From positions 1,440,001 to 1,504,000 of the forward strand of contig CAWCKY010000003.1 of NCBI GenBank assembly GCA_963796275.1: a stretch of 64,000 bases of DNA, read 5' to 3'. The number at the start of each line of letters is the position of its first letter. Positions within the stretch are counted from its first letter, which is position 1. The notes beneath the pieces are model-generated. The model was not told the origin of the DNA and ran no database searches. It worked only from the letters and a program-made list of their open reading frames with translations. This document shows, piece after piece, positions 1 through 64,000 of this stretch. Both the position numbers and the translations under genes were made by a program. Source of the stretch: an uncultured Acidobacteriota bacterium (GTDB lineage Bacteria > Acidobacteriota > Blastocatellia > RBC074).

Positions 1-1374
1 TCGTTGAAACTGGTAGGCCGATTCCTGAATTTCTCTTTGCGGGAAGCCGGCTTCAACAGCTTCAACCATTCCGCCCATCGCATCGATCTTGCGGAAATAG
101 TCCCACGCCTCCTCCTCGAGTTCGGATGTGAGCTTCTCAATGAAGTACGAGCCGCCGAGAGGATCGACGGTGTTCGTCGCGCCCGTTTCGTGAGCGATGA
201 TCTGCTGGGTCCGCAGGGCGATCAATGCCGCCCGTTCGGTCGGAAGCGCCAGGGCTTCGTCATAGCCATCGCAATGCAGCGATTGCGCGCCGCCGATCAC
301 GGCGGCCAGCGCCTGTATGGCGACGCGCGAAATGTTATTGATCGGCTGCTGCACCGTCAGGCTGACGCCGGCAGTCTGCGCGTGGAAACGCAATTGCAAT
401 GACCGCGGGTCTTGCGCATTGAAGCGCTCTTTCATCACCCGGTACCAGATGCGGCGGGCAGCTCTATATTTCGCGATCTCCTCGAAGAAATCGTTATGCG
501 CGTTGAAGAAGAACGAGAGCCGCGGCGCGAACTGATCGACCGACAACCCGGCGCGTATGCCGTAATCGACATACTCGATTCCGTCGCGCAGAGTGAAGGC
601 CAGTTCCTGCGCCGCCGTCGCGCCGGCCTCGCGTATGTGGTAGCCGGAGATCGAAATCGAATTCCATTTCGGCATCTCAGCCGCGCAGAACTTGAACGTA
701 TCGGTGATCAGCCGCATCGAAGGCCGGGGCGGATATATCCATTCTTTCTGCGCGATGTACTCCTTGAGAATGTCGTTCTGCAGAGTTCCGCCGATATCGC
801 GCAATGCCAGCCCACGTTTGTGAGCCGCCGCCAGGAAAAAGGCGAAGATCATCGAGGCGGGCGCATTGATCGTCATTGAGGTCGTGACTCGATCGAGCGG
901 TATACCGTCGAAGAGAACCTCCATATCCTCCCGCGATGCAATGGCGACGCCGCATTTGCCTACCTCGCCTTCGGAGAATGGATGATCCGAATCGTACCCC
1001 ATCAGCGTGGGCAGATCGAATGCCGTCGAGAGGCCTGTCTGTCCGTGCTCGAGCAGGTACTTGAACCGAAGATTGGTATCGAAAGCCGAGCCGAAACCCG
1101 CGAATTGTCTCATCGTCCAGGGCTTTGCGCGATAACCGGTCGGATGAATGCCGCGCGTGTAAGGTGGCATTCCGGGGAACCCGATCTCCCGTTCGAAATC
1201 GATACTTGCGAGATCGCGCGGCGTGTACAGCCGTTCTATCGGTCTCAGCGATACCGTGGTGAAACTCGGTGAACTCTCCGGCATCTTGCGGAGTGAACCC
1301 GCAAGGTGCTTCTCCTCCCATTCCTGCTGAAGCTCGTCGAGTCGATTGTTTACGATTGTTTTAGAATCACTCAT
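1..1374 (-). CDS. icmA: B12-dependent acyl-CoA mutase large subunit (methylmalonyl-CoA mutase family, isobutyryl-CoA mutase-like); 3' end runs off the window
   Basis: Not in the ORF track because it has no stop in the window. Manual translation from ATG at 1374 gives MSDSKT...[25 protein letters not shown]...[20 protein letters not shown]...[21 protein letters not shown], which are hallmark mutase motifs. Confidence 0.92.
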
Positions 1375-1554
1375 GTGGTGCTTTTTTCTTCAGATGCGAT
1401 CTGAGATTAATTGAAGAATGATGATATTTGAGCATCAGTACGATATCAAGCCAGCGACCTAAATGCCCGATGAATTTGCCTCGCCGTCATTGGTGTCTTG
1501 GTTATTCCAAACCCCGGTAAATCAATCTGCGTTCCATAAAAGGATTCACAATTA

Positions 1555-1583
1555 TTGCCCCGATTTGCCCCGATTTGCCCCGA
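1555..1583. repeat. Tandem 10-mer (TTTGCCCCGA)x3
   Basis: TTGCCCCGA at 1555, 1565 and 1575, just downstream of the ZIP gene. Confidence 0.85.
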
Positions 1584-1601
1584 GTTATGATGAAACTTCA
1601 T

Positions 1602-2354
1602 TTAAATGCCTAATGATTCGTGTAGTAAGAGGTGAGTGAGGTAGAAGAGCGCTACCCCGGCGAAGACAAGCAGCGAGGTTTTTGCCCCACCCGCTCGATT
1701 GACCTCTGGAATCAGGTCGGAAGCAGCGACATAGAGCGTTACACCCGCTGAAAAGGGGAGCGTGTATTTAACCGCGGGTTTAACTAATGCCACGGAAATA
1801 ATACCGATAAACGTCGTCACCGCGATGAGCAGTGTCGCGCGCCACGCCGAGCGGATGCCGCGTCCCGACGAGAGCATGATCGAAGCGACGGTAAATCCTT
1901 CAGGTACTTTGTGTAGCAGGATAGCGATGAACAACAGAAGGCCCAGACGAAAACTAGTTAAGAGCCCGGAAGCGATCGCCACACCGTCAAATAATGTGTG
2001 AACTGATAATGCGACTACCGCCGTCGTCGCCGCCCCGCGTCTGAGCATCTCTTCATTGTGCGTCTCCTCGCCGAAGTGGAAATGCGGCGCGATGGTGTGC
2101 TCGGCCAGCTGCAGGAGAAGATAGCCGGCCAATAACCATCCCATTGCCGTCCCCAGGTCTCCCTCCCATTGCCCTATTACCGCCGGCACTACCTCTATAA
2201 AAACCGCCGCGAGCATAAATCCCGCGCCCAATGCAATCAGATATTTGAGCTTCCCATAACGCGCTTCGTCTGATCGCGTTATCAAAAAGCCGCCCAGAAC
2301 ATTTCCCGCCGCCGCCAGTATCCCGAACCCCAATAAGTGAATTAGCGTCTCCAT
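1602..2354 (-). CDS. ZIP-family (ZupT-like) divalent metal transporter
   Basis: About 8 TM helices; motifs [16 protein letters not shown] loop, HTLFDG and LLHKVPEG. Confidence 0.9.
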
Positions 2355-2572
2355 TTTTATCAATGATTATTGTGTTTTATCCATTATTCTGAATGTAAAG
2401 TATCTACTCGGGTCAATGCCGATAAGTAGATATAAGACCGAATCTTATCAAAGAGTTGAGGAAGAGATAACTATAAGCGTAATTAGAGCAAAATTGCACA
2501 TGCATTGTTAAACAATCTTTTAGCCTCATTGACTTGAAGTCCTTAATTAACAACTTTCGGTTCATAAATTTC

Positions 2573-2601
2573 TTGACAGCTCTGTTTAGCTAACGTACTA
2601 T
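2573..2601 (+). promoter_or_regulatory. sigma70-type promoter of the dcw operon
   Basis: TTGACA (2573-2578), 17-nt spacer, TACTAT (2596-2601). Confidence 0.8.
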
Positions 2602-2612
2602 ACGCCGCATTC

Positions 2613-2650
2613 AAGTGGAATAAAGTAGAGTTTAGTGGACAAAAGTGGTG
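2613..2650 (+). promoter_or_regulatory. MraZ-binding (DCW) boxes
   Basis: AAGTGG, AAGTAG, TAGTGG and AAGTGG at an exact 10-bp period (GTGG/GTAG at 2615, 2625, 2635, 2645), directly downstream of the promoter and upstream of mraZ. Confidence 0.8.
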
Positions 2651-2882
2651 ATCACATAGGATTTTGATTAAGAATTTGAATATAAGCAGCGTTGCTTAAT
2701 AGAAGTCTTAACGGTGCAACTGTGAGCACGGTGAGCTGCATGGATTGACTCACGCTCACGCAGTAGAGATGCAGTTATCTGAGAAGTTAATAATCGACGC
2801 GAGAAGATCGGGGTGAATTTGGCGAGAAGCTACGAGAGAAGCTGGGACGGGAGAAGCAGGAGAAGCGGGAGAAGCTGGAAGG

Positions 2883-3329
<447 letters not shown>

Positions 3330-3529
3330 GCCGGGAGCGGGAACGCTAACGCCGGTGGTCGGAGCGATTGCGCGATCGGGGAAAAGGGATATATTGAATT
3401 CTGGAGATGCGGGCGGCTTCGGCTGTTTCGCATCTCCTCCCCCGTGCCGATTGCGGAAGCTGGATAGTGGAGCTAATTGCAACCGAATAATGAAAACCGC
3501 AATCCGCGATCCGCTTTCTGCAATTAGAT

Positions 3530-4471
3530 ATGAAGCTTCATCTTCCAGTTATGCCCGTTGAAGTGATCGCGCAGCTCGACGCGGGGCGCGCCGGGTTATT
3601 TGTTGATGCGACGCTTGGGACGGGCGGTCATACGGAATTGATCTTGGCCGCTTCACCGGACAACCGGGTGATTGGATTGGATCGTGATGCGGAGGTAATT
3701 GAGGTTGCGGTAGAGCGGTTAAAGAATTGGGGCGAAAAGTTCACCACTATTCACACGGACTTTCGCCGGCTCAAAGAAGTTCTCAAGGAGAGAGGGATTG
3801 AATCGGTCGCGGGCATACTTGCAGATCTCGGTCTCTCATCATACCAGCTCGACACGCCGGAACGAGGTTTCAGCTTTCGTTTCAATGAAAGTTCTCCTCT
3901 GGATATGCGGATGGATCGCTCGCAGGCGTTGACGGCGGCCGATTTGATCAATTCACTCAGCGAGCGCGAACTCGCTGAGATCATTTTTGAGTACGGTGAA
4001 GAGCGGATGGCGAGGCGGATAGCGCGCCTGATAGTTGCCGCGCGGGCAAAAGCGGCGATTGAGACCACCGCTCAACTTGCAGACCTGGTCGTAAGAGCAG
4101 TTCATCAGAAGGGGCGTTGGCGAATCCATCCCTCCACCAGAACATTTCAGGCTTTACGCATCGCGGTCAACCGCGAGCTTGAAGGTCTGGATCGGTTCGT
4201 CGCCGACGCGGTTGATTTGCTCGAGCCATGCGGGCGGCTGGTAATCATCACGTTTCATTCGCTCGAGGATCGAATAATCAAACAAGCCCTCAGGTTTCAG
4301 TCTGGCCATTGTATGTGCCTCCCCAACCGGCCTGAGTGCAGGTGCGGCGCTTCCCGGCGCGTTGAGGTTCTGACACGTAAAGCGATTCAGCCAGGCGATG
4401 ACGAGATTGCAGTAAATCCTCGCTCACGCAGCGCAAAATTGCGCGCTTGCCGCAAACTCCCTGTGTGTTGA
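3530..4471 (+). CDS. rsmH: 16S rRNA m4C1402 methyltransferase RsmH (MraW)
   Basis: Motifs [45 protein letters not shown] and [10 protein letters not shown]. Confidence 0.97.
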
Positions 4472-4572
4472 GCGCAGCACAAAAGTGCTAGCTGATAAAA
4501 ACAGTTTCTGAGGAATCAGAAAATCATGGATGGTGTCTTTAGCATCCATCCATACGAGAGGAGTGTGGGAAA

Positions 4573-5086
4573 ATGAGAGCGCAAACCTATCGTCCCAGAG
4601 TTCAAAACGGCCCGATCACCAGACGATCAAAGAAAACAGTCACCACGAAATCTTCGGAACGCCGAGCCTCAGCGCGCCGAGCCCCTCAGCGCGGCCGGCC
4701 AAGTAAAAAAAGAAAACGGGCATGAAGGGTCGAATCTCTTCATGTCTCTGATCATCATCGGTGCGCTCGTGGCTGCGGGTTTCGTCTTCGCGTTGCGTTC
4801 GCAAATCAACGCGAGACAGCTCGGACAGGCGGAAACGAAGTTGAGGGCTGAACTCGATGAAATCGCGAACCGGCAGCGCTACGAAGTTCTCGAGCGGCAG
4901 CGTGCGATGAGTATGGGCGAGAGCGATCGCGCCGCCCAAACGGCCGGACTGGTTCAGCCCAGTTTCAATCAGCCGAAGGCCGCCGCTCAGGTTACCGTAG
5001 CACAAAAACCCGCTTCGCGCGGCTCGAAACCCAGGAAGGAGAGCTCTAGCCAACGCCAGTCTGATCGATTGGCACAGCGTCGATAA
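4573..5086 (+). CDS. ftsL: Cell division protein FtsL-like; probable frameshift between the 4573 start and the 4742 ORF
   Basis: Sits between rsmH and ftsI. The 4742 ORF has one TM helix and a coiled coil. A basic N-terminal segment MRAQTYRPRVQN starts at 4573 in another frame and stops near 4725. Confidence 0.7.
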
Positions 5087-7144
5087 TTGGAAAAACCGAC
5101 CACCCGCATGCGACCAAGAACGCCAAAATCCGACTCCCGCAACAGAATCCTCTGTATAGCCCTCTTGTTATTCACCTGGGTTATCGTAATTATCTGGCGT
5201 CTCGGTTGGCTTCAGGTGGTCAGATACGAGCATTATCTGGCTAAGGCCGCGCGCAATTATACAAAAGAGGTTGATCTGGTGCCGGCGCGCGGATCCATAC
5301 TGGATCGCAATGGCAATGAACTCGCCTATACGGTCATTTCCGAATCCCTCTTCGTCGATCTCAAGCTGCTCAGGGAAGAACCGGAGCGAGAGAAGGCCGC
5401 GAGTCTGCTCGCGCCATTGCTGGGCGTCGATGAAGATGAGTTGCTTCGGAAGTTTACCGGAAATGCCAGTTTCGTCTGGGTCAAGCGGAAAGTCGAACCC
5501 GAAACGGCAGAGGCGGTCAGAAGCATTATCGAAGCGAATCGGTTGTCCGGATTAGCTATCAAAAAAGAGACGCAGCGGTATTATCCCAACAACTCACTCG
5601 CTGCGCATCTCATCGGTTATATAGGCGCCGAGGAGAAAGGGCTGGCGGGCCTCGAGCTGACGCAGGACCAGCATCTGCAGGGGAGGCACGGTGAAATCGA
5701 GTTTATCAAAGATGGGCGCGGGCATCCCTACGAGCGGCACGAACTCCCCGCGCTGAGCGGCGCACAGCTGGTGACCACAATCGATGCCGCGCTCCAATAT
5801 AAGGTCGAGGCTTTGCTCGCCGAAGCCGTTCAGAAAACCGGGGCTAAAGGAGCGAGCGCCGTCGTGCTGGATCCGGAGGCCGGCGAGATGCTGGCGCTCG
5901 CCAACGTTCCCGCTTTCGATCCCAACGAACGTTTGAAGATGGCGGGTGATCCGTTGCGCCATAACCGCGCGATCAGTTTTCCCTATGAGCCCGGTTCGGT
6001 CTTTAAGCTCGTGACTTACGCGGCGGCCTTTGAGGAAGGCCTGGTGGAACTTGATGAGATGATCGATTGCGGGGCCGGCGAGATAGCCATCGGCAAGCGC
6101 GTCATTCACGACGAACATTCATACGGCGTCATCAGCATCGCCGATGCATTTGCCAAATCGTCTAATGTCGGCGCCATCAGAATTGCACAGCGTCTGGGGG
6201 AAAAGCGGTTTTTCGATTATATCGGTCGCTTCGGCTTTGGCAGCAAGACGGGCATCGAGCTGCCCGGCGAATCGCGCGGCATCGTCAATCCGTTACCGAG
6301 CTGGCGACCCGATTCGATCGGCTCGGTAGCGATCGGACAGGAAATCTCCGTCACCTTGCTGCAGGCGGCTTCCGCAATGTCCATCGTCGCTCATCGTGGG
6401 ATATGGAAGAAACCGCATCTCGTCAAGCGGCTCGTCGCACAGGACGGGAGGGTGTTGTCTGAATTGACTCCTGAGACGCGGCGGGTTATCAGTGAGGATA
6501 CCGCAGAGAAGATGAGGGGACTATTAATGCGGGTGGTGACGCACGGGACCGGCCGCCACGGAATTCAACTCGCCGGTTATACATCGGCTGGGAAGACCGG
6601 AACCGCGCAGAAGATCGACGAGAAAACCAAAAGATATTCGAAATACATGGCTACATTCGCCGGGTTTGTTCCGGCGCGTGATCCTCGCTTTGTAATAGTT
6701 GTGATGATCGACGAACCGGTCGGCCAGCATTATGGCGGGATCGTGTCCGCACCGGTCTTCAATCAGATTGCGGAAGCTGCCCTCGGGGATTACGCGGTTC
6801 CACCCGACGAAGAAGGCTTTCGCCAGGCGCTGGCCGAGCTCTCGAAGAAGCACGCCAAGAATAGAGAGGCGGGGGTTTGGGGGCTGGGGGCCGGCAATCA
6901 GGAAGCCGGAGCCCGGCGGCCCGAAGCATCCGGTGATTCTTCGCGTGTTATCGTTTCAGACCCGATCGTCACGACCGGGGTAATGCCGGATATTCGAGGA
7001 CGCGGGGTGCGCGCCGTGATCCGCGCTTGCGCTGAATTGAACTTGAACGTCAAACTGCGCGGTTCCGGAATAGCGGTGAGACAGAAACCGGCTCCCGGCA
7101 CTATAGTTAGAGAGGGAGATGAGTGCAGAGTAGAATTTCAATAA
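5087..7144 (+). CDS. ftsI: Peptidoglycan transpeptidase FtsI/PBP3 with C-terminal PASTA-like domain (ATG start at 5108 also plausible)
   Basis: [16 protein letters not shown] (SxxK), KSSNVG (SxN) and GKTGTAQK. Confidence 0.95.
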
Positions 7145-7230
7145 TTAGCTAGAATCCGGGTTCACTAGATTTTAGATTTATGTTCGGATTGAGAACACCA
7201 GACTCAAGACTTTCAAAAAAAATAAAAAAA

Positions 7231-8760
7231 ATGATCAGAATTCGTGACATCGCGAGCTACATTGACGCGACCTCAGGTGGAGGAGACCGGGAGGCCGTTG
7301 TGAGTGCTGCGGGCTCGGTTGTCACGAACGATTCGCGCCGCGTCGTCCCGGGGGGCATCTTCGTCGCAATAACAGGCGCACGTGTTGACGGAAATCTTTT
7401 TGTCAACGACGCGACGAAGCGCGGCGCGAATGTTATTATCTCAGAAAGGCCGAGACCGGCCGATATCCCCCCTGAGTCAAAAATCGTCTGGCTGAAAGTT
7501 GACAATGCGCGGGTGGCGCTGGCCCAGGCCGCTGCCCTCGTTCATGGCCATCCGTCGCGCATGCTCAAACTCGCCGGAATCACCGGAACCAACGGCAAAA
7601 CGACGACGGCTCATCTGATCGAGTCGATCTTTTCAGCAGGCGGAATGAAGACGGCGATGATGGGCACGATCGGTAACAGCATTGGCGATCAGAAGCTCGA
7701 CAGCGAATTTACGACACCGGAGGCCCCGGAAATTCAGGATTTCCTGCGCCGCGCTGCCGAGACGGGCGTGACGCATGCGGTGATGGAGGTTTCGTCTATC
7801 GCTCTGGAGATGCACCGCGCCGATGAGCTACAGTTCGCTGCTGCGGCGTTCACGAATTTCACCCAGGATCATCTGGATTTTCACGGTTCGATGGCGTCTT
7901 ATTTCGCAGCGAAACGTAAGCTATTTGACGGCAGCACGGGGCAAAAGCCAGAATTCGCTGTCATCAATACGGACGACCCGCGCGGGCTCGAACTCAAAAC
8001 TTTATGCGATCGCGGGTTGCTCACCTACGCGCTTGACTCGAAAGCTGATATTCAAACCGGGACCAACGGTTTCGGTCTCGATGGGTTGAAATTTACGGCG
8101 CGGACGCCGGCGGGCGGGGTCGAGGTCGACTCGCGGCTTGTTGGCCGGCCGCACGCCTATAACATCCTCTGCGCGATCGGAATAGGACTGGCGCTGGGTT
8201 TCGAACGCGATGTGATTGCGCGCGGAATCAATCAATGCCCGGGCGTCGCCGGAAGGTTCGAGCGAGTCAGTATGGCGGACGATGAGATAACGGTCGTCGT
8301 CGACTACGCGCACACCCCGGATGCGCTGGTAAATGTTCTCAAGACGATACGCGCCGCACTGAAAGGCAAAACCGCGAGGTTCGGCCGCGTGATAACAGTG
8401 ATGGGATGTGGAGGCGACCGGGACAGAGGCAAACGCCCTTTGATGGGGGAAGAAGCTGCCCGTCTGAGCGATCTGGTGATCGCCACCTCCGATAATCCGC
8501 GCAGCGAAGACCCGCTCTTGATTCTGAATGACATCAGAGTCGGTCTGGACCGGGTTGGGAAACCTTATGAATTGATCGTCGATCGCCGTGAGGCGATCAC
8601 GCGTACGATTATCAAAGCTAAACCGCGCGATATAATATTGATCGCCGGCAAAGGACACGAGACATATCAGATCCTTGCATCCGGAAGGCTCCATTTCGAT
8701 GACCGCGAGGTCGCTCGCGAGGCCCTGAAGGATAGAAGGAACCTGAGATTTGAGATTTGA
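7231..8760 (+). CDS. murE: UDP-MurNAc-dipeptide--diaminopimelate ligase MurE
   Basis: [33 protein letters not shown] (DAP-type) and AGKGHE. Confidence 0.96.
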
Positions 8761-8826
8761 CATTTTAGATTTGACATTTGAAATTAAATCTCAAATTTCA
8801 AATCACAAATCACAAATTTAAAATCT
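8746..8826. repeat. Heptamer tandem array followed by its inverse complement (palindromic)
   Basis: AGATTTG/ACATTTT units followed by CAAATTT/CAAATCA units, between murE and murF. Confidence 0.75.
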
Positions 8827-8827
8827 T

Positions 8828-10279
8828 ATGAATCTGAGAGAGATCGCGCGCCTGTGCGGCGCAAGCCAAATGTTCGATGAACGGTTGGCCGAGACCGAGC
8901 CGGCCGGTCTCTCTATCGATTCGCGTGCCCTAGCACGCGGAGAGCTGTTCGTCGCAATCCCGGGCGAACGGGTTGACGGCCATCAGTACGTCCGCGAGGT
9001 CCTGGAAAAAGGAGCGTGTGCAGCCATCGTGGTGCATAAACGATTGGCACAGTCTCGCTGTCTGCCGGCTGCCGGCGGCGGGCTGGGTGAGTACGCCAAT
9101 AGATTGATCTTCGTGGAAAATACGGCCTGCGCATTACAGCAGTTGGCCGCCCGCGTGCTGGCCCGGTGGCATCGCCCGATTACAGCGATAACGGGAAGCG
9201 CCGGCAAGACGACGGTGAAAGATTTAACCGCGCAGGTCTTATACGATGCGGGGAATGTGCTCAAATCCCAGGGCAATCTCAACACATCCTATGGATTGCC
9301 GCTCACGGTCGGGCGAATGATAACCGGAGGCGCCCGGCCGGCCGATTTCGATTTCGCGGTGCTTGAGATGGGAATGAGCTCGTTCGGAGAGATCGCTCGT
9401 CTGACGGATATCGCGCCGCCGACCGTAGGCGTCGTCACCAACGTGGGCGACGCACATATAGAATTTTTCGGATCGCGTACATCGATCGCCGCCGCCAAAG
9501 CGGAGATGGTGGACGGCGTCAAATTGGGTGGGACCATCGTTCTAAACGCGGATGACCGATTGGTCGCCAACATGCGAAACCGCCGTTCGGACATTGCAGT
9601 CACAACGTTCGGTATCGATGAGCAGGCCGATATCATGGCAAGCGAGATAACGGTTGAAGGTGATTTGAGTGGAACTAGGTTCGTTCTCAAAACTGCCGAT
9701 GGCACGGCCCCGGTGAAACTGCGGCTCATCGGCCGGCATAATGTGTACAACGCTTTGGCCGCCGCCGCCGTTGCACAAAATTTCGGCCTCACGCCGCAGC
9801 AGATCGCGAGTGGCCTGGCGGCCGCCGTGCCGTCGAAGATGCGCGGCGAATTGATCCGCTTCGCCGAAGGATTCACGGTGATCGATGATTCGTACAACTC
9901 CAATCCGCAGGCGCTGATTCAATCGATCTGCGCGATGCGCGATGCCCGCGGGTTCCGGCGGCGTATCGTCGTGGCGGGGGAGATGCTGGAATTGGGAGAG
10001 CAGGGCGCGGAACTTCATCGTAAATGCGGAGGTGAGATCGCCGCAATGAATATCGATCGGTTGATCGGCATCAGAGGATTGGCCAGGGAACTGGTCGCCG
10101 GAGCGGTCGAAGCCGGCATGAGCCCTGAGCACGCGCACTACTGCGAGACGCCGGATGCCGCTGCCGACGTGCTGATTTCTCTAAAAGCTCCGGGCGATCT
10201 GGTTCTCATCAAGGCGTCGCGCGGAGTGAGGGCGGAACGCGTAATTGAGAGGTTACGAGCCGGGATCGGTTCATCTTGA
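8828..10279 (+). CDS. murF: UDP-MurNAc-tripeptide--D-Ala-D-Ala ligase MurF
   Basis: [30 protein letters not shown] and KASRG. Confidence 0.96.
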
Positions 10280-10285
10280 CAAAAC

Positions 10286-11389
10286 ATGCTCGATTACCTT
10301 TGTTACGAACTGCTCTACCGGAATTATGCTTCACAGGTGACCCTGTTGAAGGTGTTCAATGTTTTTCAGTATTTAACGTTCCGTACCGCCTACGCCGCAA
10401 TCACGGCGCTGGCTTTATGTCTGATTTTCGGTCCCCTGGTAATCCGCAAACTGGCCGAATTTAAGTTCGGCCAGCAAATCCGTGAAGAGGGGCCTTCCTC
10501 TCACCAGGTGAAGAGGGGAACGCCGACGATGGGCGGCGTTCTGATCATCGGGTCGATCTTCATCTCGACCCTCCTCTGGGCGAACCTGGAAAACTGGCCG
10601 GTGTGGATCGCTCTGGTGGGGATGATCGGTTGCGGAGCGGTGGGATTCGCCGACGACTACATCAAGATCGTCAAAAAACGCAGCCTCGGTCTGTCGGGAT
10701 GGCAAAAAATACTGGGGCTGTTGATCGTCGGCGTGATCGTGGGCGTGCTGCTTTTCGGATTCGCCGAATACTCGACGGTGTTGAATGTGCCGTTTTTCAA
10801 GAATTTTCGCCCGAACCTGTACGTGTGGCTCTATATAGTCTTCATCATTCTCGTACTCATAGGGACATCGAATGCCGTGAATCTAACCGATGGGCTCGAT
10901 GGTCTGGCGATCAGCGTGACGATCGTCGCCGCGTCGGCATTGACGGCCTTCACGTACGTGACGGGTCACAAGGTGTTCGCCAATTATCTCGATCTGGGCT
11001 TCTACCAGAATGTTGGTGAGGTGACCGTGCTGAGCGGGGCACTGGTCGGCGCGAGTCTGGGGTTTCTCTGGTTCAACGCGCCGCAGGCCGAGGTTTTCAT
11101 GGGCGATGTCGGAAGTTTAGGCATCGGCGGCGCGCTCGGGACGATCAGCGTCATCATCAAGCAGGAGCTGGTGCTTCCGATCCTGGGCGGTGTTTTTGTG
11201 ATGGAGGCGTTGTCCGTGATCCTGCAGGTCGGATCGTTTAAATTGAGGAAGAAACGCATCTTTAAAATGGCGCCGCTCCATCACCATTTCGAATTAATCG
11301 GCTGGAAGGAGCCGAAGATAGTTTTCCGGTTTTTGATCGTCGCGATTTTGTTCGCGCTCTTGAGCCTTTCGACGCTCAAGCTGCGATAG
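10286..11389 (+). CDS. mraY: Phospho-MurNAc-pentapeptide transferase MraY
   Basis: [31 protein letters not shown] and MAPLHHHFE. Confidence 0.97.
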
Positions 11390-11466
11390 GGAGAGCGGTA
11401 GCGTGAGGGCAGGGGATGTGGGCGACTTCTCCGCCTCCCGCTCTGCCGCTCTCCCGCTCTAAGAAT

Positions 11467-12822
11467 ATGAATGTCAGCGGTCAAAACATCCTCGTGGTCG
11501 GGCTCGGGCGCAGCGGTGCAGCGGCGGCGGAGTTTTTGGCTGATCGCGGGGCCCGCGTAACGGTCAATGATGCGAAGCCGGAGAGCGAGCTGAAAGATGC
11601 CTCGGCATTGCACAAAAAAGGGGTTGAGATCGTCGCCGGATCGCATCCGGATGAGCTCTTTGAAAAATCGGATTTGATCGTAGCGAGCCCCGGCGTTCCG
11701 CTCGCGCTCGCACCATTCCAAAAAGCCCGGGCGGCCGGCGTGCCGGTAATCAGCGAGATCGAATTGGCTGCGAGATTCCTGCGCGGCCGCATGATCGGAG
11801 TCACCGGATCGAATGGCAAAACAACAACCACGACGCTGATCGGCGAACTGCTCCGGAATGCTGATCTGCCGGCGCAGGTCGGCGGAAATATCGGAACCCC
11901 TCTGGTCTCGCTGGTGGCTACTTCGCAGGAGGCGGGTTTCACCGTGGTCGAGTTGAGCAGCTTCCAGTTGGAGGCGGTAGAGCGGTTGCATCTATTCGCC
12001 GCGGTTCTGATCAACATCACGCCGGATCATCTCGATCGTTACGAGTCGATGGAGCATTACGCGGCTGCGAAAGCCAACATCTTTCGCAATCAGACTCCCG
12101 CTGACGTCGCCGTGCTTAACGCCGATGACGAGCGCGTCTCGCGGATGAAAGGATCGACCGAAGCCCGAGTCGTATATTTCAGCCGCCGGCGCGAGCTCGG
12201 CGAAGGCGTCTTCTTGCGGGGAGAAGAAATTGTTAATCGCTTCGACGGGCGAGAGCAGTTGATGATCGCTCGCTCCGACATTCCACTGCGGGGTGATCAT
12301 AATCTGGAGAACGTCATGTCGTCGCTGGCAGTCGGACTGGCTTGCCGCGTCTCCCCTGAATCTATGCGCGAGACGATACGGAATTTCAAAGGCGTCGAAC
12401 ATCGTCTCGAGTTTATCGATGAGATAAACGGAGTGAAGTTTTATAACGACTCGAAGGCGACCAATGTCGACGCGGCTGTCAAATCGATCGAAGCATTCGC
12501 CGGAGGATTGATTGTAATTCTCGGCGGTAAGGACAAGGGGAGCGATTATACGCCGCTCGCCCGGCTCCTGCGCGAACGCGGCGAGCACGTAATATTGATT
12601 GGCGCTGCAGCGGGGAAGATCGCGCGCGCGCTTGAAAATGCTCTACCCATTCATCGCGCCGCCACGATGGAAGAGGCGGTCGCGGCGGGCTACCGATTGA
12701 GCCATATGGGAAGCGTCGTGCTTCTTGCTCCGGCCTGCGCAAGTTTCGATATGTTCGATAACTACGAACATCGCGGAAGGGTTTTCAAAGAGGCGGTGAA
12801 GAAGTTGAGATTTGATGGCTAA
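11467..12822 (+). CDS. murD: UDP-MurNAc-L-Ala--D-Glu ligase MurD
   Basis: [34 protein letters not shown] and PACASFD. Confidence 0.96.
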
Positions 12823-12945
12823 CTTCAGTTAGCGGTGGCGAGAATTCTGATTGAGCGGGATTTGTGCGGAGGATCCTCGCATTCCGGCCGATCCCTGGTG
12901 CGTTGATTTGGTAACTGAGGCATGCATTTGCGTGTGAATCGGGCA

Positions 12946-14061
12946 ATGGATAAAAAGAGGTGGAAAACCCTGCTGACGACCATTGAGAAACTGCGTTGGG
13001 ATATATGGATCGCGGTGACGACCATTGGGCTGGCTTGCTTCGGTGTCGTTATGGTCTATAGCGCATCGGCGGCGGGCGCTACCCCGCATAAATATTTGTT
13101 CGCCCAGATTGCGTGGGCCGCACTCGGACTCGTCGTCATGGCGATCGTACGGCGTGTGGATTATCACCGCTATGCTCATCCGGGATTTATTTATGGCTTT
13201 TTGATTTTTTGTGTCTTCCTGCTGCTGATCGTTTTTTTGTTTCCGGCGATCAACGGCGCCCAGCGCTGGCTGATATTCAACGGGCTCTCGGCGCAGCCAT
13301 CGGAACTCGTGAAGATCTCGCTCGTGCTCTTTCTCGCGTGGTTTCTATCGGAACGGGAGCGCGATGGCGAACTGAGCAGTTTCTGGGCGACAGTCGCGCC
13401 GGCCGCGGTAGTGATGGGGATACTCGGCGTTTTGATACTGAAAGAGCCCGATCTGGGGACGACGCTCATACTTGGTTCTATATTCCTCATTATGTTATTT
13501 GCGGCTGGCGTGCCGTTCGGACATTTGATCAAACTTTCGCCCTTCCTGCTTATCGGCGCAGTCTGGCTGATAGTGAAAGTGGCCTGGCGGTGGGAGCGGA
13601 TCAAAACTTTTATGGATCCGGAGAGCGATCCGCTGGGGAAGGGTTATCAGGTTTTGCAATCATTGATTGCGGTCGGGGCCGGCGGGATGCACGGGCTCGG
13701 GTTCGGACAGAGCAAACAGAAGCTGTCGTTCCTGATAGCGCCCCAATCGGATTTCATTTTCGCGGTTATCGCGGAAGAGCTCGGTTTCGTTGGCGCGTCG
13801 ACGCTCGTGCTCGCATATGGTTTTCTCCTATGGCGCGGTTTGAGGGCAGGCCGCCGCGCGCCGGATAGACTAGGAGAATTGATAGCAGTCGGTCTGACCA
13901 CGGGATTAGTGATTCAGGCGTTCTTTAACATAAGCGTGGCGATCAGTTTGTTGCCTGCCAAAGGGATCACCTTGCCGTTCGTCAGTGCGGGCGGATCTTC
14001 ACTTATGGTCGCCCTCGCTGCTTCCGGTATCTTATTGAACATCTCTGAGCAGGGTGGGTGA
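12946..14061 (+). CDS. ftsW: SEDS peptidoglycan polymerase FtsW
   Basis: MVYSAS, GAQRW, QPSE, EPDLG, GYQ and [13 protein letters not shown]. Confidence 0.95.
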
Positions 14062-14147
14062 TTGCGGATTATAGAAGTCGGACTCTGTGGATCATGGGTT
14101 TCCCAATCGTAGACAGAATGAGCTCAATGGGTAGTGAAGTTAACAGA

Positions 14148-15263
14148 ATGGGCGAGATGAAAAGCAAATCCTCGATCCGTCACCCGCAATCCGCAATTAC
14201 GGTGATCATCGCCGGAGGAGGTACTGGCGGTCATATTTACCCGGGGATCGCCATCGCACAGGAGTTCCAGAAGCGCCACGGGAATACGCGGGTAACGTTT
14301 GTCGGCACGGCACGTGGATTGGAATCAAAGATAGTGCCACGCGAGGGCTTCGACCTCGAGTTGATCGATGTCGCCGCGCTTAAACGCGTCAGCTTCATCG
14401 GACGGATCAGGGCGCTGTTGTTATTGCCCAAGAGTTTCCTGACGGCGTGTTTTTTGATTAAAAAAGTCCGGCCTCGGATTGTAATCGGCGTCGGCGGTTA
14501 TGCATCAGGGCCGGTGGTATTGATGGCGTCATTGATGGGGGTTCCGACTATAATTGCTGAGCAGAATGCGTTGCCGGGCTTCACCAACCGCATACTGGCG
14601 CGATTCATCAAAGCCGCCGCCGTCTCCTTTGAGGAGGCGCGCAACTTATTCGGAGCGAAGGCCGAGATTACGGGCAATCCGGTACGAGCGGAATTCTTCA
14701 ACGTGCCCTCCAAAGAACCGAGCGAGGTTGTACACATTTTAATAACAGGAGGCAGCCAGGGCGCGCGCGCTATCAACGAGGCGATGATCGAGACTTTGCC
14801 CCTGCTTGCGGAAGAGGGGGCGCGCCTTTCGCTTACGCATCAGACGGGCGATGCCGACTACGAGAAGGTGCGAGCTGCCTATGAAAAATCGGGATTGAAG
14901 GGGGAGGTAAAACCTTACCTCGATCGGATGGTCGCCGAGTTCGAACGAGCCGACCTGGTGATCTGCCGCGCCGGCGCGACGACGGTCGCGGAACTGGCTG
15001 CAGCGGGCAAGCCGGCAATCATGATTCCGTTTCCGTTCGCGGCCGACGATCATCAGCGCAAGAATGCCGAAGCAGTCGAGCGCGTGGGTGCCGGAAGGAT
15101 GATTTTGCAGGCTGAGTTGACGCCTGAACGACTGGCGCAAGAAATGTTATGGCTTGCCAACGACCCCCAGCAACTGGCGCGCATGGCCGAAGCGAGCAGG
15201 AAGCTCGGCCATCCGGATGCCGCGGCCCGTGTGGTCGATCTGGCGATGAGGATAATCGAATAG
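14148..15263 (+). CDS. murG: Lipid II GlcNAc transferase MurG (start codon uncertain)
   Basis: [32 protein letters not shown] and RAGATT. Confidence 0.95.
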
Positions 15264-15291
15264 CGAGTCCGGGCTTCGGACCACAGACTCT

Positions 15292-16676
15292 ATGTTTAAG
15301 AAGTACCAGCACATTCATTTCGTAGGAATCGGCGGCATCGGAATGAGCGGCATAGCTGAGGTGTTGCTCAACCTGGGCTATCATATCTCCGGCTCTGATA
15401 TCAGGAGTTCGTCGATCACCGATCGTTTGGAGACGCTGGGGGCACACATATTCGAGGGCCATCGCTCGGCCAATATCGAGGGCGCGCAAGTCGTGGTCAC
15501 ATCGACCGCGGTCAGGGAGGACAACCCGGAAGTCATCGAAGCGGTGCGCAAACAGGTCCCCGTTATCCCGCGAGCTGAGATGCTGGCCGAGCTGATGCGG
15601 TTGAAATACGGCATCGCCATCGCCGGGTCGCACGGGAAGACCACGACGACCTCGATGGTTGCGTCCGTGCTCGACCGCGCACAGGTCGATCCGACGATCG
15701 TCGTCGGTGGGCGCGTCAACACGTTGGGTAGCAACGCGAAGCTGGGGCGCGGCGATTTTATGGTGGTCGAGGCTGATGAGAGCGACAAGAGCTTCCTCAA
15801 ACTCTCTCCCACAATCGCGGTAGTGACGAACATCGATCTGGAGCATCTCGATTTTTATCAAGGCATAGAAGAGATTCGCCATTGCTTCGTGCAGTTCGTC
15901 AACAAGGTTCCGTTTTACGGGTCGGTGATCATCTGCCTCGACGACCCGAACATCCAGCTGATCATCCCGCAGATCTCGCGGCGAGTGATCACCTACGGGC
16001 TGCGCGCGCACGCAGAAGATCTCGGCGGCCGATGTGCAGAATCTCGCGTGAAAGCTTCGGTTCCGATTTTACCGTGCGGAACAAGGGGGAGGAGCTGGGC
16101 CGCATTAAACTCCACGTTCCGGGAGAGCACAATGTTTGTAATGCCCTCGCGGCCGTCGCCGTCGGACTGGAGCTGGAGCTCGATTTCGGCGTGATCGCCG
16201 ACGGCCTGGCGACGTTTCGGGGCACGGAGCGGCGGTTCCAGGTGAAGGGGCTGATCGATACCGATCACGGCGGCATTCTCGTAGTCGACGACTACGGCCA
16301 TCATCCGACGGAGATCCGGGCGACTTTGGCCGCCGCCAAAATGAGCGGACGCCGTCTGGTCGTGCTCTTCCAGCCCCATCGTTTTACGCGCACCGCGGCG
16401 CTACACGAAGAATTTGCGCGGTCGTTTTATGATGCCGATGTTGTCCTACTGTGCGATATCTACGCGGCGAACGAAGACCCCATTCCGGGGGTAACCTCAC
16501 AGGTTCTGGCCGAAGAGATGGAAAAGTTCGGTCATCGCAATGTTCGCTACCTTGGAGGATTTGAACAGGGAAAGGAGGCATTGCTCGAAGCCGTATTGCC
16601 GGGTGATCTGGTTATTACGCTCGGGGCCGGCAACGTCTGGCGCGCCGGTGAAGATTTTCTGGAAGCGATGAGGTGA
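15292..16676 (+). CDS. murC: UDP-MurNAc--L-Ala ligase MurC; frameshifted as given, probably by sequencing indels
   Basis: The N-part ([23 protein letters not shown]) is in ORF 15292 and the C-part ([17 protein letters not shown]) is in ORF 15882. Deleting one A at ~16017 and one at ~16041 restores the continuous reading [20 protein letters not shown]. Confidence 0.9.
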
Positions 16677-17769
16677 TGATGACACCAAGAAATCGTCAGA
16701 GGCCCAAACAAACAGAGGAACGGGAAGTCTGGGACGATGATCCCGGGCACCCGGTCGATAATCGTCGTCATGCGGGCGCAGCGAGCGATCTCGCAGACCG
16801 CCATCGCCGCACCAGCAAGCATCGTGCGCCCAAACAGAAAGGGAAACCGCCCCAGCGGAGACCGAGGCCGGAGCAATCGGCGAAGCCCAAGCAGAAGGAA
16901 TCGGCATCGCGCAAACAGGCATCGCTGGTCGACAGGATCTCGCCTGATTTCCTCTCCAACCGGATTATCCGCATCATCTGGGCGATTTTCTGTCTGGTGA
17001 CCGTCGTCGGCTCCTTTATTTTCATGTATTTCTTCTTCGCCGGCTCACGCTTCTTTGCGCTGCGCGAGATCGAGATCGTCGGCAATAAGCTGCTCCAGCG
17101 TGAATTTATTGAATCGATAGCCAAAGAAAATGCCAAAGAAGGAGTGATGCGGGCCGATCTCAATAAAATTCGCGAAGAGTTGCAAATAAAGGGGGTCGTG
17201 AAAAGTGTAGAGATCACGCGTATGCTCCCGGATATGCTCAAGATAGTCGTCGAGGAGCGCGAGCCCTATGCCCTCGCGCGACGAGGCGATAGCCGGGCGG
17301 AGAGCAATGTCGTATGCGTTGATCGCGAAGGGGTAATGTTCGGCGACCAGTCGTTTTGCAAAGCGAAATCGGGAATGCCCCTGATCAACGGGCTGGATGA
17401 GAGCGGAGACCGCGCGACCGAACGCAATCAGCAGCGTTTGGGGATCTACCACCGGTTGCTCACAGATCTGGACGGAGCGGAACCGCGTCTTTCAACGCGG
17501 ATAGAGGAGGTCTATTTCGACGACGCGCAGGGTGTGCGCGTCACCATCCAGGCGCCGGACAAGGAGAGCGTCATCGCGGTTTTTCTCGGAAATGAAGAAT
17601 TCCGCATCCGCCTCAACGCCGCTCTCGATGTGCTCGATGCTATTTATCGTCAGGATGCCGAAGCTCTCAATGTCCTCAGGATCAGCGATGCCGAGAAGCT
17701 TCTCAGCGGGGCCAGGATTTCATATCTCAACGCCACGACCCCCAAGCGCGTGGTCGTAGGGTTGGAGGA

Positions 17770-17773
<4 letters not shown>
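16673..17773 (+). CDS. ftsQ: Cell division protein FtsQ/DivIB
   Basis: Long charged cytoplasmic tail, one TM helix, POTRA-like segment ending [16 protein letters not shown]; lies before ftsA. Confidence 0.88.
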
Positions 17774-19026
<1,253 letters not shown>

Positions 19027-19433
19027 TGGATTGCGATTTGCGAGTTAAAAGGAAGTCTTTTAAAATGTCCGCAAATCTTGTAATCCGCAATGTTAAGATT
19101 GGATTACAGCAACAGGATAATGCCTAGTTTAACCTTCAGGATAACTCCCCTGGTTGTCACCCGCCTTCGAACGAAGACGGGAGTAATATGGTTTGAAGCG
19201 TCGTGTCAAAGCTTTTGTCAGAATAATGATTCATTGGGATCGGTTTTGTTGATCCCACATAACAAATGGGTTCTCCGACACCCTCAGCTCGATTCTTCCC
19301 GTCAATTTCCCAAGATTATGGAAGCAGGCCTGGTTGAGTCGCACAGGTTAAGAAGTGTCCGAACCTCAGGATATGGTTATTGGTCGAAGCTCGATAGAAG
19401 CGGAAGACCGTTGAACTAATTGAGGAGGCGCAG

Positions 19434-20564
19434 ATGTCATTAGATGATCGCATGGGATTGAATTTTACCTTCGACGACGAGCCCCCGAGCGCCGGAGCGC
19501 GCATCAAGGTGATCGGCATCGGCGGTGGCGGCGGTAATGCCGTCAATCATATGATTGAGGCGCAAATTGACGGGGTCGAATTCCTGGTAATAAATACGGA
19601 TTTACAGGCGCTTATAAGGTCACACGCGCCGGTCAAATTGCAGATCGGGGGGAAACTGACCAAGGGGTTGGGAGCAGGCGCGAACCCCGAGATCGGGCGC
19701 GACGCCGCACTAGAAGACACCGAAAAGATACTCGAAGCTCTCGAAGGAGTCGACATGGTTTTTGTGACGGTGGGACTGGGAGGCGGGACCGGAACCGGAG
19801 CCGCACCGATCATCGCATCGCTGGCGGCCGAGCTCGACGCGCTCACCGTCGCGGTCGTGACCAAGCCATTTCCCTTCGAAGGCCGCCACCGGCTGCGACA
19901 GGCGGAGGCCGGAATGGAAGAACTGCGGTCGGTCGTTGACACCCTGATCACAATCCCGAACGAACGACTCTTACAGGCCGCCGATCGCAATATGTCACTC
20001 GGCGATGCTTTTCAAATGGCCGATGATGTTCTGCGCCAGGCAGTCCAGGGTATCTCTGACCTGATCACCATACCCGGGTTCATTAACGTAGATTTTGCCG
20101 ACGTCCGCGCCATCATGAAGGGAATGGGGATGGCGCTGATGGGCACCGGCCACGCCGTGGGCGAGAACCGTGCTATGGATGCAACCCAGCGGGCGATCTC
20201 GAGCCCGCTCCTCGAAGAGGCATCGATCAATGGGGCAAAAGGCGTCCTGGTCAACATCACAGGCGGCCCGGACCTCACCCTGTTTGAGGTCGATGAGGCT
20301 ATGAAGGTCATTCACGATGCGTCGGACCCTGAAGCCAACATCATTTTCGGCACCGTGCCCGATGAACGTATGCAAAACGAGATGAAGATTACGGTCATCG
20401 CGACGGGATTCGAGACTCAGCCAGCTGAGATCGTTCATGCTCTTCCGGTGCGCTCGAATAATATTGCCGGCGGAACCAATTCGGGTTCGCGAACCTCGAC
20501 ACCCAGCCCACGGCCACCGGTAGACCTCGACGTGCCCACCTTCATCCGCAGAAAGGCGGATTAG
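19434..20564 (+). CDS. ftsZ: Cell division GTPase FtsZ
   Basis: [21 protein letters not shown] and C-terminal LDVPTFIR. Confidence 0.98.
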
Positions 20565-20576
20565 CGGAAAGGCATA

Positions 20577-20745
20577 TTGAAAATTGAGAATTGAAAGATG
20601 AAAGATGAAAGATGAAAGTTGATTTTGATTGTTGATTGTTGATAATGCATGGTTGATAGCTGGTAGTTGGCGATCGGCGATCGTCCGAAACCATTGACTA
20701 TTGACTATCGACTTACGATTATCCATTATCAATTGTCCATTTACC
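20577..20745. repeat. Degenerate heptamer arrays downstream of ftsZ
   Basis: TGAAAGA x3, TTGATTG, TTGACTA and TCCATTA units with a 7-nt period; partly self-complementary. Confidence 0.65.
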
Positions 20746-21109
20746 TTTGCCTCATCTCCCTTGCATCGATGGAATTGATAAGGTAGCATTGCGTCATCAA
20801 CGAGCAACAGTATTGAGTTATATCATCAAGGTGCCGAGATCAGGTACCAGTGTTGATTCCCGTCAGGTTCCTCCGTTGATCTCTCGTGGGGAAGTTCTCA
20901 TATCCGCGTTATGTTTGGGGATAAATTATATCGCCTCTTCTCGCTCCCTATTGTGATTGGGCGACCATTGAAATTCTTTCGATAACGCGTAAGACCTACG
21001 TGGAAAAAACAGAGGCCCACGGCTCGGTGCTGGGGCATATTTTCTGGCAGGAGTCCGGCTGCCTCGGATAAAATGAATAAAAGAATGGCCTCGAAGGAGG
21101 AGAAGACAA

Positions 21110-21598
21110 GTGAACCGCAAATTGATTCGAACAACGTTAGCTGAAGTTAAAGAGAGGGAATTACAGGCAAGGGAAGCACGGCGCACTCCGGAGCCCCCAC
21201 GCGAACGGGAAAGGGATCGAGATCGTGATCGAGATCGTGATAGGGATCGTGATCGTGATCGAGATCGAGATCGAGATCGTGACAGGGATCGTGATCGAGA
21301 TCGGGAACCGATGCATCAGCCGCGGGAATCCCAATCGTCGCAACCATCACAACCAAAGAAGAAGATTCCGCCGGAACAGACTAACGCCGAGAGTTTTTAC
21401 TATAAAAAACAGATGGATTCGCATACACCGATGGTGATCGTCTTGCAGGACGATGAAAAATTGGCGGGAACCATTGAGTGGTATGACAAAAACAGTATCA
21501 AATTGCATCGCCTTGACGGGCCGAACCTGCTGATCCTCAAACATAACATCAAATATATGTACAAAGATCAGAAGGATGACGAGGAGAAGGAAGATTAG
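21110..21598 (+). CDS. hfq: Hfq/Sm-like RNA chaperone with an N-terminal Arg-Asp dipeptide tract
   Basis: C-terminal Sm fold ([24 protein letters not shown]...[10 protein letters not shown], matching the Hfq Sm1/Sm2 YKHAI pattern); AAGGAGG SD upstream of the GTG start. Confidence 0.78.
21200..21307 (+). repeat. Coding hexamer repeat, RERE(RD)15RE
   Basis: 18 R-D/E dipeptides encoded by mixed CGT/CGA/AGG/CGG/CGC and GAT/GAC/GAA codons. Confidence 0.95.
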
Positions 21599-21618
21599 CC
21601 ACAGCATATCGCTCTGGT

Positions 21619-22659
21619 ATGACTGAGTCGAATAGCAGCCAAGCGGCGAGAGAAAAGCCGCGAATCGGAATTACGATCGGTGATCCGGCCGGCATTGGCC
21701 CGGAAGTCTCACTGAAGGCGGTATGCGCGCAGAAAGTGCTCGCCGCCTGCACGCCAGTCATCATCGGAGCTGAAAAATACCTCTCGCATTGGGCAAAAGT
21801 ATTCGAACTCCCTCACAAATTCAGGGTCATCAAAACCGGGGAACCATTACCATCCGGTCTGACTGAGCCGATCATTTACGACCTCAACAATATCTCCGAT
21901 TCTCCCGGCTCGATTGCTATGGGCCAGGAACGGGCGGAATATGGCAGAGCTGCGGCTCAATTCATCGAGGCTGGCGTCCGCCTCTGTCAAACGGGCCAGA
22001 TCGATGCGATAGCCACAGCGCCGATCAATAAAAAGTCGTTCAATCTGGGTGGCTACAATTTTCCGGGTCACACCGAATTCCTCGCCCATCTGACTGGAAC
22101 CGGGGAATTCGCCATGGCTTTCTTCTCGCCCGCTCTCCGAGTAGCATTGCTGACCATCCACATTCCCCTGGCCGATGTTTCAGGTTACGTCACGCAAGCC
22201 GAACTCGAGAAGTTGATCAGATTGGTCAATCGCGCGCTCACGTGTTACGGATTTGATCATCCGCGGATCGCAGTGGCAGCGCTCAATCCGCACGGGGGCG
22301 AAGGGAGCCTCTTCGGCTCCGAAGAAGCGTCTGAGATGATCCCGGCTATCAGGAATTGCCGGGAGAGAAATGGGATCGATGTAAGCGGCCCGCACCCTGG
22401 TGATACGGTATTCCTACGCGCATCGCGCGGCCAATTTGATATTGTGATTTCGTGCTATCACGATCAGGGGTTGATCCCGGTCAAATGCCTTTCATTCGGC
22501 GAGGCAGTCAATGTCACGCTCGGTCTGCCGTTCATTCGCACTTCCGTTGATCACGGCACGGCCTTCGATATCGCCGGTCAAGGAAAAGCGGACCCGGCTA
22601 GCATGGTCGCAGCAATCGAGTTAGCCGCAGATCTGCTCGAAAGGCAAAAGGCAAATTGA
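21619..22659 (+). CDS. pdxA: 4-hydroxythreonine-4-phosphate dehydrogenase PdxA
   Basis: GDPAGIGPE, TAPINK, GHTE, NPHGGE, YHDQG and RTSVDHGTAFDIAG. Confidence 0.96.
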   Translation: MTESNSSQAAREKPRIGITIGDPAGIGPEVSLKAVCAQKVLAACTPVIIGAEKYLSHWAKVFELPHKFRVIKTGEPLPSGLTEPIIYDLNNISDSPGSIAMGQERAEYGRAAAQFIEAGVRLCQTGQIDAIATAPINKKSFNLGGYNFPGHTEFLAHLTGTGEFAMAFFSPALRVALLTIHIPLADVSGYVTQAELEKLIRLVNRALTCYGFDHPRIAVAALNPHGGEGSLFGSEEASEMIPAIRNCRERNGIDVSGPHPGDTVFLRASRGQFDIVISCYHDQGLIPVKCLSFGEAVNVTLGLPFIRTSVDHGTAFDIAGQGKADPASMVAAIELAADLLERQKAN

Positions 22660-22814
22660 TATACGATAAGTTGTAAATACTTGATAGTGAACGACATGTA
22701 ACCGTAGACTATCCTTTATCAATTTAGTATCAATTTGGCTCGTGCCTACTGCCTTTTGCCTCTTTGCCTTCACACAATCATATCCGTCCGCTCAATTCTG
22801 AATAGACGCCGCCT

Positions 22815-23552
22815 TTAGCGCCGCCCGCCCTTTTTCTTGGCAACCCGCTTGGCCGTTTTCTTTGCCGTAGCCTTTATTGTTTTCTTGGCAGATTTCTTGG
22901 CAGATTTCTTGACTGGCTTCTTGGCGGCTTTCTTCACCGGTTTCTTGGCGGCTTTTTTCGCGGCTTTTTTGGCCTTCTTAGCCGGCTTTTTAGCTGCAGC
23001 CTTAACGGCCTTCTTGGCAGCTTTCTTCGCCGGTTTCTTGGCGGCTTTTTTCGCCGGTTTTTTCTTCGCAGCAGCTTTGACAGCCTTCTTCGCGGCCTTC
23101 TTGCGCTTCGCGGCCGGAGCTTTGGCGGCGGGCGCGGCCGGGATCACAGGTTCGGGTTCTGGAATGAGAATGATCGGCGTCGGTTCGGGAAGAGTGCTCA
23201 CCACAATAGGTTTCGCAAATTCATCTTCTTCATCATCGTCGTCGTCGTCATCGTCATCGTCATTATCATTCCATTTGATTTCATCGCGATCCCAGGTAGG
23301 ACGAGCGGGCTCTTTGACCAATCCATTGTCCTCTTCAATCTCGAAATCGTCATTGTCATCGTCGTCCTTGGTGAAATCGTCGTCATCCGAGTCCTGTTCT
23401 GAATAGTCATCATCGTAGTCCCACGGGTCGCGATTGTCGTCATCGAACTGCAGTGTATGCTGACTGCCACTTTGTCCGGGAGCTGAATACTGTTTCTCCA
23501 GATCAAATTCTCCTACATTGAGTTCTTCTTTCTTACTATCTTTCTTGTCCAT
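22815..23552 (-). CDS. Low-complexity protein with a D/E-rich N-half, Pro linker and histone H1-like (P/A)AKK C-terminal repeats
   Basis: AAGGAGG SD before the ATG; poly-D tracts; about 95 residues of AKK/PAKK repeats. Confidence 0.82.
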   Translation of the reverse strand: MDKKDSKKEELNVGEFDLEKQYSAPGQSGSQHTLQFDDDNRDPWDYDDDYSEQDSDDDDFTKDDDDNDDFEIEEDNGLVKEPARPTWDRDEIKWNDNDDDDDDDDDDEEDEFAKPIVVSTLPEPTPIILIPEPEPVIPAAPAAKAPAAKRKKAAKKAVKAAAKKKPAKKAAKKPAKKAAKKAVKAAAKKPAKKAKKAAKKAAKKPVKKAAKKPVKKSAKKSAKKTIKATAKKTAKRVAKKKGGRR

Positions 23553-23859
23553 GGTTATCCTCCTTGGAAGCCTTTAGAATCGGCCTCGCCGGTTTCAATT
23601 CAAGCTGAAATTAACTGTTTTACTGCCGGTAAAAAGCGGCGGGATTATAGCATGTAGAATCACAGCCGCTAGTCGGAAGTGCAGATTATGGACGATCTAC
23701 ATCATATTGAAAAGTCCATTTTTGACGGTAATTTTGCCATTTCTTAATAAACTCGTTATTGATAGAATCAGGAAAATCCCGTTCCGTATTCTGCATTCTT
23801 CGACCCCAATGCTAAAATGGCAAGGCTTCTGCTCCAATAGTTGAGAGTGAATACTGATA

Positions 23860-24966
23860 ATGAAACCCGAGACTAAGGTTGAAAAAGTAAGAATAGGACT
23901 GATTGGAACAGGTTTTGCCCGGAGCGCGCAGGCTCCGGCTTTCAGGCTTTGCGAGGGCGCCGAACTCGTAGCTGTATGCAGCGGCCAATATGCTAACGCA
24001 GTCCGAACAGCGCATGAATACGGTATCAAATATGCCTGCGAAAATTACCAAGAGTTGCTTGCGAAAGAGGAGGTATCGCTCGTCGTAATCTCCACGCCCC
24101 CATCGTTGCACCATCAGATTACGCTGGCGGCGCTCGATGCTGGCAAACACGTGATCTGTGAAAAACCGATGGCGATGAACGCAGCTGAAGCGCGCGAGAT
24201 GACGGAGAGCGCGGCATCGCATTCGGGTCAGCTTGCCATCATCGATCACGAGCTGCGTTTCAATCCCACCTGGAGGCGGATGAAAGAGCTGGTGGATGGC
24301 GGTTATCTGGGCGACATTTATCACGTCAATGTGCTTATCTCCTCGGGATTTCGACATTCCGCGCAGCGGCATTGGAATTGGTGGTCCGAAAAATCGGCGG
24401 GCGGCGGTCTGCTCGGAGCGCTCGGATCTCACACGATCGATGCCCTTCATTGGATTTTCGGGGACATCGAAGAGGTCTGCAGTCAGGTCGATACCCTGGT
24501 TCCGGAACGGAGAGACGCGAAGACGGGAGAGATGAAACCGAATGAGACCGATGATTACACATCCATTCTAGTGCGTTTCGCCCCGCGCGACGGACGGCGG
24601 TCGAATGGGGTGGTCCTGCTTTCAGCGCTTTTTGCGAGCGGCGGGAAGAACCAGGTGGCTGCGATCGGCAGCAAAGGGACGCTCGTCATAGAAGGGGAAG
24701 AGACGCTCATCGGCGCGATGGGCTATAATCATCAGTTCGAAGATATGTCACTAAAAGATCGGGCGCGGGAGATATCGGTACTACCCGACAACATCTGGGC
24801 GCGTTCTTTCTATCATCTGGCACGTGAAACCGTTCAAGCTTTGCGGGAAGGGCGCACCGAGATCGCACAAGCGGCGACATTCACCGACGGACTGCGTTGC
24901 CAGGAAGTCCTCGATGCCGTCCGCCGCTCACACGATGAGCAACGATGGATCAAAGTTCGAGAATAA
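23860..24966 (+). CDS. Gfo/Idh/MocA family oxidoreductase
   Basis: GLIGTGF Rossmann fold start, GKHVICEKP and GGGLLGALGSHTID. Confidence 0.92.
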   Translation: MKPETKVEKVRIGLIGTGFARSAQAPAFRLCEGAELVAVCSGQYANAVRTAHEYGIKYACENYQELLAKEEVSLVVISTPPSLHHQITLAALDAGKHVICEKPMAMNAAEAREMTESAASHSGQLAIIDHELRFNPTWRRMKELVDGGYLGDIYHVNVLISSGFRHSAQRHWNWWSEKSAGGGLLGALGSHTIDALHWIFGDIEEVCSQVDTLVPERRDAKTGEMKPNETDDYTSILVRFAPRDGRRSNGVVLLSALFASGGKNQVAAIGSKGTLVIEGEETLIGAMGYNHQFEDMSLKDRAREISVLPDNIWARSFYHLARETVQALREGRTEIAQAATFTDGLRCQEVLDAVRRSHDEQRWIKVRE

Positions 24967-25063
24967 TTGATAGCTCGTATAAGGTGATGCCATCACCGTG
25001 TAGATCAACTTAAAACTATCAATTATCAATTATTTCATTATTTTCTAGGAGTAAATAAAATAT

Positions 25064-25270
25064 ATGGCAACTGTGAAGCGTTATAGCGTCTACTGTCAAA
25101 AATGCAATCAAAAATTTCCTGTTTTCGCTGCGCTGCATCATTCGATACAAGCAGATGCTTGGCTCAAGGAGAAAGCAATCAATCACGACTGTAAAGCCTT
25201 CGCTGATCAATTAGCGAAAGAACGGGCTCCCCGTCCGATCAACCCGATTAAGGCATCAAAGAAGAGCTAA
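25064..25270 (+). CDS. Small hypothetical protein, possible zinc binder
   Basis: AGGAG SD upstream; CQKC ... HH ... HDC motif; basic C-terminus. Confidence 0.65.
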   Translation: MATVKRYSVYCQKCNQKFPVFAALHHSIQADAWLKEKAINHDCKAFADQLAKERAPRPINPIKASKKS

Positions 25271-25284
25271 TCAGAAACCAGGAA

Positions 25285-25352
25285 ATAGACGGGATTTACC
25301 GGAGTTTTCCAACCTGGATCACTGAATCCTGACAAATCTTGTAAATCCTCTA
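25285..25352. repeat. Dispersed palindromic repeat (GACRGGATTTAC...AATCCTG...GTAAATCCT type), copy 1
   Basis: AGACGGGATTTACCGG ... AATCCTGACAAATCTTGTAAATCCTCT; a similar copy lies at 55624-55696. Confidence 0.6.
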
Positions 25353-25376
25353 TTTCTGAGGAGTAAAACAAAACAC

Positions 25377-25607
25377 ATGACAGCGAAAATCACGGTTAAC
25401 AATAATGGTTCATTAAAAATCGAAGGAGAGATCGAAATCTTCGACGGCAACGGGAATAAATACGATTTGGCCGGTCGGACGGTCATCGGCCTCTGCCGCT
25501 GCGGACAGAGCAATAACAAACCATTTTGCGACGGCTCGCACGGACGCTGCGGGTTCGAGTCGCAAGTCATCGCAACTATCCTGCCCGCTCCCAAACCAAA
25601 GGTGTAA
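25377..25607 (+). CDS. CDGSH iron-sulfur domain protein
   Basis: LCRCGQSNNKPFCDGSH. Confidence 0.95.
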   Translation: MTAKITVNNNGSLKIEGEIEIFDGNGNKYDLAGRTVIGLCRCGQSNNKPFCDGSHGRCGFESQVIATILPAPKPKV

Positions 25608-25634
25608 CCCCATAACCATCAGGACTCAACGACC

Positions 25635-26783
25635 ATGACCAAACCAGTCTCCACCACCGGCGCCGGATTGCGCGACGTAGTCGCCGCGCCGAGCAGTATC
25701 TGCTTTATTGATGGCGATAAAGGAATTCTCAACTACGGCGGATATAATATCCATGAACTGGCTGAGCATTCGACGTTCGAAGAGGTCGTTTACTTGCTTT
25801 GGAATGGACGGTTGCCGAAACGTCGCGAGCTGGATGAACTGAATTCCGCGCTCATTGAAAACCGCAAGTTGCCGGCCGAACTTATCGCGCTGATCAAATC
25901 TTTTCCCCGCGATGTAGTTCCGATGGACGCACTGCGTACGGCGGTCTCTGCGCTCTCCTTCTACGATCCGGATCGCAACGATAATTCGCCCGAAGGAAAC
26001 CGGCGTAAAGCGATCAGGCTGACCGCCCAGATCGCGAGCGTGGTCGCGGCGATAGATCGCATCCGTCACGGCCAGTTGCCGCTCGACCCGGATCCGAAGC
26101 TCTCGCACGCGGCCAATTTCCTTTATCTGCTCAATGGCAAAGAGCCGCTCGATGTCGAAGCGCGCGCGTTCGATATTGCGCTCATCCTCCATGCGGACCA
26201 TGAATTCAACGCCTCGACCTTTGCCGCTCGCGTGACCGCGGGTACGCTGGCCGACCTGTATGCAGCGATCACATCGGCCGTCGGCGCTCTCTCCGGGCCG
26301 CTGCACGGCGGAGCGAACGAGCAGGTCATGCGGATGCTGGTTGAGATCGGTTCGTTCGAGAAGGTCGACAACTACGTCAATCAAAAACTAGCGGCCGGAG
26401 AGAAGATTATGGGAATCGGGCACGCCGTCTACCGTACGGAAGACCCGCGCGCGACACACCTGCGCAAGATGTCGAAGGAGATCGGCAAGCGGCAGGGCGA
26501 TACGAAATGGTTCGATATGTCGTATCGCATCGAGGAGCTTGTAGTTGAGGAGATGACCAGGAAGCTGAAGCCGATCCGCCCGAACGTGGATTTCTATTCG
26601 GCTTCGACTTACTACATGCTCGGCATACCCATAGATCTCTATACTCCGATCTTTGCCGTCAGCCGCATCTCGGGCTGGACGGCCCACGTGCTCGAGCAAT
26701 ACGCGAACAACAAGTTGATCCGTCCTCGTTCAGAATATACTGGCGAGATGGGGTTGAAATACATACCGATTGATCGACGATAA
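25635..26783 (+). CDS. gltA: Citrate synthase (short/dimeric type; 2-methylcitrate synthase not excluded)
   Basis: HADHEFNAST, GPLHGGANE, MGIGHAVY, DPR and PNVDFY. Confidence 0.93.
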   Translation: MTKPVSTTGAGLRDVVAAPSSICFIDGDKGILNYGGYNIHELAEHSTFEEVVYLLWNGRLPKRRELDELNSALIENRKLPAELIALIKSFPRDVVPMDALRTAVSALSFYDPDRNDNSPEGNRRKAIRLTAQIASVVAAIDRIRHGQLPLDPDPKLSHAANFLYLLNGKEPLDVEARAFDIALILHADHEFNASTFAARVTAGTLADLYAAITSAVGALSGPLHGGANEQVMRMLVEIGSFEKVDNYVNQKLAAGEKIMGIGHAVYRTEDPRATHLRKMSKEIGKRQGDTKWFDMSYRIEELVVEEMTRKLKPIRPNVDFYSASTYYMLGIPIDLYTPIFAVSRISGWTAHVLEQYANNKLIRPRSEYTGEMGLKYIPIDRR

Positions 26784-26787
26784 AGCT

Positions 26788-27021
26788 ATGGCAAACGTTG
26801 TTATATACACAAAACCCGGTTGTCCCTACTGTGCAAAAGCAATGGCCTGGCACAGGGAGCAGGGAATTGCATTCGAAGAACGCAACGCCCAAGACAACCG
26901 CGAATATCGCAAGGAAATGTTCAGGCATTCTGATAATGACCCGACTGTGCCCGTCATCGTAGTCGATGGCAAGCTCAAGCAGATAGGATGGGAAGGGCGC
27001 GGCTGAACGGTTCACGATTAA
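26788..27021 (+). CDS. Glutaredoxin-like protein, probable C-terminal selenocysteine (UGA at 27004-27006 recoded; ends at 27006 if not)
   Basis: YTKPGCPYC, TVPVIVVDG, then GWEGRG-TGA-TVHD-TAA followed by a strong stem-loop. Confidence 0.8.
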
Positions 27022-27078
27022 ATCAACCGTGAGTTGATCGAATAGAAGCGGCGGATTTACCGCGATCGTGAAAGTTCA
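27004..27078 (+). promoter_or_regulatory. Candidate SECIS-like RNA structure
   Basis: Pairings TGAAC/GTTCA and TTCACGAT/ATCGTGAA enclose the hairpins ATCAAC-CGTGA-GTTGAT and GCGG..CCGC. Confidence 0.55.
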
Positions 27079-27285
27079 GCATATATCGAGCATCTAGAGG
27101 CTAGCCGTCAAGTACAGCTAACTTCTCGGTCGGCGTCTCTGATTTTCGGGGAGTCGTATGTTTTTCGCCCTGGCCAGCCGATGTTTAGTTGATACGTTGG
27201 ATAATTGGGCAGAAACGCCGTAAAGCGGTAACAGTTTAGGCGCCACGTATTAAATAATCCCAGCTTTCCGAAAGCCTGTCGCCTT

Positions 27286-28395
27286 ATGCATTTCGAACAT
27301 GACCAATCGTCGCTACCGACGCGCCGCCACATTTTACGGGGCGGCATCACAGCCGGTGCAATCACTCTCTTTGATGAGACGGTACCGCGCACGGTTTATG
27401 AGCGAGATCGCAGCGCGATAACGGATGTCGCAGGAATCAAAGTCGGCCATTTCACGGATTCGCGCAAACCTACGGGCTGCACCGTCATCCTCGTCGAAGA
27501 CGGCGGAGTCGCAGGAGTGGATGTGCGCGGCGCAGCCCCGGGTACCCGAGAAACCGATCTCCTTGATCCAATCAACACTGTGCAGGAAATACATGCCATC
27601 GCGCTTTCAGGCGGCAGCGCATACGGCCTCGATACGGCATCAGGCGTCATGCGGTATCTTGAAGAGCGCGGAATCGGATTCAAACTTGGAACTGCCGTGG
27701 TGCCGATTGTGCCGGCGGCGATTCTTTTCGATCTGGCGGTGGGAGACCCGAAAGTTCGTCCGGACGCTGAGGCTGGGTACAAAGCCAGTAAGGCGGCGTC
27801 GAGCAATGCGCCGGCTGAGGGCAATGTTGGTGCTGGTGCGGGCGCGACCGTCGGAAAACTCTTTGGGATGAAACGTGCGATGAAGAGCGGCATAGGTACA
27901 GCGGCGATCGGATTGGACAATGGGAAATCAGGGCGAAATCGCCTGACCGTCGGCGCGATCGTCGCCGTCAATGCGGTTGGCGACGTTCTCGATCCGGAGA
28001 CGAGGAAGATTATCGCAGGCGTCCGCACGCCCGACGGTAAATCTATACTGGGCACGATGAAGGCGATCCTTCGCGGTGATCAATTGCCGCCCTCGCTCGC
28101 CGGAACATCGACAACCATCGGAGTAGTGGCGACCGACCTCAAACTCGACAAAGCGCAGGCTACCAAGGTCGCCCAGATGGCGCACGATGGGCTGGCGCGC
28201 GCAATCAACCCCATCCATACTCCTTATGATGGAGACACGATCTTCGCTCTCGCGACCGGGAAATCGGCACAGACCCCCAATTTGACATTGATCGGCTCGC
28301 TCGCGGCTGAAGCGATGGCGCGGGCTGTGGTCAGGGCGGTGCGAGCGGCCCGAGGGATCGATGGACTTCCGAGCGCCACAGACCTTATTGGATGA
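27286..28395 (+). CDS. DmpA/P1 (S58) family Ntn peptidase
   Basis: ITDVAGIKVGH, DVRGAAPGTRETDLL, GGSAYGL, GNVGAG, HDGLARAI and DGDTIF. Confidence 0.92.
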   Translation: MHFEHDQSSLPTRRHILRGGITAGAITLFDETVPRTVYERDRSAITDVAGIKVGHFTDSRKPTGCTVILVEDGGVAGVDVRGAAPGTRETDLLDPINTVQEIHAIALSGGSAYGLDTASGVMRYLEERGIGFKLGTAVVPIVPAAILFDLAVGDPKVRPDAEAGYKASKAASSNAPAEGNVGAGAGATVGKLFGMKRAMKSGIGTAAIGLDNGKSGRNRLTVGAIVAVNAVGDVLDPETRKIIAGVRTPDGKSILGTMKAILRGDQLPPSLAGTSTTIGVVATDLKLDKAQATKVAQMAHDGLARAINPIHTPYDGDTIFALATGKSAQTPNLTLIGSLAAEAMARAVVRAVRAARGIDGLPSATDLIG

Positions 28396-29768
28396 TCTTT
28401 CTACTAATCATCCTCAGCTATGCAATCCTGATGATCGCCATCGGCGCGATCACGTCACGCAGAGTTAAAGACGCGGGCGATTTCTTCGTCGCTGGGCGCA
28501 GTTTGAACGCCGGTTTGATCTTCTCGACTCTGCTGGCGGCGAACATCGGCGCGGGCTCGACTGTTGGCGCGACAGGGTTGGGATACCGCGATGGCCTTTC
28601 GGCCTGGTGGTGGGTCGGTTCGGCGGGTATAGGATCGTTGATTCTCGCATATACCGTCGGGCCTAAAATCTGGAGCATCGCCCGTGAGCACAACCTCTAT
28701 ACGGTCGGCGACTATCTGGAATTCCGCTACAACCGCAGCGTGCGAGGGACGGTGGCGGCCTTGTTGTGGCTCGGAGCTCTCGCGATCCTCGCTGGGCAAT
28801 TGATCGCCATGGAGCAGATATTCATGGTGACTGCCGGGCTCGGCAGGACTGAGGGGAGTTTGCTTGCGGCTCTGGTGATTACCGCCTATTTCGCAGCCGG
28901 CGGATTGCACTCCGCGGCGAGAGTCAACGTCTTACAATTGTTCGTCAAGCTGCTCGGTTTTGCCCTCGCGCTGATCTTCCTCTTGGTTAGCGCCGGCGGG
29001 TGGAGCGGGATTAAGGCCGGTATGAATTCTACCGGCATCGACCCGGAGAAATACTTCAGCATCTTTGGTGGTGGATTGTCAGTCCCCATCGGATACATCG
29101 TGCTACTGGTGCCTTCATTCATCATCTCTCCCGGCATTCTGCAGAAGGTCTTCGGCGCCCGGGATGAGAATGCCGTTCGCCGCGGGATAGGATTGAACGC
29201 ATTGGGACTCCTGGCCTTTGCCATCGTCCCTGTCCTGCTGGGAATAATCGCACACTCTCAATTCCCGAGTCTGGAGAGAAGGGAACTCGCTATGCCGGAG
29301 CTTTTGACTAAATCGCTCCCGATCTGGCTGGGCGGATTATTGCTGGGCGCTCTCTTCTCAGCGGAACTGAGCGCAGCAGATGCAGTGCTGTTTATGCTCA
29401 CCACGTCGATCAGTAAGGACTTCTACAAAACTTATGTCAATCCGCAGGCCGATGATGCCCGATTGTTGAGAATCGCGCGAATTACCGCCATAGTATGCGG
29501 AGCGCTCGGCGCGGCGCTGGCTATACTATTTAAGACTGTGATCGCGGCGCTCACCATCTTTTACACGATGCTGTCCGCCGCGCTCTTCTTACCGTTGATC
29601 GCCGGCCTCTATCTCAAGCGCGTTTCGGCGCGCGCGGCCCTCGCGACCATAATCATCTCGGTCACCGTGACATTTACAGTCGAACAATCTTTTTGGGGAG
29701 TCCCATCCTTAATCTGGGGTATTCTGGCTGGTGCGTTAGTGATGATAGCGGTGAGTAGATATAATTGA
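28392..29768 (+). CDS. Sodium:solute symporter (SSS family)
   Basis: FFVAGRSL, about 13 TM helices; start overlaps the peptidase stop (ATGA). Confidence 0.92.
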   Translation: MIFLLIILSYAILMIAIGAITSRRVKDAGDFFVAGRSLNAGLIFSTLLAANIGAGSTVGATGLGYRDGLSAWWWVGSAGIGSLILAYTVGPKIWSIAREHNLYTVGDYLEFRYNRSVRGTVAALLWLGALAILAGQLIAMEQIFMVTAGLGRTEGSLLAALVITAYFAAGGLHSAARVNVLQLFVKLLGFALALIFLLVSAGGWSGIKAGMNSTGIDPEKYFSIFGGGLSVPIGYIVLLVPSFIISPGILQKVFGARDENAVRRGIGLNALGLLAFAIVPVLLGIIAHSQFPSLERRELAMPELLTKSLPIWLGGLLLGALFSAELSAADAVLFMLTTSISKDFYKTYVNPQADDARLLRIARITAIVCGALGAALAILFKTVIAALTIFYTMLSAALFLPLIAGLYLKRVSARAALATIIISVTVTFTVEQSFWGVPSLIWGILAGALVMIAVSRYN

Positions 29769-29816
29769 TAATTGATAATTGATAATTGATAATTGATAGT
29801 TGATAGTTGATAGTTG
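29761..29816. repeat. Heptamer tandem repeat (ATAATTG)5(ATAGTTG)3
   Basis: Read directly from the sequence. Confidence 0.95.
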
Positions 29817-29872
29817 ATGGTTCGTAAATATTGTTGCCACAGCATATCGAACTATCAACTTCCACGATTTAT

Positions 29873-29917
29873 AAAAAAAAATGAGCCTGCAACTTTTGCT
29901 GCAGGCTCTTCAAGTTT
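29873..29917 (-). terminator. Intrinsic, possibly bidirectional, terminator between convergent genes
   Basis: Stem GAGCCTGCA/TGCAGGCTC (29883-29908) preceded by an A-run, which is the U-tract on the minus strand. Confidence 0.75.
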
Positions 29918-29932
29918 TCCGCCAGTACAAAA

Positions 29933-30307
29933 TTACTGCCTAGCCATGCTGCCGTTATCCAAAACCAGTGTAAATTTACGTCCGCGGGGGGTTATGGTTG
30001 CAATTGTTCGAGAACCGTCGGGATTATCTCGATATGTCATCTTATCCGCATCGGCATGAGTCGAATTCTCACGCTTGGTGAACTGCGCCGTAACCGATTT
30101 CTTCTTCATCTTGATCTCGAACTTCCCGTCTTCGGTCTCCGGAATCAAAATAGTATAGGTGCCCTTCTTCACCATCTCGCTCCCAACCTTGCCATCAAGA
30201 TAAAAAGTCACCTTCTGCTCTATGCTGTTCTGAGCTGATGCCGCGACCCACAAACTGAGAGCAAATACGATCACCAGATACATTTTGAGCCCTTTTCCCT
30301 TTTTCAT
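29933..30307 (-). CDS. Small exported beta-rich hypothetical protein
   Basis: Signal peptide ending AASA-Q; strong purine-rich SD. Confidence 0.8.
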   Translation of the reverse strand: MKKGKGLKMYLVIVFALSLWVAASAQNSIEQKVTFYLDGKVGSEMVKKGTYTILIPETEDGKFEIKMKKKSVTAQFTKRENSTHADADKMTYRDNPDGSRTIATITPRGRKFTLVLDNGSMARQ

Positions 30308-30337
30308 TCTTTCTTTCTCCCTCCTTCTCCTGTTTGA

Positions 30338-30373
30338 AAAATATGTTGACTGACCAGCCAGTCAACATATTTT
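30338..30373. promoter_or_regulatory. Putative TetR operator overlapping the promoter of 29933-30307
   Basis: Perfect 15-bp inverted repeat AAAATATGTTGACTG-N6-CAGTCAACATATTTT containing TGACYN-NN-CAGYCA sites; TTGACT-N16-TATTTT on the minus strand. Confidence 0.7.
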
Positions 30374-30414
30374 GATATGAATCCACATGCAATAACCTCT
30401 TCGTTATATGCTAT

Positions 30415-31020
30415 TTAGCGGACATAGAGGTAATCGAGTACGATTCTTTCGCAGCGTCGCCGGTAATCGTCAAAGGTCGCCTCGGAGGAGAAAAACCATT
30501 GCAGCATCATACCGTCGACTAGAGCGCGCATCATAGAACATGCTTCTTCAACATCGACCTGGCGAAAAGCGCCGGCCTTGATACCGGTCTCGATGATTTC
30601 GCGGTCGCAGGCGAAGCATCCATGATAGAACTTGGCGTTAAACTCGTGGAAGCGCTTGTTGCGCGTCCCGATGCTGATGAAATCAGTGTACGCCATGAAG
30701 AATTGGCGGCTCTCCTGGGCGTTGATGAATACGGTGTCGAGCGCCGCTTTGATCTTCTCAACAGGATCTTCAACTGACGCTATCGCCTCGTGCATGCGCT
30801 CGTGCAGCCGCTCAACCAGCCATTCGAACGCCCCCAGAAAAAGATCTTCCTTCGTCGCGAAATAATAGAGTGTCGAACCCTTACTCACCCCCGCGCGTTT
30901 GGCGATGTCCTGGAGCGTGACCGCCGAATATCCCTTCTCAGCCACCTCCAGATATGTCGCATTGATCAACTCTTCTCTACGCTGATCTTCATATTCTTGA
31001 TCGAATTGTTTCGCTGCCAT
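30415..31020 (-). CDS. TetR/AcrR family regulator
   Basis: HTH GYSAVTLQDIAKRAGVSKGSTLYYFATKEDL. Confidence 0.95.
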   Translation of the reverse strand: MAAKQFDQEYEDQRREELINATYLEVAEKGYSAVTLQDIAKRAGVSKGSTLYYFATKEDLFLGAFEWLVERLHERMHEAIASVEDPVEKIKAALDTVFINAQESRQFFMAYTDFISIGTRNKRFHEFNAKFYHGCFACDREIIETGIKAGAFRQVDVEEACSMMRALVDGMMLQWFFSSEATFDDYRRRCERIVLDYLYVR

Positions 31021-31028
31021 AAGTAGTT

Positions 31029-31072
31029 TGACCGAACGGTCAGATTTTATGTTTGTTCTTCTGTCGTGTCAA
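31029..31072 (-). promoter_or_regulatory. tetR promoter with autoregulatory operator
   Basis: Minus strand TTGACA (31072-31067), N17, TAAAAT (31049-31044); palindrome TGACCG-AA-CGGTCA at 31029-31042. Confidence 0.78.
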
Positions 31073-31199
31073 TCGAATTCTTTGCCGTAAGTGGGGCGGA
31101 TCGTTTATTATAAGATATTGCGAGTCAAATCTATATGAGAGCCGGGAAGCGCGGGAAGGATTTATCATCAGAACAAAAAGCGTTTAAAGAGAGTCGTTT

Positions 31200-32876
<1,677 letters not shown>

Positions 32877-33081
32877 GGAGGCGATATTTGCCAATAGGGC
32901 ATACATTAAATTGGTCATTTATGCATTCTTCGTAAGCTTTACCATCCTGGTTCCTTCTTGACCTGTGAAACCAAAAAAAGCATTATAGGCAGTCCTTAAG
33001 ACTCCGAATTAGAATGAATCCGACCAACCAGACTGAAATGTCGAATGAAAGTATAAAACTCTACCGGGCTGGCCTATTCTG

Positions 33082-33846
33082 ATGAATCTGATCACGCTTG
33101 CCGTTTATCAAGTACAGGAACTCACACTACTGACCTGGCGCGCGCTGCGCAGCATCTTCCGTCCGCCCTTCTATCTGCGAGAGACGATCCACCAGATGGA
33201 TATCACGGGATTCGGCAGCTTGACGATCATTCTGCTAACGGGTTTTTTCACGGGGGCTGTACTTGCGCTTAACACTGGGACCACGCTGCAAAAGTTCGGC
33301 GTGCAGAATGTCTCGGGCCAGTTGGTGGCGCTCAGCCTGATTCGAGAATTGGGGCCGGTATTGACCTGCCTGATGATGGCCGGAAGAGTCGGCTCGGGAA
33401 TCGCGGCTGAGCTCGGATCGATGATCGTCAGCGAACAGATAGATGCCATGCGCGCGCTGGGAACCGATCCGATCAAAAAGCTGGTCATCCCACGCATCCT
33501 GGCATTGGTGACGATGGCCCCGACCCTGACGATCATCTGCGATATGGTCGGGACGCTCGGCGGATTGGTCACCGCTATAACCTTTCAGGGCATGGCATCA
33601 TCGGTTTATCTGGCTTCGGCCAAAACTGCGGTCGACTTCAATGAGATCATCGGCGGGTTGATCAAACCGATCGTCTTCGGTTTTATAATAGCGATCATCG
33701 GATGTTATAAGGGGCTTAGTACGACAGGAGGGACGGTGGGAGTCGGCCGTGCGACCACACAGGCAGTCGTCGTCGCCTCGATCCTTATCATCACCGTCGA
33801 TTTTCTGCTGCAGAAGTTGATCATCTCTCTCCTTCTCCAACCCTGA
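33082..33846 (+). CDS. mlaE: MlaE-family ABC permease
   Basis: [26 protein letters not shown] and GVGRATT. Confidence 0.94.
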
Positions 33847-33853
33847 TGAATTT

Positions 33854-34663
33854 ATGATGAACAAACTGAATGCCATCGAGTTTAAAGATGTCTCTCTTGC
33901 ATTCGGTGAGCGAGTGATACTCAATCGCGTAAGCATAGACGTACATTACGGAGAGTCTAAAATCGTCATGGGCGGCTCCGGCATGGGCAAATCAACTTTG
34001 CTTCGCCTGGTGCTGGGGCTGCTCAAGCCGGATTCGGGCCGGATTTTCATCGACGGAGAAGATGTTACCGATTACTCGGAAGATCAGATGATCGAGGTGC
34101 GCCGGAAGATCGGCATGGTCTTTCAGGAAGGCGCGCTTTTTGATAGTCTTTCGGTCTATGACAACGTTGCCTACCGGTTGCGCGAACAGCATCTGCCCGA
34201 GTCGGAGATCGAACCCGTCGTGATCCGGATGTTGCGCTTTGTGGATCTGGAAGATGCCGTTGATAAAATGCCCAATGAATTGTCGGGCGGCATGCGACGC
34301 CGCGTCGGTATTGCGCGCGCTCTGGTCGGAAACCCGAAAATCATTCTATATGATGAGCCGACCGCCGGTCTGGATCCGATCACTGCGCGCACTATCTGCG
34401 AGCTTGCACTAAAACTGCGAGACCTGGAAGATGTCTCTTCGATCTTCGTCACACACCGTCTGCAGGATATTGAAGTCCTTTCGCGTGAATATGTGATACG
34501 CGACGATAAAGGCGACCTCATCTTCGAGCAAGAAGGAGACAATCTGTGTCTGGTCAATACTCGATTTATAATGCTAAAAGACGGCGACGTAATATTCAGC
34601 GGGACGGATGAAGAGATGCGTCTTTCGGGCGATGCATATATCAGGAGATTCCTTGCCGGATGA
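33854..34663 (+). CDS. mlaF: MlaF-family ABC ATPase
   Basis: [23 protein letters not shown] and [10 protein letters not shown]. Confidence 0.94.
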
Positions 34664-34813
34664 GTGAAGAAAGGAGAAAACAGGCGAAAGAGCATGTCAG
34701 AGGTCAGGGAGACAGAACGTAAGAGACGGCGTGAAAGACTTTATGTTATATTCCGGCTTCTATATTCTGACTTCTCTCTTCTAAATTAAACATTTCGCTT
34801 TTGGAGGTAATTT

Positions 34814-35959
34814 ATGCCGCAAAACAAGCCGAAAAGTTTATCCGAAATGCGCGTCGGGGTACTTGTCGTCGCTGCGCTGGCGATTTTGATTTTCGTCATA
34901 TTCGCCGTGGCCGGTGACATCAGGATACCCGGCCTGACCAGGACAACAATTGTCAAAACGGAGATGACCAACATTGATGGTCTTCGAAAAGGCGCTGAAG
35001 TGCGGCTCTCGGGTAAAAAAGTCGGAAGCGTCAAAGAGATAAACTTCTCCAGTCAAATACCGAGCGATCAGAACGCGCGCAATAATCTGGAGATCGTCAT
35101 GGAGATCGATGGCAAACTCGATTCACGTCCTGCCATCGAGCGTATCCGCACCGATTCGCAGGCGGTCCTGAAGAGCGCCGGAGTGCTCGGCGATTACGTA
35201 ATCGACATTACTCCCGGAACGCTCAGCCGAGGGCAGCCGATCAAAGACGGTGATCGGATCAAGAGCATCGAGCAAAAGAGCGTCGGCGACATCATCAATG
35301 CCGCGCAGACCGCCCTCGGAAATCTGAATGATATATCGGATGATATCAAAACGATGACCGGTACTCTCAGGCGTGGTGAAGGATCGATGGGAAGATTTTT
35401 GAACGACGAAGCCTTCTACGTCGATCTCGACCAGGCGGTTCGCCAGGCGGAGAGCCTGATGCGGGATATCCAGCAAGGCGAGGGTACCATCGGGAAACTG
35501 ATCAAAGACCCCTCCCTTCACGATAAAACGGCCGAAACGATCGCTCAATTGCAGAAGATCACCGATCAGCTCGGCGATCAGATCGCAACGGGTAAAGGTA
35601 CGATCGGCAAACTGATTAAAGATGAAGAGCTTTACAATCGCATGAATTCGCTCGTCGCGAGACTTGACGATACATCAGGCCGGCTCGACCGCACCATGGG
35701 AAAGATCGAACGCGGGGAAGGGAACCTTGGTAAGCTATTGAATGACGAGCAGCTTTTTACAGACGCCAGGGATACGGTAACGAAATTGAAGGGAATCACC
35801 GATAGACTTGAGCGCGGTGAGGGCTCGGCCGGACTGTTGCTGACGGATGAGAGACTCTACAACAATGTGAACAACCTGTCGGCGGAGCTCACCAGGATGC
35901 TGTACGATTTTCGGCAGAATCCGAGAAAGTATCTCTCAGTCAAGGTTGCGCTGTTCTGA
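34814..35959 (+). CDS. mlaD: MCE/MlaD family protein with a long helical repeat region
   Basis: N-terminal TM helix, MCE domain ([18 protein letters not shown]) and five GxG(T/S/N)xG(K/R/L)xxxD repeats. Confidence 0.9.
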
Positions 35960-36005
35960 TGGCGATTTGCGGATTGAGATTAGCCACATCTCAATCCGCA
36001 CTCAA

Positions 36006-36371
36006 TCATTTCATCGGGTAACCCTTCTCTTTCCAGGCTTTGATTCCGCCGATCATTGAATAGACGTTGAGATATCCCATTTTTTGCAGGTTGTCTGCGG
36101 CCAGCGCCGAGCGATAACCGCCGCCACAGTAGAGGACGATCTCGGAATCTTTGGCTGGCGCGCACTTTTCTACATCGCGTTCGATTATTCCGCGGCCCAG
36201 ATGCTCGGCGCCGGCGGCATGACCTTGATCCCATTCGCGGTCTTCACGAACATCGATGAAATGAAACTCCTCACCGGCATCGAGTTTTTGTTTGACCTCC
36301 TGAGCGGATATTTCGCGGATGCGGGATCTGGCATCTTCACAAAGTTTTTCAAAAGCCTCTGAATGTTGCAC
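36006..36371 (-). CDS. Single-domain rhodanese/sulfurtransferase
   Basis: IDVRE, GH, LYCGGGYRS and GGIKAW. Confidence 0.93.
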   Translation of the reverse strand: MQHSEAFEKLCEDARSRIREISAQEVKQKLDAGEEFHFIDVREDREWDQGHAAGAEHLGRGIIERDVEKCAPAKDSEIVLYCGGGYRSALAADNLQKMGYLNVYSMIGGIKAWKEKGYPMK

Positions 36372-36429
36372 TGTTGCTCCCTTTCTGAATTCTTATATTT
36401 CAAATCTCGTATCGATTTGGGAGAAATAG

Positions 36430-37446
36430 ATGACCAAGCTTGCTATTCCTTTTCTTCTCTTTTTGTTTCCCGTCCTGGTTTTAGCGCAAGTCAGCCATTC
36501 CGGCAAGCATCCCGGAAAACAACCTCTCGCTCACACCTATTCGATCGTCGCCCGCGATCCTGAGACCGGGCAGCTCGGAGTCGCCGTCCAATCGCACTGG
36601 TTCTCCGTCGGTTCGGTCGTCCCATGGGCAGAGGCCGGTGTTGGCGCAGTCGCTACCCAGTCGATCGTCGATCCGGCATATGGTCCTCTCGGTCTAACAT
36701 TGATGCGGGCGGGGAAGAGCGCGCCCGAAGCCCTGCAATCATTGCTGGCAAGCGATGCGCAGGCTTCCCTCAGGCAGGTAGCCATGATAGATGCGCAGGG
36801 CCGCGTTGCCACGCATACCGGTAAAGATTGCATCATTGCCGCCGGACACCGAAACGGCGTGAACTATTCGGTTCAAGCAAACCTCATGCTGAAAGATACA
36901 GTTTGGGACGCCATGGCCAAAGCTTTCGAGAACGCGAAAGGCGAGCTGGCGGACCGGCTGATCGCCGCGCTCGAGGCGGCCGAGGGCGAAGGCGGGGACA
37001 TTCGCGGTAAACAATCAGCGGCGATCCTGGTTGTCAGCGGTAAGCCGACAGGAAGACAGTGGGCCGACCGGCTCTTCGATCTGCGGGTGGATGATCACGC
37101 CCAGCCCGTCGTCGAACTGAAGCGGTTGGTCAAACTGCAGCGAGCCTACAATCACATGAACTATGGCGATGAGTTGTTCGGCAAAGGTGACATTGCCGGT
37201 GCCGTGAGGGAATACGGCGCTGCAGAAGCCATCGTACCCGACAACGTTGAGATGGTTTTCTGGCACGCGGTTACGCTGGTAAATGCCAAGAAGATCGATG
37301 AGGCTTTACCGCTCTTCCGCCGCGTTTTCGCCGCGGATCGCAATTGGGCCACACTGATACCGAGACTCCCGAAGTCCAATATGTTGCCCGATGACAAGCT
37401 GTTGATCGACCGTATCTTATCAGTGGCTCAAACCGGTGATCGATAG
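36430..37446 (+). CDS. DUF1028 (Ntn-hydrolase-like) protein with TPR-like tail, exported
   Basis: Signal peptide; HTYSIVARD, GVGAVATQ, GGDIRGKQSAA and DLRVDDH. Confidence 0.88.
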   Translation: MTKLAIPFLLFLFPVLVLAQVSHSGKHPGKQPLAHTYSIVARDPETGQLGVAVQSHWFSVGSVVPWAEAGVGAVATQSIVDPAYGPLGLTLMRAGKSAPEALQSLLASDAQASLRQVAMIDAQGRVATHTGKDCIIAAGHRNGVNYSVQANLMLKDTVWDAMAKAFENAKGELADRLIAALEAAEGEGGDIRGKQSAAILVVSGKPTGRQWADRLFDLRVDDHAQPVVELKRLVKLQRAYNHMNYGDELFGKGDIAGAVREYGAAEAIVPDNVEMVFWHAVTLVNAKKIDEALPLFRRVFAADRNWATLIPRLPKSNMLPDDKLLIDRILSVAQTGDR

Positions 37447-37579
37447 ACGGAAGCTAGTTCGGCTCTCCCGACCAGCAAAAACCAGTACCACTCAAAATTC
37501 GTTTTTATAAAAAAAGTCAAAAAATATAGCCATAGGCAAGAGGAGCGATAGCCAGGGATCTCCCCGTGATCGCTTGATG

Positions 37580-38581
37580 TCATTCCCCTCTTCGCCTTCT
37601 GACCTTTATGATGGATCTGCTGAGCGTTTCTAGTTCTCCAGTAGAGCTGATTCCGCTTACTGACAACATATTGTCTCCGTTTGCGAATTTGCGGGAGGGG
37701 ATTCTCACCATAATGTCAGGGGATTCGCTGGATCGTGGTCTGATGCCTTTCCTGCTGAACAATTCCTTTCCGTCCACTCTCAGTAACATTACTTGATAGT
37801 CAGGGAACCTCTGCTCTGACGGGTTCAACAGCAACCTGACCTCTTCAACACCCCGTGGAATGATCAATACCGGAGTCTCCTGCCCCGGGTCCCGGAAGAC
37901 ACTTATCGTAAGCGGGAAGATGATCGATGCCGGCTCGGACCGGGTTGAGCCAGCTTCTACCACCGCCTGTGCCTGCAGTTGATCCTGTAAACGCGTGCGC
38001 TCTTCGGTCAATTCTTGCGCCCGCGTTTCCAGGTCGGCGATCTTCTGCACCAGCGCATGCGCGCTCTGCCGTTGAGCTTCAACTTCCCGTTGCGTCTCCG
38101 CCAGTTGGGCGCGCAACCGTGAATTCCGATTGACTGACCACATCCCGATGGATGCTATGAACAATGCGGCGATGGTGGAGGCAAGTCTCAATGCCAGGCG
38201 GCGGCCATCAATCCTGTCTATGAGTTGAGACCACTGGGAGACGACCTTCTGGCCACGATCGGTCCGCACATCCGCCGACCGTTCTACGGAATTCCGCGCG
38301 GATAGCTCCTCATCCAAAACTTGAGCAAAGGCTTGGGAGAATTTGACATGCCTGCGTCGCTGTGGGTTCGCCAGATAAGCTATCTCAAAGCGCTCGCGAT
38401 CTGCTTGAGATAGAGCGCCGCGCGCGTATCTATCGATTAAATCATCCTCGGCTTTACGGAGCTGATCGTATTTGGACCCGTCGAGGAAATACTCATCCTC
38501 AATTGCGGTCTGCTCCGCCGTTGAGAGATCACCCAGCAGATAACGTTTGATCAACTCTTCAGGCCTCTGAGCTTTCTCCAT
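37580..38581 (-). CDS. Putative membrane-anchored anti-sigma-like protein (N-terminal YLLG/L domain, TM, coiled coil, beta domain)
   Basis: LIKRYLLGDLS..EQ..IE...EDDLIDRY.RG.LS..DRERFE resembles anti-sigma N-termini; single TM helix; heptad region. Confidence 0.6.
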   Translation of the reverse strand: MEKAQRPEELIKRYLLGDLSTAEQTAIEDEYFLDGSKYDQLRKAEDDLIDRYARGALSQADRERFEIAYLANPQRRRHVKFSQAFAQVLDEELSARNSVERSADVRTDRGQKVVSQWSQLIDRIDGRRLALRLASTIAALFIASIGMWSVNRNSRLRAQLAETQREVEAQRQSAHALVQKIADLETRAQELTEERTRLQDQLQAQAVVEAGSTRSEPASIIFPLTISVFRDPGQETPVLIIPRGVEEVRLLLNPSEQRFPDYQVMLLRVDGKELFSRKGIRPRSSESPDIMVRIPSRKFANGDNMLSVSGISSTGELETLSRSIIKVRRRRGE

Positions 38582-39084
38582 AACATCCCCTACCCTGAGA
38601 AGTAGAATCCCGTTAACTTCCCTTTTTCGACGAGACTTGAAGATTAAAAGATAAATTGTCTGATTACCAATTTTGTGTTTTTGCGCCTGTACATATACAA
38701 GTGGCTGAACCGCGGCTTTCCATGACATTCACTTTAACTTTTTTTCAATGCGATTAGTGATGAACAGCTCAAGTTTTCGCGGATATTAGCTTGGCGCGGC
38801 CGAACTGGCATGGTTTTCCATTCAACTACGAGATTAAACCAGTTGATATGAAACTACCCGAGAAATTGTCCGCCGCGGGGAGAGCCGCAAAAACGGTAGG
38901 AGAGAGGCAAGTGCTGCGCTTATAAGACATCAGGTTTGATTCTCGCCACCTAAGCTTGTTGGCTCAGGTGGCGATTCTCGGTTTGTGCGATTCCCCGCAA
39001 GGAATCATGAGCGAATGACTCGCCCGGCGAGCTACTCGCGTTAATTAACACTGACCGGGCTATGGCTGATATTTATCCTGTATT

Positions 39085-40101
39085 TTATTTCATTGACCTG
39101 GAAAGTCGGTTAGTTTCTGTGCGACGGATTTGAGCGGCTTTCGACAGATCGACTTCAATCCTGTTGCCGTTGACCAGAATGGTTGAGCCATCAACCAATT
39201 TTTGGTTCGTAATATCGAAGTTGAACAACTTTTCCACCAGGTCATAAGGAGCAAATATCTCTAAGACTTCTACATTTGGCCTCTGATTTTCATTTGGTCT
39301 CGGATTTCGCCTGGTCGGGGGGAGAATCTCTCGGTAGAAAATCCTCGCCCTGACTTTAATCCCATAAATCCCGTTGGCTTTTGTGATCACCGGCGCGACC
39401 TTGTCAAAAGCGGGCAAAACGATGTCCCTCAAAACAGTAGCGACCCTGGCAGCCTGTTTGAAATCACGAGAATTGAATTCGGGGATCTGAGACGCGGGTG
39501 AAAAAGCGATATATTTCTTCCCTTGAAATTCTGCGATGCCCATCTCGTCATCGTTGTAATCCAAACCTTTCACCAATTGAAACTGCTTATCCCGGGGGAT
39601 TTCCGCAAGCACGCCGGAAAACTTTCTTGGCAATAACTTTTCCGTTAATGCTTTGAATTCCTCGCTGGATTCGAACGACTCAGCGGAGCCGAAGAACACG
39701 AGTTGTTCCAAGGCCTCTTCCAAATCAGGTATAACAGACGCGAATCGGAGCTTGACGTAGGCTAAATTGCTCCGAAACTCGATCTCTGTGTACGCTTTTT
39801 CCTTGATGGACTTTTCGTAAAAAACTGTGAGCAAAGGCGGCCACCCGCGTAACTGCCAATCGGATTCCCCTTCGACTATGATCGTCTCTCCGACTACTGA
39901 CACGTTTGCGGTGTAAATCGGTACTCTGCCCCTAAAGCTGTAGTCCTCATATTTGAGTAGTTGGCGTGGAATCTTGATAACTACTGGCTGCGTTTTATTC
40001 AGGGTAATTTCGTTGTCGGAACCGACCGCCACGCCGCTGGCAACGCACAACAGCAAGTAGCAGCCGAAATGCAAGAATAAGCAACGAGTAAATCTTGTCA
40101 T
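39085..40101 (-). CDS. Exported hypothetical protein
   Basis: Long ORF with a signal-peptide-like N-terminus from MTRFTR; no recognised motif. Confidence 0.75.
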   Translation of the reverse strand: MTRFTRCLFLHFGCYLLLCVASGVAVGSDNEITLNKTQPVVIKIPRQLLKYEDYSFRGRVPIYTANVSVVGETIIVEGESDWQLRGWPPLLTVFYEKSIKEKAYTEIEFRSNLAYVKLRFASVIPDLEEALEQLVFFGSAESFESSEEFKALTEKLLPRKFSGVLAEIPRDKQFQLVKGLDYNDDEMGIAEFQGKKYIAFSPASQIPEFNSRDFKQAARVATVLRDIVLPAFDKVAPVITKANGIYGIKVRARIFYREILPPTRRNPRPNENQRPNVEVLEIFAPYDLVEKLFNFDITNQKLVDGSTILVNGNRIEVDLSKAAQIRRTETNRLSRSMK

Positions 40102-40940
40102 AGGCTGAACCTTTCTGAATCGAGAGATAACAGGAGGGCAACTGCGCGACTCCACCGCGAAGTTGTCTTCCGCTCGAACCGTGTAATAATCTCCTAATTT
40201 CTTCGGGGTCAGTTAAGTTGTAATCTGGACTTTCTGCATCAATTCTACGCGGAGCGCCGCTCGGAGGCGAGAGCGCGCGGAGCTTTTTTTGCCTTTTTCA
40301 CGCTCCATTGCCGCAAGCAAACATGGCACTGGAATCTTCATTGCATTGCGGTGCTGCTGAACATCCGCATTGGTGTGATTTATCAATACGTATCTAAAAC
40401 CTTTTGATTACCGATCTGGTGTATGCGGACGAAGACCAATACATACGAGCGATCAGGGCTCAGGCCAGGGAAACATGCGCAACCTGAGAGCGGCAAAGCG
40501 GATAGATTTAGAGAGGAAATGCGTGAGAAGAGCGCGATGATCATTCAAAAGCCATTGGACACCGTTATTAATCGAACCTACCTTCCTCACCGGCCGTGAG
40601 CGCTAAAATGAGATCCTATCCGACTTGAAATTCTCCTGCCCGAGATGGATTAGGTTGGCGGCCAGAGTTGCATATCCGCCTTTGATGTCGGTCGTACCGC
40701 GACCGTAAAAATAACCATCGCACTAGAGATAGCTCGCCTGATCGCTCTATAGTTTAGCCTCCAAATAAAACCAGCTATATATCCTCCTCAAGTTTTGAAA
40801 TTCGGGAACGCCTGAAAATTTTTATCAATTCACATTTGAATCGGTGACATGCCTTGAAGCCCTCGATTCACTCAATGGTTGAAGAAGATAAATTAACTGG
40901 CTTCTACCACGATGGCAGAAGCGCGACGTGCCCCTGAGGA

Positions 40941-42242
40941 GTGCTGCTTATTATGTTTCGAGTTCCGGTAGAGCCGACGAGAACGACAATTGATGATGTC
41001 GCACCGCGGCTGGACGATGGACAGCTTTCTCAACGAACCGCTAACGCCGGCGAAATCTCCTCACCTCCTCCAAATAAAAACTCGAATTGGAGCGGATTGA
41101 TGGGGCGTCCGTTGCCGAGATGGGCGTGGCCAGTTGTGGCAGCGACTGGGGCGCTCATCGTTCTCCTCCTCCCGCTCCTTTTTTATCGAGCGCCGGGATT
41201 CACTGTCGTGGTGAGAAGTGTGCCGCCAGACAGCCGAATCTACATCGACGACGTGCCGCGTGGTATCCCCGGCGGCGAGAGAGGCGGGGATACCGCGACA
41301 GCATTAATCAGGGCGCATGGATTGAGATCGGGCGTCAGCCATACCGTTCGCGTAAGTTGTGGAGGTGGTGACGCCTCGCTCTATCTCGCGAATGGCACTT
41401 CGGTCAACGACGTATCGGCCCAGGATGGAGAGGTGGTTGACTTGACGGTAAAGAACTGCGGCCCACCGCCGGCCGAGATCGATTACAACGGCAAAATGCG
41501 CTTCATTGCGAGAGGCGCATTTCTGATGGGCGATAATCAGGGACGGCCTAATGAGAAGCCGGCTCGCCTGGTGGAGATAGATTACGACTATTACATCGAC
41601 AAGTACGAGGTTACCAATCAGCAATACCGAGCTTTTTCTAACAGCCGGATAGGCCGGGCCTTCCCCCGTGAGCCTGAGTGGGATGCCGATTATTCGGCGA
41701 AGCTGGATCATCCGGTTGCCGGAATTTCTTGGAATGACGCCAGAGCATTTTGTGAGGAGTGGGCGAAGAAGCGCTTGCCGACAGAAGAGGAATGGGAAAA
41801 GGCCGCTTCTTGGGATCCGAAGGCTTCCGAGGCCTCGCCAGTCTGGAAACGCAAATGGCCGTGGGGGAATGCATTCGATCCTGACCTCGTAAATTTCAGG
41901 TCGGGTCGTCCGATGCCGGTTGGCCAATTGTCCGACGGCGTGAGCGCGTACGGAGTGCTCGATATGGCCGGCAACATCGGCGAATGGGTCTCCGACGTTT
42001 ATCAGGCCTATCCGGGTAATCCGATTTCAGATCCAAACTACAGCGGTTCGTATCGGGTGCTTCGCGGCGGGACTTTCAAGACCACCGATGAAGATGGACT
42101 TCGCACGACTCGACGAAGTTTTGGGCCGCCTGCATTCAGCCCCGCCGAAAGTTCAGGCGCTATTTCTTTCATAGGTTTCAGGTGCGCGGTGAGAAGCGAT
42201 GATGCCGGTCTGCAGAATCACTTGAGGGGTGCGAATAGATAA
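40941..42242 (+). CDS. Membrane-anchored FGE/SUMF1-fold protein (TagR-like) with a PEGA-like segment
   Basis: TM helix; GAFLMG, IDKYEVTN, HPV.GISW.DA, RLPTEEEWEKAA, WPWG, DMAGNIGEW, RVLRGG and GFRCA. The FGE catalytic cysteines are absent. Confidence 0.88.
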   Translation: MLLIMFRVPVEPTRTTIDDVAPRLDDGQLSQRTANAGEISSPPPNKNSNWSGLMGRPLPRWAWPVVAATGALIVLLLPLLFYRAPGFTVVVRSVPPDSRIYIDDVPRGIPGGERGGDTATALIRAHGLRSGVSHTVRVSCGGGDASLYLANGTSVNDVSAQDGEVVDLTVKNCGPPPAEIDYNGKMRFIARGAFLMGDNQGRPNEKPARLVEIDYDYYIDKYEVTNQQYRAFSNSRIGRAFPREPEWDADYSAKLDHPVAGISWNDARAFCEEWAKKRLPTEEEWEKAASWDPKASEASPVWKRKWPWGNAFDPDLVNFRSGRPMPVGQLSDGVSAYGVLDMAGNIGEWVSDVYQAYPGNPISDPNYSGSYRVLRGGTFKTTDEDGLRTTRRSFGPPAFSPAESSGAISFIGFRCAVRSDDAGLQNHLRGANR

Positions 42243-42322
42243 AAAGATTTCCGTCAGTTATCAAATGCAAAACGAACTATCCAGCAGAAACTGGAACCTT
42301 TTGAGTGAAGTGAGGGAAGGTC

Positions 42323-43051
42323 ATGATCCTAAAACACAAGATTTTTTTCGCCACCTTTCTGGGACTAATTTGCTCTCTACTGCTTGTTCGGGGCGCATCA
42401 GCCCAGGAAAACGATTACGGCACGTGGAAAAAGGCGGAGGTTATCACCAGGCCGGCGGCCAAAGGCAGACCCCGACCGTTCCGGATCAAATCGCCTTTGT
42501 TAACTATGCGCTGGCAGTTTTTTGTCGCAGGCGAAACGACTGAAGAGGCAATCGATCCGGCGAGACGAACCTTCGTCGACGATGAATTGGTACGGATCGC
42601 GGTCCAGGTTAATCAAATAGGATACGTCTATGTCATCAATCATACGGTGAAGCATGACAACAGCATCGAAGGCCCGTTTCTCATCTCTAGAGGACACTAT
42701 CAGATCAAAAAGGATCAACAACTGGTGCTACCTCTGCTATGCCCCGACCCGAATCGAATAAATGGCAAATGCTGGTGGCGGACCAAATCGCCGCCGGGAC
42801 GAGAAGTAGTCACCATCATTTTCAGCAGGGATGAGATTGAAGAATGGAAATATCCGGACACCAGCGAAGGGGATTCGCTGGTGAGCGAATCCCTGATTTA
42901 TTCCCTGACGCGCGAATCCCCGGATACAAACCGGAAGATATTGATGGGACCGCTTCAGAGGACCAATCGGGGACAGATCACGGAGGTATGGAATCCCAAT
43001 CCGAAACGTAACGAAGTGCTGGTTGAAAGAATCGAATTCGCTCACGAATAA
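42323..43051 (+). CDS. Exported DUF4384-like protein 1
   Basis: Signal peptide ending ASA-Q; F.DDELVRI...N..GYVYVIN and PPGREVV.IIFS. Confidence 0.65.
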   Translation: MILKHKIFFATFLGLICSLLLVRGASAQENDYGTWKKAEVITRPAAKGRPRPFRIKSPLLTMRWQFFVAGETTEEAIDPARRTFVDDELVRIAVQVNQIGYVYVINHTVKHDNSIEGPFLISRGHYQIKKDQQLVLPLLCPDPNRINGKCWWRTKSPPGREVVTIIFSRDEIEEWKYPDTSEGDSLVSESLIYSLTRESPDTNRKILMGPLQRTNRGQITEVWNPNPKRNEVLVERIEFAHE

Positions 43052-43219
43052 CTGAAGAGTGTGCAACCTGAAAGTTACTTGTTATCAAAGTTCTGATCGG
43101 CTCCCAAGGAGACGGATGACTATTGCTCCGATATATATCGCTCAGGGCGTAGCTGGATCTAGAACTATGGAGCTCAGTCTTTAGTATGCACAACCTTCAA
43201 TAACTGAATGAGGTACTAA

Positions 43220-44026
43220 ATGAGATCGGACAAGCGAAAACAAAGTATTTTTATTGCCCTCGTATCGTCCGTCCTGCTTTGTGGCGTCATTCTCGCCCAG
43301 AATACGCCGCGCGCGCGTACGCTGACGCTCAATGGTCAGGATGTGACGAAGAAGCAGGATGGGCTTGAGATTCAAATCCTAAAGGAGGCCGGCGGAAAAT
43401 GGGTATTCACCGGACAGAATGAGGAGTTTAAGTCGGGCGATAAAGTGCGGGTCCAATTTTGGAGTAACATCAAGGGCTTTGCCTACTTCATCAATATCGC
43501 GCCGAGCGGCAAACAAAGGGTCATCTACAGCAGGGCGATAGAGAAGGGTAAGGATTACACGTTGCCCGGCATGGACGGCGGCAAGGAGATGTGGATCGAG
43601 TTCGATCAGGAGAAGGGCGTGGAGATTTTGAAACTCGTTGTGACCCCGACACCGATTAAAGTCTTCGACGAGGCGTTGAGCCGGTCGCAGGGCGAAATCG
43701 TAGAATCGGTCTTCAGCGTCTCCGATGAGCTGCTTGGTGACGAACGCAAGCCGGGACAGAGTTCCGCGCAGATAGCAGTGCCGAATTCCGGGCCGGGTTT
43801 AAATCAGCGGTTCGAGCAAGTGGTGATGGTTCAACCGCAAGGATCGCAGGCGTGTCTTCGCGCTCGCGGACTCGGCCTTCGCTGCCGCTCCCTCGGCCTC
43901 GATCCTCCCGACCCGAAAAAAGGGAAAGGGGCAATTGTCGTTGCAATGCCGGACTCGAAGAGCGCGACGGGCAAGCTTAATAAGGATGAGGCGATCGTCG
44001 TCGAACTTCGCTTCAAACACATTTGA
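43220..44026 (+). CDS. Exported DUF4384-like protein 2
   Basis: Signal peptide ending ILA-Q; FKSGDKVRV.F.SN.KGFAYFIN..PSG and FD..KGVE.L.LVV. Confidence 0.72.
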   Translation: MRSDKRKQSIFIALVSSVLLCGVILAQNTPRARTLTLNGQDVTKKQDGLEIQILKEAGGKWVFTGQNEEFKSGDKVRVQFWSNIKGFAYFINIAPSGKQRVIYSRAIEKGKDYTLPGMDGGKEMWIEFDQEKGVEILKLVVTPTPIKVFDEALSRSQGEIVESVFSVSDELLGDERKPGQSSAQIAVPNSGPGLNQRFEQVVMVQPQGSQACLRARGLGLRCRSLGLDPPDPKKGKGAIVVAMPDSKSATGKLNKDEAIVVELRFKHI

Positions 44027-44142
44027 AAAGAAATTGATCACGGGCAACGAGGCCCACTGGGGCAATGGGGCATATGGTCCTAACAGGCTTTGTCTATCCC
44101 CGGTCACCGGCGCCAATCGCTTTGAACCTTTCTTAACGTTCT

Positions 44143-45504
44143 ATGGTTCGATTTAGTCTGCCAGGAGGCTTGATGTCAGGTGCGCTGAAATCGAGATCGG
44201 GATCTGCGTGCAGACTCCGAACGCGACGCTATCCGGAGTCATACGCGGAATCACAATGGAATAGGTCGAGGATGACAGGATTCGCCTTGTGGCTCTGCAC
44301 TATCGTGGTGACGATCAATGCCAATATTCCGAATACTGACGGCTCATCAATTCTCACGCAGGCTATCGGATCGCGGGAGTCTGAGAAGAGTGGCATTCTC
44401 GTGCGGGATGCGAGGGTCAGAGTACGCCGCGCGATAGCGGCTGTTGGGCTAATTCTGGTCAGTGAAGGTGATGGTGATCAGCCACGGCCGAGCGGTTCGG
44501 GCGTCGTCATCCGGCAGGATGGCGTGATCGCCACCAACTGGCATGTCATTAAGCAGCGTAACTCCGATCGGCATTACAAGGAGATTTATTTCAGCCTAGC
44601 CGCAGATAGCGGCGCATCGCCGCTCGATTCGTCGAGCTTTCGAATGCGGGTGGTGGATTTCGATCGAGAGCTCGATCTGGCTCTAATGCGCATTGTCACG
44701 GACGACGAGGCTTCGGGGGAGCAGTCCCCGCTGATTTTGCCGTTCATCGAAATGGGTGACTCACAAGCCATCGAATTACTCGATGATCTGGTGATCATCG
44801 GTTTCCCCGCGATGGGAGGCGCGACAGCCACGGTCAGCCACGGGATTGTCGAGGGCAAAGACAATGTCGAGGGATGGATCAAGACGGATACGCGCATGCT
44901 GCACGGAAATAGCGGCGGGGCCGCAGTCAGCGCTGAGGGCAAGCTGATCGGGATTGCCACCAAGGTCGAAGTCGATCTGGCGCAGAATGATGTGCGGTTG
45001 GGTGCCATCGGCTACCTGCGCCCGTCAAACCTGGTTTCAAAAATGTTCAACAGAATGATCCAGGGAGAACGATCGGAGGTGACTTTATTGAACAGTTCTC
45101 TCGAACAGGCTTCGCCCACACCCCAACCTTCGTTACCCGTCAATGTCAGCGGCTCGGTGAGATTTGCGGTGAACGGAAACCCGATAGCGGGAGCGCGTGT
45201 AGGACTGCTCATCACCGGACGAGAAGTCGCTCCGAATGCGCTTATTGGCTGGGGAGGGACAAATGCCGACGGCTTTTCCCAATTCGAAAATTCGGTGCCG
45301 CCCGGGATGTATCCATTGCGCGCGAGAGTGGTCGGCGATGAACGATATGCGCCTTACGAGCAGGAGATCGAGATCTCACCCGGAATGAATAAGCTGGTCG
45401 TTGAGCTGAAACCGGCAAACGTAGCAAACGTGGCAAACGTAGCAAACGTGGCAAACGGGGCAAACGGGGCAAACGAGCAGAGAGCGCGAAAGGCCAGTAA
45501 GTGA
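44143..45504 (+). CDS. Trypsin-like (S1) serine protease with C-terminal beta-sandwich (start may be 44272)
   Basis: GSGVVI, catalytic triad TNWHV / DLAL / GNSGG, and IGFP. Confidence 0.9.
   Translation: MVRFSLPGGLMSGALKSRSGSACRLRTRRYPESYAESQWNRSRMTGFALWLCTIVVTINANIPNTDGSSILTQAIGSRESEKSGILVRDARVRVRRAIAAVGLILVSEGDGDQPRPSGSGVVIRQDGVIATNWHVIKQRNSDRHYKEIYFSLAADSGASPLDSSSFRMRVVDFDRELDLALMRIVTDDEASGEQSPLILPFIEMGDSQAIELLDDLVIIGFPAMGGATATVSHGIVEGKDNVEGWIKTDTRMLHGNSGGAAVSAEGKLIGIATKVEVDLAQNDVRLGAIGYLRPSNLVSKMFNRMIQGERSEVTLLNSSLEQASPTPQPSLPVNVSGSVRFAVNGNPIAGARVGLLITGREVAPNALIGWGGTNADGFSQFENSVPPGMYPLRARVVGDERYAPYEQEIEISPGMNKLVVELKPANVANVANVANVANGANGANEQRARKASK
45415..45477 (+). repeat. Coding 9-mer tandem repeat (GCAAACGNN)x7, encoding ANV/ANG
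   Basis: Read directly; the same unit occurs in tssM at 51221-51256. Confidence 0.92.
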
Positions 45505-46646
45505 AGATTTGGGGAATCAAAAGCAGTGTGCTCGATGGTTTCGCGGCCAGTCGCGGGAGGCGCGCGATGATTCTCGAGCTGGTCTATCTGATCGAGCGGC
45601 TTTCGAAGTTTTGGATTGCTCTTGTGTCGGCTGCCATTTTGATCGTGATCATCATCATTCTGACATTGATAAAGCTCGTGACGGCTGGAAGCGATTGCGG
45701 TAGCGTAAAGATCATCAGCCCTTTATCGGGAGCGACTATCGACGAATCAGTTAAGGTACTGGTTGCAGCCGACCGTCCGGCATGTATATCGAGCATCAGT
45801 TATAAAATCGCCGGGCTTCAATTCGCCGAACCTGAGACGGATATATTTGAAACGAATCTCGATCCGCGCGTGATTGGTGAAAAGTTCCCCGATCTGACGG
45901 ATGGAGATTATGAACTGTCGATTTCTATCGAAACTGAGTCGGGCCAAACGGAGGCGGTGGTCGATAGTGTGCAGGTGAATATCGAATTTCCCAATATGGA
46001 GGGAGAGATCAGCCTGGAGAATATCCGCGAGATGGCAGAGAAACTCGCAACCAGGATCAATCAGCGCGGCGAGATTTTTACCTTCGATGACGAGTTTCTG
46101 ATTCAGATTCGCACCGCTACGCTGAACTATCGGACGGATATGTTCACAGGCGCCGAGAATATCGGCGCACGAATTCGCAGAACCAGTAATAGCGTGGGGA
46201 TACCTTCGCAACTGATGTTCCTGCTCGCAGCCAGTCGCAGCCGTTGCAGTATGGATCAGACGGTAGGCGGTTGTGGTGTCGATCCGGACGGAGCTGGAAC
46301 GTTCAAGGTTCCGCCTTCCATTATGAATCAATTTGGAGAGAGGTCAGCCGTCGATCACGAAATCGTGACTCAGGTAGCAGCCCGGCATTTGAAAGAGCTG
46401 ATCCAGGGGCAACGAGACGATTTTCTCTATGCTATCGCTTGTTTCGGCGAACCGAGCGCGCGAATCGGAGATATCTTCCAGCGCAACGATCAACAGGCTC
46501 GGCGTAATTTCCACGATCTCGTCGAGAGAGGCGAGATCAGACCGGAAGAATCGAAGAGAGTCGTATGTTTCCTGGCTGCCGGTATAGTTGCGGAGAATCC
46601 CGATAAATTTGGGATCAAGACAAGGTCGTTTGTTGACGTCTATTGA
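45501..46646 (+). CDS. Membrane-anchored Ig-like domain plus degenerate lytic-transglycosylase-like domain protein
   Basis: TM helix; ISPLSGATI..SVKV Ig-like start; C-terminal half aligns by eye with the SLT protein downstream but has ASRS in place of MIES. Confidence 0.72.
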   Translation: MKIWGIKSSVLDGFAASRGRRAMILELVYLIERLSKFWIALVSAAILIVIIIILTLIKLVTAGSDCGSVKIISPLSGATIDESVKVLVAADRPACISSISYKIAGLQFAEPETDIFETNLDPRVIGEKFPDLTDGDYELSISIETESGQTEAVVDSVQVNIEFPNMEGEISLENIREMAEKLATRINQRGEIFTFDDEFLIQIRTATLNYRTDMFTGAENIGARIRRTSNSVGIPSQLMFLLAASRSRCSMDQTVGGCGVDPDGAGTFKVPPSIMNQFGERSAVDHEIVTQVAARHLKELIQGQRDDFLYAIACFGEPSARIGDIFQRNDQQARRNFHDLVERGEIRPEESKRVVCFLAAGIVAENPDKFGIKTRSFVDVY

Positions 46647-46798
46647 CTCGTATGCGGCCCAGCCACCAGGGGCAGCGCGGGGAGCATAGGCGACCTGATG
46701 CTCGGTAAATTAAGCGATTTTCAAGGCATAGGTCGCATACCTCCCCGTACTGGAAAGCTTATTGGGGCGCACTATCTATTGGGACGCACTGAAACGAT

Positions 46799-46896
46799 GA
46801 AAGCGCCCGAGTACGCATCGCTTCCGGCGTGCGGGATTCGGCAGGGGACTAATGAAGAATCCTGGTGCTGGAAGCGATGCGTACTCGGGCGCTTTC
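46799..46896. repeat. 98-bp palindromic REP/MITE-like element
   Basis: Perfect 27-bp inverted repeat GAAAGCGCCCGAGTACGCATCGCTTCC (46799-46825 / 46870-46896) with an inner GGATTC/GAATCC stem. Confidence 0.9.
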
Positions 46897-46920
46897 CTGA
46901 GGAGATCAGTTACATTGAAT

Positions 46921-48480
46921 ATGTACACTTGGAACAACATCAAAACCAGAGTCGGGGGCAGCAGAGTGTGGCTCGCTATCATGACCGCCTTGCTGCTCGG
47001 AATTATCATTCTGAGCTGCATCGCCATGCTTGTGGCGAATCAATTCAGCAGCCGTGCCGCAGACCGCGAGTATGGCCAGTCACCACAATCTGAGCTGCCG
47101 CAGTCGACCTCCAATTCCATAGTTGCCATCAATGTGGCATCTGGAAAAACTTCTCGTCTGCTCTACACCGAGATGACCAGGGAGCAACAAGGCGATTTTC
47201 TAGAACGAGAAGCGGGTCGCGTCACCTCCTTAATAGGGAACCGCGAATACGTATTCGAGAATGAGGTGATCGATTTCATCAAAGAGTATGTGGATGGATA
47301 TGCGAAGAGGATAGCGACGAAGAGCACCGGGCTCTGGAATGAGGATTTGAACTATGTTTTTGAGCGAGCCCGGGAAAATGCGCCGAAGATTATAGCCTCG
47401 TTCAGAAGGGAAGGCGTGCCCGTTGTGCTCGGCCTTTATCTCCCGATGATTGAATCTGAGTATAACGAATGTCTCCAGAGCCCGGCCGGTGCGCTCGGGC
47501 TATTTCAGTTTATGCCGGCCACGGCGAGCGGTTACGGGGTTTCACCATCAGATCGTTGCCAGGTCGAGAAGATTGCGCCGGCTGCGGCAAGTTATATGAA
47601 GGACCGAATCCGAGAATTCGGCAATGATGGAATGAGCGTCGCGCTGGGCATCGCCGCCTATAACCGCAGCCCCCAATCGGTGCGGCGCGACCTTCAAGAT
47701 GTGATAGACAGCAGGTCCAATGAACGCAGTTTCTGGACGCTCCTGGCGAAGAAGGAGCAGCTGGATAAATATTTCCGCAACGAGAATATAAAGTACGTCC
47801 CGAAATTTTTCGCCGCCGCAATCGTGGGCGAAAACCCGGAAACATTCGGTTTACGAATCAGGAAGCTCTCGACTTACGACTATTCGCTGGCATCAGCCGA
47901 TAGCCCCTGTCGGAGTTTGGCGGATGGCGAAATCGAGGAGGCGGCGCGGCAGCTAATGGGGCGGATTAGCAACGATCTTCATATCTACGAATTCCCATCT
48001 GACAAATCACACATCGGCAGAGTGAAAGAAGTAATTGAGGGAAATTGTAATTCGACAGTATTGGGCACTCAGCTGCAGGCCCTCAGGCGCAGCCGGGCCC
48101 GGTTGATCGATTGGTCGGAAAATCAGATTACACCCGATCTGTTAGCTTATGCGGCGCTGGCCAAAACAATAGGGCGCGCTGCTGATAGCGTGGGGCAGGC
48201 CAGGAGAATGGCACCACAATTGATCGAAGTCAGTAAACTACTGAAGGACAGCAATGCCGACACCGCGCTTCTTTCGCTCGCCGCCTATGAAATGGGCCGG
48301 CCCTCGCGAGGGGTGCACCCGATCCACCGAAGGATGGAAGGCCGAATAAATCACGACACCGAACGCAATGTATGGGACCTTTATCGCAAAGGCGGGTTGA
48401 CAGAAGCTGAGTACCGTTTCGTCATTCGATTCCTGGCATTCGGGATCATCGCTCACGAACCGAGAAGGTTCGGTTATTAG
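46921..48480 (+). CDS. Membrane-anchored lytic transglycosylase (SLT/MltD-like) with a second, degenerate SLT-like domain
   Basis: TM helix; motif I MIESEY, motif II SPAGALGLFQFMPATA, motif III IAAYN and KYVPKFFAA. The ORF-track start at 46852 lies inside the palindromic element. Confidence 0.88.
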   Translation: MYTWNNIKTRVGGSRVWLAIMTALLLGIIILSCIAMLVANQFSSRAADREYGQSPQSELPQSTSNSIVAINVASGKTSRLLYTEMTREQQGDFLEREAGRVTSLIGNREYVFENEVIDFIKEYVDGYAKRIATKSTGLWNEDLNYVFERARENAPKIIASFRREGVPVVLGLYLPMIESEYNECLQSPAGALGLFQFMPATASGYGVSPSDRCQVEKIAPAAASYMKDRIREFGNDGMSVALGIAAYNRSPQSVRRDLQDVIDSRSNERSFWTLLAKKEQLDKYFRNENIKYVPKFFAAAIVGENPETFGLRIRKLSTYDYSLASADSPCRSLADGEIEEAARQLMGRISNDLHIYEFPSDKSHIGRVKEVIEGNCNSTVLGTQLQALRRSRARLIDWSENQITPDLLAYAALAKTIGRAADSVGQARRMAPQLIEVSKLLKDSNADTALLSLAAYEMGRPSRGVHPIHRRMEGRINHDTERNVWDLYRKGGLTEAEYRFVIRFLAFGIIAHEPRRFGY

Positions 48481-48505
48481 ATATAGGAGAGGTCAGGAGA
48501 ATTTT

Positions 48506-49891
48506 ATGAGTCGCTATCGACGCCTGGTATGGAATGAGGGGATGCTGCTTTCACCCCATCATTTCCAACAAGCGGACAATTACACGGAAGACCTCATCAA
48601 CACGCGCGTCGGCTGGCTGTTCGCGCACGAATGGGGAATACTCGACCTTCAGATCAACCGTGACGCAGTCGCTAATGGCTCGGTTCAATTGATAAGTTGC
48701 CGCGGCGTCATGCCAGATGGTCTGATCGTCAATATCCCGCAGACTTGCACGGCTCCTGAATCTCGCCAGGTGGGCGATCATTTCAGCCCGACTGCTGGCA
48801 ACCTTGATGTCTATCTTTCCGTCCCGGCGAGACAGGTGGGGGCGGCAAATTTTCAGGCCAGCAGGAATTCGACCAATGGAAACCATTCCAACACGCCAGC
48901 TCGCTTCCTGCAGGACGCGGGGCTGGTAGTTGACGAAACGTCGGGCGAGAACGAATTCCAGCTCGCATTCGCGCGTCCCAACTTCAAACTATTGTTCGAT
49001 GGCGAACCGCGCGAGGGTTACAATGTCATCAAGATCGCCGAATTACAGCGCACGGCCACCGGCCGTTTGAAGATCGCTGAAGAATACGTTCCCCCGGCGC
49101 TTCACATCGGTGCATCGCCGTGGCTCGAAAATCTGTTGCGCCAGCTGATTGAGTTTCTTGTCGCTAAAAGCAAGACGCTCGGTGAGCGGCGACATCAAAG
49201 CGGATCGGGCCAGGCAACCTTCACGACCGATGACGGGATGGTCCTGTGGACGCTGCCGACGCTCAATGCTGCAATCCCTCCGCTGGCGCATCTATTTCAT
49301 CAGCGCATCGTTCACCCCGAGAGACTATACACCGAGATGGTAAGACTGGCCGGCGCGATGATGACGCTGGTCTTCGACCGCCATGCCAAAGACCTGCCGC
49401 GTTACGATCATCTCGATCTTTACCAGACCTTTCGCCAGCTCGATTTCGATATTCGCTTCCTGCTCGAAAGGGTCGATCCCCAGCGTTATGTTCCGATTCC
49501 ACTCGTACAGGAACGCCCAGCTCTGTACGTGGCTCGGGTCAATGATAATCGATTGCTGCGCGATGCCGAATTCTTCCTCGCCGTCGGCGCGCAGGTGCCC
49601 GAGAACAGGTTGATCGAGCGGGTGCCGTTCGCCGTCAAGATTGCTCACCGCGATGGTATTGACGTCGTGATCAACAACGCCCTGAGCGGCGTCAGCATGA
49701 CGCACGTCAGGCCGCCCGGACAGATTCCGACCCGCGCCGGGTTGCATTACTTCCGGTTGGACCGCAACGACCTCGACACCTCGCTCAAACGTTTTTGGGA
49801 TTTTATTGTAGCGACCAAGACCCTCTCCGTCTGGGTCGCTGATGAGTTCCCGGAGGCGAAGCTGGAACTCTATGCGATCAAACCTCAATAG
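48506..49891 (+). CDS. tssK: T6SS baseplate subunit TssK
   Basis: VWNEGMLLSPHHFQQ, GVMPDG, YVPP, HPERLY and YDH.DL. Confidence 0.95.
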   Translation: MSRYRRLVWNEGMLLSPHHFQQADNYTEDLINTRVGWLFAHEWGILDLQINRDAVANGSVQLISCRGVMPDGLIVNIPQTCTAPESRQVGDHFSPTAGNLDVYLSVPARQVGAANFQASRNSTNGNHSNTPARFLQDAGLVVDETSGENEFQLAFARPNFKLLFDGEPREGYNVIKIAELQRTATGRLKIAEEYVPPALHIGASPWLENLLRQLIEFLVAKSKTLGERRHQSGSGQATFTTDDGMVLWTLPTLNAAIPPLAHLFHQRIVHPERLYTEMVRLAGAMMTLVFDRHAKDLPRYDHLDLYQTFRQLDFDIRFLLERVDPQRYVPIPLVQERPALYVARVNDNRLLRDAEFFLAVGAQVPENRLIERVPFAVKIAHRDGIDVVINNALSGVSMTHVRPPGQIPTRAGLHYFRLDRNDLDTSLKRFWDFIVATKTLSVWVADEFPEAKLELYAIKPQ

Positions 49892-49898
49892 GAGCAGT

Positions 49899-50600
49899 AT
49901 GCAGGATACATTTTTTTCAAATAGCGCGTATACCATCTCGGACAACTGCCTGATCGATACATCGGCGCCTCTACTCCGAATGATGATGAAGATCAAAGCG
50001 GGGTTGGTTACGCCGTCCAATGAGATGCGTCATATGATCCACGACCTGTTCAAAAAATTCGAAGAGCGCGGGGCGAACAACGGTTACAGAGAAAGCCAAT
50101 TGCAAGATACCAAATTCGCACTAGCCGCGTTCGTTGACGAGACGGTGCTCGCCGGCGGGTTCCCGCTTCGCGAAGAGTGGGAGCGATATCCCCTCCAGCT
50201 CGAATTCTTCAAGGAAGCCCTGGCTGGAAACAAGTTCTTCGAACGTCTCGACTGGTTGATCAAACAGGGGGAAACCGATGTGGTAGAGATTTATTACCTC
50301 TGCCTGCTGCTCGGATTCAAAGGCAAATACCACGTATTCCTCGAGGATCAGTTGCCGGCCGTGATCAATGCAGCTGCCGAAAATTTGCGGGGAGCGGGGC
50401 GATTGCGGAGATGCGTGCTTTCACCGCACGGCCTCCTGAACGATCAACCGGATCCGCCATCACCGGAACCGGAAGTGTCGCGTTGGGCAAAATGGTCCGC
50501 CATGGCAGCGGCCGGAGTGATAGCATTTGCTTATCTCATTTTGAATTGGTCGCTGGTCTCGACTCTTGAAGCGGCGATGAGGGAGAGCCTGTTGAAATAG
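49899..50600 (+). CDS. tssL: T6SS membrane subunit TssL/DotU (no OmpA domain)
   Basis: FALAAFVDE, W...PLQL, AG.KFF.RL, EIYYLCLLLGFKGKY and a C-terminal TM helix. Confidence 0.94.
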   Translation: MQDTFFSNSAYTISDNCLIDTSAPLLRMMMKIKAGLVTPSNEMRHMIHDLFKKFEERGANNGYRESQLQDTKFALAAFVDETVLAGGFPLREEWERYPLQLEFFKEALAGNKFFERLDWLIKQGETDVVEIYYLCLLLGFKGKYHVFLEDQLPAVINAAAENLRGAGRLRRCVLSPHGLLNDQPDPPSPEPEVSRWAKWSAMAAAGVIAFAYLILNWSLVSTLEAAMRESLLK

Positions 50601-50680
50601 AGGCAAACGCTTAAGGCCGATTACTGCCACGCTGTTTATGTTTATCGATGAATCGCGTTGAAAGAAAAGGTTGAGGCTAA

Positions 50681-53600
50681 ATGTTTTCGCTCAGTAAAAA
50701 TATCAAGTCAATATTCATTAACTCCGCGCTGGTCTCGCTGACCCTCATTGCCTTCCTGCTTGTGCTGATCTTCAGCGAGGACATAATCGTGACCATCATT
50801 CTGATTGCGCTCATCCTGTTGTTCTGGCCGGTCCGCTATCTGGTCAGGCATTACTTTAAGGAGCGAGCCGCACGCATGCCATCGCCTGACAGCCAGAAGA
50901 ATAGGGAAGAACCGATTCGCCCGTTGCGTAACTATAAAAATCTCGAAATCTGCGCTGCCGTAACAATCGATTTTCTTCGCCGGAACAGATCTGGCGCGCA
51001 TGGCGGCGAAGATGCGGTCTATGGCCTGCCATGGTTTCTGATCGCTGGTCCTCCCGCGAGCGGAAAGACTTCGCTAATGCTCTCGTCGGGCCTTTCGTTC
51101 AGCCCCCTCAAGAGTCAGCGCCACGCCGATCTGGATCTGCTGCGCCCGACAGACGAATGCGATTGGAGGATTACCGACGAAGCTGTCTTGATAGATTCCG
51201 CGGGTCGCTATCAATCCGAAGGGGCAAACGGGGCAAACGGGGCAAACGGGGCAAACGACGAAAACGAAGCAATCAGGGATAACCGGACGGCTGCAGCAAA
51301 CGGCGCAAACCGCGATGAATGGCTCGGCTTGATCGATATTCTCAAACGATATCGCAGGCAGCGCCCGCTCGATGGATTGGTGTTGACCGTTAGCGCCGCG
51401 AGCTTGATGGCTATGCATTCCATCGCCGAGGTCGAGCAGCAGGCCAGAATCCTGCGCTCTCGCATAAACGATTTGATCTCCGGCGTCGGGGCCAAATTTC
51501 CCGTATATCTGGTCTTCACTGACATGGACGCAGTTTCAGGATTCACCGATTTCTTCAGTTCGCTCGATGTCGAAGAACGTTCGGGGGGGTGGGGGATGAT
51601 GATCCCATTGGCTCAGAACGGACGGGCGTACTCTCTGTTCGATACGGAGTTCAGTCAGCTGATCGGTTCTCTGATGACTCGGCGCCTTCAGCGTCTAAGT
51701 GCCACCGAGGCTTCGGGCGAACACCTGAATATCTTCGACTTCCCGCTCCATTTAAACGCTGTTCGTCAGAAGTTCGGTGTCTTTACGACTGCTCTTTTCA
51801 GTCCGAACCCCTTCAGCGAACTGCCGCTGCTCCGCGGCATATACTTTACCAGTAGTGATGGCGTAACAGATCGCCCAACGGCTCGCAGCGAACGCGGTTC
51901 AACCGAAGAGATGCGGGTGAGGGGCAAAGGATTCTTCACGGAAGGCTTTTTCAAAAATGTTCTGCATCGCGACCGTCACATCGCCGCCACTTTGCAGGCT
52001 ATCCAGGTGCAGCCGAACTGGCTGCGCAAACTTAAATTGGCTGTCGCATCTTTCTGCGCGTTGTCGCTTTTGCTCCTGATGGGGATGATCGTTTCCTATT
52101 TCAATAATCTGAGATTGATCGGCGACGCGGGCAGGGCTGGGGCTGATCTCCTTCGACATTTCCGATCCGGGGTTGGGGGCCCGGCCGCGAAATTATCCGA
52201 AACCGAAACCGAAGACCTCGGCAAATTGCAGGACGTGTTGCTCAAGCTGGACGGTTTTGACCGGAGCTGGGTTGGCCCGGTCTCGCATCGCTTCGGCCTC
52301 TATCAGGGAGGGCGGATCAGACTTCGCCTGCGTGAAATCTATTTCGATTTCCTGGCTCAGCGCTTGCTCGATCACACGCTCGATGCGATGGCTAATGATA
52401 TCTATAGACAAACCCCTGCCCCGATCGGCACGCGCGCCCCAGATGGTTCAGATGTTCCGGGCGTCCCGGGTGGTTCGGTTGACCCATCCGTCCCGGCTGG
52501 CAAAGCTGCTTCCACAATCGTCTCCAGGCAGGAACAGATCGATGCTGCGGAGCAGGGGTATTACGATCGGCTCAAAGCCTATCTCATGGTTGAGCAGCAG
52601 GAGCGAGTTGAGCCGGTGTTTCTGCAACAGCAGCTGGCGCCCTACTGGAAGGAAGGCACATCGGCTGCTGATATGAGACATTTGTACTACTACGTCGAGC
52701 AGGCCAGCATCAATGGCGATGACGATCAGAGCATCCCGCGCCCGCAGTCTGACAGTCCGACCGTGGCTCAGGGGCGGGATAAACTGCGGAATTACGCGGC
52801 CGCCAAGCAGGTTTACAATGAAATCGTAAACAGCATAGGCAGACAGGGAGAGCCATACCGGTTGCGCGATGCGGTAGGCAGCCAGCAGGGAAGCGTGTGG
52901 TTTGACGACATCGGCTCACTGTCTATTCCATACACCTTTACAAAAGAGGCTTATTACAAGCACATCAAAGGCGAGGCGTGGATTTCGGCTTTCGAGGAGA
53001 TACGAGGTAAGAGCGAGAACGATTGGGTGCTTCAGCGTCCCTTCGACTATCAGCGCGTTCAGCCGAATGACCTGCGCCAGAGATACGAGCGGGATTACGT
53101 CTCAGCCTGGCAGAAATTTCTCGAAGGAGTTCGGGTCAAAGAGTTCAAGAAGAGAAATGACGCGGTAGAGGCGCTCGACTCTATTTCGCAACAGAATTCG
53201 CCTTTCACCACCATCTTCGATCAGGTCAGATCTCAAACGACGCTCTCAGAGCCCCCGATCACAGGCGGGGTTATCGCCTGGATCAAATCGTTTCTGACCA
53301 CGAAGGAAAAGGCCAATACGGGCGTCGAAAAATCTTTCACGGCGGTCAGGAGTTTCAAGATCGAAGATTATCTCGAGAAGTTGAAGGAACTGCGCCGCCG
53401 GTTGAATGAAATTCCCGGAGATGAATGGCGGCAGGTGGCTGCGGTGGCCGGGGACGAACGATATAAGAAGGCACGGGACGACGCGCGTGAGCTTTTGAGG
53501 TCCCTCAAAGCGAACCCCGGCAGCAATTCAATGGCCACATTGCTTGCCCGCCCGCTCGACAACATCGAGATCGCTTTGGGTCTCGGCGTCGAGAAAGATC

Positions 53601-54277
53601 GTGATGTGGCCTGGAACAATCTCTACACCCTGGCGAGAGGACTGGAAGAGAAATACCCATTCAGGAGCGGAAGTGCCGCGGAAGTGCAGCCTTCAGAGCT
53701 CGCCGATTACATCAACAAACTGGGGCAATTTTTCAATCGACAGCTGAAGAATAGTTTCGATCGGACTCCGGGACAGTATGTCCCACTACGCCGCGGCGAG
53801 TTTTCCGATGAGTTCGTTGCCTACCTCAATAAAGTTAAGAATCTGAGCGAAGCGCTGGGCCTCGGATCACTGGAGGAACAACCGGGACAACCGGGGCAAC
53901 CGGGACAACCGGGGCAACCGAGATTCAGCTATGGTCTGAAGCTGGAACCGCAGCCGGGACAAACGGTCGAGATGAGGATCGACGGGCAGACAGTTAGGGC
54001 CGATGACGGACCGCAAACCGCTACATTGAACTGGCCATCATCCGGGCAAACCAGCGGAGTTGAGCTCGTAACCATTGAAAATGGGCAATTCAGTCGTCTG
54101 AGGAATTACGGCGGCGCCTGGGGAATTTTCAGAATGGTGGCGGAACGCGGAAGACCGCCATATCAGTTAAGCTTAAATGGCGTGCGTATGACTCTCCAGC
54201 CGCCGGGAGCCAGGAATAATCCATTCGTCGATTTTACACAAATTCGCGCGCCCAGGAGCGTCGCCAGGTCTCTATAA
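50681..54277 (+). CDS. tssM: T6SS membrane subunit TssM/IcmF
   Basis: Two N-terminal TM helices, YGLPWF..GPPASGKT, DSAGRY, PLDG, FPVY, RGIYFTS, a third TM helix, GLYQG, LKAYLM and G.WGIFR. Confidence 0.95.
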   Translation: MFSLSKNIKSIFINSALVSLTLIAFLLVLIFSEDIIVTIILIALILLFWPVRYLVRHYFKERAARMPSPDSQKNREEPIRPLRNYKNLEICAAVTIDFLRRNRSGAHGGEDAVYGLPWFLIAGPPASGKTSLMLSSGLSFSPLKSQRHADLDLLRPTDECDWRITDEAVLIDSAGRYQSEGANGANGANGANDENEAIRDNRTAAANGANRDEWLGLIDILKRYRRQRPLDGLVLTVSAASLMAMHSIAEVEQQARILRSRINDLISGVGAKFPVYLVFTDMDAVSGFTDFFSSLDVEERSGGWGMMIPLAQNGRAYSLFDTEFSQLIGSLMTRRLQRLSATEASGEHLNIFDFPLHLNAVRQKFGVFTTALFSPNPFSELPLLRGIYFTSSDGVTDRPTARSERGSTEEMRVRGKGFFTEGFFKNVLHRDRHIAATLQAIQVQPNWLRKLKLAVASFCALSLLLLMGMIVSYFNNLRLIGDAGRAGADLLRHFRSGVGGPAAKLSETETEDLGKLQDVLLKLDGFDRSWVGPVSHRFGLYQGGRIRLRLREIYFDFLAQRLLDHTLDAMANDIYRQTPAPIGTRAPDGSDVPGVPGGSVDPSVPAGKAASTIVSRQEQIDAAEQGYYDRLKAYLMVEQQERVEPVFLQQQLAPYWKEGTSAADMRHLYYYVEQASINGDDDQSIPRPQSDSPTVAQGRDKLRNYAAAKQVYNEIVNSIGRQGEPYRLRDAVGSQQGSVWFDDIGSLSIPYTFTKEAYYKHIKGEAWISAFEEIRGKSENDWVLQRPFDYQRVQPNDLRQRYERDYVSAWQKFLEGVRVKEFKKRNDAVEALDSISQQNSPFTTIFDQVRSQTTLSEPPITGGVIAWIKSFLTTKEKANTGVEKSFTAVRSFKIEDYLEKLKELRRRLNEIPGDEWRQVAAVAGDERYKKARDDARELLRSLKANPGSNSMATLLARPLDNIEIALGLGVEKDRDVAWNNLYTLARGLEEKYPFRSGSAAEVQPSELADYINKLGQFFNRQLKNSFDRTPGQYVPLRRGEFSDEFVAYLNKVKNLSEALGLGSLEEQPGQPGQPGQPGQPRFSYGLKLEPQPGQTVEMRIDGQTVRADDGPQTATLNWPSSGQTSGVELVTIENGQFSRLRNYGGAWGIFRMVAERGRPPYQLSLNGVRMTLQPPGARNNPFVDFTQIRAPRSVARSL

Positions 54278-54424
54278 TTCCTTCGCCAGCGGAGCATTTC
54301 TGCCTCCAATACTTATAGCCACGTCGGAAAAATTTTCTTCTCAATCCATCCGATCACGTCATGTTTCTCCTTCCCAACATCACTTATACACGAAGCGGAA
54401 ATGGAAATGTAAGTAGAGGGGATT

Positions 54425-55588
54425 ATGACAGCAGTTTCACCAATAACGGACCGCGAAACCTTACTCAAACCGATCTCGCAAGAATCATCCGCCGGCCAGG
54501 ATCTGCGGCATATATTGTTCGATCAGAAGAAAGGGATTTATTGGCACGACCGGATCAGAGAGGCCCATCGCGAAAACATTTTTGAAGACGTTCCGAAACT
54601 TCCCGACTGGCCGGTAGTCATCGACCTCTCGATACAAGCTCTCACCTCGCTTACTAAAGATCTACAGATCGCCGCCTGGCTATCAGACGCTCTGGTCAAA
54701 CATAACGGGCACGACCGCCTGGCCGGCCTGCGCGACAGCCTGAACTTGATCCGCGGACTGATCGAGGACTACTGGGGTGAATTTTTTCCCGCGAGCGATC
54801 CGGCGGGCGACGATGGCCCGTTTAAAGCGCGCGCCAACATCATCGCGGCCTTCGACAGCAGAATGGGACTCGCGATCAGAGCCATTCCGCTGACTGAAAG
54901 TATGTCTGGCCTCAAATACTCCTTCATGGATTGGGAGGCTGCAAGGTCTTTCGACATCCCCGAAAAAGACCAATTCGACACGTTCGGTTTCAGCAATATT
55001 GAAAAGTTCAACTTGCTAAAGGAGCAAGCTGAGCAGGAGGGGAAGATCACCGGCGAGGATTGGCGAAAGGCCGTCAACGGCACGCCATATCACTTTATCA
55101 AGGAGCGTCTAGAGCTGCTTCAAAAATGTACTGAAGAATTGAATGCGCTTGCTGATGCGATCGACCTCCGCTTTGAGCTGGAAGCGCCCAGCTTGAGGGA
55201 GCTTCGCAGATCGCTCGAGGATATGACATCGCTCATGAAGAAGCTGGAACGGGAGAAACGTCCGCCTGAAGTAGCCGATGGAATTGAGCAATCGTTGACG
55301 ACGGTAGAGTCGGATTTGCAGAACGGAGAAGCGGGCGGTTTCGGATTGCCCGGCAATATGGGAAGCGTCCGGACCCGGCATGATGCGCTGCGCCGCCTCG
55401 CCGATATCGCTGAATATTTTCGCCGCACGGAGCCTCACAGCCCAGTCTCTTATCTGGTGCGGCGCGCTATCAAATGGGGAAATATGCCGCTCGATGTGTG
55501 GCTGGAAGATGTAGTCAATGAGATGAGCGTCCTCGGACAGCTTCGAGAAACGCTGGGAATTAAAGCTAATAACGATAGTGGGAGTTGA
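54425..55588 (+). CDS. tssA: T6SS TssA (ImpA N-terminal domain)
   Basis: LL.PIS...AG.DLR, DW, TKDLQIAAW and C-terminal YFRRTEPHSPVSYL. Confidence 0.94.
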   Translation: MTAVSPITDRETLLKPISQESSAGQDLRHILFDQKKGIYWHDRIREAHRENIFEDVPKLPDWPVVIDLSIQALTSLTKDLQIAAWLSDALVKHNGHDRLAGLRDSLNLIRGLIEDYWGEFFPASDPAGDDGPFKARANIIAAFDSRMGLAIRAIPLTESMSGLKYSFMDWEAARSFDIPEKDQFDTFGFSNIEKFNLLKEQAEQEGKITGEDWRKAVNGTPYHFIKERLELLQKCTEELNALADAIDLRFELEAPSLRELRRSLEDMTSLMKKLEREKRPPEVADGIEQSLTTVESDLQNGEAGGFGLPGNMGSVRTRHDALRRLADIAEYFRRTEPHSPVSYLVRRAIKWGNMPLDVWLEDVVNEMSVLGQLRETLGIKANNDSGS

Positions 55589-55623
55589 TGAAGATCAATC
55601 CCGAATACATAACGATGAAAAAT

Positions 55624-55696
55624 GCAGACCGAATTTACCGGGTTTTAAATTTATACCTATCCACAAAATCCTGACTGATCCTGTAAATCCTGTCTA
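55624..55696. repeat. Dispersed palindromic repeat, copy 2 (between tssA and tssB)
   Basis: AGACCGAATTTACCGG ... AATCCTGACTGATCCTGTAAATCCTGTCT; compare 25285-25352. Confidence 0.6.
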
Positions 55697-55715
55697 CTCT
55701 CGTGGAGATAAATAT

Positions 55716-56270
55716 ATGCCGCCGAAACGTGAAAGCATTCAACAGAAGATCAGCCGCATACGGCCGCCCCGCGTACACATCACCTACGATGTCGAAGTAG
55801 GCGGAGCCAATGAAACGAAGGAACTGCCCTTCGTCGTGGGTGTGATGGGCGAATTCACCGGTAACCCGGCAGAGCCGTTGCCGAGGGTGAGAGACCGTAA
55901 GTTTGTACAGGTCGATCGTGACAATTTCGATAATGTGATGGGCGGGATGAAGCCCCGTCTGGTTATGCGCATTCCGAACAGGTTATCGCCGGAAGGCGGG
56001 ACGATGAGCGTCGAGCTCAATTTCAGGGAGACAGATGACTTCCATCCCGACCGCCTGGCCAACCAGATCGAGCCGATGAGGAAGCTGGTTGAGTTGAGGC
56101 AGAACCTCAACGACCTGCTCGCCAAGGTGGACGGCAACGATCGGCTCGGCGATCTTTTGGAGGATATCTTGCAGAACGCCGATACCCAGAAATTACTGGG
56201 CACGGAACTCGGCCTTGAAACATTTGCGGCCGAAGCGTCTGAATCGGCCGGCGACAAAAAGGAGGAGTAG
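55716..56270 (+). CDS. tssB: T6SS sheath small subunit TssB
   Basis: RPPRVHITYDVE, ELPFVVGV, DRDNFD and DFHPD; GGAG SD before the ATG at 55716. Confidence 0.96.
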   Translation: MPPKRESIQQKISRIRPPRVHITYDVEVGGANETKELPFVVGVMGEFTGNPAEPLPRVRDRKFVQVDRDNFDNVMGGMKPRLVMRIPNRLSPEGGTMSVELNFRETDDFHPDRLANQIEPMRKLVELRQNLNDLLAKVDGNDRLGDLLEDILQNADTQKLLGTELGLETFAAEASESAGDKKEE

Positions 56271-57758
56271 ATGATCGACCCACAAGTGCAAAAGACTGAA
56301 ACGGCTGTTGTTGGGCGGCAAGCGCGGCCAGGATTGCTCGACGAAATCCTCGACAAAGGGTTGCGCGCCCGCGATGAGAGCCAGGTTGAACGGGGCAAAA
56401 ACCTCATAGCGGATTTCGTCCAACAGGCGATGCAGGGGCAGTTGGTCATGTCCAGCAACCTGGAGATGACGATCAATGCGCGCATTGCGGAGATCGACCG
56501 GCTGCTCTCGGCGCAGCTAAACGAGATCATCCATCAAGCAGCGTTCCAGAAACTCGAAGGGACGTGGCGCGGCTTGCGGCATCTCGTCTTTGAAACCGAG
56601 ACCAATAATTTGCTCAAGATCCGCGTCATGAATGTGTCCAAGAAAGAGCTGACGAGGGAGCTGGAGACCGCGATAGAGTTCGACCAGTCAGCGGTCTTCA
56701 AGGGAATCTACGAGCAGGAGTACGGTATGTTCGGCGGCGAGCCTTTCGGGCTGCTGATAGGCGATTATGAAATAAGTAATTCTTTTCAGGACATGGTTTT
56801 TCTGGAGAAGATATCCGGCGTCGCCGCCGCCGCGCACGCGCCATTCATCTCTGCCGCCGCGCCGCAGATGTTCGGCTGGGATAGCTTCACGCAAATGACC
56901 GACGTGCGGGACCTGGCGAAGATTTTCGAGCAGGTCGAGTATGGTAAATGGCGGTCATTTCGAGACTCGGAGGACTCGCGCTACGTGGGACTGACCTTGC
57001 CGCATACCTTGATGCGCATGCCTTATGGCAGAGACACTCTGCCGACCGAGACCTTCAACTTCCAGGAAGATGTCGACGGAAAAGATCACAAGAAATACCT
57101 CTGGGGAAATGCGGCTTATTCATTCGGCACGCGCGTCACCGAGGCATTCGCCCTCTATAAATGGTCGGTTGCCATTCGCGGTGTCGAAGGCGGAGGGTTG
57201 GTCATGGGGCTGCCGACCCATACTTTTGAGACGGATGATGGTGACGTCGCGCTCAAATGCCCGACGGAGCTAGCCATCACCGACCGCCGTGAAAAGGAGT
57301 TCGCCGATCTGGGTTTCATCCCGCTCGTACACTGCAAGAACCAGGACTACGCCGCCTTCTTCGGTGCGCAGTCGTGCAACAAGGCGAAGAAGTATGACGA
57401 TGAGAATGCCAATGCCAACGCACGGCTTTCGACGCAATTACAGTACATGTTCGCCGTCTCGCGGGTCGCGCATTATCTGAAATCGATCTGCCGCGACAAA
57501 GTGGGAAGTTTCATGAGCCGCATCGAGTGCGAGCGATTTCTCAATGAATGGGTCCGCAACTACGTCACGGAAGACGATAACGCATCGCCGGTCGTCAAGG
57601 CCCAGTATCCCCTACGCGATGCCAAAGTTGATGTCATGGAGGTTCCCGGCAAGCCCGGCGTATATAAGGCCATCGCTTACCTCAAGCCTCATTTCCAACT
57701 CGACGAATTGACCGTTTCTTTGCGATTGGTGGCTGAATTGCCCAGGTCTGTGGCCTGA
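56271..57758 (+). CDS. tssC: T6SS sheath large subunit TssC
   Basis: FQKLEGTWRGL, AHAPF, RMPYG, LWGNAA, IRGVEGGG, CPTE and PHFQL. Confidence 0.97.
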   Translation: MIDPQVQKTETAVVGRQARPGLLDEILDKGLRARDESQVERGKNLIADFVQQAMQGQLVMSSNLEMTINARIAEIDRLLSAQLNEIIHQAAFQKLEGTWRGLRHLVFETETNNLLKIRVMNVSKKELTRELETAIEFDQSAVFKGIYEQEYGMFGGEPFGLLIGDYEISNSFQDMVFLEKISGVAAAAHAPFISAAAPQMFGWDSFTQMTDVRDLAKIFEQVEYGKWRSFRDSEDSRYVGLTLPHTLMRMPYGRDTLPTETFNFQEDVDGKDHKKYLWGNAAYSFGTRVTEAFALYKWSVAIRGVEGGGLVMGLPTHTFETDDGDVALKCPTELAITDRREKEFADLGFIPLVHCKNQDYAAFFGAQSCNKAKKYDDENANANARLSTQLQYMFAVSRVAHYLKSICRDKVGSFMSRIECERFLNEWVRNYVTEDDNASPVVKAQYPLRDAKVDVMEVPGKPGVYKAIAYLKPHFQLDELTVSLRLVAELPRSVA

Positions 57759-57870
57759 GACACGGACCTGGGAAGGCCGCTTTATTGCAACTCACCGAAG
57801 CGGGGCGGCCGCTTCCAAACCCAATAACACTTAGCCATTCTTGGCACAATCTTGTAACTGGAGGAAATAA

Positions 57871-58359
57871 ATGGCGACTGATTGTTTTATCAAATTCGGG
57901 AATATACGTGGCGGAAGCCAGGATAGTGAATTTGCCGGTTGGCACCATGTCGAGAGCTGTAACTGGGGAGCAATGAATCCGGGTAGTTTCGCGACTAATA
58001 GCGGTGGCGGGTCTGCTAAAGTCACGATGCGAGATTTCGAATGCACGATGAAGGTCGATATAGGCTTCACATCTCTTTTTCTCGGGTGCGCTAACGGCGA
58101 GCACGTCGAGGATACGACTGTGGTTTTCCGCAGGCAGGGGAAGAACCCGCAGAAATACTTGACGATCAATTTAAAGAAATGCCTGGTCTCCGGGCTCGAT
58201 CTGAGCGGACCGGGGGGGATCGATGATTTTCCAGTGATCCATCTCCGCATCAATTATGCTTCTATGGTAGTTGAGTACAGAGACCAGAAGGACGACGGCA
58301 CACAAGGCGGCCATTTCAAGGCAGGTTGGAGTCTGAAGAAGAACGCGGAAACAGTCTAA
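57871..58359 (+). CDS. hcp: T6SS tube protein Hcp/TssD
   Basis: 162 aa; GGAGG SD; lies between tssC and tssE; GGGS.KV, CANGEH, YL.I.L and GW.L..N. Confidence 0.9.
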   Translation: MATDCFIKFGNIRGGSQDSEFAGWHHVESCNWGAMNPGSFATNSGGGSAKVTMRDFECTMKVDIGFTSLFLGCANGEHVEDTTVVFRRQGKNPQKYLTINLKKCLVSGLDLSGPGGIDDFPVIHLRINYASMVVEYRDQKDDGTQGGHFKAGWSLKKNAETV

Positions 58360-58481
58360 CGCTCGGTCATTTCGCTGAAATTAGCCACAGAGTCAAAGAG
58401 CCTACGGAGAGAACGATTTTGTCGAACAGTTATCTCCTCTTCTTTTCTCTGTAACTCGGTGGCTCCGTGGCTGATATTTTG

Positions 58482-58967
58482 ATGAACAAATACGATAACA
58501 ACATACGAATTATTCCATCCGTGCTCGACCGCCTTATCGACGAAGACCCTGATCGAGTGTTCGAACCCCCGCCATCGCGGTCGAAAAGCATCGAGGACCT
58601 CAAGCAGTCGGTCAAACGCGATTTGGAATGGCTGCTCAATACGCGGCGGGACGCCGCCGTCGCAGACTCCGGCTCGAAAGAGCTTACCAGTTCGCTGGCA
58701 ACGTTCGGGCTGCCCGACTTTTCGGCTTTCAGTCTCAAGAGCCCATCGGATCATGCGCGGATGCAGAGGATATTAGAGCAGGCGATCATCTCATTCGAGC
58801 CGCGGCTCGAGAGCGTCACGGTGACGCTGGTTCCTGTGCGCGACGTCGAGCAGAAGTTTCGATTTCGCATCGACGCGCGATTGAGAATCGAGCCGGCGCC
58901 CGAACCGGTGACTTTCGACACAGTGCTCCAGGCTGCCCGCAATCAATATACGGTAAAGGCCGAATAA
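58482..58967 (+). CDS. tssE: T6SS baseplate TssE (gp25-like)
   Basis: SVLDRL, RDLEWLLNTR, FGLPD and FEPRL. Confidence 0.95.
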   Translation: MNKYDNNIRIIPSVLDRLIDEDPDRVFEPPPSRSKSIEDLKQSVKRDLEWLLNTRRDAAVADSGSKELTSSLATFGLPDFSAFSLKSPSDHARMQRILEQAIISFEPRLESVTVTLVPVRDVEQKFRFRIDARLRIEPAPEPVTFDTVLQAARNQYTVKAE

Positions 58968-58971
58968 CCAC

Positions 58972-60855
58972 ATGCGCGACGAACTACTCAGTTATTACGA
59001 ACGCGAACTGATCTTCCTCCGCCAGATAGGCGCAGAGTTCGCCGCCAAATATCCGAAGATCGCCGGTCGATTGCTGCTAGAACCGGACAAATGCGAAGAC
59101 CCACACGTCGAACGTATGATCGAAGCCTTCGCATTTCTGGCCGGACGCATTCACTTGAAGCTGGATGATGAATTACCCGAAGTCACCGAGGCATTTCTCA
59201 ATGTGCTCTACCCGCATTACCTGGCGCCGATACCCTCGATGTCCATCGCGCGGTTCGCTTTTGACCCGGAACAGGGAAAACTGACGACCGCTTATCAAAT
59301 CGAGCGCGGTACGATCCTTTATTCACGCCCGATCCAGGGCACACCTTGCCGATTCCGTACGGCTTATCCCGTGACCCTATGGCCGATAGAGGTTGACTCT
59401 GCGGTATTCGAATCGCTCGATCCGGTCGGAAGCGGGGGCAGATGGGAAAGGGCCGAGATCAGAATCGGCTTGCATTGCATCAACAACACCCGTCTCAGTG
59501 AGCTGAAGGCCAGTCAGGATGAGAAATCGCACTTGATCGACTCTCTGCGGTTCTACCTGAGCGGGGAGCCGCAATTGGTCTATCCACTCTATGAAGCGAT
59601 ATTCAACAACGCTGTGGCTGTGGAGTTGCGTCCGAAATCGCCATCGAAGCGGAATAAGCAGGGGGACGATGTGAAGAGGGCGGTTGCGCCGATCAATCTG
59701 CCGGCATCGTGTCTGATGACTGTAGGTTTCGAGCCTGATGAGGGGTTACTCGGCTACACTGCGCGCTCCTTTATTGGATATCGTTTGTTGTCCGAGTACT
59801 TCGCATTTCCGGAGAAATTCCTGTTCTTCGACCTGGCGGGGTTGGATCTGGCGGCCAGGGAAGGTTACGGTGAGAAATTCGAGGTCGTGATCCACCTGCG
59901 CGACGTTCTGCCGCCGCGTGCGCCGGTGAGCGCCGAGACTTTCCGTTTGGGATGCGTACCGATCGTCAATTTGTTCAATAAAATCGCCGAGCCGATCGAT
60001 CTGACACAGGAACATCACGAATACCGGGTCATCCCGGATATCCATCAGCAGGGAGCGACAGAGGTCTACTCTATCGACTCGGTGACATCGGATGCGTCGT
60101 ACCTCAAGTCGGTTCACACCTTTCAGCCCTTTTATTCGTTCGGTCATGCCAGGGAGCGCGAACAGACGGGCAGTTTCTGGTACGCAACGCGTCGGCCTTC
60201 GCAGCGGAGAGACGATCTGGGCACCGAAGTTTATCTGTCTCTTGTGGATCTGGGCTTCAATCCGCGCGTGCCCGGAGTCGAGACGATCACGGCGCATGCT
60301 ACCTGCACCAATCGTGATCTTCCGGGCAAATTGCCTTTCGGGTCGGGGGCGGGCGATTTCGACATCGAGAACTCCGGTCCGTTGGCGCGTGTGCGATGTC
60401 TGCGAAAACCGACTGACACATTTCGCCCGCCTCTGCGCCGCGGCGCGCATTGGCGATTGATCTCGCATCTAGCACTTAATCACCTCTCGCTGGTTGAGGA
60501 CAAGGACGGATCGCCCGAAGCTCTGCGCGAGATTCTCATGCTTTACGACTTTCTCGATTCAGCCGCAACTCGCAAACAGATTTACGGCATCGAACGCGTG
60601 TCAGGCCGCCGTGTAGTGCGGCAGATGGGTTCGCACATCGGCGCCGGCTTCGCGCGCGGCATCGAAACGATCATAGCGTTCGACGAAAGACAATACGTTG
60701 GGGGTGGCGTCTTCCTCTTCGCTTCGGTGCTCGAAAGATTTCTGGGTTTGTATACATCAGTCAATTCGTTCAATCAGCTGGTAGCAGTGACCAAACAACG
60801 CGAAGGAGAACTAAAGCGATGGGTGCCGAGGGCAGGAGATCAGAACTTGCTTTAG
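58972..60855 (+). CDS. tssF: T6SS baseplate TssF
   Basis: YYEREL, YPKIA.RL, DPHVER, YPHYL.P.PS, EYFAFPEKF, CTNRDLP and W.LISHL.LN. Confidence 0.97.
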   Translation: MRDELLSYYERELIFLRQIGAEFAAKYPKIAGRLLLEPDKCEDPHVERMIEAFAFLAGRIHLKLDDELPEVTEAFLNVLYPHYLAPIPSMSIARFAFDPEQGKLTTAYQIERGTILYSRPIQGTPCRFRTAYPVTLWPIEVDSAVFESLDPVGSGGRWERAEIRIGLHCINNTRLSELKASQDEKSHLIDSLRFYLSGEPQLVYPLYEAIFNNAVAVELRPKSPSKRNKQGDDVKRAVAPINLPASCLMTVGFEPDEGLLGYTARSFIGYRLLSEYFAFPEKFLFFDLAGLDLAAREGYGEKFEVVIHLRDVLPPRAPVSAETFRLGCVPIVNLFNKIAEPIDLTQEHHEYRVIPDIHQQGATEVYSIDSVTSDASYLKSVHTFQPFYSFGHAREREQTGSFWYATRRPSQRRDDLGTEVYLSLVDLGFNPRVPGVETITAHATCTNRDLPGKLPFGSGAGDFDIENSGPLARVRCLRKPTDTFRPPLRRGAHWRLISHLALNHLSLVEDKDGSPEALREILMLYDFLDSAATRKQIYGIERVSGRRVVRQMGSHIGAGFARGIETIIAFDERQYVGGGVFLFASVLERFLGLYTSVNSFNQLVAVTKQREGELKRWVPRAGDQNLL

Positions 60856-61973
60856 ATCAGAAGTCCTGCGCCGGGGAGACGGGGCAGGGGCAGGGGCAGG
60901 GGCAGGGGCACGGGCACGGGCAACTGGAATGCGTGGCATATCCTGCTACTGCGCAGAGGCTATTCGATGAGCCGTACCGGTTCCAATTTTTCCAGGCGGT
61001 GCGATTACTCGAACGGCTTTTTCCCGAACGGCTGCCCGTCGGGCGCGTCAGCGAAGAAGAGCGGGTCATCGCGCCTGTCCGTGAGGTCGCTCGATTCCGC
61101 ACACACGCTGCGCTGCGCTTTCCTCCCAGCCAACTCCACGATCTGAAGAGGGCGCAATCAGGGGAAGATGGAACCGATACCAACCAGCCTCAGATGGAAG
61201 TGGCGTTTATGGGGCTGACGGGGCCGCTGGGGGTATTGCCGAACGTTTACACTGAGTTGTTGATCGAGCGGCTGCGCAAAAAAGATCGCGCGCTTCACGA
61301 GTTCCTCGATCTGTTCAACCACCGATTCATCTCATTCTTCTATCGCGCCTGGGAGAAATACCGTTTCCCGGTGGCTTACGAGCGCGCCTCCGGCGAAGAG
61401 CAGTTCACCGTATCTTTGTTCGCGCTCATCGACATGGGGACGCGCGGCTTGCGGAACCGGATGAATCTGCCGGATGAGGGATTGCTCTGCTACGGCGGAT
61501 TGATAGCGCAGCGCCCACATTCGGCGAGCGCGATCGCATCGGTCGTCGGTGATTACTTCGGAGCGACCGCGACCATCGAGCAGTTCTCGGGGCAGTGGCT
61601 CAAACTCGATGCCGGGAGCGTGTCGCGCCTGGGAACATCCAACAACACGTTGGGATCGAGCGCGGTCGCCGGAGCGCGGGTCTGGGATTGCCAGTCGAAA
61701 TTTCGCGTGAGGGTGGGGCCGTTGGGCTACCAACAGTTCACTGATTTTCTTCCGCCCGGTTCAGCATATAAGCCGTTGATGGACTTGATTCGTCTGCTCG
61801 CCGGTCCCGAGTTCGATTTCGATGTGCAGCTGGTGTTGCAGGCTGATGAAGTGCCGGGCTCGCGAACGGCGACGCGCGAGGCGAACAAATCGATGCTGGG
61901 CTGGAACAGCTGGCTGAAGACCAGAGCACTTAGTTCGGATGATGAACAGGTGGTGTTAACAAACACTGCATAA
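60819..61973 (+). CDS. tssG: T6SS baseplate TssG
   Basis: FFQAVRLLE, FMGLTGP.G.LP, FLDLFNHR and FYRAWEKY; overlaps the tssF stop. Confidence 0.96.
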   Translation: MGAEGRRSELALDQKSCAGETGQGQGQGQGHGHGQLECVAYPATAQRLFDEPYRFQFFQAVRLLERLFPERLPVGRVSEEERVIAPVREVARFRTHAALRFPPSQLHDLKRAQSGEDGTDTNQPQMEVAFMGLTGPLGVLPNVYTELLIERLRKKDRALHEFLDLFNHRFISFFYRAWEKYRFPVAYERASGEEQFTVSLFALIDMGTRGLRNRMNLPDEGLLCYGGLIAQRPHSASAIASVVGDYFGATATIEQFSGQWLKLDAGSVSRLGTSNNTLGSSAVAGARVWDCQSKFRVRVGPLGYQQFTDFLPPGSAYKPLMDLIRLLAGPEFDFDVQLVLQADEVPGSRTATREANKSMLGWNSWLKTRALSSDDEQVVLTNTA

Positions 61974-62254
61974 CATCCGGACCCGATTCAAGGAGGACGC
62001 TTTGATAAAAATGTATACACATACGGAGCCGCAATAACCAGAGACAAATTAACTTCATTATGGCAGTCGAGGATACCAGGCTACCGCTGAGGTAGAGAGG
62101 GTGCAGAGCGGCTCAGAGTTTTTAATAGTCGATTCATTCATTTTCTCAGGGCCGCCTCTGCGTTCCCTCCGCACGGTAGCGGTGGTTGAACAATGCGTCA
62201 CCCGAGCCTTGTGAATACATAGCTTTTGCAAGCCTAAGATCGAGGATAACCGCT

Positions 62255-64000
62255 ATGAACTTAAGTCCCAAATCACTAATTGCCAGGCTCAACGACACCT
62301 GCCGTATCGCTCTTGAAGGCGCGGCAGCCTTGTGCCTCTCGCGCACGAACTATGATGTCGAGCCCGAGCATTATCTGCTCAAGCTGATCGAAGGCGCTGA
62401 CACAGATATGGCGCGCATCCTGCGTCACTTTCAGATCAATACATCGCGACTGAACAGAGACCTCACGCGCGCGCTCGATCAGCTTAAGACCGGCAACGCG
62501 CGGACGCCGGCGTTATCACCGCGGTTGCCGCAATGGGTCCAGGAGGCCTGGATGCTTGCTTCGATTGAGTGCGGCGAATCGAAGATGCGTTCAGGCCACC
62601 TGGCCCTTGCTTTGATGAGCAATGATTATCTGTCGCGGCTGGCATCGGAAATCTCAGGCGAGTTCAACCGCATTCAGGGCGGGTCGCTCAGAGAGCTACT
62701 CGCCGAGATAACTGCTGGTTCCGTGGAAGCGAGAGAGGCGCTTAGTCTCGGCGATCATCGAGATCTCTCAATTGATGGTTGGTCGTCACGCGTCTCCGGC
62801 CCAACCGAATCGCTCGATCAATATACGGTCGATCTTACCGCCCGCGCACGCGAGGGCCGGATCGATCCCGTGCTCGGGCGCGATTTCGAGATTCGGCAGG
62901 TAGTGGATATTCTCACTCGCCGCCGCCAGAACAATCCCATTCTCACCGGTGAAGCGGGCGTCGGAAAGACCGCCGTGGTCGAAGGCTTCGCGATCCGCAT
63001 TGCCGAGGGGGATGTGCCCGAACCGCTCAGGAATGTTTCCCTGCGAACGCTCGATCTGGGCCTGTTGCAGGCGGGCGCGGGAATCAAAGGTGAGTTCGAG
63101 AATCGTTTAAAATCGGTAATAGAAGAAGTCAAGGGCTCGCCGCAACCGATCATCCTCTTCATCGATGAAGCCCATACAATGATCGGCGCGGGCGGGCAGG
63201 CTGGGCAGAGCGACGCCGCGAACCTGCTCAAGCCGGCACTCGCACGTGGCGAACTGCGAACCATTGCGGCTACCACCTGGGCTGAATATAAAAAATATTT
63301 CGAAAAGGACGCGGCCCTCGCCCGTCGATTCCAGGTGGTCAAAGTCGAAGAGCCGACCGAGGGGCAGGCCATTGTCATGATGCGCGGGCTGACGGCGATC
63401 TTAGAGAAGCATCACCAGGTCAGGATATTGGACGAAGCCGTTGCCGACGCCGTCAAGCTCTCGCACCGCTATATCTCAGGCCGCCAGTTGCCCGATAAAT
63501 CGGTGAGCGTGCTCGACACTGCCTGCGCCAGGGTCGCCCTCGGGCAGGGCGCGACTCCGCCGGCGATAGAAGATGCGACTCGCCGAGTCGCGCAATACAA
63601 CGTCGAGAGCCATGCGCTCGAACGCGAGGCAGCTACCGGCGTCGATCACGCCGCCAGAATAGCGGGGCTGAGTGCGGCAAGAAACAGCGACGAAGGGCGG
63701 CTGGCGCGGCTCAATGGACAATGGGAGAGGGAACGCGAGCTGATCGGCCAAATTCGGGCCATTCGGATAAAGCTCGAATCGCTCGCTGTCGAGAAACCGG
63801 ATTTCACCAATAATGGTGAGGCCTCATTGCGCGTAGAACTGGCTCAATTGAACGATGAACTACAACAGGTGCAGGGCGAGACACCTTTAATGCAGCCGTT
63901 CGTCACCTCTCAAACGATCGCTGAAGTGATCTCAGGCTGGACGGGAATCCCCATCGGCAAAATGCTGGCCGATGATATCAGTACTGTATTGCAATTGAAG
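62255..64000 (+). CDS. tssH: T6SS AAA+ ATPase TssH/ClpV; 3' end runs off the window
   Basis: Not in the ORF track. Manual translation gives MNLSPKSLIARLN..CR.ALEGAAALCLSRTNYDVE.EH, IDPVLGRD.EIRQ, RRRQNNPILTGEAGVGKT, FIDEAH and RQLPDK. Confidence 0.96.
   Translation, partial: MNLSPKSLIARLNDTCRIALEGAAALCLSRTNYDVEPEHYLLKLIEGADTDMARILRHFQINTSRLNRDLTRALDQLKTGNARTPALSPRLPQWVQEAWMLASIECGESKMRSGHLALALMSNDYLSRLASEISGEFNRIQGGSLRELLAEITAGSVEAREALSLGDHRDLSIDGWSSRVSGPTESLDQYTVDLTARAREGRIDPVLGRDFEIRQVVDILTRRRQNNPILTGEAGVGKTAVVEGFAIRIAEGDVPEPLRNVSLRTLDLGLLQAGAGIKGEFENRLKSVIEEVKGSPQPIILFIDEAHTMIGAGGQAGQSDAANLLKPALARGELRTIAATTWAEYKKYFEKDAALARRFQVVKVEEPTEGQAIVMMRGLTAILEKHHQVRILDEAVADAVKLSHRYISGRQLPDKSVSVLDTACARVALGQGATPPAIEDATRRVAQYNVESHALEREAATGVDHAARIAGLSAARNSDEGRLARLNGQWERERELIGQIRAIRIKLESLAVEKPDFTNNGEASLRVELAQLNDELQQVQGETPLMQPFVTSQTIAEVISGWTGIPIGKMLADDISTVLQLK

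What the first reader, a model, noticed from the sequence alone, without database searches (positions are those of the whole stretch)
40941..48480. Six-gene exported module (FGE-fold, 2x DUF4384-like, protease, pseudo-SLT, SLT) directly upstream of a T6SS, in the usual tssJ position
Seen: six co-oriented genes run into tssK with a 25-nt gap. Every product has a signal peptide or a single N-terminal TM helix, so all should be extracytoplasmic. Known: an FGE-fold protein (TagR) acts in T6SS signalling in P. aeruginosa H1-T6SS, and peptidoglycan-cutting enzymes (MltE in EAEC, TagX in Acinetobacter) assist membrane-complex insertion. I know of no described T6SS with this combination of FGE-fold, paired DUF4384-like, trypsin and live/dead SLT proteins. 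Inference: a lineage-specific periplasmic assembly or sensing apparatus, and the best candidate for an undescribed system in this window.
Basis: partly seen in the sequence, partly recalled or inferred. Interest (0 to 1): 0.82.

Follow-up and report, generated by a model that had tools for sequence, protein, structure and literature searches.

The report
Blastocatellia T6SS cell-wall accessory module
Six exported proteins encoded just ahead of a bacterial type VI secretion "nano-weapon" are a lineage-specific add-on, most likely for cutting and gripping the cell wall where the weapon is built, and this genome carries a stripped-down version that has lost its internal signalling parts.

Summary
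Six co-oriented ORFs (40941-48480) encode a TM-anchored FGE-like protein, two DUF4384 proteins, a trypsin/HtrA-like protease, a catalytically substituted SLT-like protein and a live SLT. They end 25 nt before tssK.

In relatives whose record titles say Blastocatellia, the module is a receptor Ser/Thr kinase with the FGE-like ectodomain plus three paralogous FHA-TM-SLT-like proteins, sitting where other Acidobacteriota carry tssJ. The window's lineage has deleted the kinase and every FHA domain and fused the second and third SLT paralogues. The periplasmic parts stay intact at 63-90% identity in related metagenome proteins.

The pSLT family tracks canonical tssK: 98 genomes with both, 3 and 6 with one only, 194 with neither, of 301 class genomes. 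It was found in none of 363 genomes of other classes. TssJ was found in none of the class genomes searched.

Best reading (about 0.55): a peptidoglycan-opening and anchoring accessory of a TssJ-less T6SS, ancestrally gated by Thr phosphorylation and here uncoupled from it. Function is inferred, not shown. It is a new variant of known T6SS accessory kinds, and I found it in no paper searched.

The parts
40941..42242 (+). P1: short cytoplasmic tail, one TM helix (about 61-85), PEGA-like beta domain, non-catalytic FGE-sulfatase-fold ectodomain. It is the kinase-less form of a receptor Ser/Thr kinase found in relatives.
   Evidence: Pfam FGE-sulfatase 6.3e-46. TM segment. Orthologues of 704-728 aa carry Pkinase at the N-terminus, and one has a PEGA hit. 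No kinase remnant was found by tblastn or by a --max HMM search over 38501-49000. There is no Cys at the positions of the two catalytic Cys of human FGE. The closest database relatives, at 63-84% identity, are also kinase-less.
42323..43051 (+). P2 (DUF4384a): secreted Ig-like beta-sandwich protein. It always accompanies the FGE gene.
   Evidence: Pfam DUF4384 at 24.8 bits, cut-off 27. Atlas neighbours are DUF4384 clusters of Acidobacteriota. AF2 model pLDDT 84.6; the best PDB matches are generic Ig-like folds. Orthologue N-termini look like Sec signal peptides with no conserved lipobox Cys. FGE is present in 34 and DUFa in 34 of 54 loci.
43220..44026 (+). P3 (DUF4384b): second secreted Ig-like beta-sandwich protein. 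It travels with the protease gene.
   Evidence: Pfam DUF4384 at 29.3 bits. AF2 pLDDT 72; best match Z 8.0 to an Ig-like AGS-C domain, with no specific fold family. DUFb is present in 17 and the protease in 18 of 54 loci.
44143..45504 (+). P4: exported trypsin/HtrA-type serine protease with a carboxypeptidase-regulatory-like beta domain and no PDZ. The probable start is near 44272. The tail is encoded by a 9-bp tandem repeat.
   Evidence: Trypsin_2 6e-24. NCBIfam matches are to the protease domains of DegP/DegS/HtrA only. H134, D178 and S257 are conserved in 25 of 25 sequences. Orthologues start with signal peptides.
45414..45475 (+). 9-bp tandem repeat (GGCAAACGT x 6.9) at the remodelled P4/P5 junction, where relatives encode the FHA domain of pSLT.
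   Evidence: TRF. Contigs of about 90%-identical relatives from two other studies bridge this junction with an array 27 nt shorter and no FHA-coding insert.
45501..46646 (+). P5 (pSLT): N-terminal TM anchor, Big_7 Ig domain, SLT-like domain with Arg in place of the catalytic Glu. It is the FHA-less form. The probable start is 45567.
   Evidence: BLASTP to P6 3e-09. Alignment A1 shows the motif S-R-S against E-S. Orthologues carry an FHA N-terminus. No FHA remnant was found. Seventeen related clusters at 67-90% identity are 344-390 aa long and carry no FHA.
46852..48480 (+). P6: TM anchor, live SLT lytic transglycosylase domain (Pfam 185-283; homology block about 100-345) and, fused behind it, the SLT-like domain of the third paralogue (SLT3, about 350-541, Lys at the Glu position). 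It is an FHA-less form.
   Evidence: Pfam SLT 7.6e-15. The IESE motif has Glu in 74 of 74 orthologues. Residues 103-342 and 353-541 match two separate genes in relatives. The same fusion, with FHA, occurs in 4 loci. Eight clusters at 75-84% identity carry SLT only.
48506..54277 (+). tssK, tssL (DotU only, no peptidoglycan-binding domain found) and tssM: the baseplate and membrane-complex genes that the module runs into.
   Evidence: Pfam T6SS_VasE 2.5e-121, DotU 2.5e-41, IcmF-related domains.
54425..64000 (+). The rest of the T6SS cluster inside the window: tssA, tssB, tssC, hcp, tssE, tssF, tssG and clpV (which runs off the window). The caspase-TPR gene, vgrG and a DUF4123 adaptor follow outside the window.
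   Evidence: Pfam.

Best explanation

Ancestral form of the module:
(i) A bitopic receptor Ser/Thr kinase whose ectodomain is a non-catalytic FGE fold, in effect TagR and PpkA in one chain, with a secreted DUF4384 partner.
(ii) Optionally, a second DUF4384 protein with an HtrA-like protease, and a periplasmic caspase-TPR protein.
(iii) Three paralogous bitopic proteins, each built as cytoplasmic FHA domain, TM helix and periplasmic SLT-like domain. One keeps the catalytic Glu. In the other two it is mostly replaced.

Proposed mechanism:
- The live SLT opens the peptidoglycan locally so that TssL-TssM can be built.
- The two substituted paralogues hold the complex to the glycan strands, or control the enzyme.
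- In ancestors the FHA domains tied this step to Thr phosphorylation by the receptor kinase.
- In the window's lineage the kinase domain and all FHA domains were deleted and SLT was fused to SLT3. The wall-remodelling part persists and acts without phospho-control.

Shown: domain architectures, synteny, co-occurrence, residue patterns, the domain losses and their conservation.
Inferred: peptidoglycan cleavage and binding, contact with TssLM, the kinase-FHA link, and co-transcription.
For: Architecture:
- Relatives have Pkinase + FGE in one protein of 704-728 aa.
- FHA was found on 17 of 18 SLT-like proteins scanned from relatives' loci next to the T6SS. The exception is a 245-aa SLT ORF that sits beside a separate 224-aa FHA ORF.

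Three ancient paralogue clades: pure clades of 81, 75 and 60 sequences, with supports of 0.575, 0.977 and 1.0.

Residue at the catalytic position:
- SLT: Glu in 74 of 74.
- pSLT: of the 74 of 80 sequences printed, Arg 53, Gln 12, Glu 8, Lys 1.
- SLT3: of the 38 of 59 printed, Lys 19, Glu 12, others 7.

The FHA pThr-reading motif GR..S[RK]xH..SxNG is present in 134 of 177 FHA-bearing members. The best NCBIfam family for one such FHA domain is T6SS TagH (7.5e-13, below cut-off).

Synteny: tssK lies downstream in 32 of 58 loci with at least 2.5 kb of sequence, and within 400 bp in 17 of them.

Co-occurrence:
- 98 / 3 / 6 / 194 in 301 class genomes.
- In the phylum sample the 19 genomes with pSLT are exactly the 19 class genomes with TssK. 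None of the 25 T6SS-bearing genomes of other classes has it.

TssJ:
- Found in 0 of 41 relatives (13 with TssK) and in 0 of 19 class T6SS genomes.
- Found in 9 of 25 other-class T6SS genomes, each time directly upstream of tssK.
- TssL here is DotU only.

Natural fusions link the parts: SLT-SLT3 in 4 loci plus the window, and FGE+SLT+pSLT in one ORF of at least 1403 aa.

The derived form is maintained, not decaying:
- Intact FHA-less and kinase-less relatives exist at 63-90% identity.
- Independent contigs from two other studies bridge the P4/P5 junction.
- The protease triad is conserved in 25 of 25 sequences.

Precedents, from passages read in PMC13584744: TagX, an inner-membrane-anchored peptidoglycan hydrolase; MltE with TagL for an 'ancestral' TssL; TsmK, found only where tssJ is lacking. 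From passages read in PMC13713981: TagR-TagQ acting on PpkA.
Against: - In 26 of 58 loci the triad is not followed by tssK.
- Of 10 such genomes tested, 2 have no TssK match and 1 has only a weak one of another type. These three carry the FHA-less 'FHA | pSLT | SLT | SLT3 | kinase-FGE | TPR' variant, so a triad can exist without a canonical T6SS.
- Six class genomes have TssK without a strong pSLT match.
- 24 of 34 FGE genes lack the kinase, so the kinase-FHA link is not obligatory.
- No PP2C phosphatase lies near the cluster.
- No protein-protein, enzymatic or expression evidence was obtained.
- Genomes of one class are not independent samples, so the co-occurrence overstates the number of events.
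- PF12790 may miss divergent TssJ. It also missed 16 of 25 other-class T6SS genomes.
Confidence: 0.55

Rival explanations
1. Structural replacement of TssJ. The three SLT-like bitopic proteins are stoichiometric parts of the membrane complex, forming a periplasmic ring or struts around TssM. They are not helpers that act during assembly, and the live SLT activity is secondary.
For: - They occupy exactly the tssJ position upstream of tssK.
- TssJ was not found in any class genome searched.
- The paralogue triplication is ancient and every clade is kept.
- Two of the three are mostly catalytically substituted.
- FHA-TM-periplasmic-domain proteins match the Pfam family of the T3SS inner-ring protein's cytoplasmic domain, Yop-YscD_cpl.
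Against: - They are inner-membrane anchored, whereas TssJ is an outer-membrane lipoprotein, and no outer-membrane link is evident.
- In 26 of 58 loci they are not beside tssK.
- Some triads occur in genomes without a TssK match.
- No fold or sequence likeness to TssJ was found.
Confidence: 0.2
2. A general envelope or cell-wall signalling module: a receptor kinase, FHA-tagged peptidoglycan enzymes and periplasmic proteases. It has no dedicated role in the T6SS and is merely often adjacent to it.
For: - 26 of 58 loci lack an adjacent tssK.
- The FHA-less triad with kinase-FGE occurs in genomes with no TssK match, or only a weak one.
- Kinase-FGE, FHA and caspase/CHAT-TPR genes are abundant elsewhere in these genomes.
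Against: - 98 of 101 genomes with a strong pSLT match also have canonical TssK, and 194 of 200 without it lack TssK.
- In 7 of 10 non-adjacent cases a canonical tssK lies elsewhere in the genome.
- The gap to tssK is 25 nt here and at most 400 nt in 17 loci.
Confidence: 0.15
3. Effector and immunity set. The SLT is a peptidoglycan-degrading T6SS effector, and the substituted paralogues or the DUF4384 proteins are its immunity proteins.
For: Peptidoglycan glycoside hydrolases are a known effector class (my own knowledge). The genes lie within a T6SS cluster.
Against: - N-terminal TM anchors and, in relatives, cytoplasmic FHA domains place the SLT domains in the producer's own periplasm.
- The genes lie upstream of tssK, about 20 kb from vgrG and the DUF4123 adaptor.
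- Order and copy number are fixed across the class, unlike variable effector cargo.
Confidence: 0.05
4. Decaying remnant. After loss of the kinase and FHA domains, the window's six genes are on their way to becoming pseudogenes.
For: - Four separate cytoplasmic domains are missing relative to the nearest FHA- and kinase-bearing relatives.
- The P4/P5 junction is remodelled and carries a tandem repeat.
- Homology to P1's longer relatives runs on for 10 codons upstream of P1's GTG, across a TGA stop.
Against: - All six frames are open.
- The catalytic Glu of P6 and the triad of P4 are kept.
- The same shortened forms recur as intact proteins at 63-90% identity in many independent assemblies.
Confidence: 0.05

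Closest known systems
Threonine phosphorylation pathway of the P. aeruginosa H1-T6SS (TagQ/TagR - PpkA - Fha1 - PppA)
   Same: An FGE-fold periplasmic sensor part, a membrane Ser/Thr kinase and FHA-domain readers are encoded with a T6SS. These are present in relatives of the window. PMC13713981 (passages read) identifies TagR residues 127-359 as FGE-sulfatase-like and proposes that a TagQ/TagR complex binds the PpkA ectodomain.
   Different: - Here the FGE fold is the kinase's own ectodomain, not a separate protein.
- The FHA domains are fused through a TM helix to SLT-like ectodomains, in three paralogues, rather than forming a soluble Fha1.
- The small partner is a secreted DUF4384 protein without a lipobox, not the lipoprotein TagQ.
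- No PP2C lies nearby. TagS/T were not looked for.
- The window itself has neither kinase nor FHA.
Peptidoglycan-remodelling helpers of T6SS assembly: MltE (EAEC) and TagX (Acinetobacter)
   Same: A wall-cutting enzyme acts in the producer's periplasm at the membrane complex. TagX is inner-membrane anchored with a periplasmic catalytic domain and is encoded in the T6SS locus (review PMC13584744, passages read). P6 has the same topology and a live SLT domain.
   Different: - MltE is a housekeeping outer-membrane lipoprotein encoded elsewhere.
- TagX is an L,D-endopeptidase of the VanY type, not a lytic transglycosylase.
- According to the passages read, neither has FHA domains or catalytically substituted paralogues.
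Peptidoglycan-anchoring and TssJ-compensating accessory proteins: TagL, TagN, TagP, TagV, TsmK
   Same: The review describes accessory genes that compensate for an 'ancestral' TssL without a peptidoglycan-binding domain (TagL with MltE) or for a missing TssJ (TsmK, never found with tssJ). The window has a DotU-only TssL and no TssJ, and it has two wall-binding-type domains without the catalytic Glu.
   Different: The folds are unrelated: OmpA/SH3b-type domains or a pseudo-ketoacyl synthase, against SLT-like domains here. Binding of the substituted SLT domains to peptidoglycan is inferred, not tested.
PorK/GldK, the FGE-fold ring lipoprotein of the type IX secretion system
   Same: An FGE-sulfatase fold serves as a non-enzymatic part of a secretion machine. 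P1 matches GldK (NCBIfam 2.7e-19, below cut-off) and PorK chains in the PDB (5.7e-07).
   Different: PorK is an outer-membrane lipoprotein that forms large rings. P1 is an inner-membrane bitopic protein. The match is far below the family cut-off (69.8 against 350 bits).
SctD (YscD/PrgH-type) inner-ring proteins of type III secretion
   Same: The layout is the same: cytoplasmic FHA-like domain, one TM helix, periplasmic domain. Pfam Yop-YscD_cpl matches the relatives' N-termini (E down to 8.9e-15).
   Different: The periplasmic part here is SLT-like, not ring-building motifs. The FHA domains here mostly keep the pThr-binding motif (134 of 177).

Membership tests
SLT (family 1 lytic transglycosylase), P6 | Pfam SLT domain above the gathering score | tested here: met
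   54.9 bits against a cut-off of 21.3, residues 185-283.
SLT (family 1 lytic transglycosylase), P6 | Catalytic Glu in the E-S motif | tested here: met
   P6 has IESE. Glu is present in 74 of 74 orthologues. That this Glu is the catalytic one is recalled knowledge of the family.
SLT (family 1 lytic transglycosylase), P5 and the C-terminal half of P6 | Catalytic Glu in the E-S motif | tested here: not met
   P5 has S-R-S and the second domain of P6 has A-K-T at that column. Homology to SLT is shown by BLASTP 3e-09 to P6 and by weak Pfam SLT hits in orthologues. They are SLT-fold relatives, probably not enzymes.
SLT (family 1 lytic transglycosylase), P6 | Cleaves peptidoglycan with formation of 1,6-anhydro-MurNAc | not testable with these tools
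   Needs an enzyme assay.
Formylglycine-generating enzyme (FGE), P1 | FGE-sulfatase fold | tested here: met
   Pfam 157.5 bits. PDB FGE chains match at 1e-16 to 1e-17.
Formylglycine-generating enzyme (FGE), P1 | The two catalytic cysteines (human C336 and C341, recalled) | tested here: not met
   In the alignments to human FGE chains the stretch ...GGSYM(C/S)HRSY(S/C)YRY... pairs with ...GGTFKTTDEDGLR... of P1, which has no Cys. The family consensus has none there either.
T6SS threonine phosphorylation pathway (PpkA/Fha/TagR type) | Membrane Ser/Thr kinase encoded with the T6SS | tested here: not met
   The window has none. Neither tblastn nor an HMM search with --max found any over 38501-49000. 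The feature is met in relatives, where 10 of 34 FGE genes are kinase fusions.
T6SS threonine phosphorylation pathway (PpkA/Fha/TagR type) | FHA-domain protein encoded with the T6SS | tested here: not met
   The window has none. The 18 FHA matches in the own genome all lie elsewhere, the nearest on the contig about 740 kb away. The feature is met in relatives, as FHA-TM-SLT fusions.
T6SS threonine phosphorylation pathway (PpkA/Fha/TagR type) | TagR-like FGE-fold periplasmic component | tested here: met
   The P1 ectodomain. No direct comparison with the TagR sequence was made.
T6SS threonine phosphorylation pathway (PpkA/Fha/TagR type) | TagQ-like outer-membrane lipoprotein partner; PppA phosphatase; TagS/T | tested here: inconclusive
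   No lipobox Cys in P2, P3 or their orthologues. No PP2C_2 match on the window's contig. TagS/T were not searched for.
TssJ | PF12790 domain; outer-membrane lipoprotein encoded beside tssK | tested here: not met
   No PF12790 match in the own genome, in 41 relatives or in 38 class genomes of the phylum sample. P2 and P3 have no lipobox. The fold searches of the P2 and P3 models list no TssJ chain among the rows shown, which is inconclusive as to fold.
HtrA/DegS-type protease, P4 | Ser-His-Asp triad in a trypsin fold | tested here: met
   Trypsin_2 85.8 bits. H134, D178 and S257 are conserved in 25 of 25 sequences.
HtrA/DegS-type protease, P4 | C-terminal PDZ domain(s) | tested here: not met
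   No PDZ family at E<=0.01. There is a weak CarboxypepD_reg match instead. NCBIfam matches cover the protease part only and lie far below the cut-offs.
DUF4384, P2 and P3 | Pfam PF14326 above the gathering score | tested here: met
   P3 scores 29.3 bits against 27. P2 scores 24.8 bits, just under, but 29 of its 30 nearest Atlas clusters share the DUF4384 family set and its orthologues were recovered by iterative search.

The most novel reading that the evidence does not exclude
Blastocatellia build a T6SS membrane complex of a different design. There is no outer-membrane TssJ. Instead, three inner-membrane proteins with SLT-like ectodomains, one enzyme and two substituted paralogues, are integral parts of the complex that root it in peptidoglycan. 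Ancestrally their cytoplasmic FHA domains coupled assembly to a receptor kinase whose ectodomain is the TagR fold. The window's lineage is a natural experiment showing that the periplasmic half works without any phospho-signalling.
Probability: 0.25. Interest if true: 0.8.

Novelty: new variant of a known kind. Interest (0 to 1): 0.62.

Why it matters
T6SS accessory genes are known almost only from Proteobacteria. This is a class-wide, tightly co-inherited module in abundant soil Acidobacteriota. It merges three functions that are separate elsewhere: damage or contact sensing of the TagR/PpkA type, FHA read-out, and cell-wall remodelling or anchoring. It sits where tssJ normally sits.

- The kinase-FGE fusions are a natural Rosetta-stone argument for the direct TagR-PpkA contact. 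The 2026 study could only model that contact (PMC13713981, passages read).
- The FHA-SLT fusions suggest that wall opening itself can be the phospho-regulated step.
- The window's lineage has shed every cytoplasmic signalling domain but kept the ectodomains. That separates the two halves genetically and gives a ready comparison for experiments.

Tried and rejected
- **Kinase or FHA remnants in the window.** tblastn with 15 relatives' proteins and HMMs of the kinase and FHA parts, run with --max over six frames of 38501-49000, gave nothing better than i-E 0.011 at a place on the wrong strand. I conclude the domains are absent and not frameshifted.
- **The 785-nt region upstream of P1.** Only its first 167 nt resemble two other genome sites. 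There was no Rfam match apart from a chance miRNA row.
- **Promoter and terminator scans of 40000-49000.** The counts did not exceed the shuffles: 5 against 6.5 and 9 against 9.5. This says nothing on operon structure.
- **DUF4384 proteins as stand-ins for TssJ or TagQ.** They have no lipobox. Their models give only generic Ig-like matches, with Foldseek E at best 6e-3 and Z at best 8.0, and no TssJ chain among the rows shown. They are missing from many T6SS-adjacent loci. I rejected this as the general explanation; the fold question stays open.
- **Anti-sigma-like neighbour (37580-38728) as part of the module.** Homologues occur in only 2 of the loci held. Rejected.
- **Context of the FHA-less clade in metagenome contigs.** Two scans found no relative.
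- **Expression.** No RNA holder was listed for 40900-50600, so co-transcription could not be tested.
- **Complex prediction** (P1 ectodomain with mature P2). No interaction result exists.
- **PP2C phosphatase near the cluster.** None on the window's contig.

Full report
**1. What is in the window.**
Six ORFs on the + strand fill 40941-48480 and stop 25 nt before the ATG of tssK at 48506. A GGAG-rich site lies in that gap.

| Gene | Pfam result |
|---|---|
| P1 | FGE-sulfatase, 6.3e-46 |
| P2 | DUF4384, 24.8 bits, just below the 27-bit cut-off |
| P3 | DUF4384, 29.3 bits |
| P4 | Trypsin_2, 6e-24, plus a weak carboxypeptidase-regulatory-like match |
| P5 | only a weak Big_7 Ig match |
| P6 | SLT, 7.6e-15 |

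Behind them lie tssK, tssL, tssM, tssA, tssB, tssC, hcp, tssE, tssF, tssG and clpV, all with strong matches. Just outside the window come a caspase(C14)-TPR gene, vgrG and a DUF4123 adaptor.

- P5 is a paralogue of P6 (BLASTP 3e-09).
- Each product except P4 has one N-terminal hydrophobic segment in a hydropathy scan. P4 has a short one after Met44, and its orthologues start with signal peptides.
- The caspase-TPR protein also has a signal peptide and an H-G / D-A-C-H-S-G dyad.
- No TssJ (PF12790) match exists in the genome, which is 9.46 Mb in 7 contigs and 94.7% complete.

Two refinements apply: P6 contains two SLT-like domains, and a seventh exported partner lies further down the cluster.

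**2. What relatives show.**
A search of 40 related genomes found P5 homologues on the same contig and strand as tssK, 3-5 kb from it, in five genomes besides the window's own. I cut out those places and annotated them. Three things emerged that cannot be seen from the window.

- *P1 is often a kinase fusion.* In three relatives its orthologue is a 704-728-aa protein with an N-terminal Ser/Thr kinase domain (1e-46 to 1e-52), then the TM helix, a PEGA-like domain and the FGE fold.
- *There are three SLT-like genes, not two, and they carry FHA.* Seventeen of the 18 scanned from T6SS-linked loci carry an N-terminal FHA domain (E 1e-13 to 1e-20). The one exception is split from a neighbouring FHA ORF. 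The layout is FHA - TM - (Ig) - SLT-like.
- *P6 is a fusion.* Residues 103-342 match the second gene of relatives and residues 353-541 match the C-terminal half of the third.

The window has no trace of a kinase or FHA domain anywhere in 38501-49000. None of the genome's 18 FHA matches lies near the cluster.

**3. Spread and linkage.**
A pattern scan of one genome per prokaryotic species returned 145 relatives of the pSLT family. The 80 kept all carry titles of Blastocatellia, Pyrinomonadaceae, Chloracidobacterium or unclassified Acidobacteriota. Three are titled 'uncultured Clostridia' and one 'uncultured bacterium'. I annotated them with profiles built by iteration from the window's proteins.

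The recurring order is [kinase-]FGE | DUF4384a | [DUF4384b | protease] | FHA-pSLT | FHA-SLT | FHA-SLT3 | tssK tssL tssM.

- Of 58 loci with at least 2.5 kb beyond the last SLT-like gene, 32 have tssK there, 17 of them within 400 bp. The other 26 do not.
- Of 54 loci with at least 6 kb upstream, 34 have the FGE gene (10 of them as a kinase fusion), 34 have DUF4384a, 17 have DUF4384b and 18 have the protease.

The triad is therefore the constant part. FGE+DUF4384a and DUF4384b+protease are two optional pairs.

Ten genomes where the triad is not beside tssK were searched. Seven have a canonical tssK elsewhere, two have none and one has only a weak match of another type. The last three carry a distinct variant, 'FHA | pSLT | SLT | SLT3 | kinase-FGE | TPR', without FHA on the SLT-like proteins.

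*Class sample of 301 genomes*. I set the line at pSLT best E of about 1e-30, because the E-values are bimodal.

| | Canonical TssK | No canonical TssK |
|---|---|---|
| Strong pSLT match | 98 | 3 |
| No strong pSLT match | 6 | 194 |

- Of the 3 with pSLT only, one genome is 73% complete and two are of the FHA-less variant.
- Of the 6 with TssK only, three have intermediate matches of 1e-23 to 1e-26.
- Two genomes flagged as unpublished (G004, G151) are in this sample. Both fall in the 'neither' cell, and dropping them changes only 194 to 192. G004 is also one of the 41 relatives, with no match in any of them.
- Genomes of one class are related, so these counts overstate the number of independent events.

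*Phylum sample of 401 genomes*.

- The pSLT profile matched 19, all within the 38 class members, and none of the 363 others.
- TssK matched the same 19 plus 25 genomes of other classes.
- TssJ matched 9, all among those 25, each directly upstream of tssK on the same strand. It matched none of the class genomes, and none of the 41 relatives, 13 of which have TssK.

**4. Residues and folds.**
A tree of 216 SLT-like domains gives three pure clades (81, 75 and 60 members; supports 0.575, 0.977 and 1.0). The triplication therefore predates the class's diversification.

Residue at the column of the catalytic Glu:

| Clade | Residue pattern |
|---|---|
| SLT | Glu in 74 of 74 |
| pSLT | of 74 of 80 printed: Arg 53, Gln 12, Glu 8, Lys 1 |
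| SLT3 | of 38 of 59 printed: Lys 19, Glu 12, others 7 |

The window has Glu in the first domain of P6, Arg in P5 and Lys in the second domain of P6.

- The FHA domains of relatives mostly keep the GR..S[RK]xH..SxNG pattern (134 of 177). One of them scores best against the T6SS TagH family in NCBIfam, though below its cut-off.
- P1 lacks Cys at both positions that carry the catalytic cysteines in human FGE. It is a binding fold, not an FGly-generating enzyme. Its best solved relatives are ToxD, EgtB, pFGE/FGE and, more weakly, the T9SS ring protein PorK/GldK.
- P4 keeps His134, Asp178 and Ser257, as do all 25 sequences aligned. It resembles the protease domain of DegP/DegS but has no PDZ.
- P2 and P3 model as Ig-like beta sandwiches (pLDDT 84.6 and 72). 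Their PDB matches are only generic: RhoGDI-type at E at best 6e-3, and Z at best 8.0 to an AGS-C domain. They and their orthologues have Sec-type signal peptides without a lipobox Cys.

**5. The window's form is derived but maintained.**
The nearest neighbours of its SLT-like domains in the tree are FHA-bearing orthologues, not the FHA-less variant named above. The loss here is therefore separate.

| Protein | Closest database relatives | Where FHA or kinase forms appear |
|---|---|---|
| P6 | 8 clusters at 75-84% identity, 499-544 aa, SLT only | from 69% identity downward |
| P5 | 17 clusters at 67-90% identity, 344-390 aa, no FHA | nearest FHA-bearing at 53% |
| P1 | the four closest at 63-84% identity, FGE only | 11 kinase fusions of 29 rows, all at 51% or less |

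Contigs of about 90%-identical relatives from two further studies bridge the P4/P5 junction. They differ there only by 27 nt within a 9-bp tandem repeat. A whole sub-lineage has thus removed the kinase domain, both FHA domains, and the FHA-TM part of the third paralogue by fusion, while keeping the ectodomains under evident constraint.

An SLT-SLT3 fusion that still carries FHA occurs in four other loci. One MAG encodes FGE, SLT and pSLT in a single ORF of at least 1403 aa. These fusions argue that the ectodomains work together.

**6. How it most likely works.**
Established knowledge gives the frame.

- T6SS membrane complexes must pass the peptidoglycan. EAEC recruits MltE, and Acinetobacter encodes the inner-membrane-anchored endopeptidase TagX.
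- Systems with a TssL that lacks a peptidoglycan-binding domain add TagL.
- Systems without TssJ add TsmK (review PMC13584744, passages read).
- P. aeruginosa gates assembly by TagQ/TagR, then PpkA, then Fha1 (PMC13713981, passages read).

The Blastocatellia module contains, in fused form, a counterpart for each of these: an FGE-fold sensor on the kinase, FHA readers, one live wall-cutting enzyme anchored in the inner membrane, and two SLT-fold domains that have mostly lost the catalytic Glu. It stands in a T6SS that has a DotU-only TssL and no detectable TssJ.

My best reading (confidence about 0.55) has four steps:
- The live SLT opens the wall at the site of TssLM assembly.
- The substituted paralogues hold on to glycan strands or regulate the enzyme.
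- In ancestors this was coupled to Thr phosphorylation.
- In the window's lineage that coupling has been abandoned.

The roles of the DUF4384 proteins, the HtrA-like protease and the periplasmic caspase-TPR protein are open. From co-occurrence I guess that DUF4384a binds the FGE ectodomain and that DUF4384b is a partner or substrate of the protease.

None of the interactions, activities or transcripts was tested. The one complex prediction I tried to run never entered the queue, and no RNA data set holds the locus.

**7. Rivals.**
- The triad is a structural stand-in for TssJ (0.2). This overlaps with the best reading and is the boldest version.
- It is a general envelope-signalling module that is only often adjacent (0.15). 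This is fed by the 26 of 58 non-adjacent loci and the three genomes without canonical TssK, and countered by the 98/3/6/194 table.
- It is an effector-immunity set (0.05). Topology, position and fixed gene order speak against it.
- It is a decaying remnant (0.05). The conserved intact relatives speak against it.

**8. Novelty.**
Three searches bear on this:
- 'DUF4384' with 'type VI secretion' returned no paper.
- 'type VI secretion' with 'Blastocatellia' returned two preprints whose listings do not concern this.
- The combination of forkhead-associated, transglycosylase, type VI secretion and membrane complex returned only reviews. I saw only their listings, except for the 2026 review.

In the 2026 review of accessory factors I read passages only. 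The words 'sulfatase' and 'caspase' do not occur in it, and no FHA-SLT fusion is mentioned in the passages read. Subscription-only papers and supplements were not searched.

I class the finding as a new variant of known kinds of T6SS accessory function. It is of real interest to T6SS specialists, but the mechanism rests on inference.

Noticed in passing
window 40156-40322: About 170 nt just upstream of the minus-strand gene 39085-40155 is 71-73% identical to two other places in the genome (G000:C4:1589115-1589292 and C2:772756-772892). There is no Rfam match. It may be a shared leader or a small repeat.
   Followed up: partly
window 45414-45475: A 9-bp tandem repeat (6.9 copies) encodes the (Ala-Asn-Val)n tail of P4. 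Close relatives in two other metagenomes have an array 27 nt shorter, so its length varies.
   Followed up: partly
G000:C1:1178451-1181040 (outside the window): Kinase and FGE matches on one strand, with two in-frame TAG codons inside the FGE match. This may be a broken kinase-FGE paralogue elsewhere in the genome.
   Followed up: no
L022:3240-7448: One open frame of at least 1403 aa, running off the contig, holds an FGE-sulfatase domain followed by a live SLT domain and a pSLT-type domain. It is preceded by a separate 624-aa kinase ORF.
   Followed up: partly
L049, L051, L058, L059, L061 (about 9500-17000 in each): A variant cluster, 'FHA protein | pSLT | SLT | SLT3 (all without FHA) | kinase-FGE | TPR protein', has no tssK within 8 kb. 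Of the three host genomes searched, two have no TssK match and one has only a weak one.
   Followed up: partly
window 37580-38728 (- strand): An anti-sigma-like protein (weak zf-HC2 and NCBIfam antisigma matches) lies two genes upstream on the other strand. Homologues occur near tssK in only 2 of the loci held.
   Followed up: yes
G013, G025, G164, G265, G290, G041, G047 (places): A second, weaker kind of TssK match (E 1e-40 to 1e-44, covering only about 320-400 of the model's 429 positions) suggests another T6SS subtype in some genomes of the class.
   Followed up: no
L002:1833-3863 and L002:680-2053: In one relative, a CHAT-domain protein and a CarboxypepD_reg/Big_1 protein lie directly upstream of the kinase-FGE gene. 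Caspase or CHAT proteases seem to recur around this module.
   Followed up: no
window 21110-21598: An Hfq-like ORF whose Hfq match covers only residues 104-151, leaving an N-terminal extension of about 100 aa.
   Followed up: no

Follow-up and report, generated by a model that had tools for sequence, protein, structure and literature searches.

Three MltD-like lytic transglycosylase modules, one with the full catalytic motif set, beside tssK-tssL-tssM in a Blastocatellia type VI secretion locus

Analysis of the window, a 64,000-nucleotide stretch of the Blastocatellia contig CAWCKY010000003.1, showed that two neighbouring ORFs of a type VI secretion system (T6SS) locus, ORF A and ORF B, encode three homologous lytic transglycosylase (LT) modules related to MltD: Am in ORF A, and d1 and d2 in ORF B. 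Only d1 carries the catalytic motif set. The two proteins are probably inner-membrane-tethered periplasmic accessories of the T6SS, in which d1 would cut the cell wall and Am and d2 would be its non-catalytic partners, likely glycan-binding. Literature searches returned no description of this module set, which appears to be a little-known T6SS accessory set with the probable task of opening and gripping the cell wall.

The locus and the architecture of the two ORFs

Both ORFs named in the preliminary description were present, and all peptides that it quoted were found in the translations. All features given below lie on the forward strand. ORF A (45501..46646, 381 aa from a GTG) encodes a transmembrane (TM) helix, an Ig-like domain and a pseudo-LT module; its likely start is the ATG at 45567 (Met23), as 22 homologues begin mostly at MILELVY. 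ORF B (46852..48480, 542 aa) encodes a TM helix, a linker, the predicted active module d1 and the degenerate module d2. The start proposed earlier for ORF B, 46921 (Met24), is in frame, but the frame opens at 46852 and homologues in the database begin at residue 22. A gap of 25 bp separates the end of ORF B from tssK (48506-49891, Pfam T6SS_VasE, E 2.5e-121), which is followed by tssL (49842-50600) and tssM (50681-54277, Pfam IcmF domains). The 252-aa TssL matched DotU only (Pfam, E 2.5e-41), in agreement with the earlier statement that it has no OmpA-type anchor. The remaining T6SS core genes (tssA, tssB, tssC, hcp, tssE, tssF, tssG and clpV, by Pfam) occupied 54425..64000; clpV extends past the window end, and ClpV, a caspase-TPR protein, VgrG and DUF4123 were found further on. 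Upstream of ORF A, Pfam identified an FGE-sulfatase-domain membrane protein (40941-42242), two DUF4384 proteins (42323-43051 and 43220-44026) and a Trypsin_2 protease (44143-45504), and many relatives have the same neighbours ahead of the LT trio. The host is a soil acidobacterium (Blastocatellia, Acidobacteriota) whose genome contained a single T6SS.

The AlphaFold model of ORF A had a mean pLDDT of 76.9. Its TM helix (residues 37-57, 45609..45671) is a hydrophobic run within model helix H19-61, and the part C-terminal to it would be periplasmic, since orthologues fused to FHA have this helix between the cytoplasmic FHA domain and the remainder. The Ig-like (Big_7/FN3-like) domain lies at about residues 64-165 (45691..45995); its Pfam Big_7 score of 20.8 bits fell under the cut-off of 24.1, while one orthologue scored 35.3 bits, and residues 62-165 gave VIA Z scores of 10.0-10.5 to FN3-like and Ig-like modules. 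Module Am (residues 166-381, 45996..46643), assigned from VIA, hhalign and motif states, matched the fold of MltD (8rhe_A) with Z 13.9 (rmsd 3.6, 179 residues aligned, model 181-381), MltE with Z 12.6 and MltF with Z 11.8. The lysozyme-like fold proposed for the extra modules was thus recovered for Am. A Pfam SLT search with the window's Am at E<=10 gave zero matches; among its relatives, 20 of 48 matched SLT at E<=0.1, and the Am family profile matched MltD (E 0.0042).

The AlphaFold model of ORF B had a mean pLDDT of 80.7. Its TM helix (residues 39-62, 46966..47037), seen in the sequence and as model helix H36-66, is preceded by Lys31, Arg33 and Arg38, and the positive-inside rule together with the FHA-fused relatives points to a periplasmic C-terminus. 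Module d1 (residues 105-345, 47164..47886) was identified as an MltD-like LT by Pfam SLT (E 7.6e-15, 54.9 bits against a cut-off of 21.3), by a PDB sequence match to MltD 8rhe_A (E 2.7e-7) and by a VIA fold match to MltD (Z 18.0, rmsd 2.8, 190 residues aligned, model 123-345). Module d2 (residues 350-542, 47899..48477) was recognised from hhalign to the d1 and Am families and from motif spacing. Its region of the model had a pLDDT of about 75-96; none of 48 d2 members matched Pfam SLT at E<=0.1, and the d2 profile retrieved no LT in a sequence search of the PDB.

Homology, motif states and selection

Pairwise comparison confirmed Am, d1 and d2 as homologous MltD-like LT modules, at a level far beyond chance. 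In BLASTP, residues 166-381 of ORF A aligned with ORF B residues 111-350 (E 2e-8, 25% identity, about 218 columns) and 351-542 (E 1e-8), and the two ORF B segments aligned with each other (E 3e-4, 205 columns). Profile alignment by hhalign related d2 to d1 (96.0%, E 4.7e-9, 172 columns), Am to d1 (97.2%, E 3.3e-11, 195 columns) and Am to d2 (97.6%, E 3.7e-12), with wider alignments raising the d2 and Am match to 98.8% (E 9.7e-17, 175 columns). The similar N-terminal starts reported earlier were also recovered, the N-terminal helices common to all three modules falling within these alignments.

The catalytic motifs of d1 are Glu201 (codon 47452-47454), GLFQ at 216-219 and AYN at 269-271. Its relatives had Glu201, Glu203, Gly216 and Gln219 in 153 of 153 sequences, and Tyr270 and Asn271 in 151 of 153. 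The alignments placed Glu201-Ser of ORF B (IESEYN) in register with Arg246-Ser of ORF A (SRSRC) and Lys438-Thr of d2 (LAKTIG), and GLFQ with GTFK in ORF A, the equivalent segment being deleted in d2. AYN corresponded to CFG in ORF A and AYE in d2. This register was taken from BLASTP and from profile alignment of A with d2 and of d2 with d1; hhalign of A directly against d1 was one residue off there. The alignments therefore agree with the motif readings of the preliminary description and with its account of three paralogous modules of which one holds the catalytic set.

In Am, the catalytic Glu position is Arg246 (codon 46236-46238), and the polar residues of the groove are substituted (Glu to Arg; Gln to Arg, Lys or Gln; Tyr to Phe; Asn to Gly). 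These states are conserved in the family, with Arg246 in 70 of 75, Gly316 in 74 of 75 and Phe315 in 67 of 75 members, and the replacements could equally reflect a change of ligand or a surface for protein-protein contact. In d2, the Glu position is Lys438 (codon AAA, 48163-48165), and AAY is retained. Position 438 in 41 family members was Glu in 19, Lys in 17, Asp in 2, Gln in 1, Arg in 1 and a gap in one. The GLxQ (motif II) segment was absent from all 41, with 36-41 residues between positions 438 and 477 in every member versus 52-79 in d1. All 7 of the closest d2 homologues (74-84% identity) carry Glu at the position of the window's Lys438, a difference of one transition (GAA to AAA), and Lys is also typical of a distant clade (the 17 members above). 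The earlier proposal that a catalytic Glu in close homologues would indicate simple decay applies in part to d2, whose nearest relatives have Glu; Am has Arg in nearly all members. Judged from sequence, d2 is degenerate throughout its family despite the Glu in its closest homologues; since Glu is kept in the window's own clade, d2 of those relatives may have residual or unusual activity.

Selection was compared over 589 locus pairs picked by d1 identity alone. Median omega for matched pairs was 0.068 for d1 (n=315), 0.135 for Am (n=220) and 0.160 for d2 (n=296), and the corresponding values from a second sampling were 0.090, 0.103 and 0.134; all of these values are approximate because dS was high (medians about 1.1-1.5). 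Low omega and conservation across 76 loci with all three modules indicate that Am and d2 are pseudo-enzymes under purifying selection and not products of local decay, which bears out the earlier view that they are retained.

The trio in relatives, its proposed role and other readings

Most Blastocatellia relatives encode the modules separately, in three adjacent genes, each FHA-TM-module, directly 5' of tssK-tssL-tssM and usually in the order FHA-Am, FHA-d1, FHA-d2, tssK, tssL, tssM. The complete trio occurred in 76 of 142 related loci, and 67 of these 76 included tssK; since the modules themselves served as queries to retrieve the loci, the counts describe the linkage of the trio to the T6SS and not the share of T6SS clusters with the trio. 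The N-terminal FHA domains of the A, d1 and d2 orthologues (Pfam E 1e-16 to 1e-19) also matched Yop-YscD_cpl. The T6SS cluster of this genome gave zero FHA matches, with 18 located elsewhere in the genome. By this comparison the window holds a reduced version of the ancestral trio, with all three FHA domains lost and d1 fused to d2. Fusions also occurred elsewhere (5 FHA-d1-d2 genes, one FHA-Am-d1 gene, and in addition the proteins P0015-P0026 of roughly 650 aa), and their recurrence suggests that the modules act jointly.

In the proposed role, d1 would be the enzyme and would most likely make local cuts in glycan strands that let the TssL-TssM complex and the tube pass through the peptidoglycan. 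The canonical Glu mechanism is unavailable to Am (Glu to Arg) and to d2 (GLxQ deleted, Lys in this genome); they would most likely bind glycan strands and fix the complex in the wall beside the cut, and may also position or restrain d1. The sole ground for proposing that these modules bind peptidoglycan is that they derive from a glycan-binding fold. No TssJ match was found in the genome (94.7% complete), and the cluster ORFs scanned gave no Pfam match to a peptidoglycan-binding domain, OmpA-type or otherwise. Glycan binding by Am and d2 would make up for the OmpA-less TssL and the TssJ not found, which makes an anchor role plausible, and the set may be needed for T6SS function.

A rather unlikely reading is that Am and d2 regulate d1 (activating, inhibiting or targeting it) through protein-protein contacts instead of anchoring the complex in the wall. 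The repeated fusions, which point to physical association, the exchange of Am groove residues for Arg/Lys, Phe and Gly, and the precedent of DipM, described in the passages available as acting on the LTs SdpA and SdpB, argue for it; it leaves the lack of another wall or outer-membrane anchor in this T6SS unexplained and is compatible with the anchor role. More doubtful still is the reading that d2 serves relatives as another glycan-cleaving enzyme of an unusual kind. Lys438 would then be an inactivating change that arose lately in this genome alone, or a base-call variant, and the genome would have one old pseudo-enzyme and one freshly decayed enzyme. The Glu of the closest homologues and of 19 family members, one transition away, fits such an enzyme, but the universal loss of GLxQ, the distant Lys clade that is still conserved, the d2 omega of 0.16 over both clades and the lack of Pfam SLT matches in d2 members do not. 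Against a base-call variant, the public contig set X1 was identical over 48139-48331, although X1 is possibly the source sample itself.

It is very improbable that A and B encode ordinary housekeeping LTs, or are duplicates in decay, and adjoin the T6SS by chance. The genome does have further d1-like LT genes apart from the T6SS (769371-774068 of contig C3), and d1 stands alone in several related loci (L112-L119), but the constant gene order with tssK after the trio, omega far below 1 and an FHA domain on each gene in relatives, as in T6SS scaffold proteins, argue otherwise. Least credible is a T6SS cargo, namely a muramidase-type effector with immunity-like decoys. Such cargo commonly includes peptidoglycan-degrading effectors, and weak fold matches to the effector Tse3 (Z 8.6 for B and 7.9 for A) were seen amid many lysozyme-like matches; against this, the proteins are anchored by an N-terminal TM helix, to which relatives add a cytoplasmic FHA domain, the genes lie 5' of tssK, away from VgrG and DUF4123 past ClpV, and Pfam found no PAAR, MIX or Rhs-type domains.

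Comparison with known systems

Both in sequence and in fold, d1 and Am were closest to MltD, a family 1D LT (P. aeruginosa, PDB 8rhe, 8rhf and 8rhi). The likeness extends to the C-terminal YVPK...helix, and d1 shares the Glu-Ser, GLxQ and AYN motifs. Unlike MltD, ORFs A and B have neither LysM domains nor a lipoprotein signal and carry an N-terminal TM anchor (FHA in relatives) instead; all three modules have an additional N-terminal helical sub-domain, and two of the three are without the catalytic set.

According to passages of a T6SS review (PMC13584744), TssM of enteroaggregative E. coli recruits the housekeeping MltE for local peptidoglycan remodelling during membrane complex assembly, and in Acinetobacter the L,D-endopeptidase TagX remodels peptidoglycan for the same assembly; the job proposed for d1 would be theirs. 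Like TagX, A and B are encoded in the T6SS locus and would be inner-membrane anchored with a periplasmic C-terminus, whereas MltE is an outer-membrane lipoprotein encoded away from the locus and TagX is a VanY-type peptidase and not an LT (PMC13584744). As described in those passages, MltE and TagX have no non-catalytic paralogues or FHA domains, unlike A and B, and the passages mention no locus-encoded LT accessory gene and do not contain 'acidobacter' (PMC13584744). The same passages describe TagL, 'evolved' TssL and TagN as OmpA-type peptidoglycan anchors that fix the membrane complex to the wall where TssL lacks a domain for binding peptidoglycan (PMC13584744). These are suggested functional analogues of Am and d2, the TssL here being of the bare type. 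Unlike TagL and TagN, A and B lack an OmpA/MotB domain (PF00691), and any binding would be via the lysozyme-like groove.

The FHA-first layout of the A, d1 and d2 orthologues resembles that of Fha/TagH and of the T3SS proteins YscD/EscD (FHA-TM-periplasmic). The fha genes often adjoin tssK-L-M, and the A, d1 and d2 orthologues sit next to tssK-L-M likewise. Classical Fha1 is described as cytoplasmic in the passages available (PMC13713981), whereas the orthologues appear bitopic with LT-like periplasmic ends and FHA is absent from the window's proteins. A further parallel is offered by EnvC, NlpD and DipM, which the passages available present as inactive LytM factors that keep a hydrolase fold to control or place active cell-wall enzymes, acting on amidases and LTs. 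The same logic of lost catalysis with retention would apply to Am and d2, in a different fold and family: a LytM metallopeptidase there and a lysozyme-like LT here.

T6SS cluster and the two module-bearing ORFs

ORF A (45501-46646) and ORF B (46852-48480) were found on the same strand. ORF A codes for 381 aa from a GTG, its homologues beginning at Met23 (nt 45567), and contains a transmembrane (TM) segment, an Ig-like domain and a lytic transglycosylase (LT)-like module, Am (residues 166-381). ORF B codes for 542 aa, its homologues beginning at residue 22, and contains a TM segment followed by two LT-like modules, d1 (residues 105-345) and d2 (residues 350-542). The tssK gene starts 25 bp past the end of ORF B with no gene between, and Pfam matches showed that it is followed by tssL, tssM, tssA, tssB, tssC, hcp, tssE, tssF, tssG and clpV, in that order. 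Upstream of ORF A, an FGE-sulfatase-domain membrane protein, two DUF4384 proteins and a Trypsin_2 protease were assigned by Pfam in a block at 40941-45504. The C-terminus of the Trypsin_2 protein contains an in-frame coding repeat (45440-45504, ...ANVANVANVANGANGAN), and TssM (50681-54277) contains the short in-frame coding repeats GANGANGANGAN and, near its C-terminus, PGQPGQPGQPGQP. Past the end of the window, clpV is followed by a Peptidase_C14 (caspase)-TPR protein, VgrG and a DUF4123 adaptor protein (locus L013, G000:C3:1505099-1510057, on the window's own contig). Named database homologues carry the labels Blastocatellia or Acidobacteriota.

A search of the 9.46-Mb genome with our own profiles found no second T6SS. 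TssJ (PF12790) had no match at E<=0.01 in this genome, which is 94.7% complete, and its T6SS may lack that component. TssL consists of DotU only. The OmpA-family domain PF00691 was absent from ORF A, ORF B, TssL and the other cluster ORFs scanned (E<=0.01 or 0.001), and these ORFs gave no hit to any further Pfam domain for peptidoglycan binding. Between 40000 and 49000, promoter-like sites (5 vs 6.5 expected) and terminator-like sites (9 vs 9.5 expected) were both at background level.

Two further observations concern cell wall genes away from the cluster. Another pair of d1-like LT genes sits on the same contig at a great distance from the T6SS, at G000:C3:769371-770168 (minus strand, 265 aa) and 772053-774068 (plus strand, 671 aa, module at residues 427-669), and matches the stand-alone d1 pairs of the related loci L117 and L119. 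In the dcw cluster, murC (15292-16676) is apparently represented by two overlapping ORFs, one at 15292-16194 with Mur_ligase and Mur_ligase_M positions 1-154 of 200, the other at 15882-16676 with Mur_ligase_M 158-199 and Mur_ligase_C; the cause is a frameshift or a fault in the assembly.

Homology, catalytic motifs and folds of Am, d1 and d2

The preliminary description, made from the sequence alone, had proposed one live and two dead homologous LT domains, and all the peptides that it quoted were found in the ORF translations. BLASTP linked Am with d1 (E 2e-8), Am with d2 (E 1e-8) and d1 with d2 (E 3e-4), and hhalign showed the three modules to be homologous over their full lengths: 96.0% for d2 with d1 (E 4.7e-9, 172 columns), 97.2% for Am with d1 (E 3.3e-11, 195 columns), 97.6% for Am with d2 (E 3.7e-12), and 98.8% for d2 with Am when 48 sequences were used for each (E 9.7e-17, 175 columns). 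The alignments placed Glu201 of B opposite Arg246 of A and Lys438 of B, and the GLFQ of d1 opposite GTFK in A, the segment being missing in d2. The equivalence of AYN, CFG and AYE came from BLASTP and from the Am-d2 and d2-d1 profile alignments; in the direct comparison of the Am and d1 profiles the register was off by one residue at AYN/CFG. The catalytic Glu of the Glu-Ser motif is thus present in d1 (Glu201) and absent in Am (Arg246) and in the d2 of the window (Lys438). The G-L-x-Q and A-Y-N motifs (motifs II and III in textbook labelling) are complete in d1 and incomplete in Am and d2. Together, the BLASTP matches, hhalign matches and motif states confirmed the proposed arrangement.

Key columns were tallied in distinct modules taken from database proteins and fetched loci (153 d1, 75 Am and 41 d2). 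In d1, Glu201, Glu203, Gly216 and Gln219 were present in 153/153 modules, and Tyr270 and Asn271 in 151/153. Position 246 of Am was Arg in 70, Gln in 4 and Glu in 1 of 75. In its GTFK motif Gly266 was kept in 75/75 and position 269 was Arg (30), Lys (25), Gln (19) or Leu (1), and in its CFG motif Phe315 was present in 67/75 (Tyr in 8) and Gly316 in 74/75. The d2 modules kept AAY, with Ala477 invariant and Tyr479 in 36/41. AAY lay 36-41 residues past the Glu position in every one of the 41 d2 modules, against 52-79 in d1 and 61-87 in Am; by this shorter spacing, the whole d2 family lacks the GLxQ segment. Among the divergent A-type modules of five related loci (L004, L006-L009), the catalytic position holds Gln in four and Glu in one (L009); these modules may represent stages through which catalysis was lost.

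Position 438 of d2 was more variable (Glu 19, Lys 17, Asp 2, Gln 1, Arg 1 and one gap, n=41), and its residue tracked relatedness, with Glu, Asp or Gln in the clade of the window and Lys in a distant clade. All seven homologues at 74-84% identity had Glu here, and the window (Lys, AAA) was the sole Lys in its clade. A catalytic Glu kept in close homologues had been named beforehand as evidence against long-dead domains; it was found for d2 (7/7) and counts in part against that view of d2. The Glu of the relatives does not give d2 a canonical active site, and their Glu-bearing d2 domains could yet be active. One public contig set, possibly from the source sample, was identical to the window over five short pieces, including 48139-48331, and a second represented a relative at roughly 90-95%.

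AlphaFold2 models of ORF A and ORF B, built on family alignments, had mean pLDDT values of 76.9 and 80.7, respectively. The best fold match of d1 was Pseudomonas aeruginosa MltD (VIA Z 18.0, rmsd 2.8, 190 residues, model 123-345), followed by MltF (Z 15.5), MltE (13.7) and then Slt and MltC; by sequence, d1 matched MltD (8rhe_A) at E 2.7e-7. Only d1 reached the gathering score of Pfam SLT (PF01464) in the window, with 54.9 bits against a cut-off of 21.3 (residues 185-283) and 56.5 bits for the excised module. MltD was also the best fold match of Am (Z 13.9, rmsd 3.6, 179 residues, model 181-381), ahead of MltE (Z 12.6), MltF (11.8), Slt (11.4) and MltC (11.2), and residues 62-165 of A matched FN3-like and Ig-like modules at Z of about 10. 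The fold search of the models therefore placed both d1 and Am in the lysozyme-like (goose-type) alpha-helical fold. The family profile of Am found MltD at E 0.0042, with Arg opposite the catalytic Glu. Neither Am nor d2 of the window matched Pfam SLT even at E<=10, and in relatives at E<=0.1 it matched 20/48 A-type and 0/48 d2-type modules.

Whole-protein fold searches of B returned matches to d1 only and none separate for d2. The d2 family profile found no LT among PDB sequences, its sole match being a spurious one to the repeat of a designer PPR protein, and an ESM Atlas lookup gave Acidobacteriota SLT clusters at 0.85-0.89, under the 0.9 mark and so a lead only. The LT ancestry and probable lysozyme-like fold of d2 rest on its profile links to d1 and Am. 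The structural comparison bore out a lysozyme-like fold for Am, and d2, the weak point of the set, is predicted to share it from profile homology. A complex prediction of B105-542 with A166-381, run without controls, scored 0.00 and weighs neither for nor against a contact.

The trio in relatives and selection on its modules

Three sources supplied the related loci: a set of 61 related genomes, 18 of which gave a match; metagenome contigs, which gave 52 loci; and species-representative genomes, of which 80 out of 247 relatives were kept. The loci were annotated with our own profiles and the T6SS proteins of the window. The metagenome scan that gave the 52 loci used an alignment as query (A1); with a single protein as query it returned no relative. 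A large proportion (74/80) of the kept genome records had Acidobacteriota-type titles, and the other 6 were titled, as given, uncultured Clostridia or Heliobacteriaceae MAGs.

Most B homologues and two A homologues carried an N-terminal FHA domain. The common gene order in relatives was FGE-sulfatase protein, (DUF4384), (Trypsin_2), FHA-TM-Ig-Am, FHA-TM-d1, FHA-TM-d2, tssK, tssL and tssM. All three modules (the trio) were present in 76/142 loci with any match, and tssK was present in 67 of these 76, most others being cut by contig ends; since the modules served as the queries that found the loci, these counts tie the trio to the T6SS and do not give its frequency among T6SS clusters. With our own FHA profile, 102 FHA-d1, 101 FHA-Am and 75 FHA-d2 genes were counted, together with 22 d1, 19 Am and 6 d2 genes without FHA, many of which were truncated ORFs. 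Fused genes comprised 5 FHA-d1-d2, 1 FHA-Am-d1 and 1 odd d1-Am. In the orthologues of two related loci, L014 and L038, FHA was matched by Pfam at E 1e-16 to 1e-19, and Yop-YscD_cpl matched too.

The window contains a reduced form of this trio, with Am lacking FHA and with d1 and d2 joined in one chain, also lacking FHA. No FHA domain (PF00498) was found in ORF A, in ORF B or within the genome coordinates of the cluster, and 18 FHA matches were found elsewhere in the genome. The FHA-less, fused layout is common to the closest metagenomic proteins (74-90% identical). Independent d1-d2 fusions that keep FHA were found in a group of database proteins (P0015-P0026) and in loci L067-L070 and L073, and an Am-d1 fusion was found in L016. 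Recurrent fusion is classical indirect evidence, from which we infer that the members of the set act together. The conserved FHA-TM-LT trio, with its stripped and fused form here, is a more interesting result than the three domains originally noticed.

The gap between FHA-d2 and tssK, a space of 25 bp in the window, exceeded 700 bp in 37/69 relatives and often held a Cys-rich protein of roughly 270 aa (..CKAGCGAC..), replaced by a 183-aa protein in a few loci; examples of such gap genes are L038:8793-9587 and L077:8220-8771. The FGE-sulfatase protein, one or two DUF4384 proteins and the Trypsin_2 protease were syntenic with the trio in many relatives (L014-L016, L068-L086) and may be part of one T6SS accessory block with it. 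The FGE-sulfatase-domain protein may resemble TagR. A kinase fused to it was considered as a partner of the FHA domains; most complete FGE proteins of relatives had about 410-440 aa, a size like that in the window (433 aa), and only a few relatives (L069, L033, L083) had longer ones.

Selection was estimated as NG86 dN/dS (omega) on codon alignments of the fetched loci, and the values are approximate because dS was large. In a matched set of 589 pairs from 76 loci, picked on d1 identity alone (75-98.5%), median omega was 0.068 for d1 (315 usable pairs), 0.135 for Am (220) and 0.160 for d2 (296). Filtering the pairs module by module (70-97% identity) gave omega values of 0.090 for d1, 0.103 for Am, 0.134 for d2 and 0.139 for the FHA domains. 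The nearest DNA to the window in these data was L014 (identity 75% for d1, 61% for Am and 60% for d2), against which omega, derived from dN and dS, was 0.135, 0.171 and 0.205, respectively. The relatives at 67-90% identity are protein records only, outside the 52 metagenome loci, and the dN/dS values therefore describe lineages other than the closest one to the window. Purifying selection clearly acts on both Am and d2 and is roughly twofold more relaxed there than on d1.

Proposed function and comparison with known systems

The preliminary description had interpreted the dead modules as being kept for anchoring to peptidoglycan or as scaffolds. Their conservation and purifying selection support retention, and the Glu kept in d2 of close homologues speaks against part of that interpretation. 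We propose that d1 would be a T6SS-dedicated LT, tethered to the inner membrane, that opens peptidoglycan where the TssL-TssM complex assembles, and that Am and d2 would be its non-catalytic partners. Because TssL is DotU only, with no OmpA-type domain and no TssJ match, a wall-holding role for Am and d2 fits. The fusions and the remodelled groove of Am agree equally well with Am and d2 acting to position or restrain d1. In relatives, the FHA domains may connect the trio with phospho-threonine signalling or with the baseplate in the cytoplasm, a link that the lineage of the window would have dispensed with. Extending the wall-holding role, it is conceivable, though we consider it doubtful, that the three FHA-TM-LT-like proteins form a hetero-oligomeric trans-envelope 'wall gate' peculiar to the Blastocatellia-type T6SS, in which one subunit would cut peptidoglycan, the two dead paralogues would clamp the cut strands in place of TssJ and the OmpA-type TssL/TagL anchors, and the FHA domains would couple the gate to phospho-threonine signalling or baseplate docking; the window would then hold a signalling-free, fused version.

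Only a few proteobacterial models have shown how a T6SS crosses the cell wall and keeps its grip on it. The trio offers a concrete case of LT-fold pseudo-enzymes retained to serve in structure or regulation, with natural variants (separate genes, fused genes, with and without FHA) for dissecting what they do, and widens the knowledge of T6SS accessory genes to the Acidobacteriota, which are abundant in soil and little studied.

In its available parts, a 2026 review of T6SS accessory factors describes TagX as a locus-encoded L,D-endopeptidase, MltE as an LT that the membrane complex recruits and whose gene lies outside the T6SS locus, and TagL, TagN, TagP and TagW as OmpA-type or putative peptidoglycan binders, and covers TagH/Fha (PMC13584744). 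In the same parts, a locus-encoded LT is absent from the accessory list and the string 'acidobacter' does not occur (PMC13584744). Full-text literature searches, with a coverage that leaves out most subscription journals, returned no description of an FHA-SLT T6SS protein or a like architecture.

The system of the window shares with the TagX/MltE type its linkage to T6SS membrane-complex genes. It differs from the OmpA/MotB-type anchors (TagL, evolved TssL), whose PF00691 domain is absent from the cluster ORFs scanned, and from Fha/TagH, whose FHA domain is absent from A and B of the window and present in their orthologues. Without an OmpA-type TssL, and with TssJ not found, it has its LT inside the T6SS cluster, always accompanied by two conserved dead copies, and in most relatives all three bear a cytoplasmic FHA domain; the proteobacterial models use MltE recruitment, TagX, TagL or evolved TssL. 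As far as the accessible literature extends, a peptidoglycan-remodelling T6SS accessory is judged to be of a known kind, and the pseudo-enzyme paralogues that accompany it here are judged to be new.
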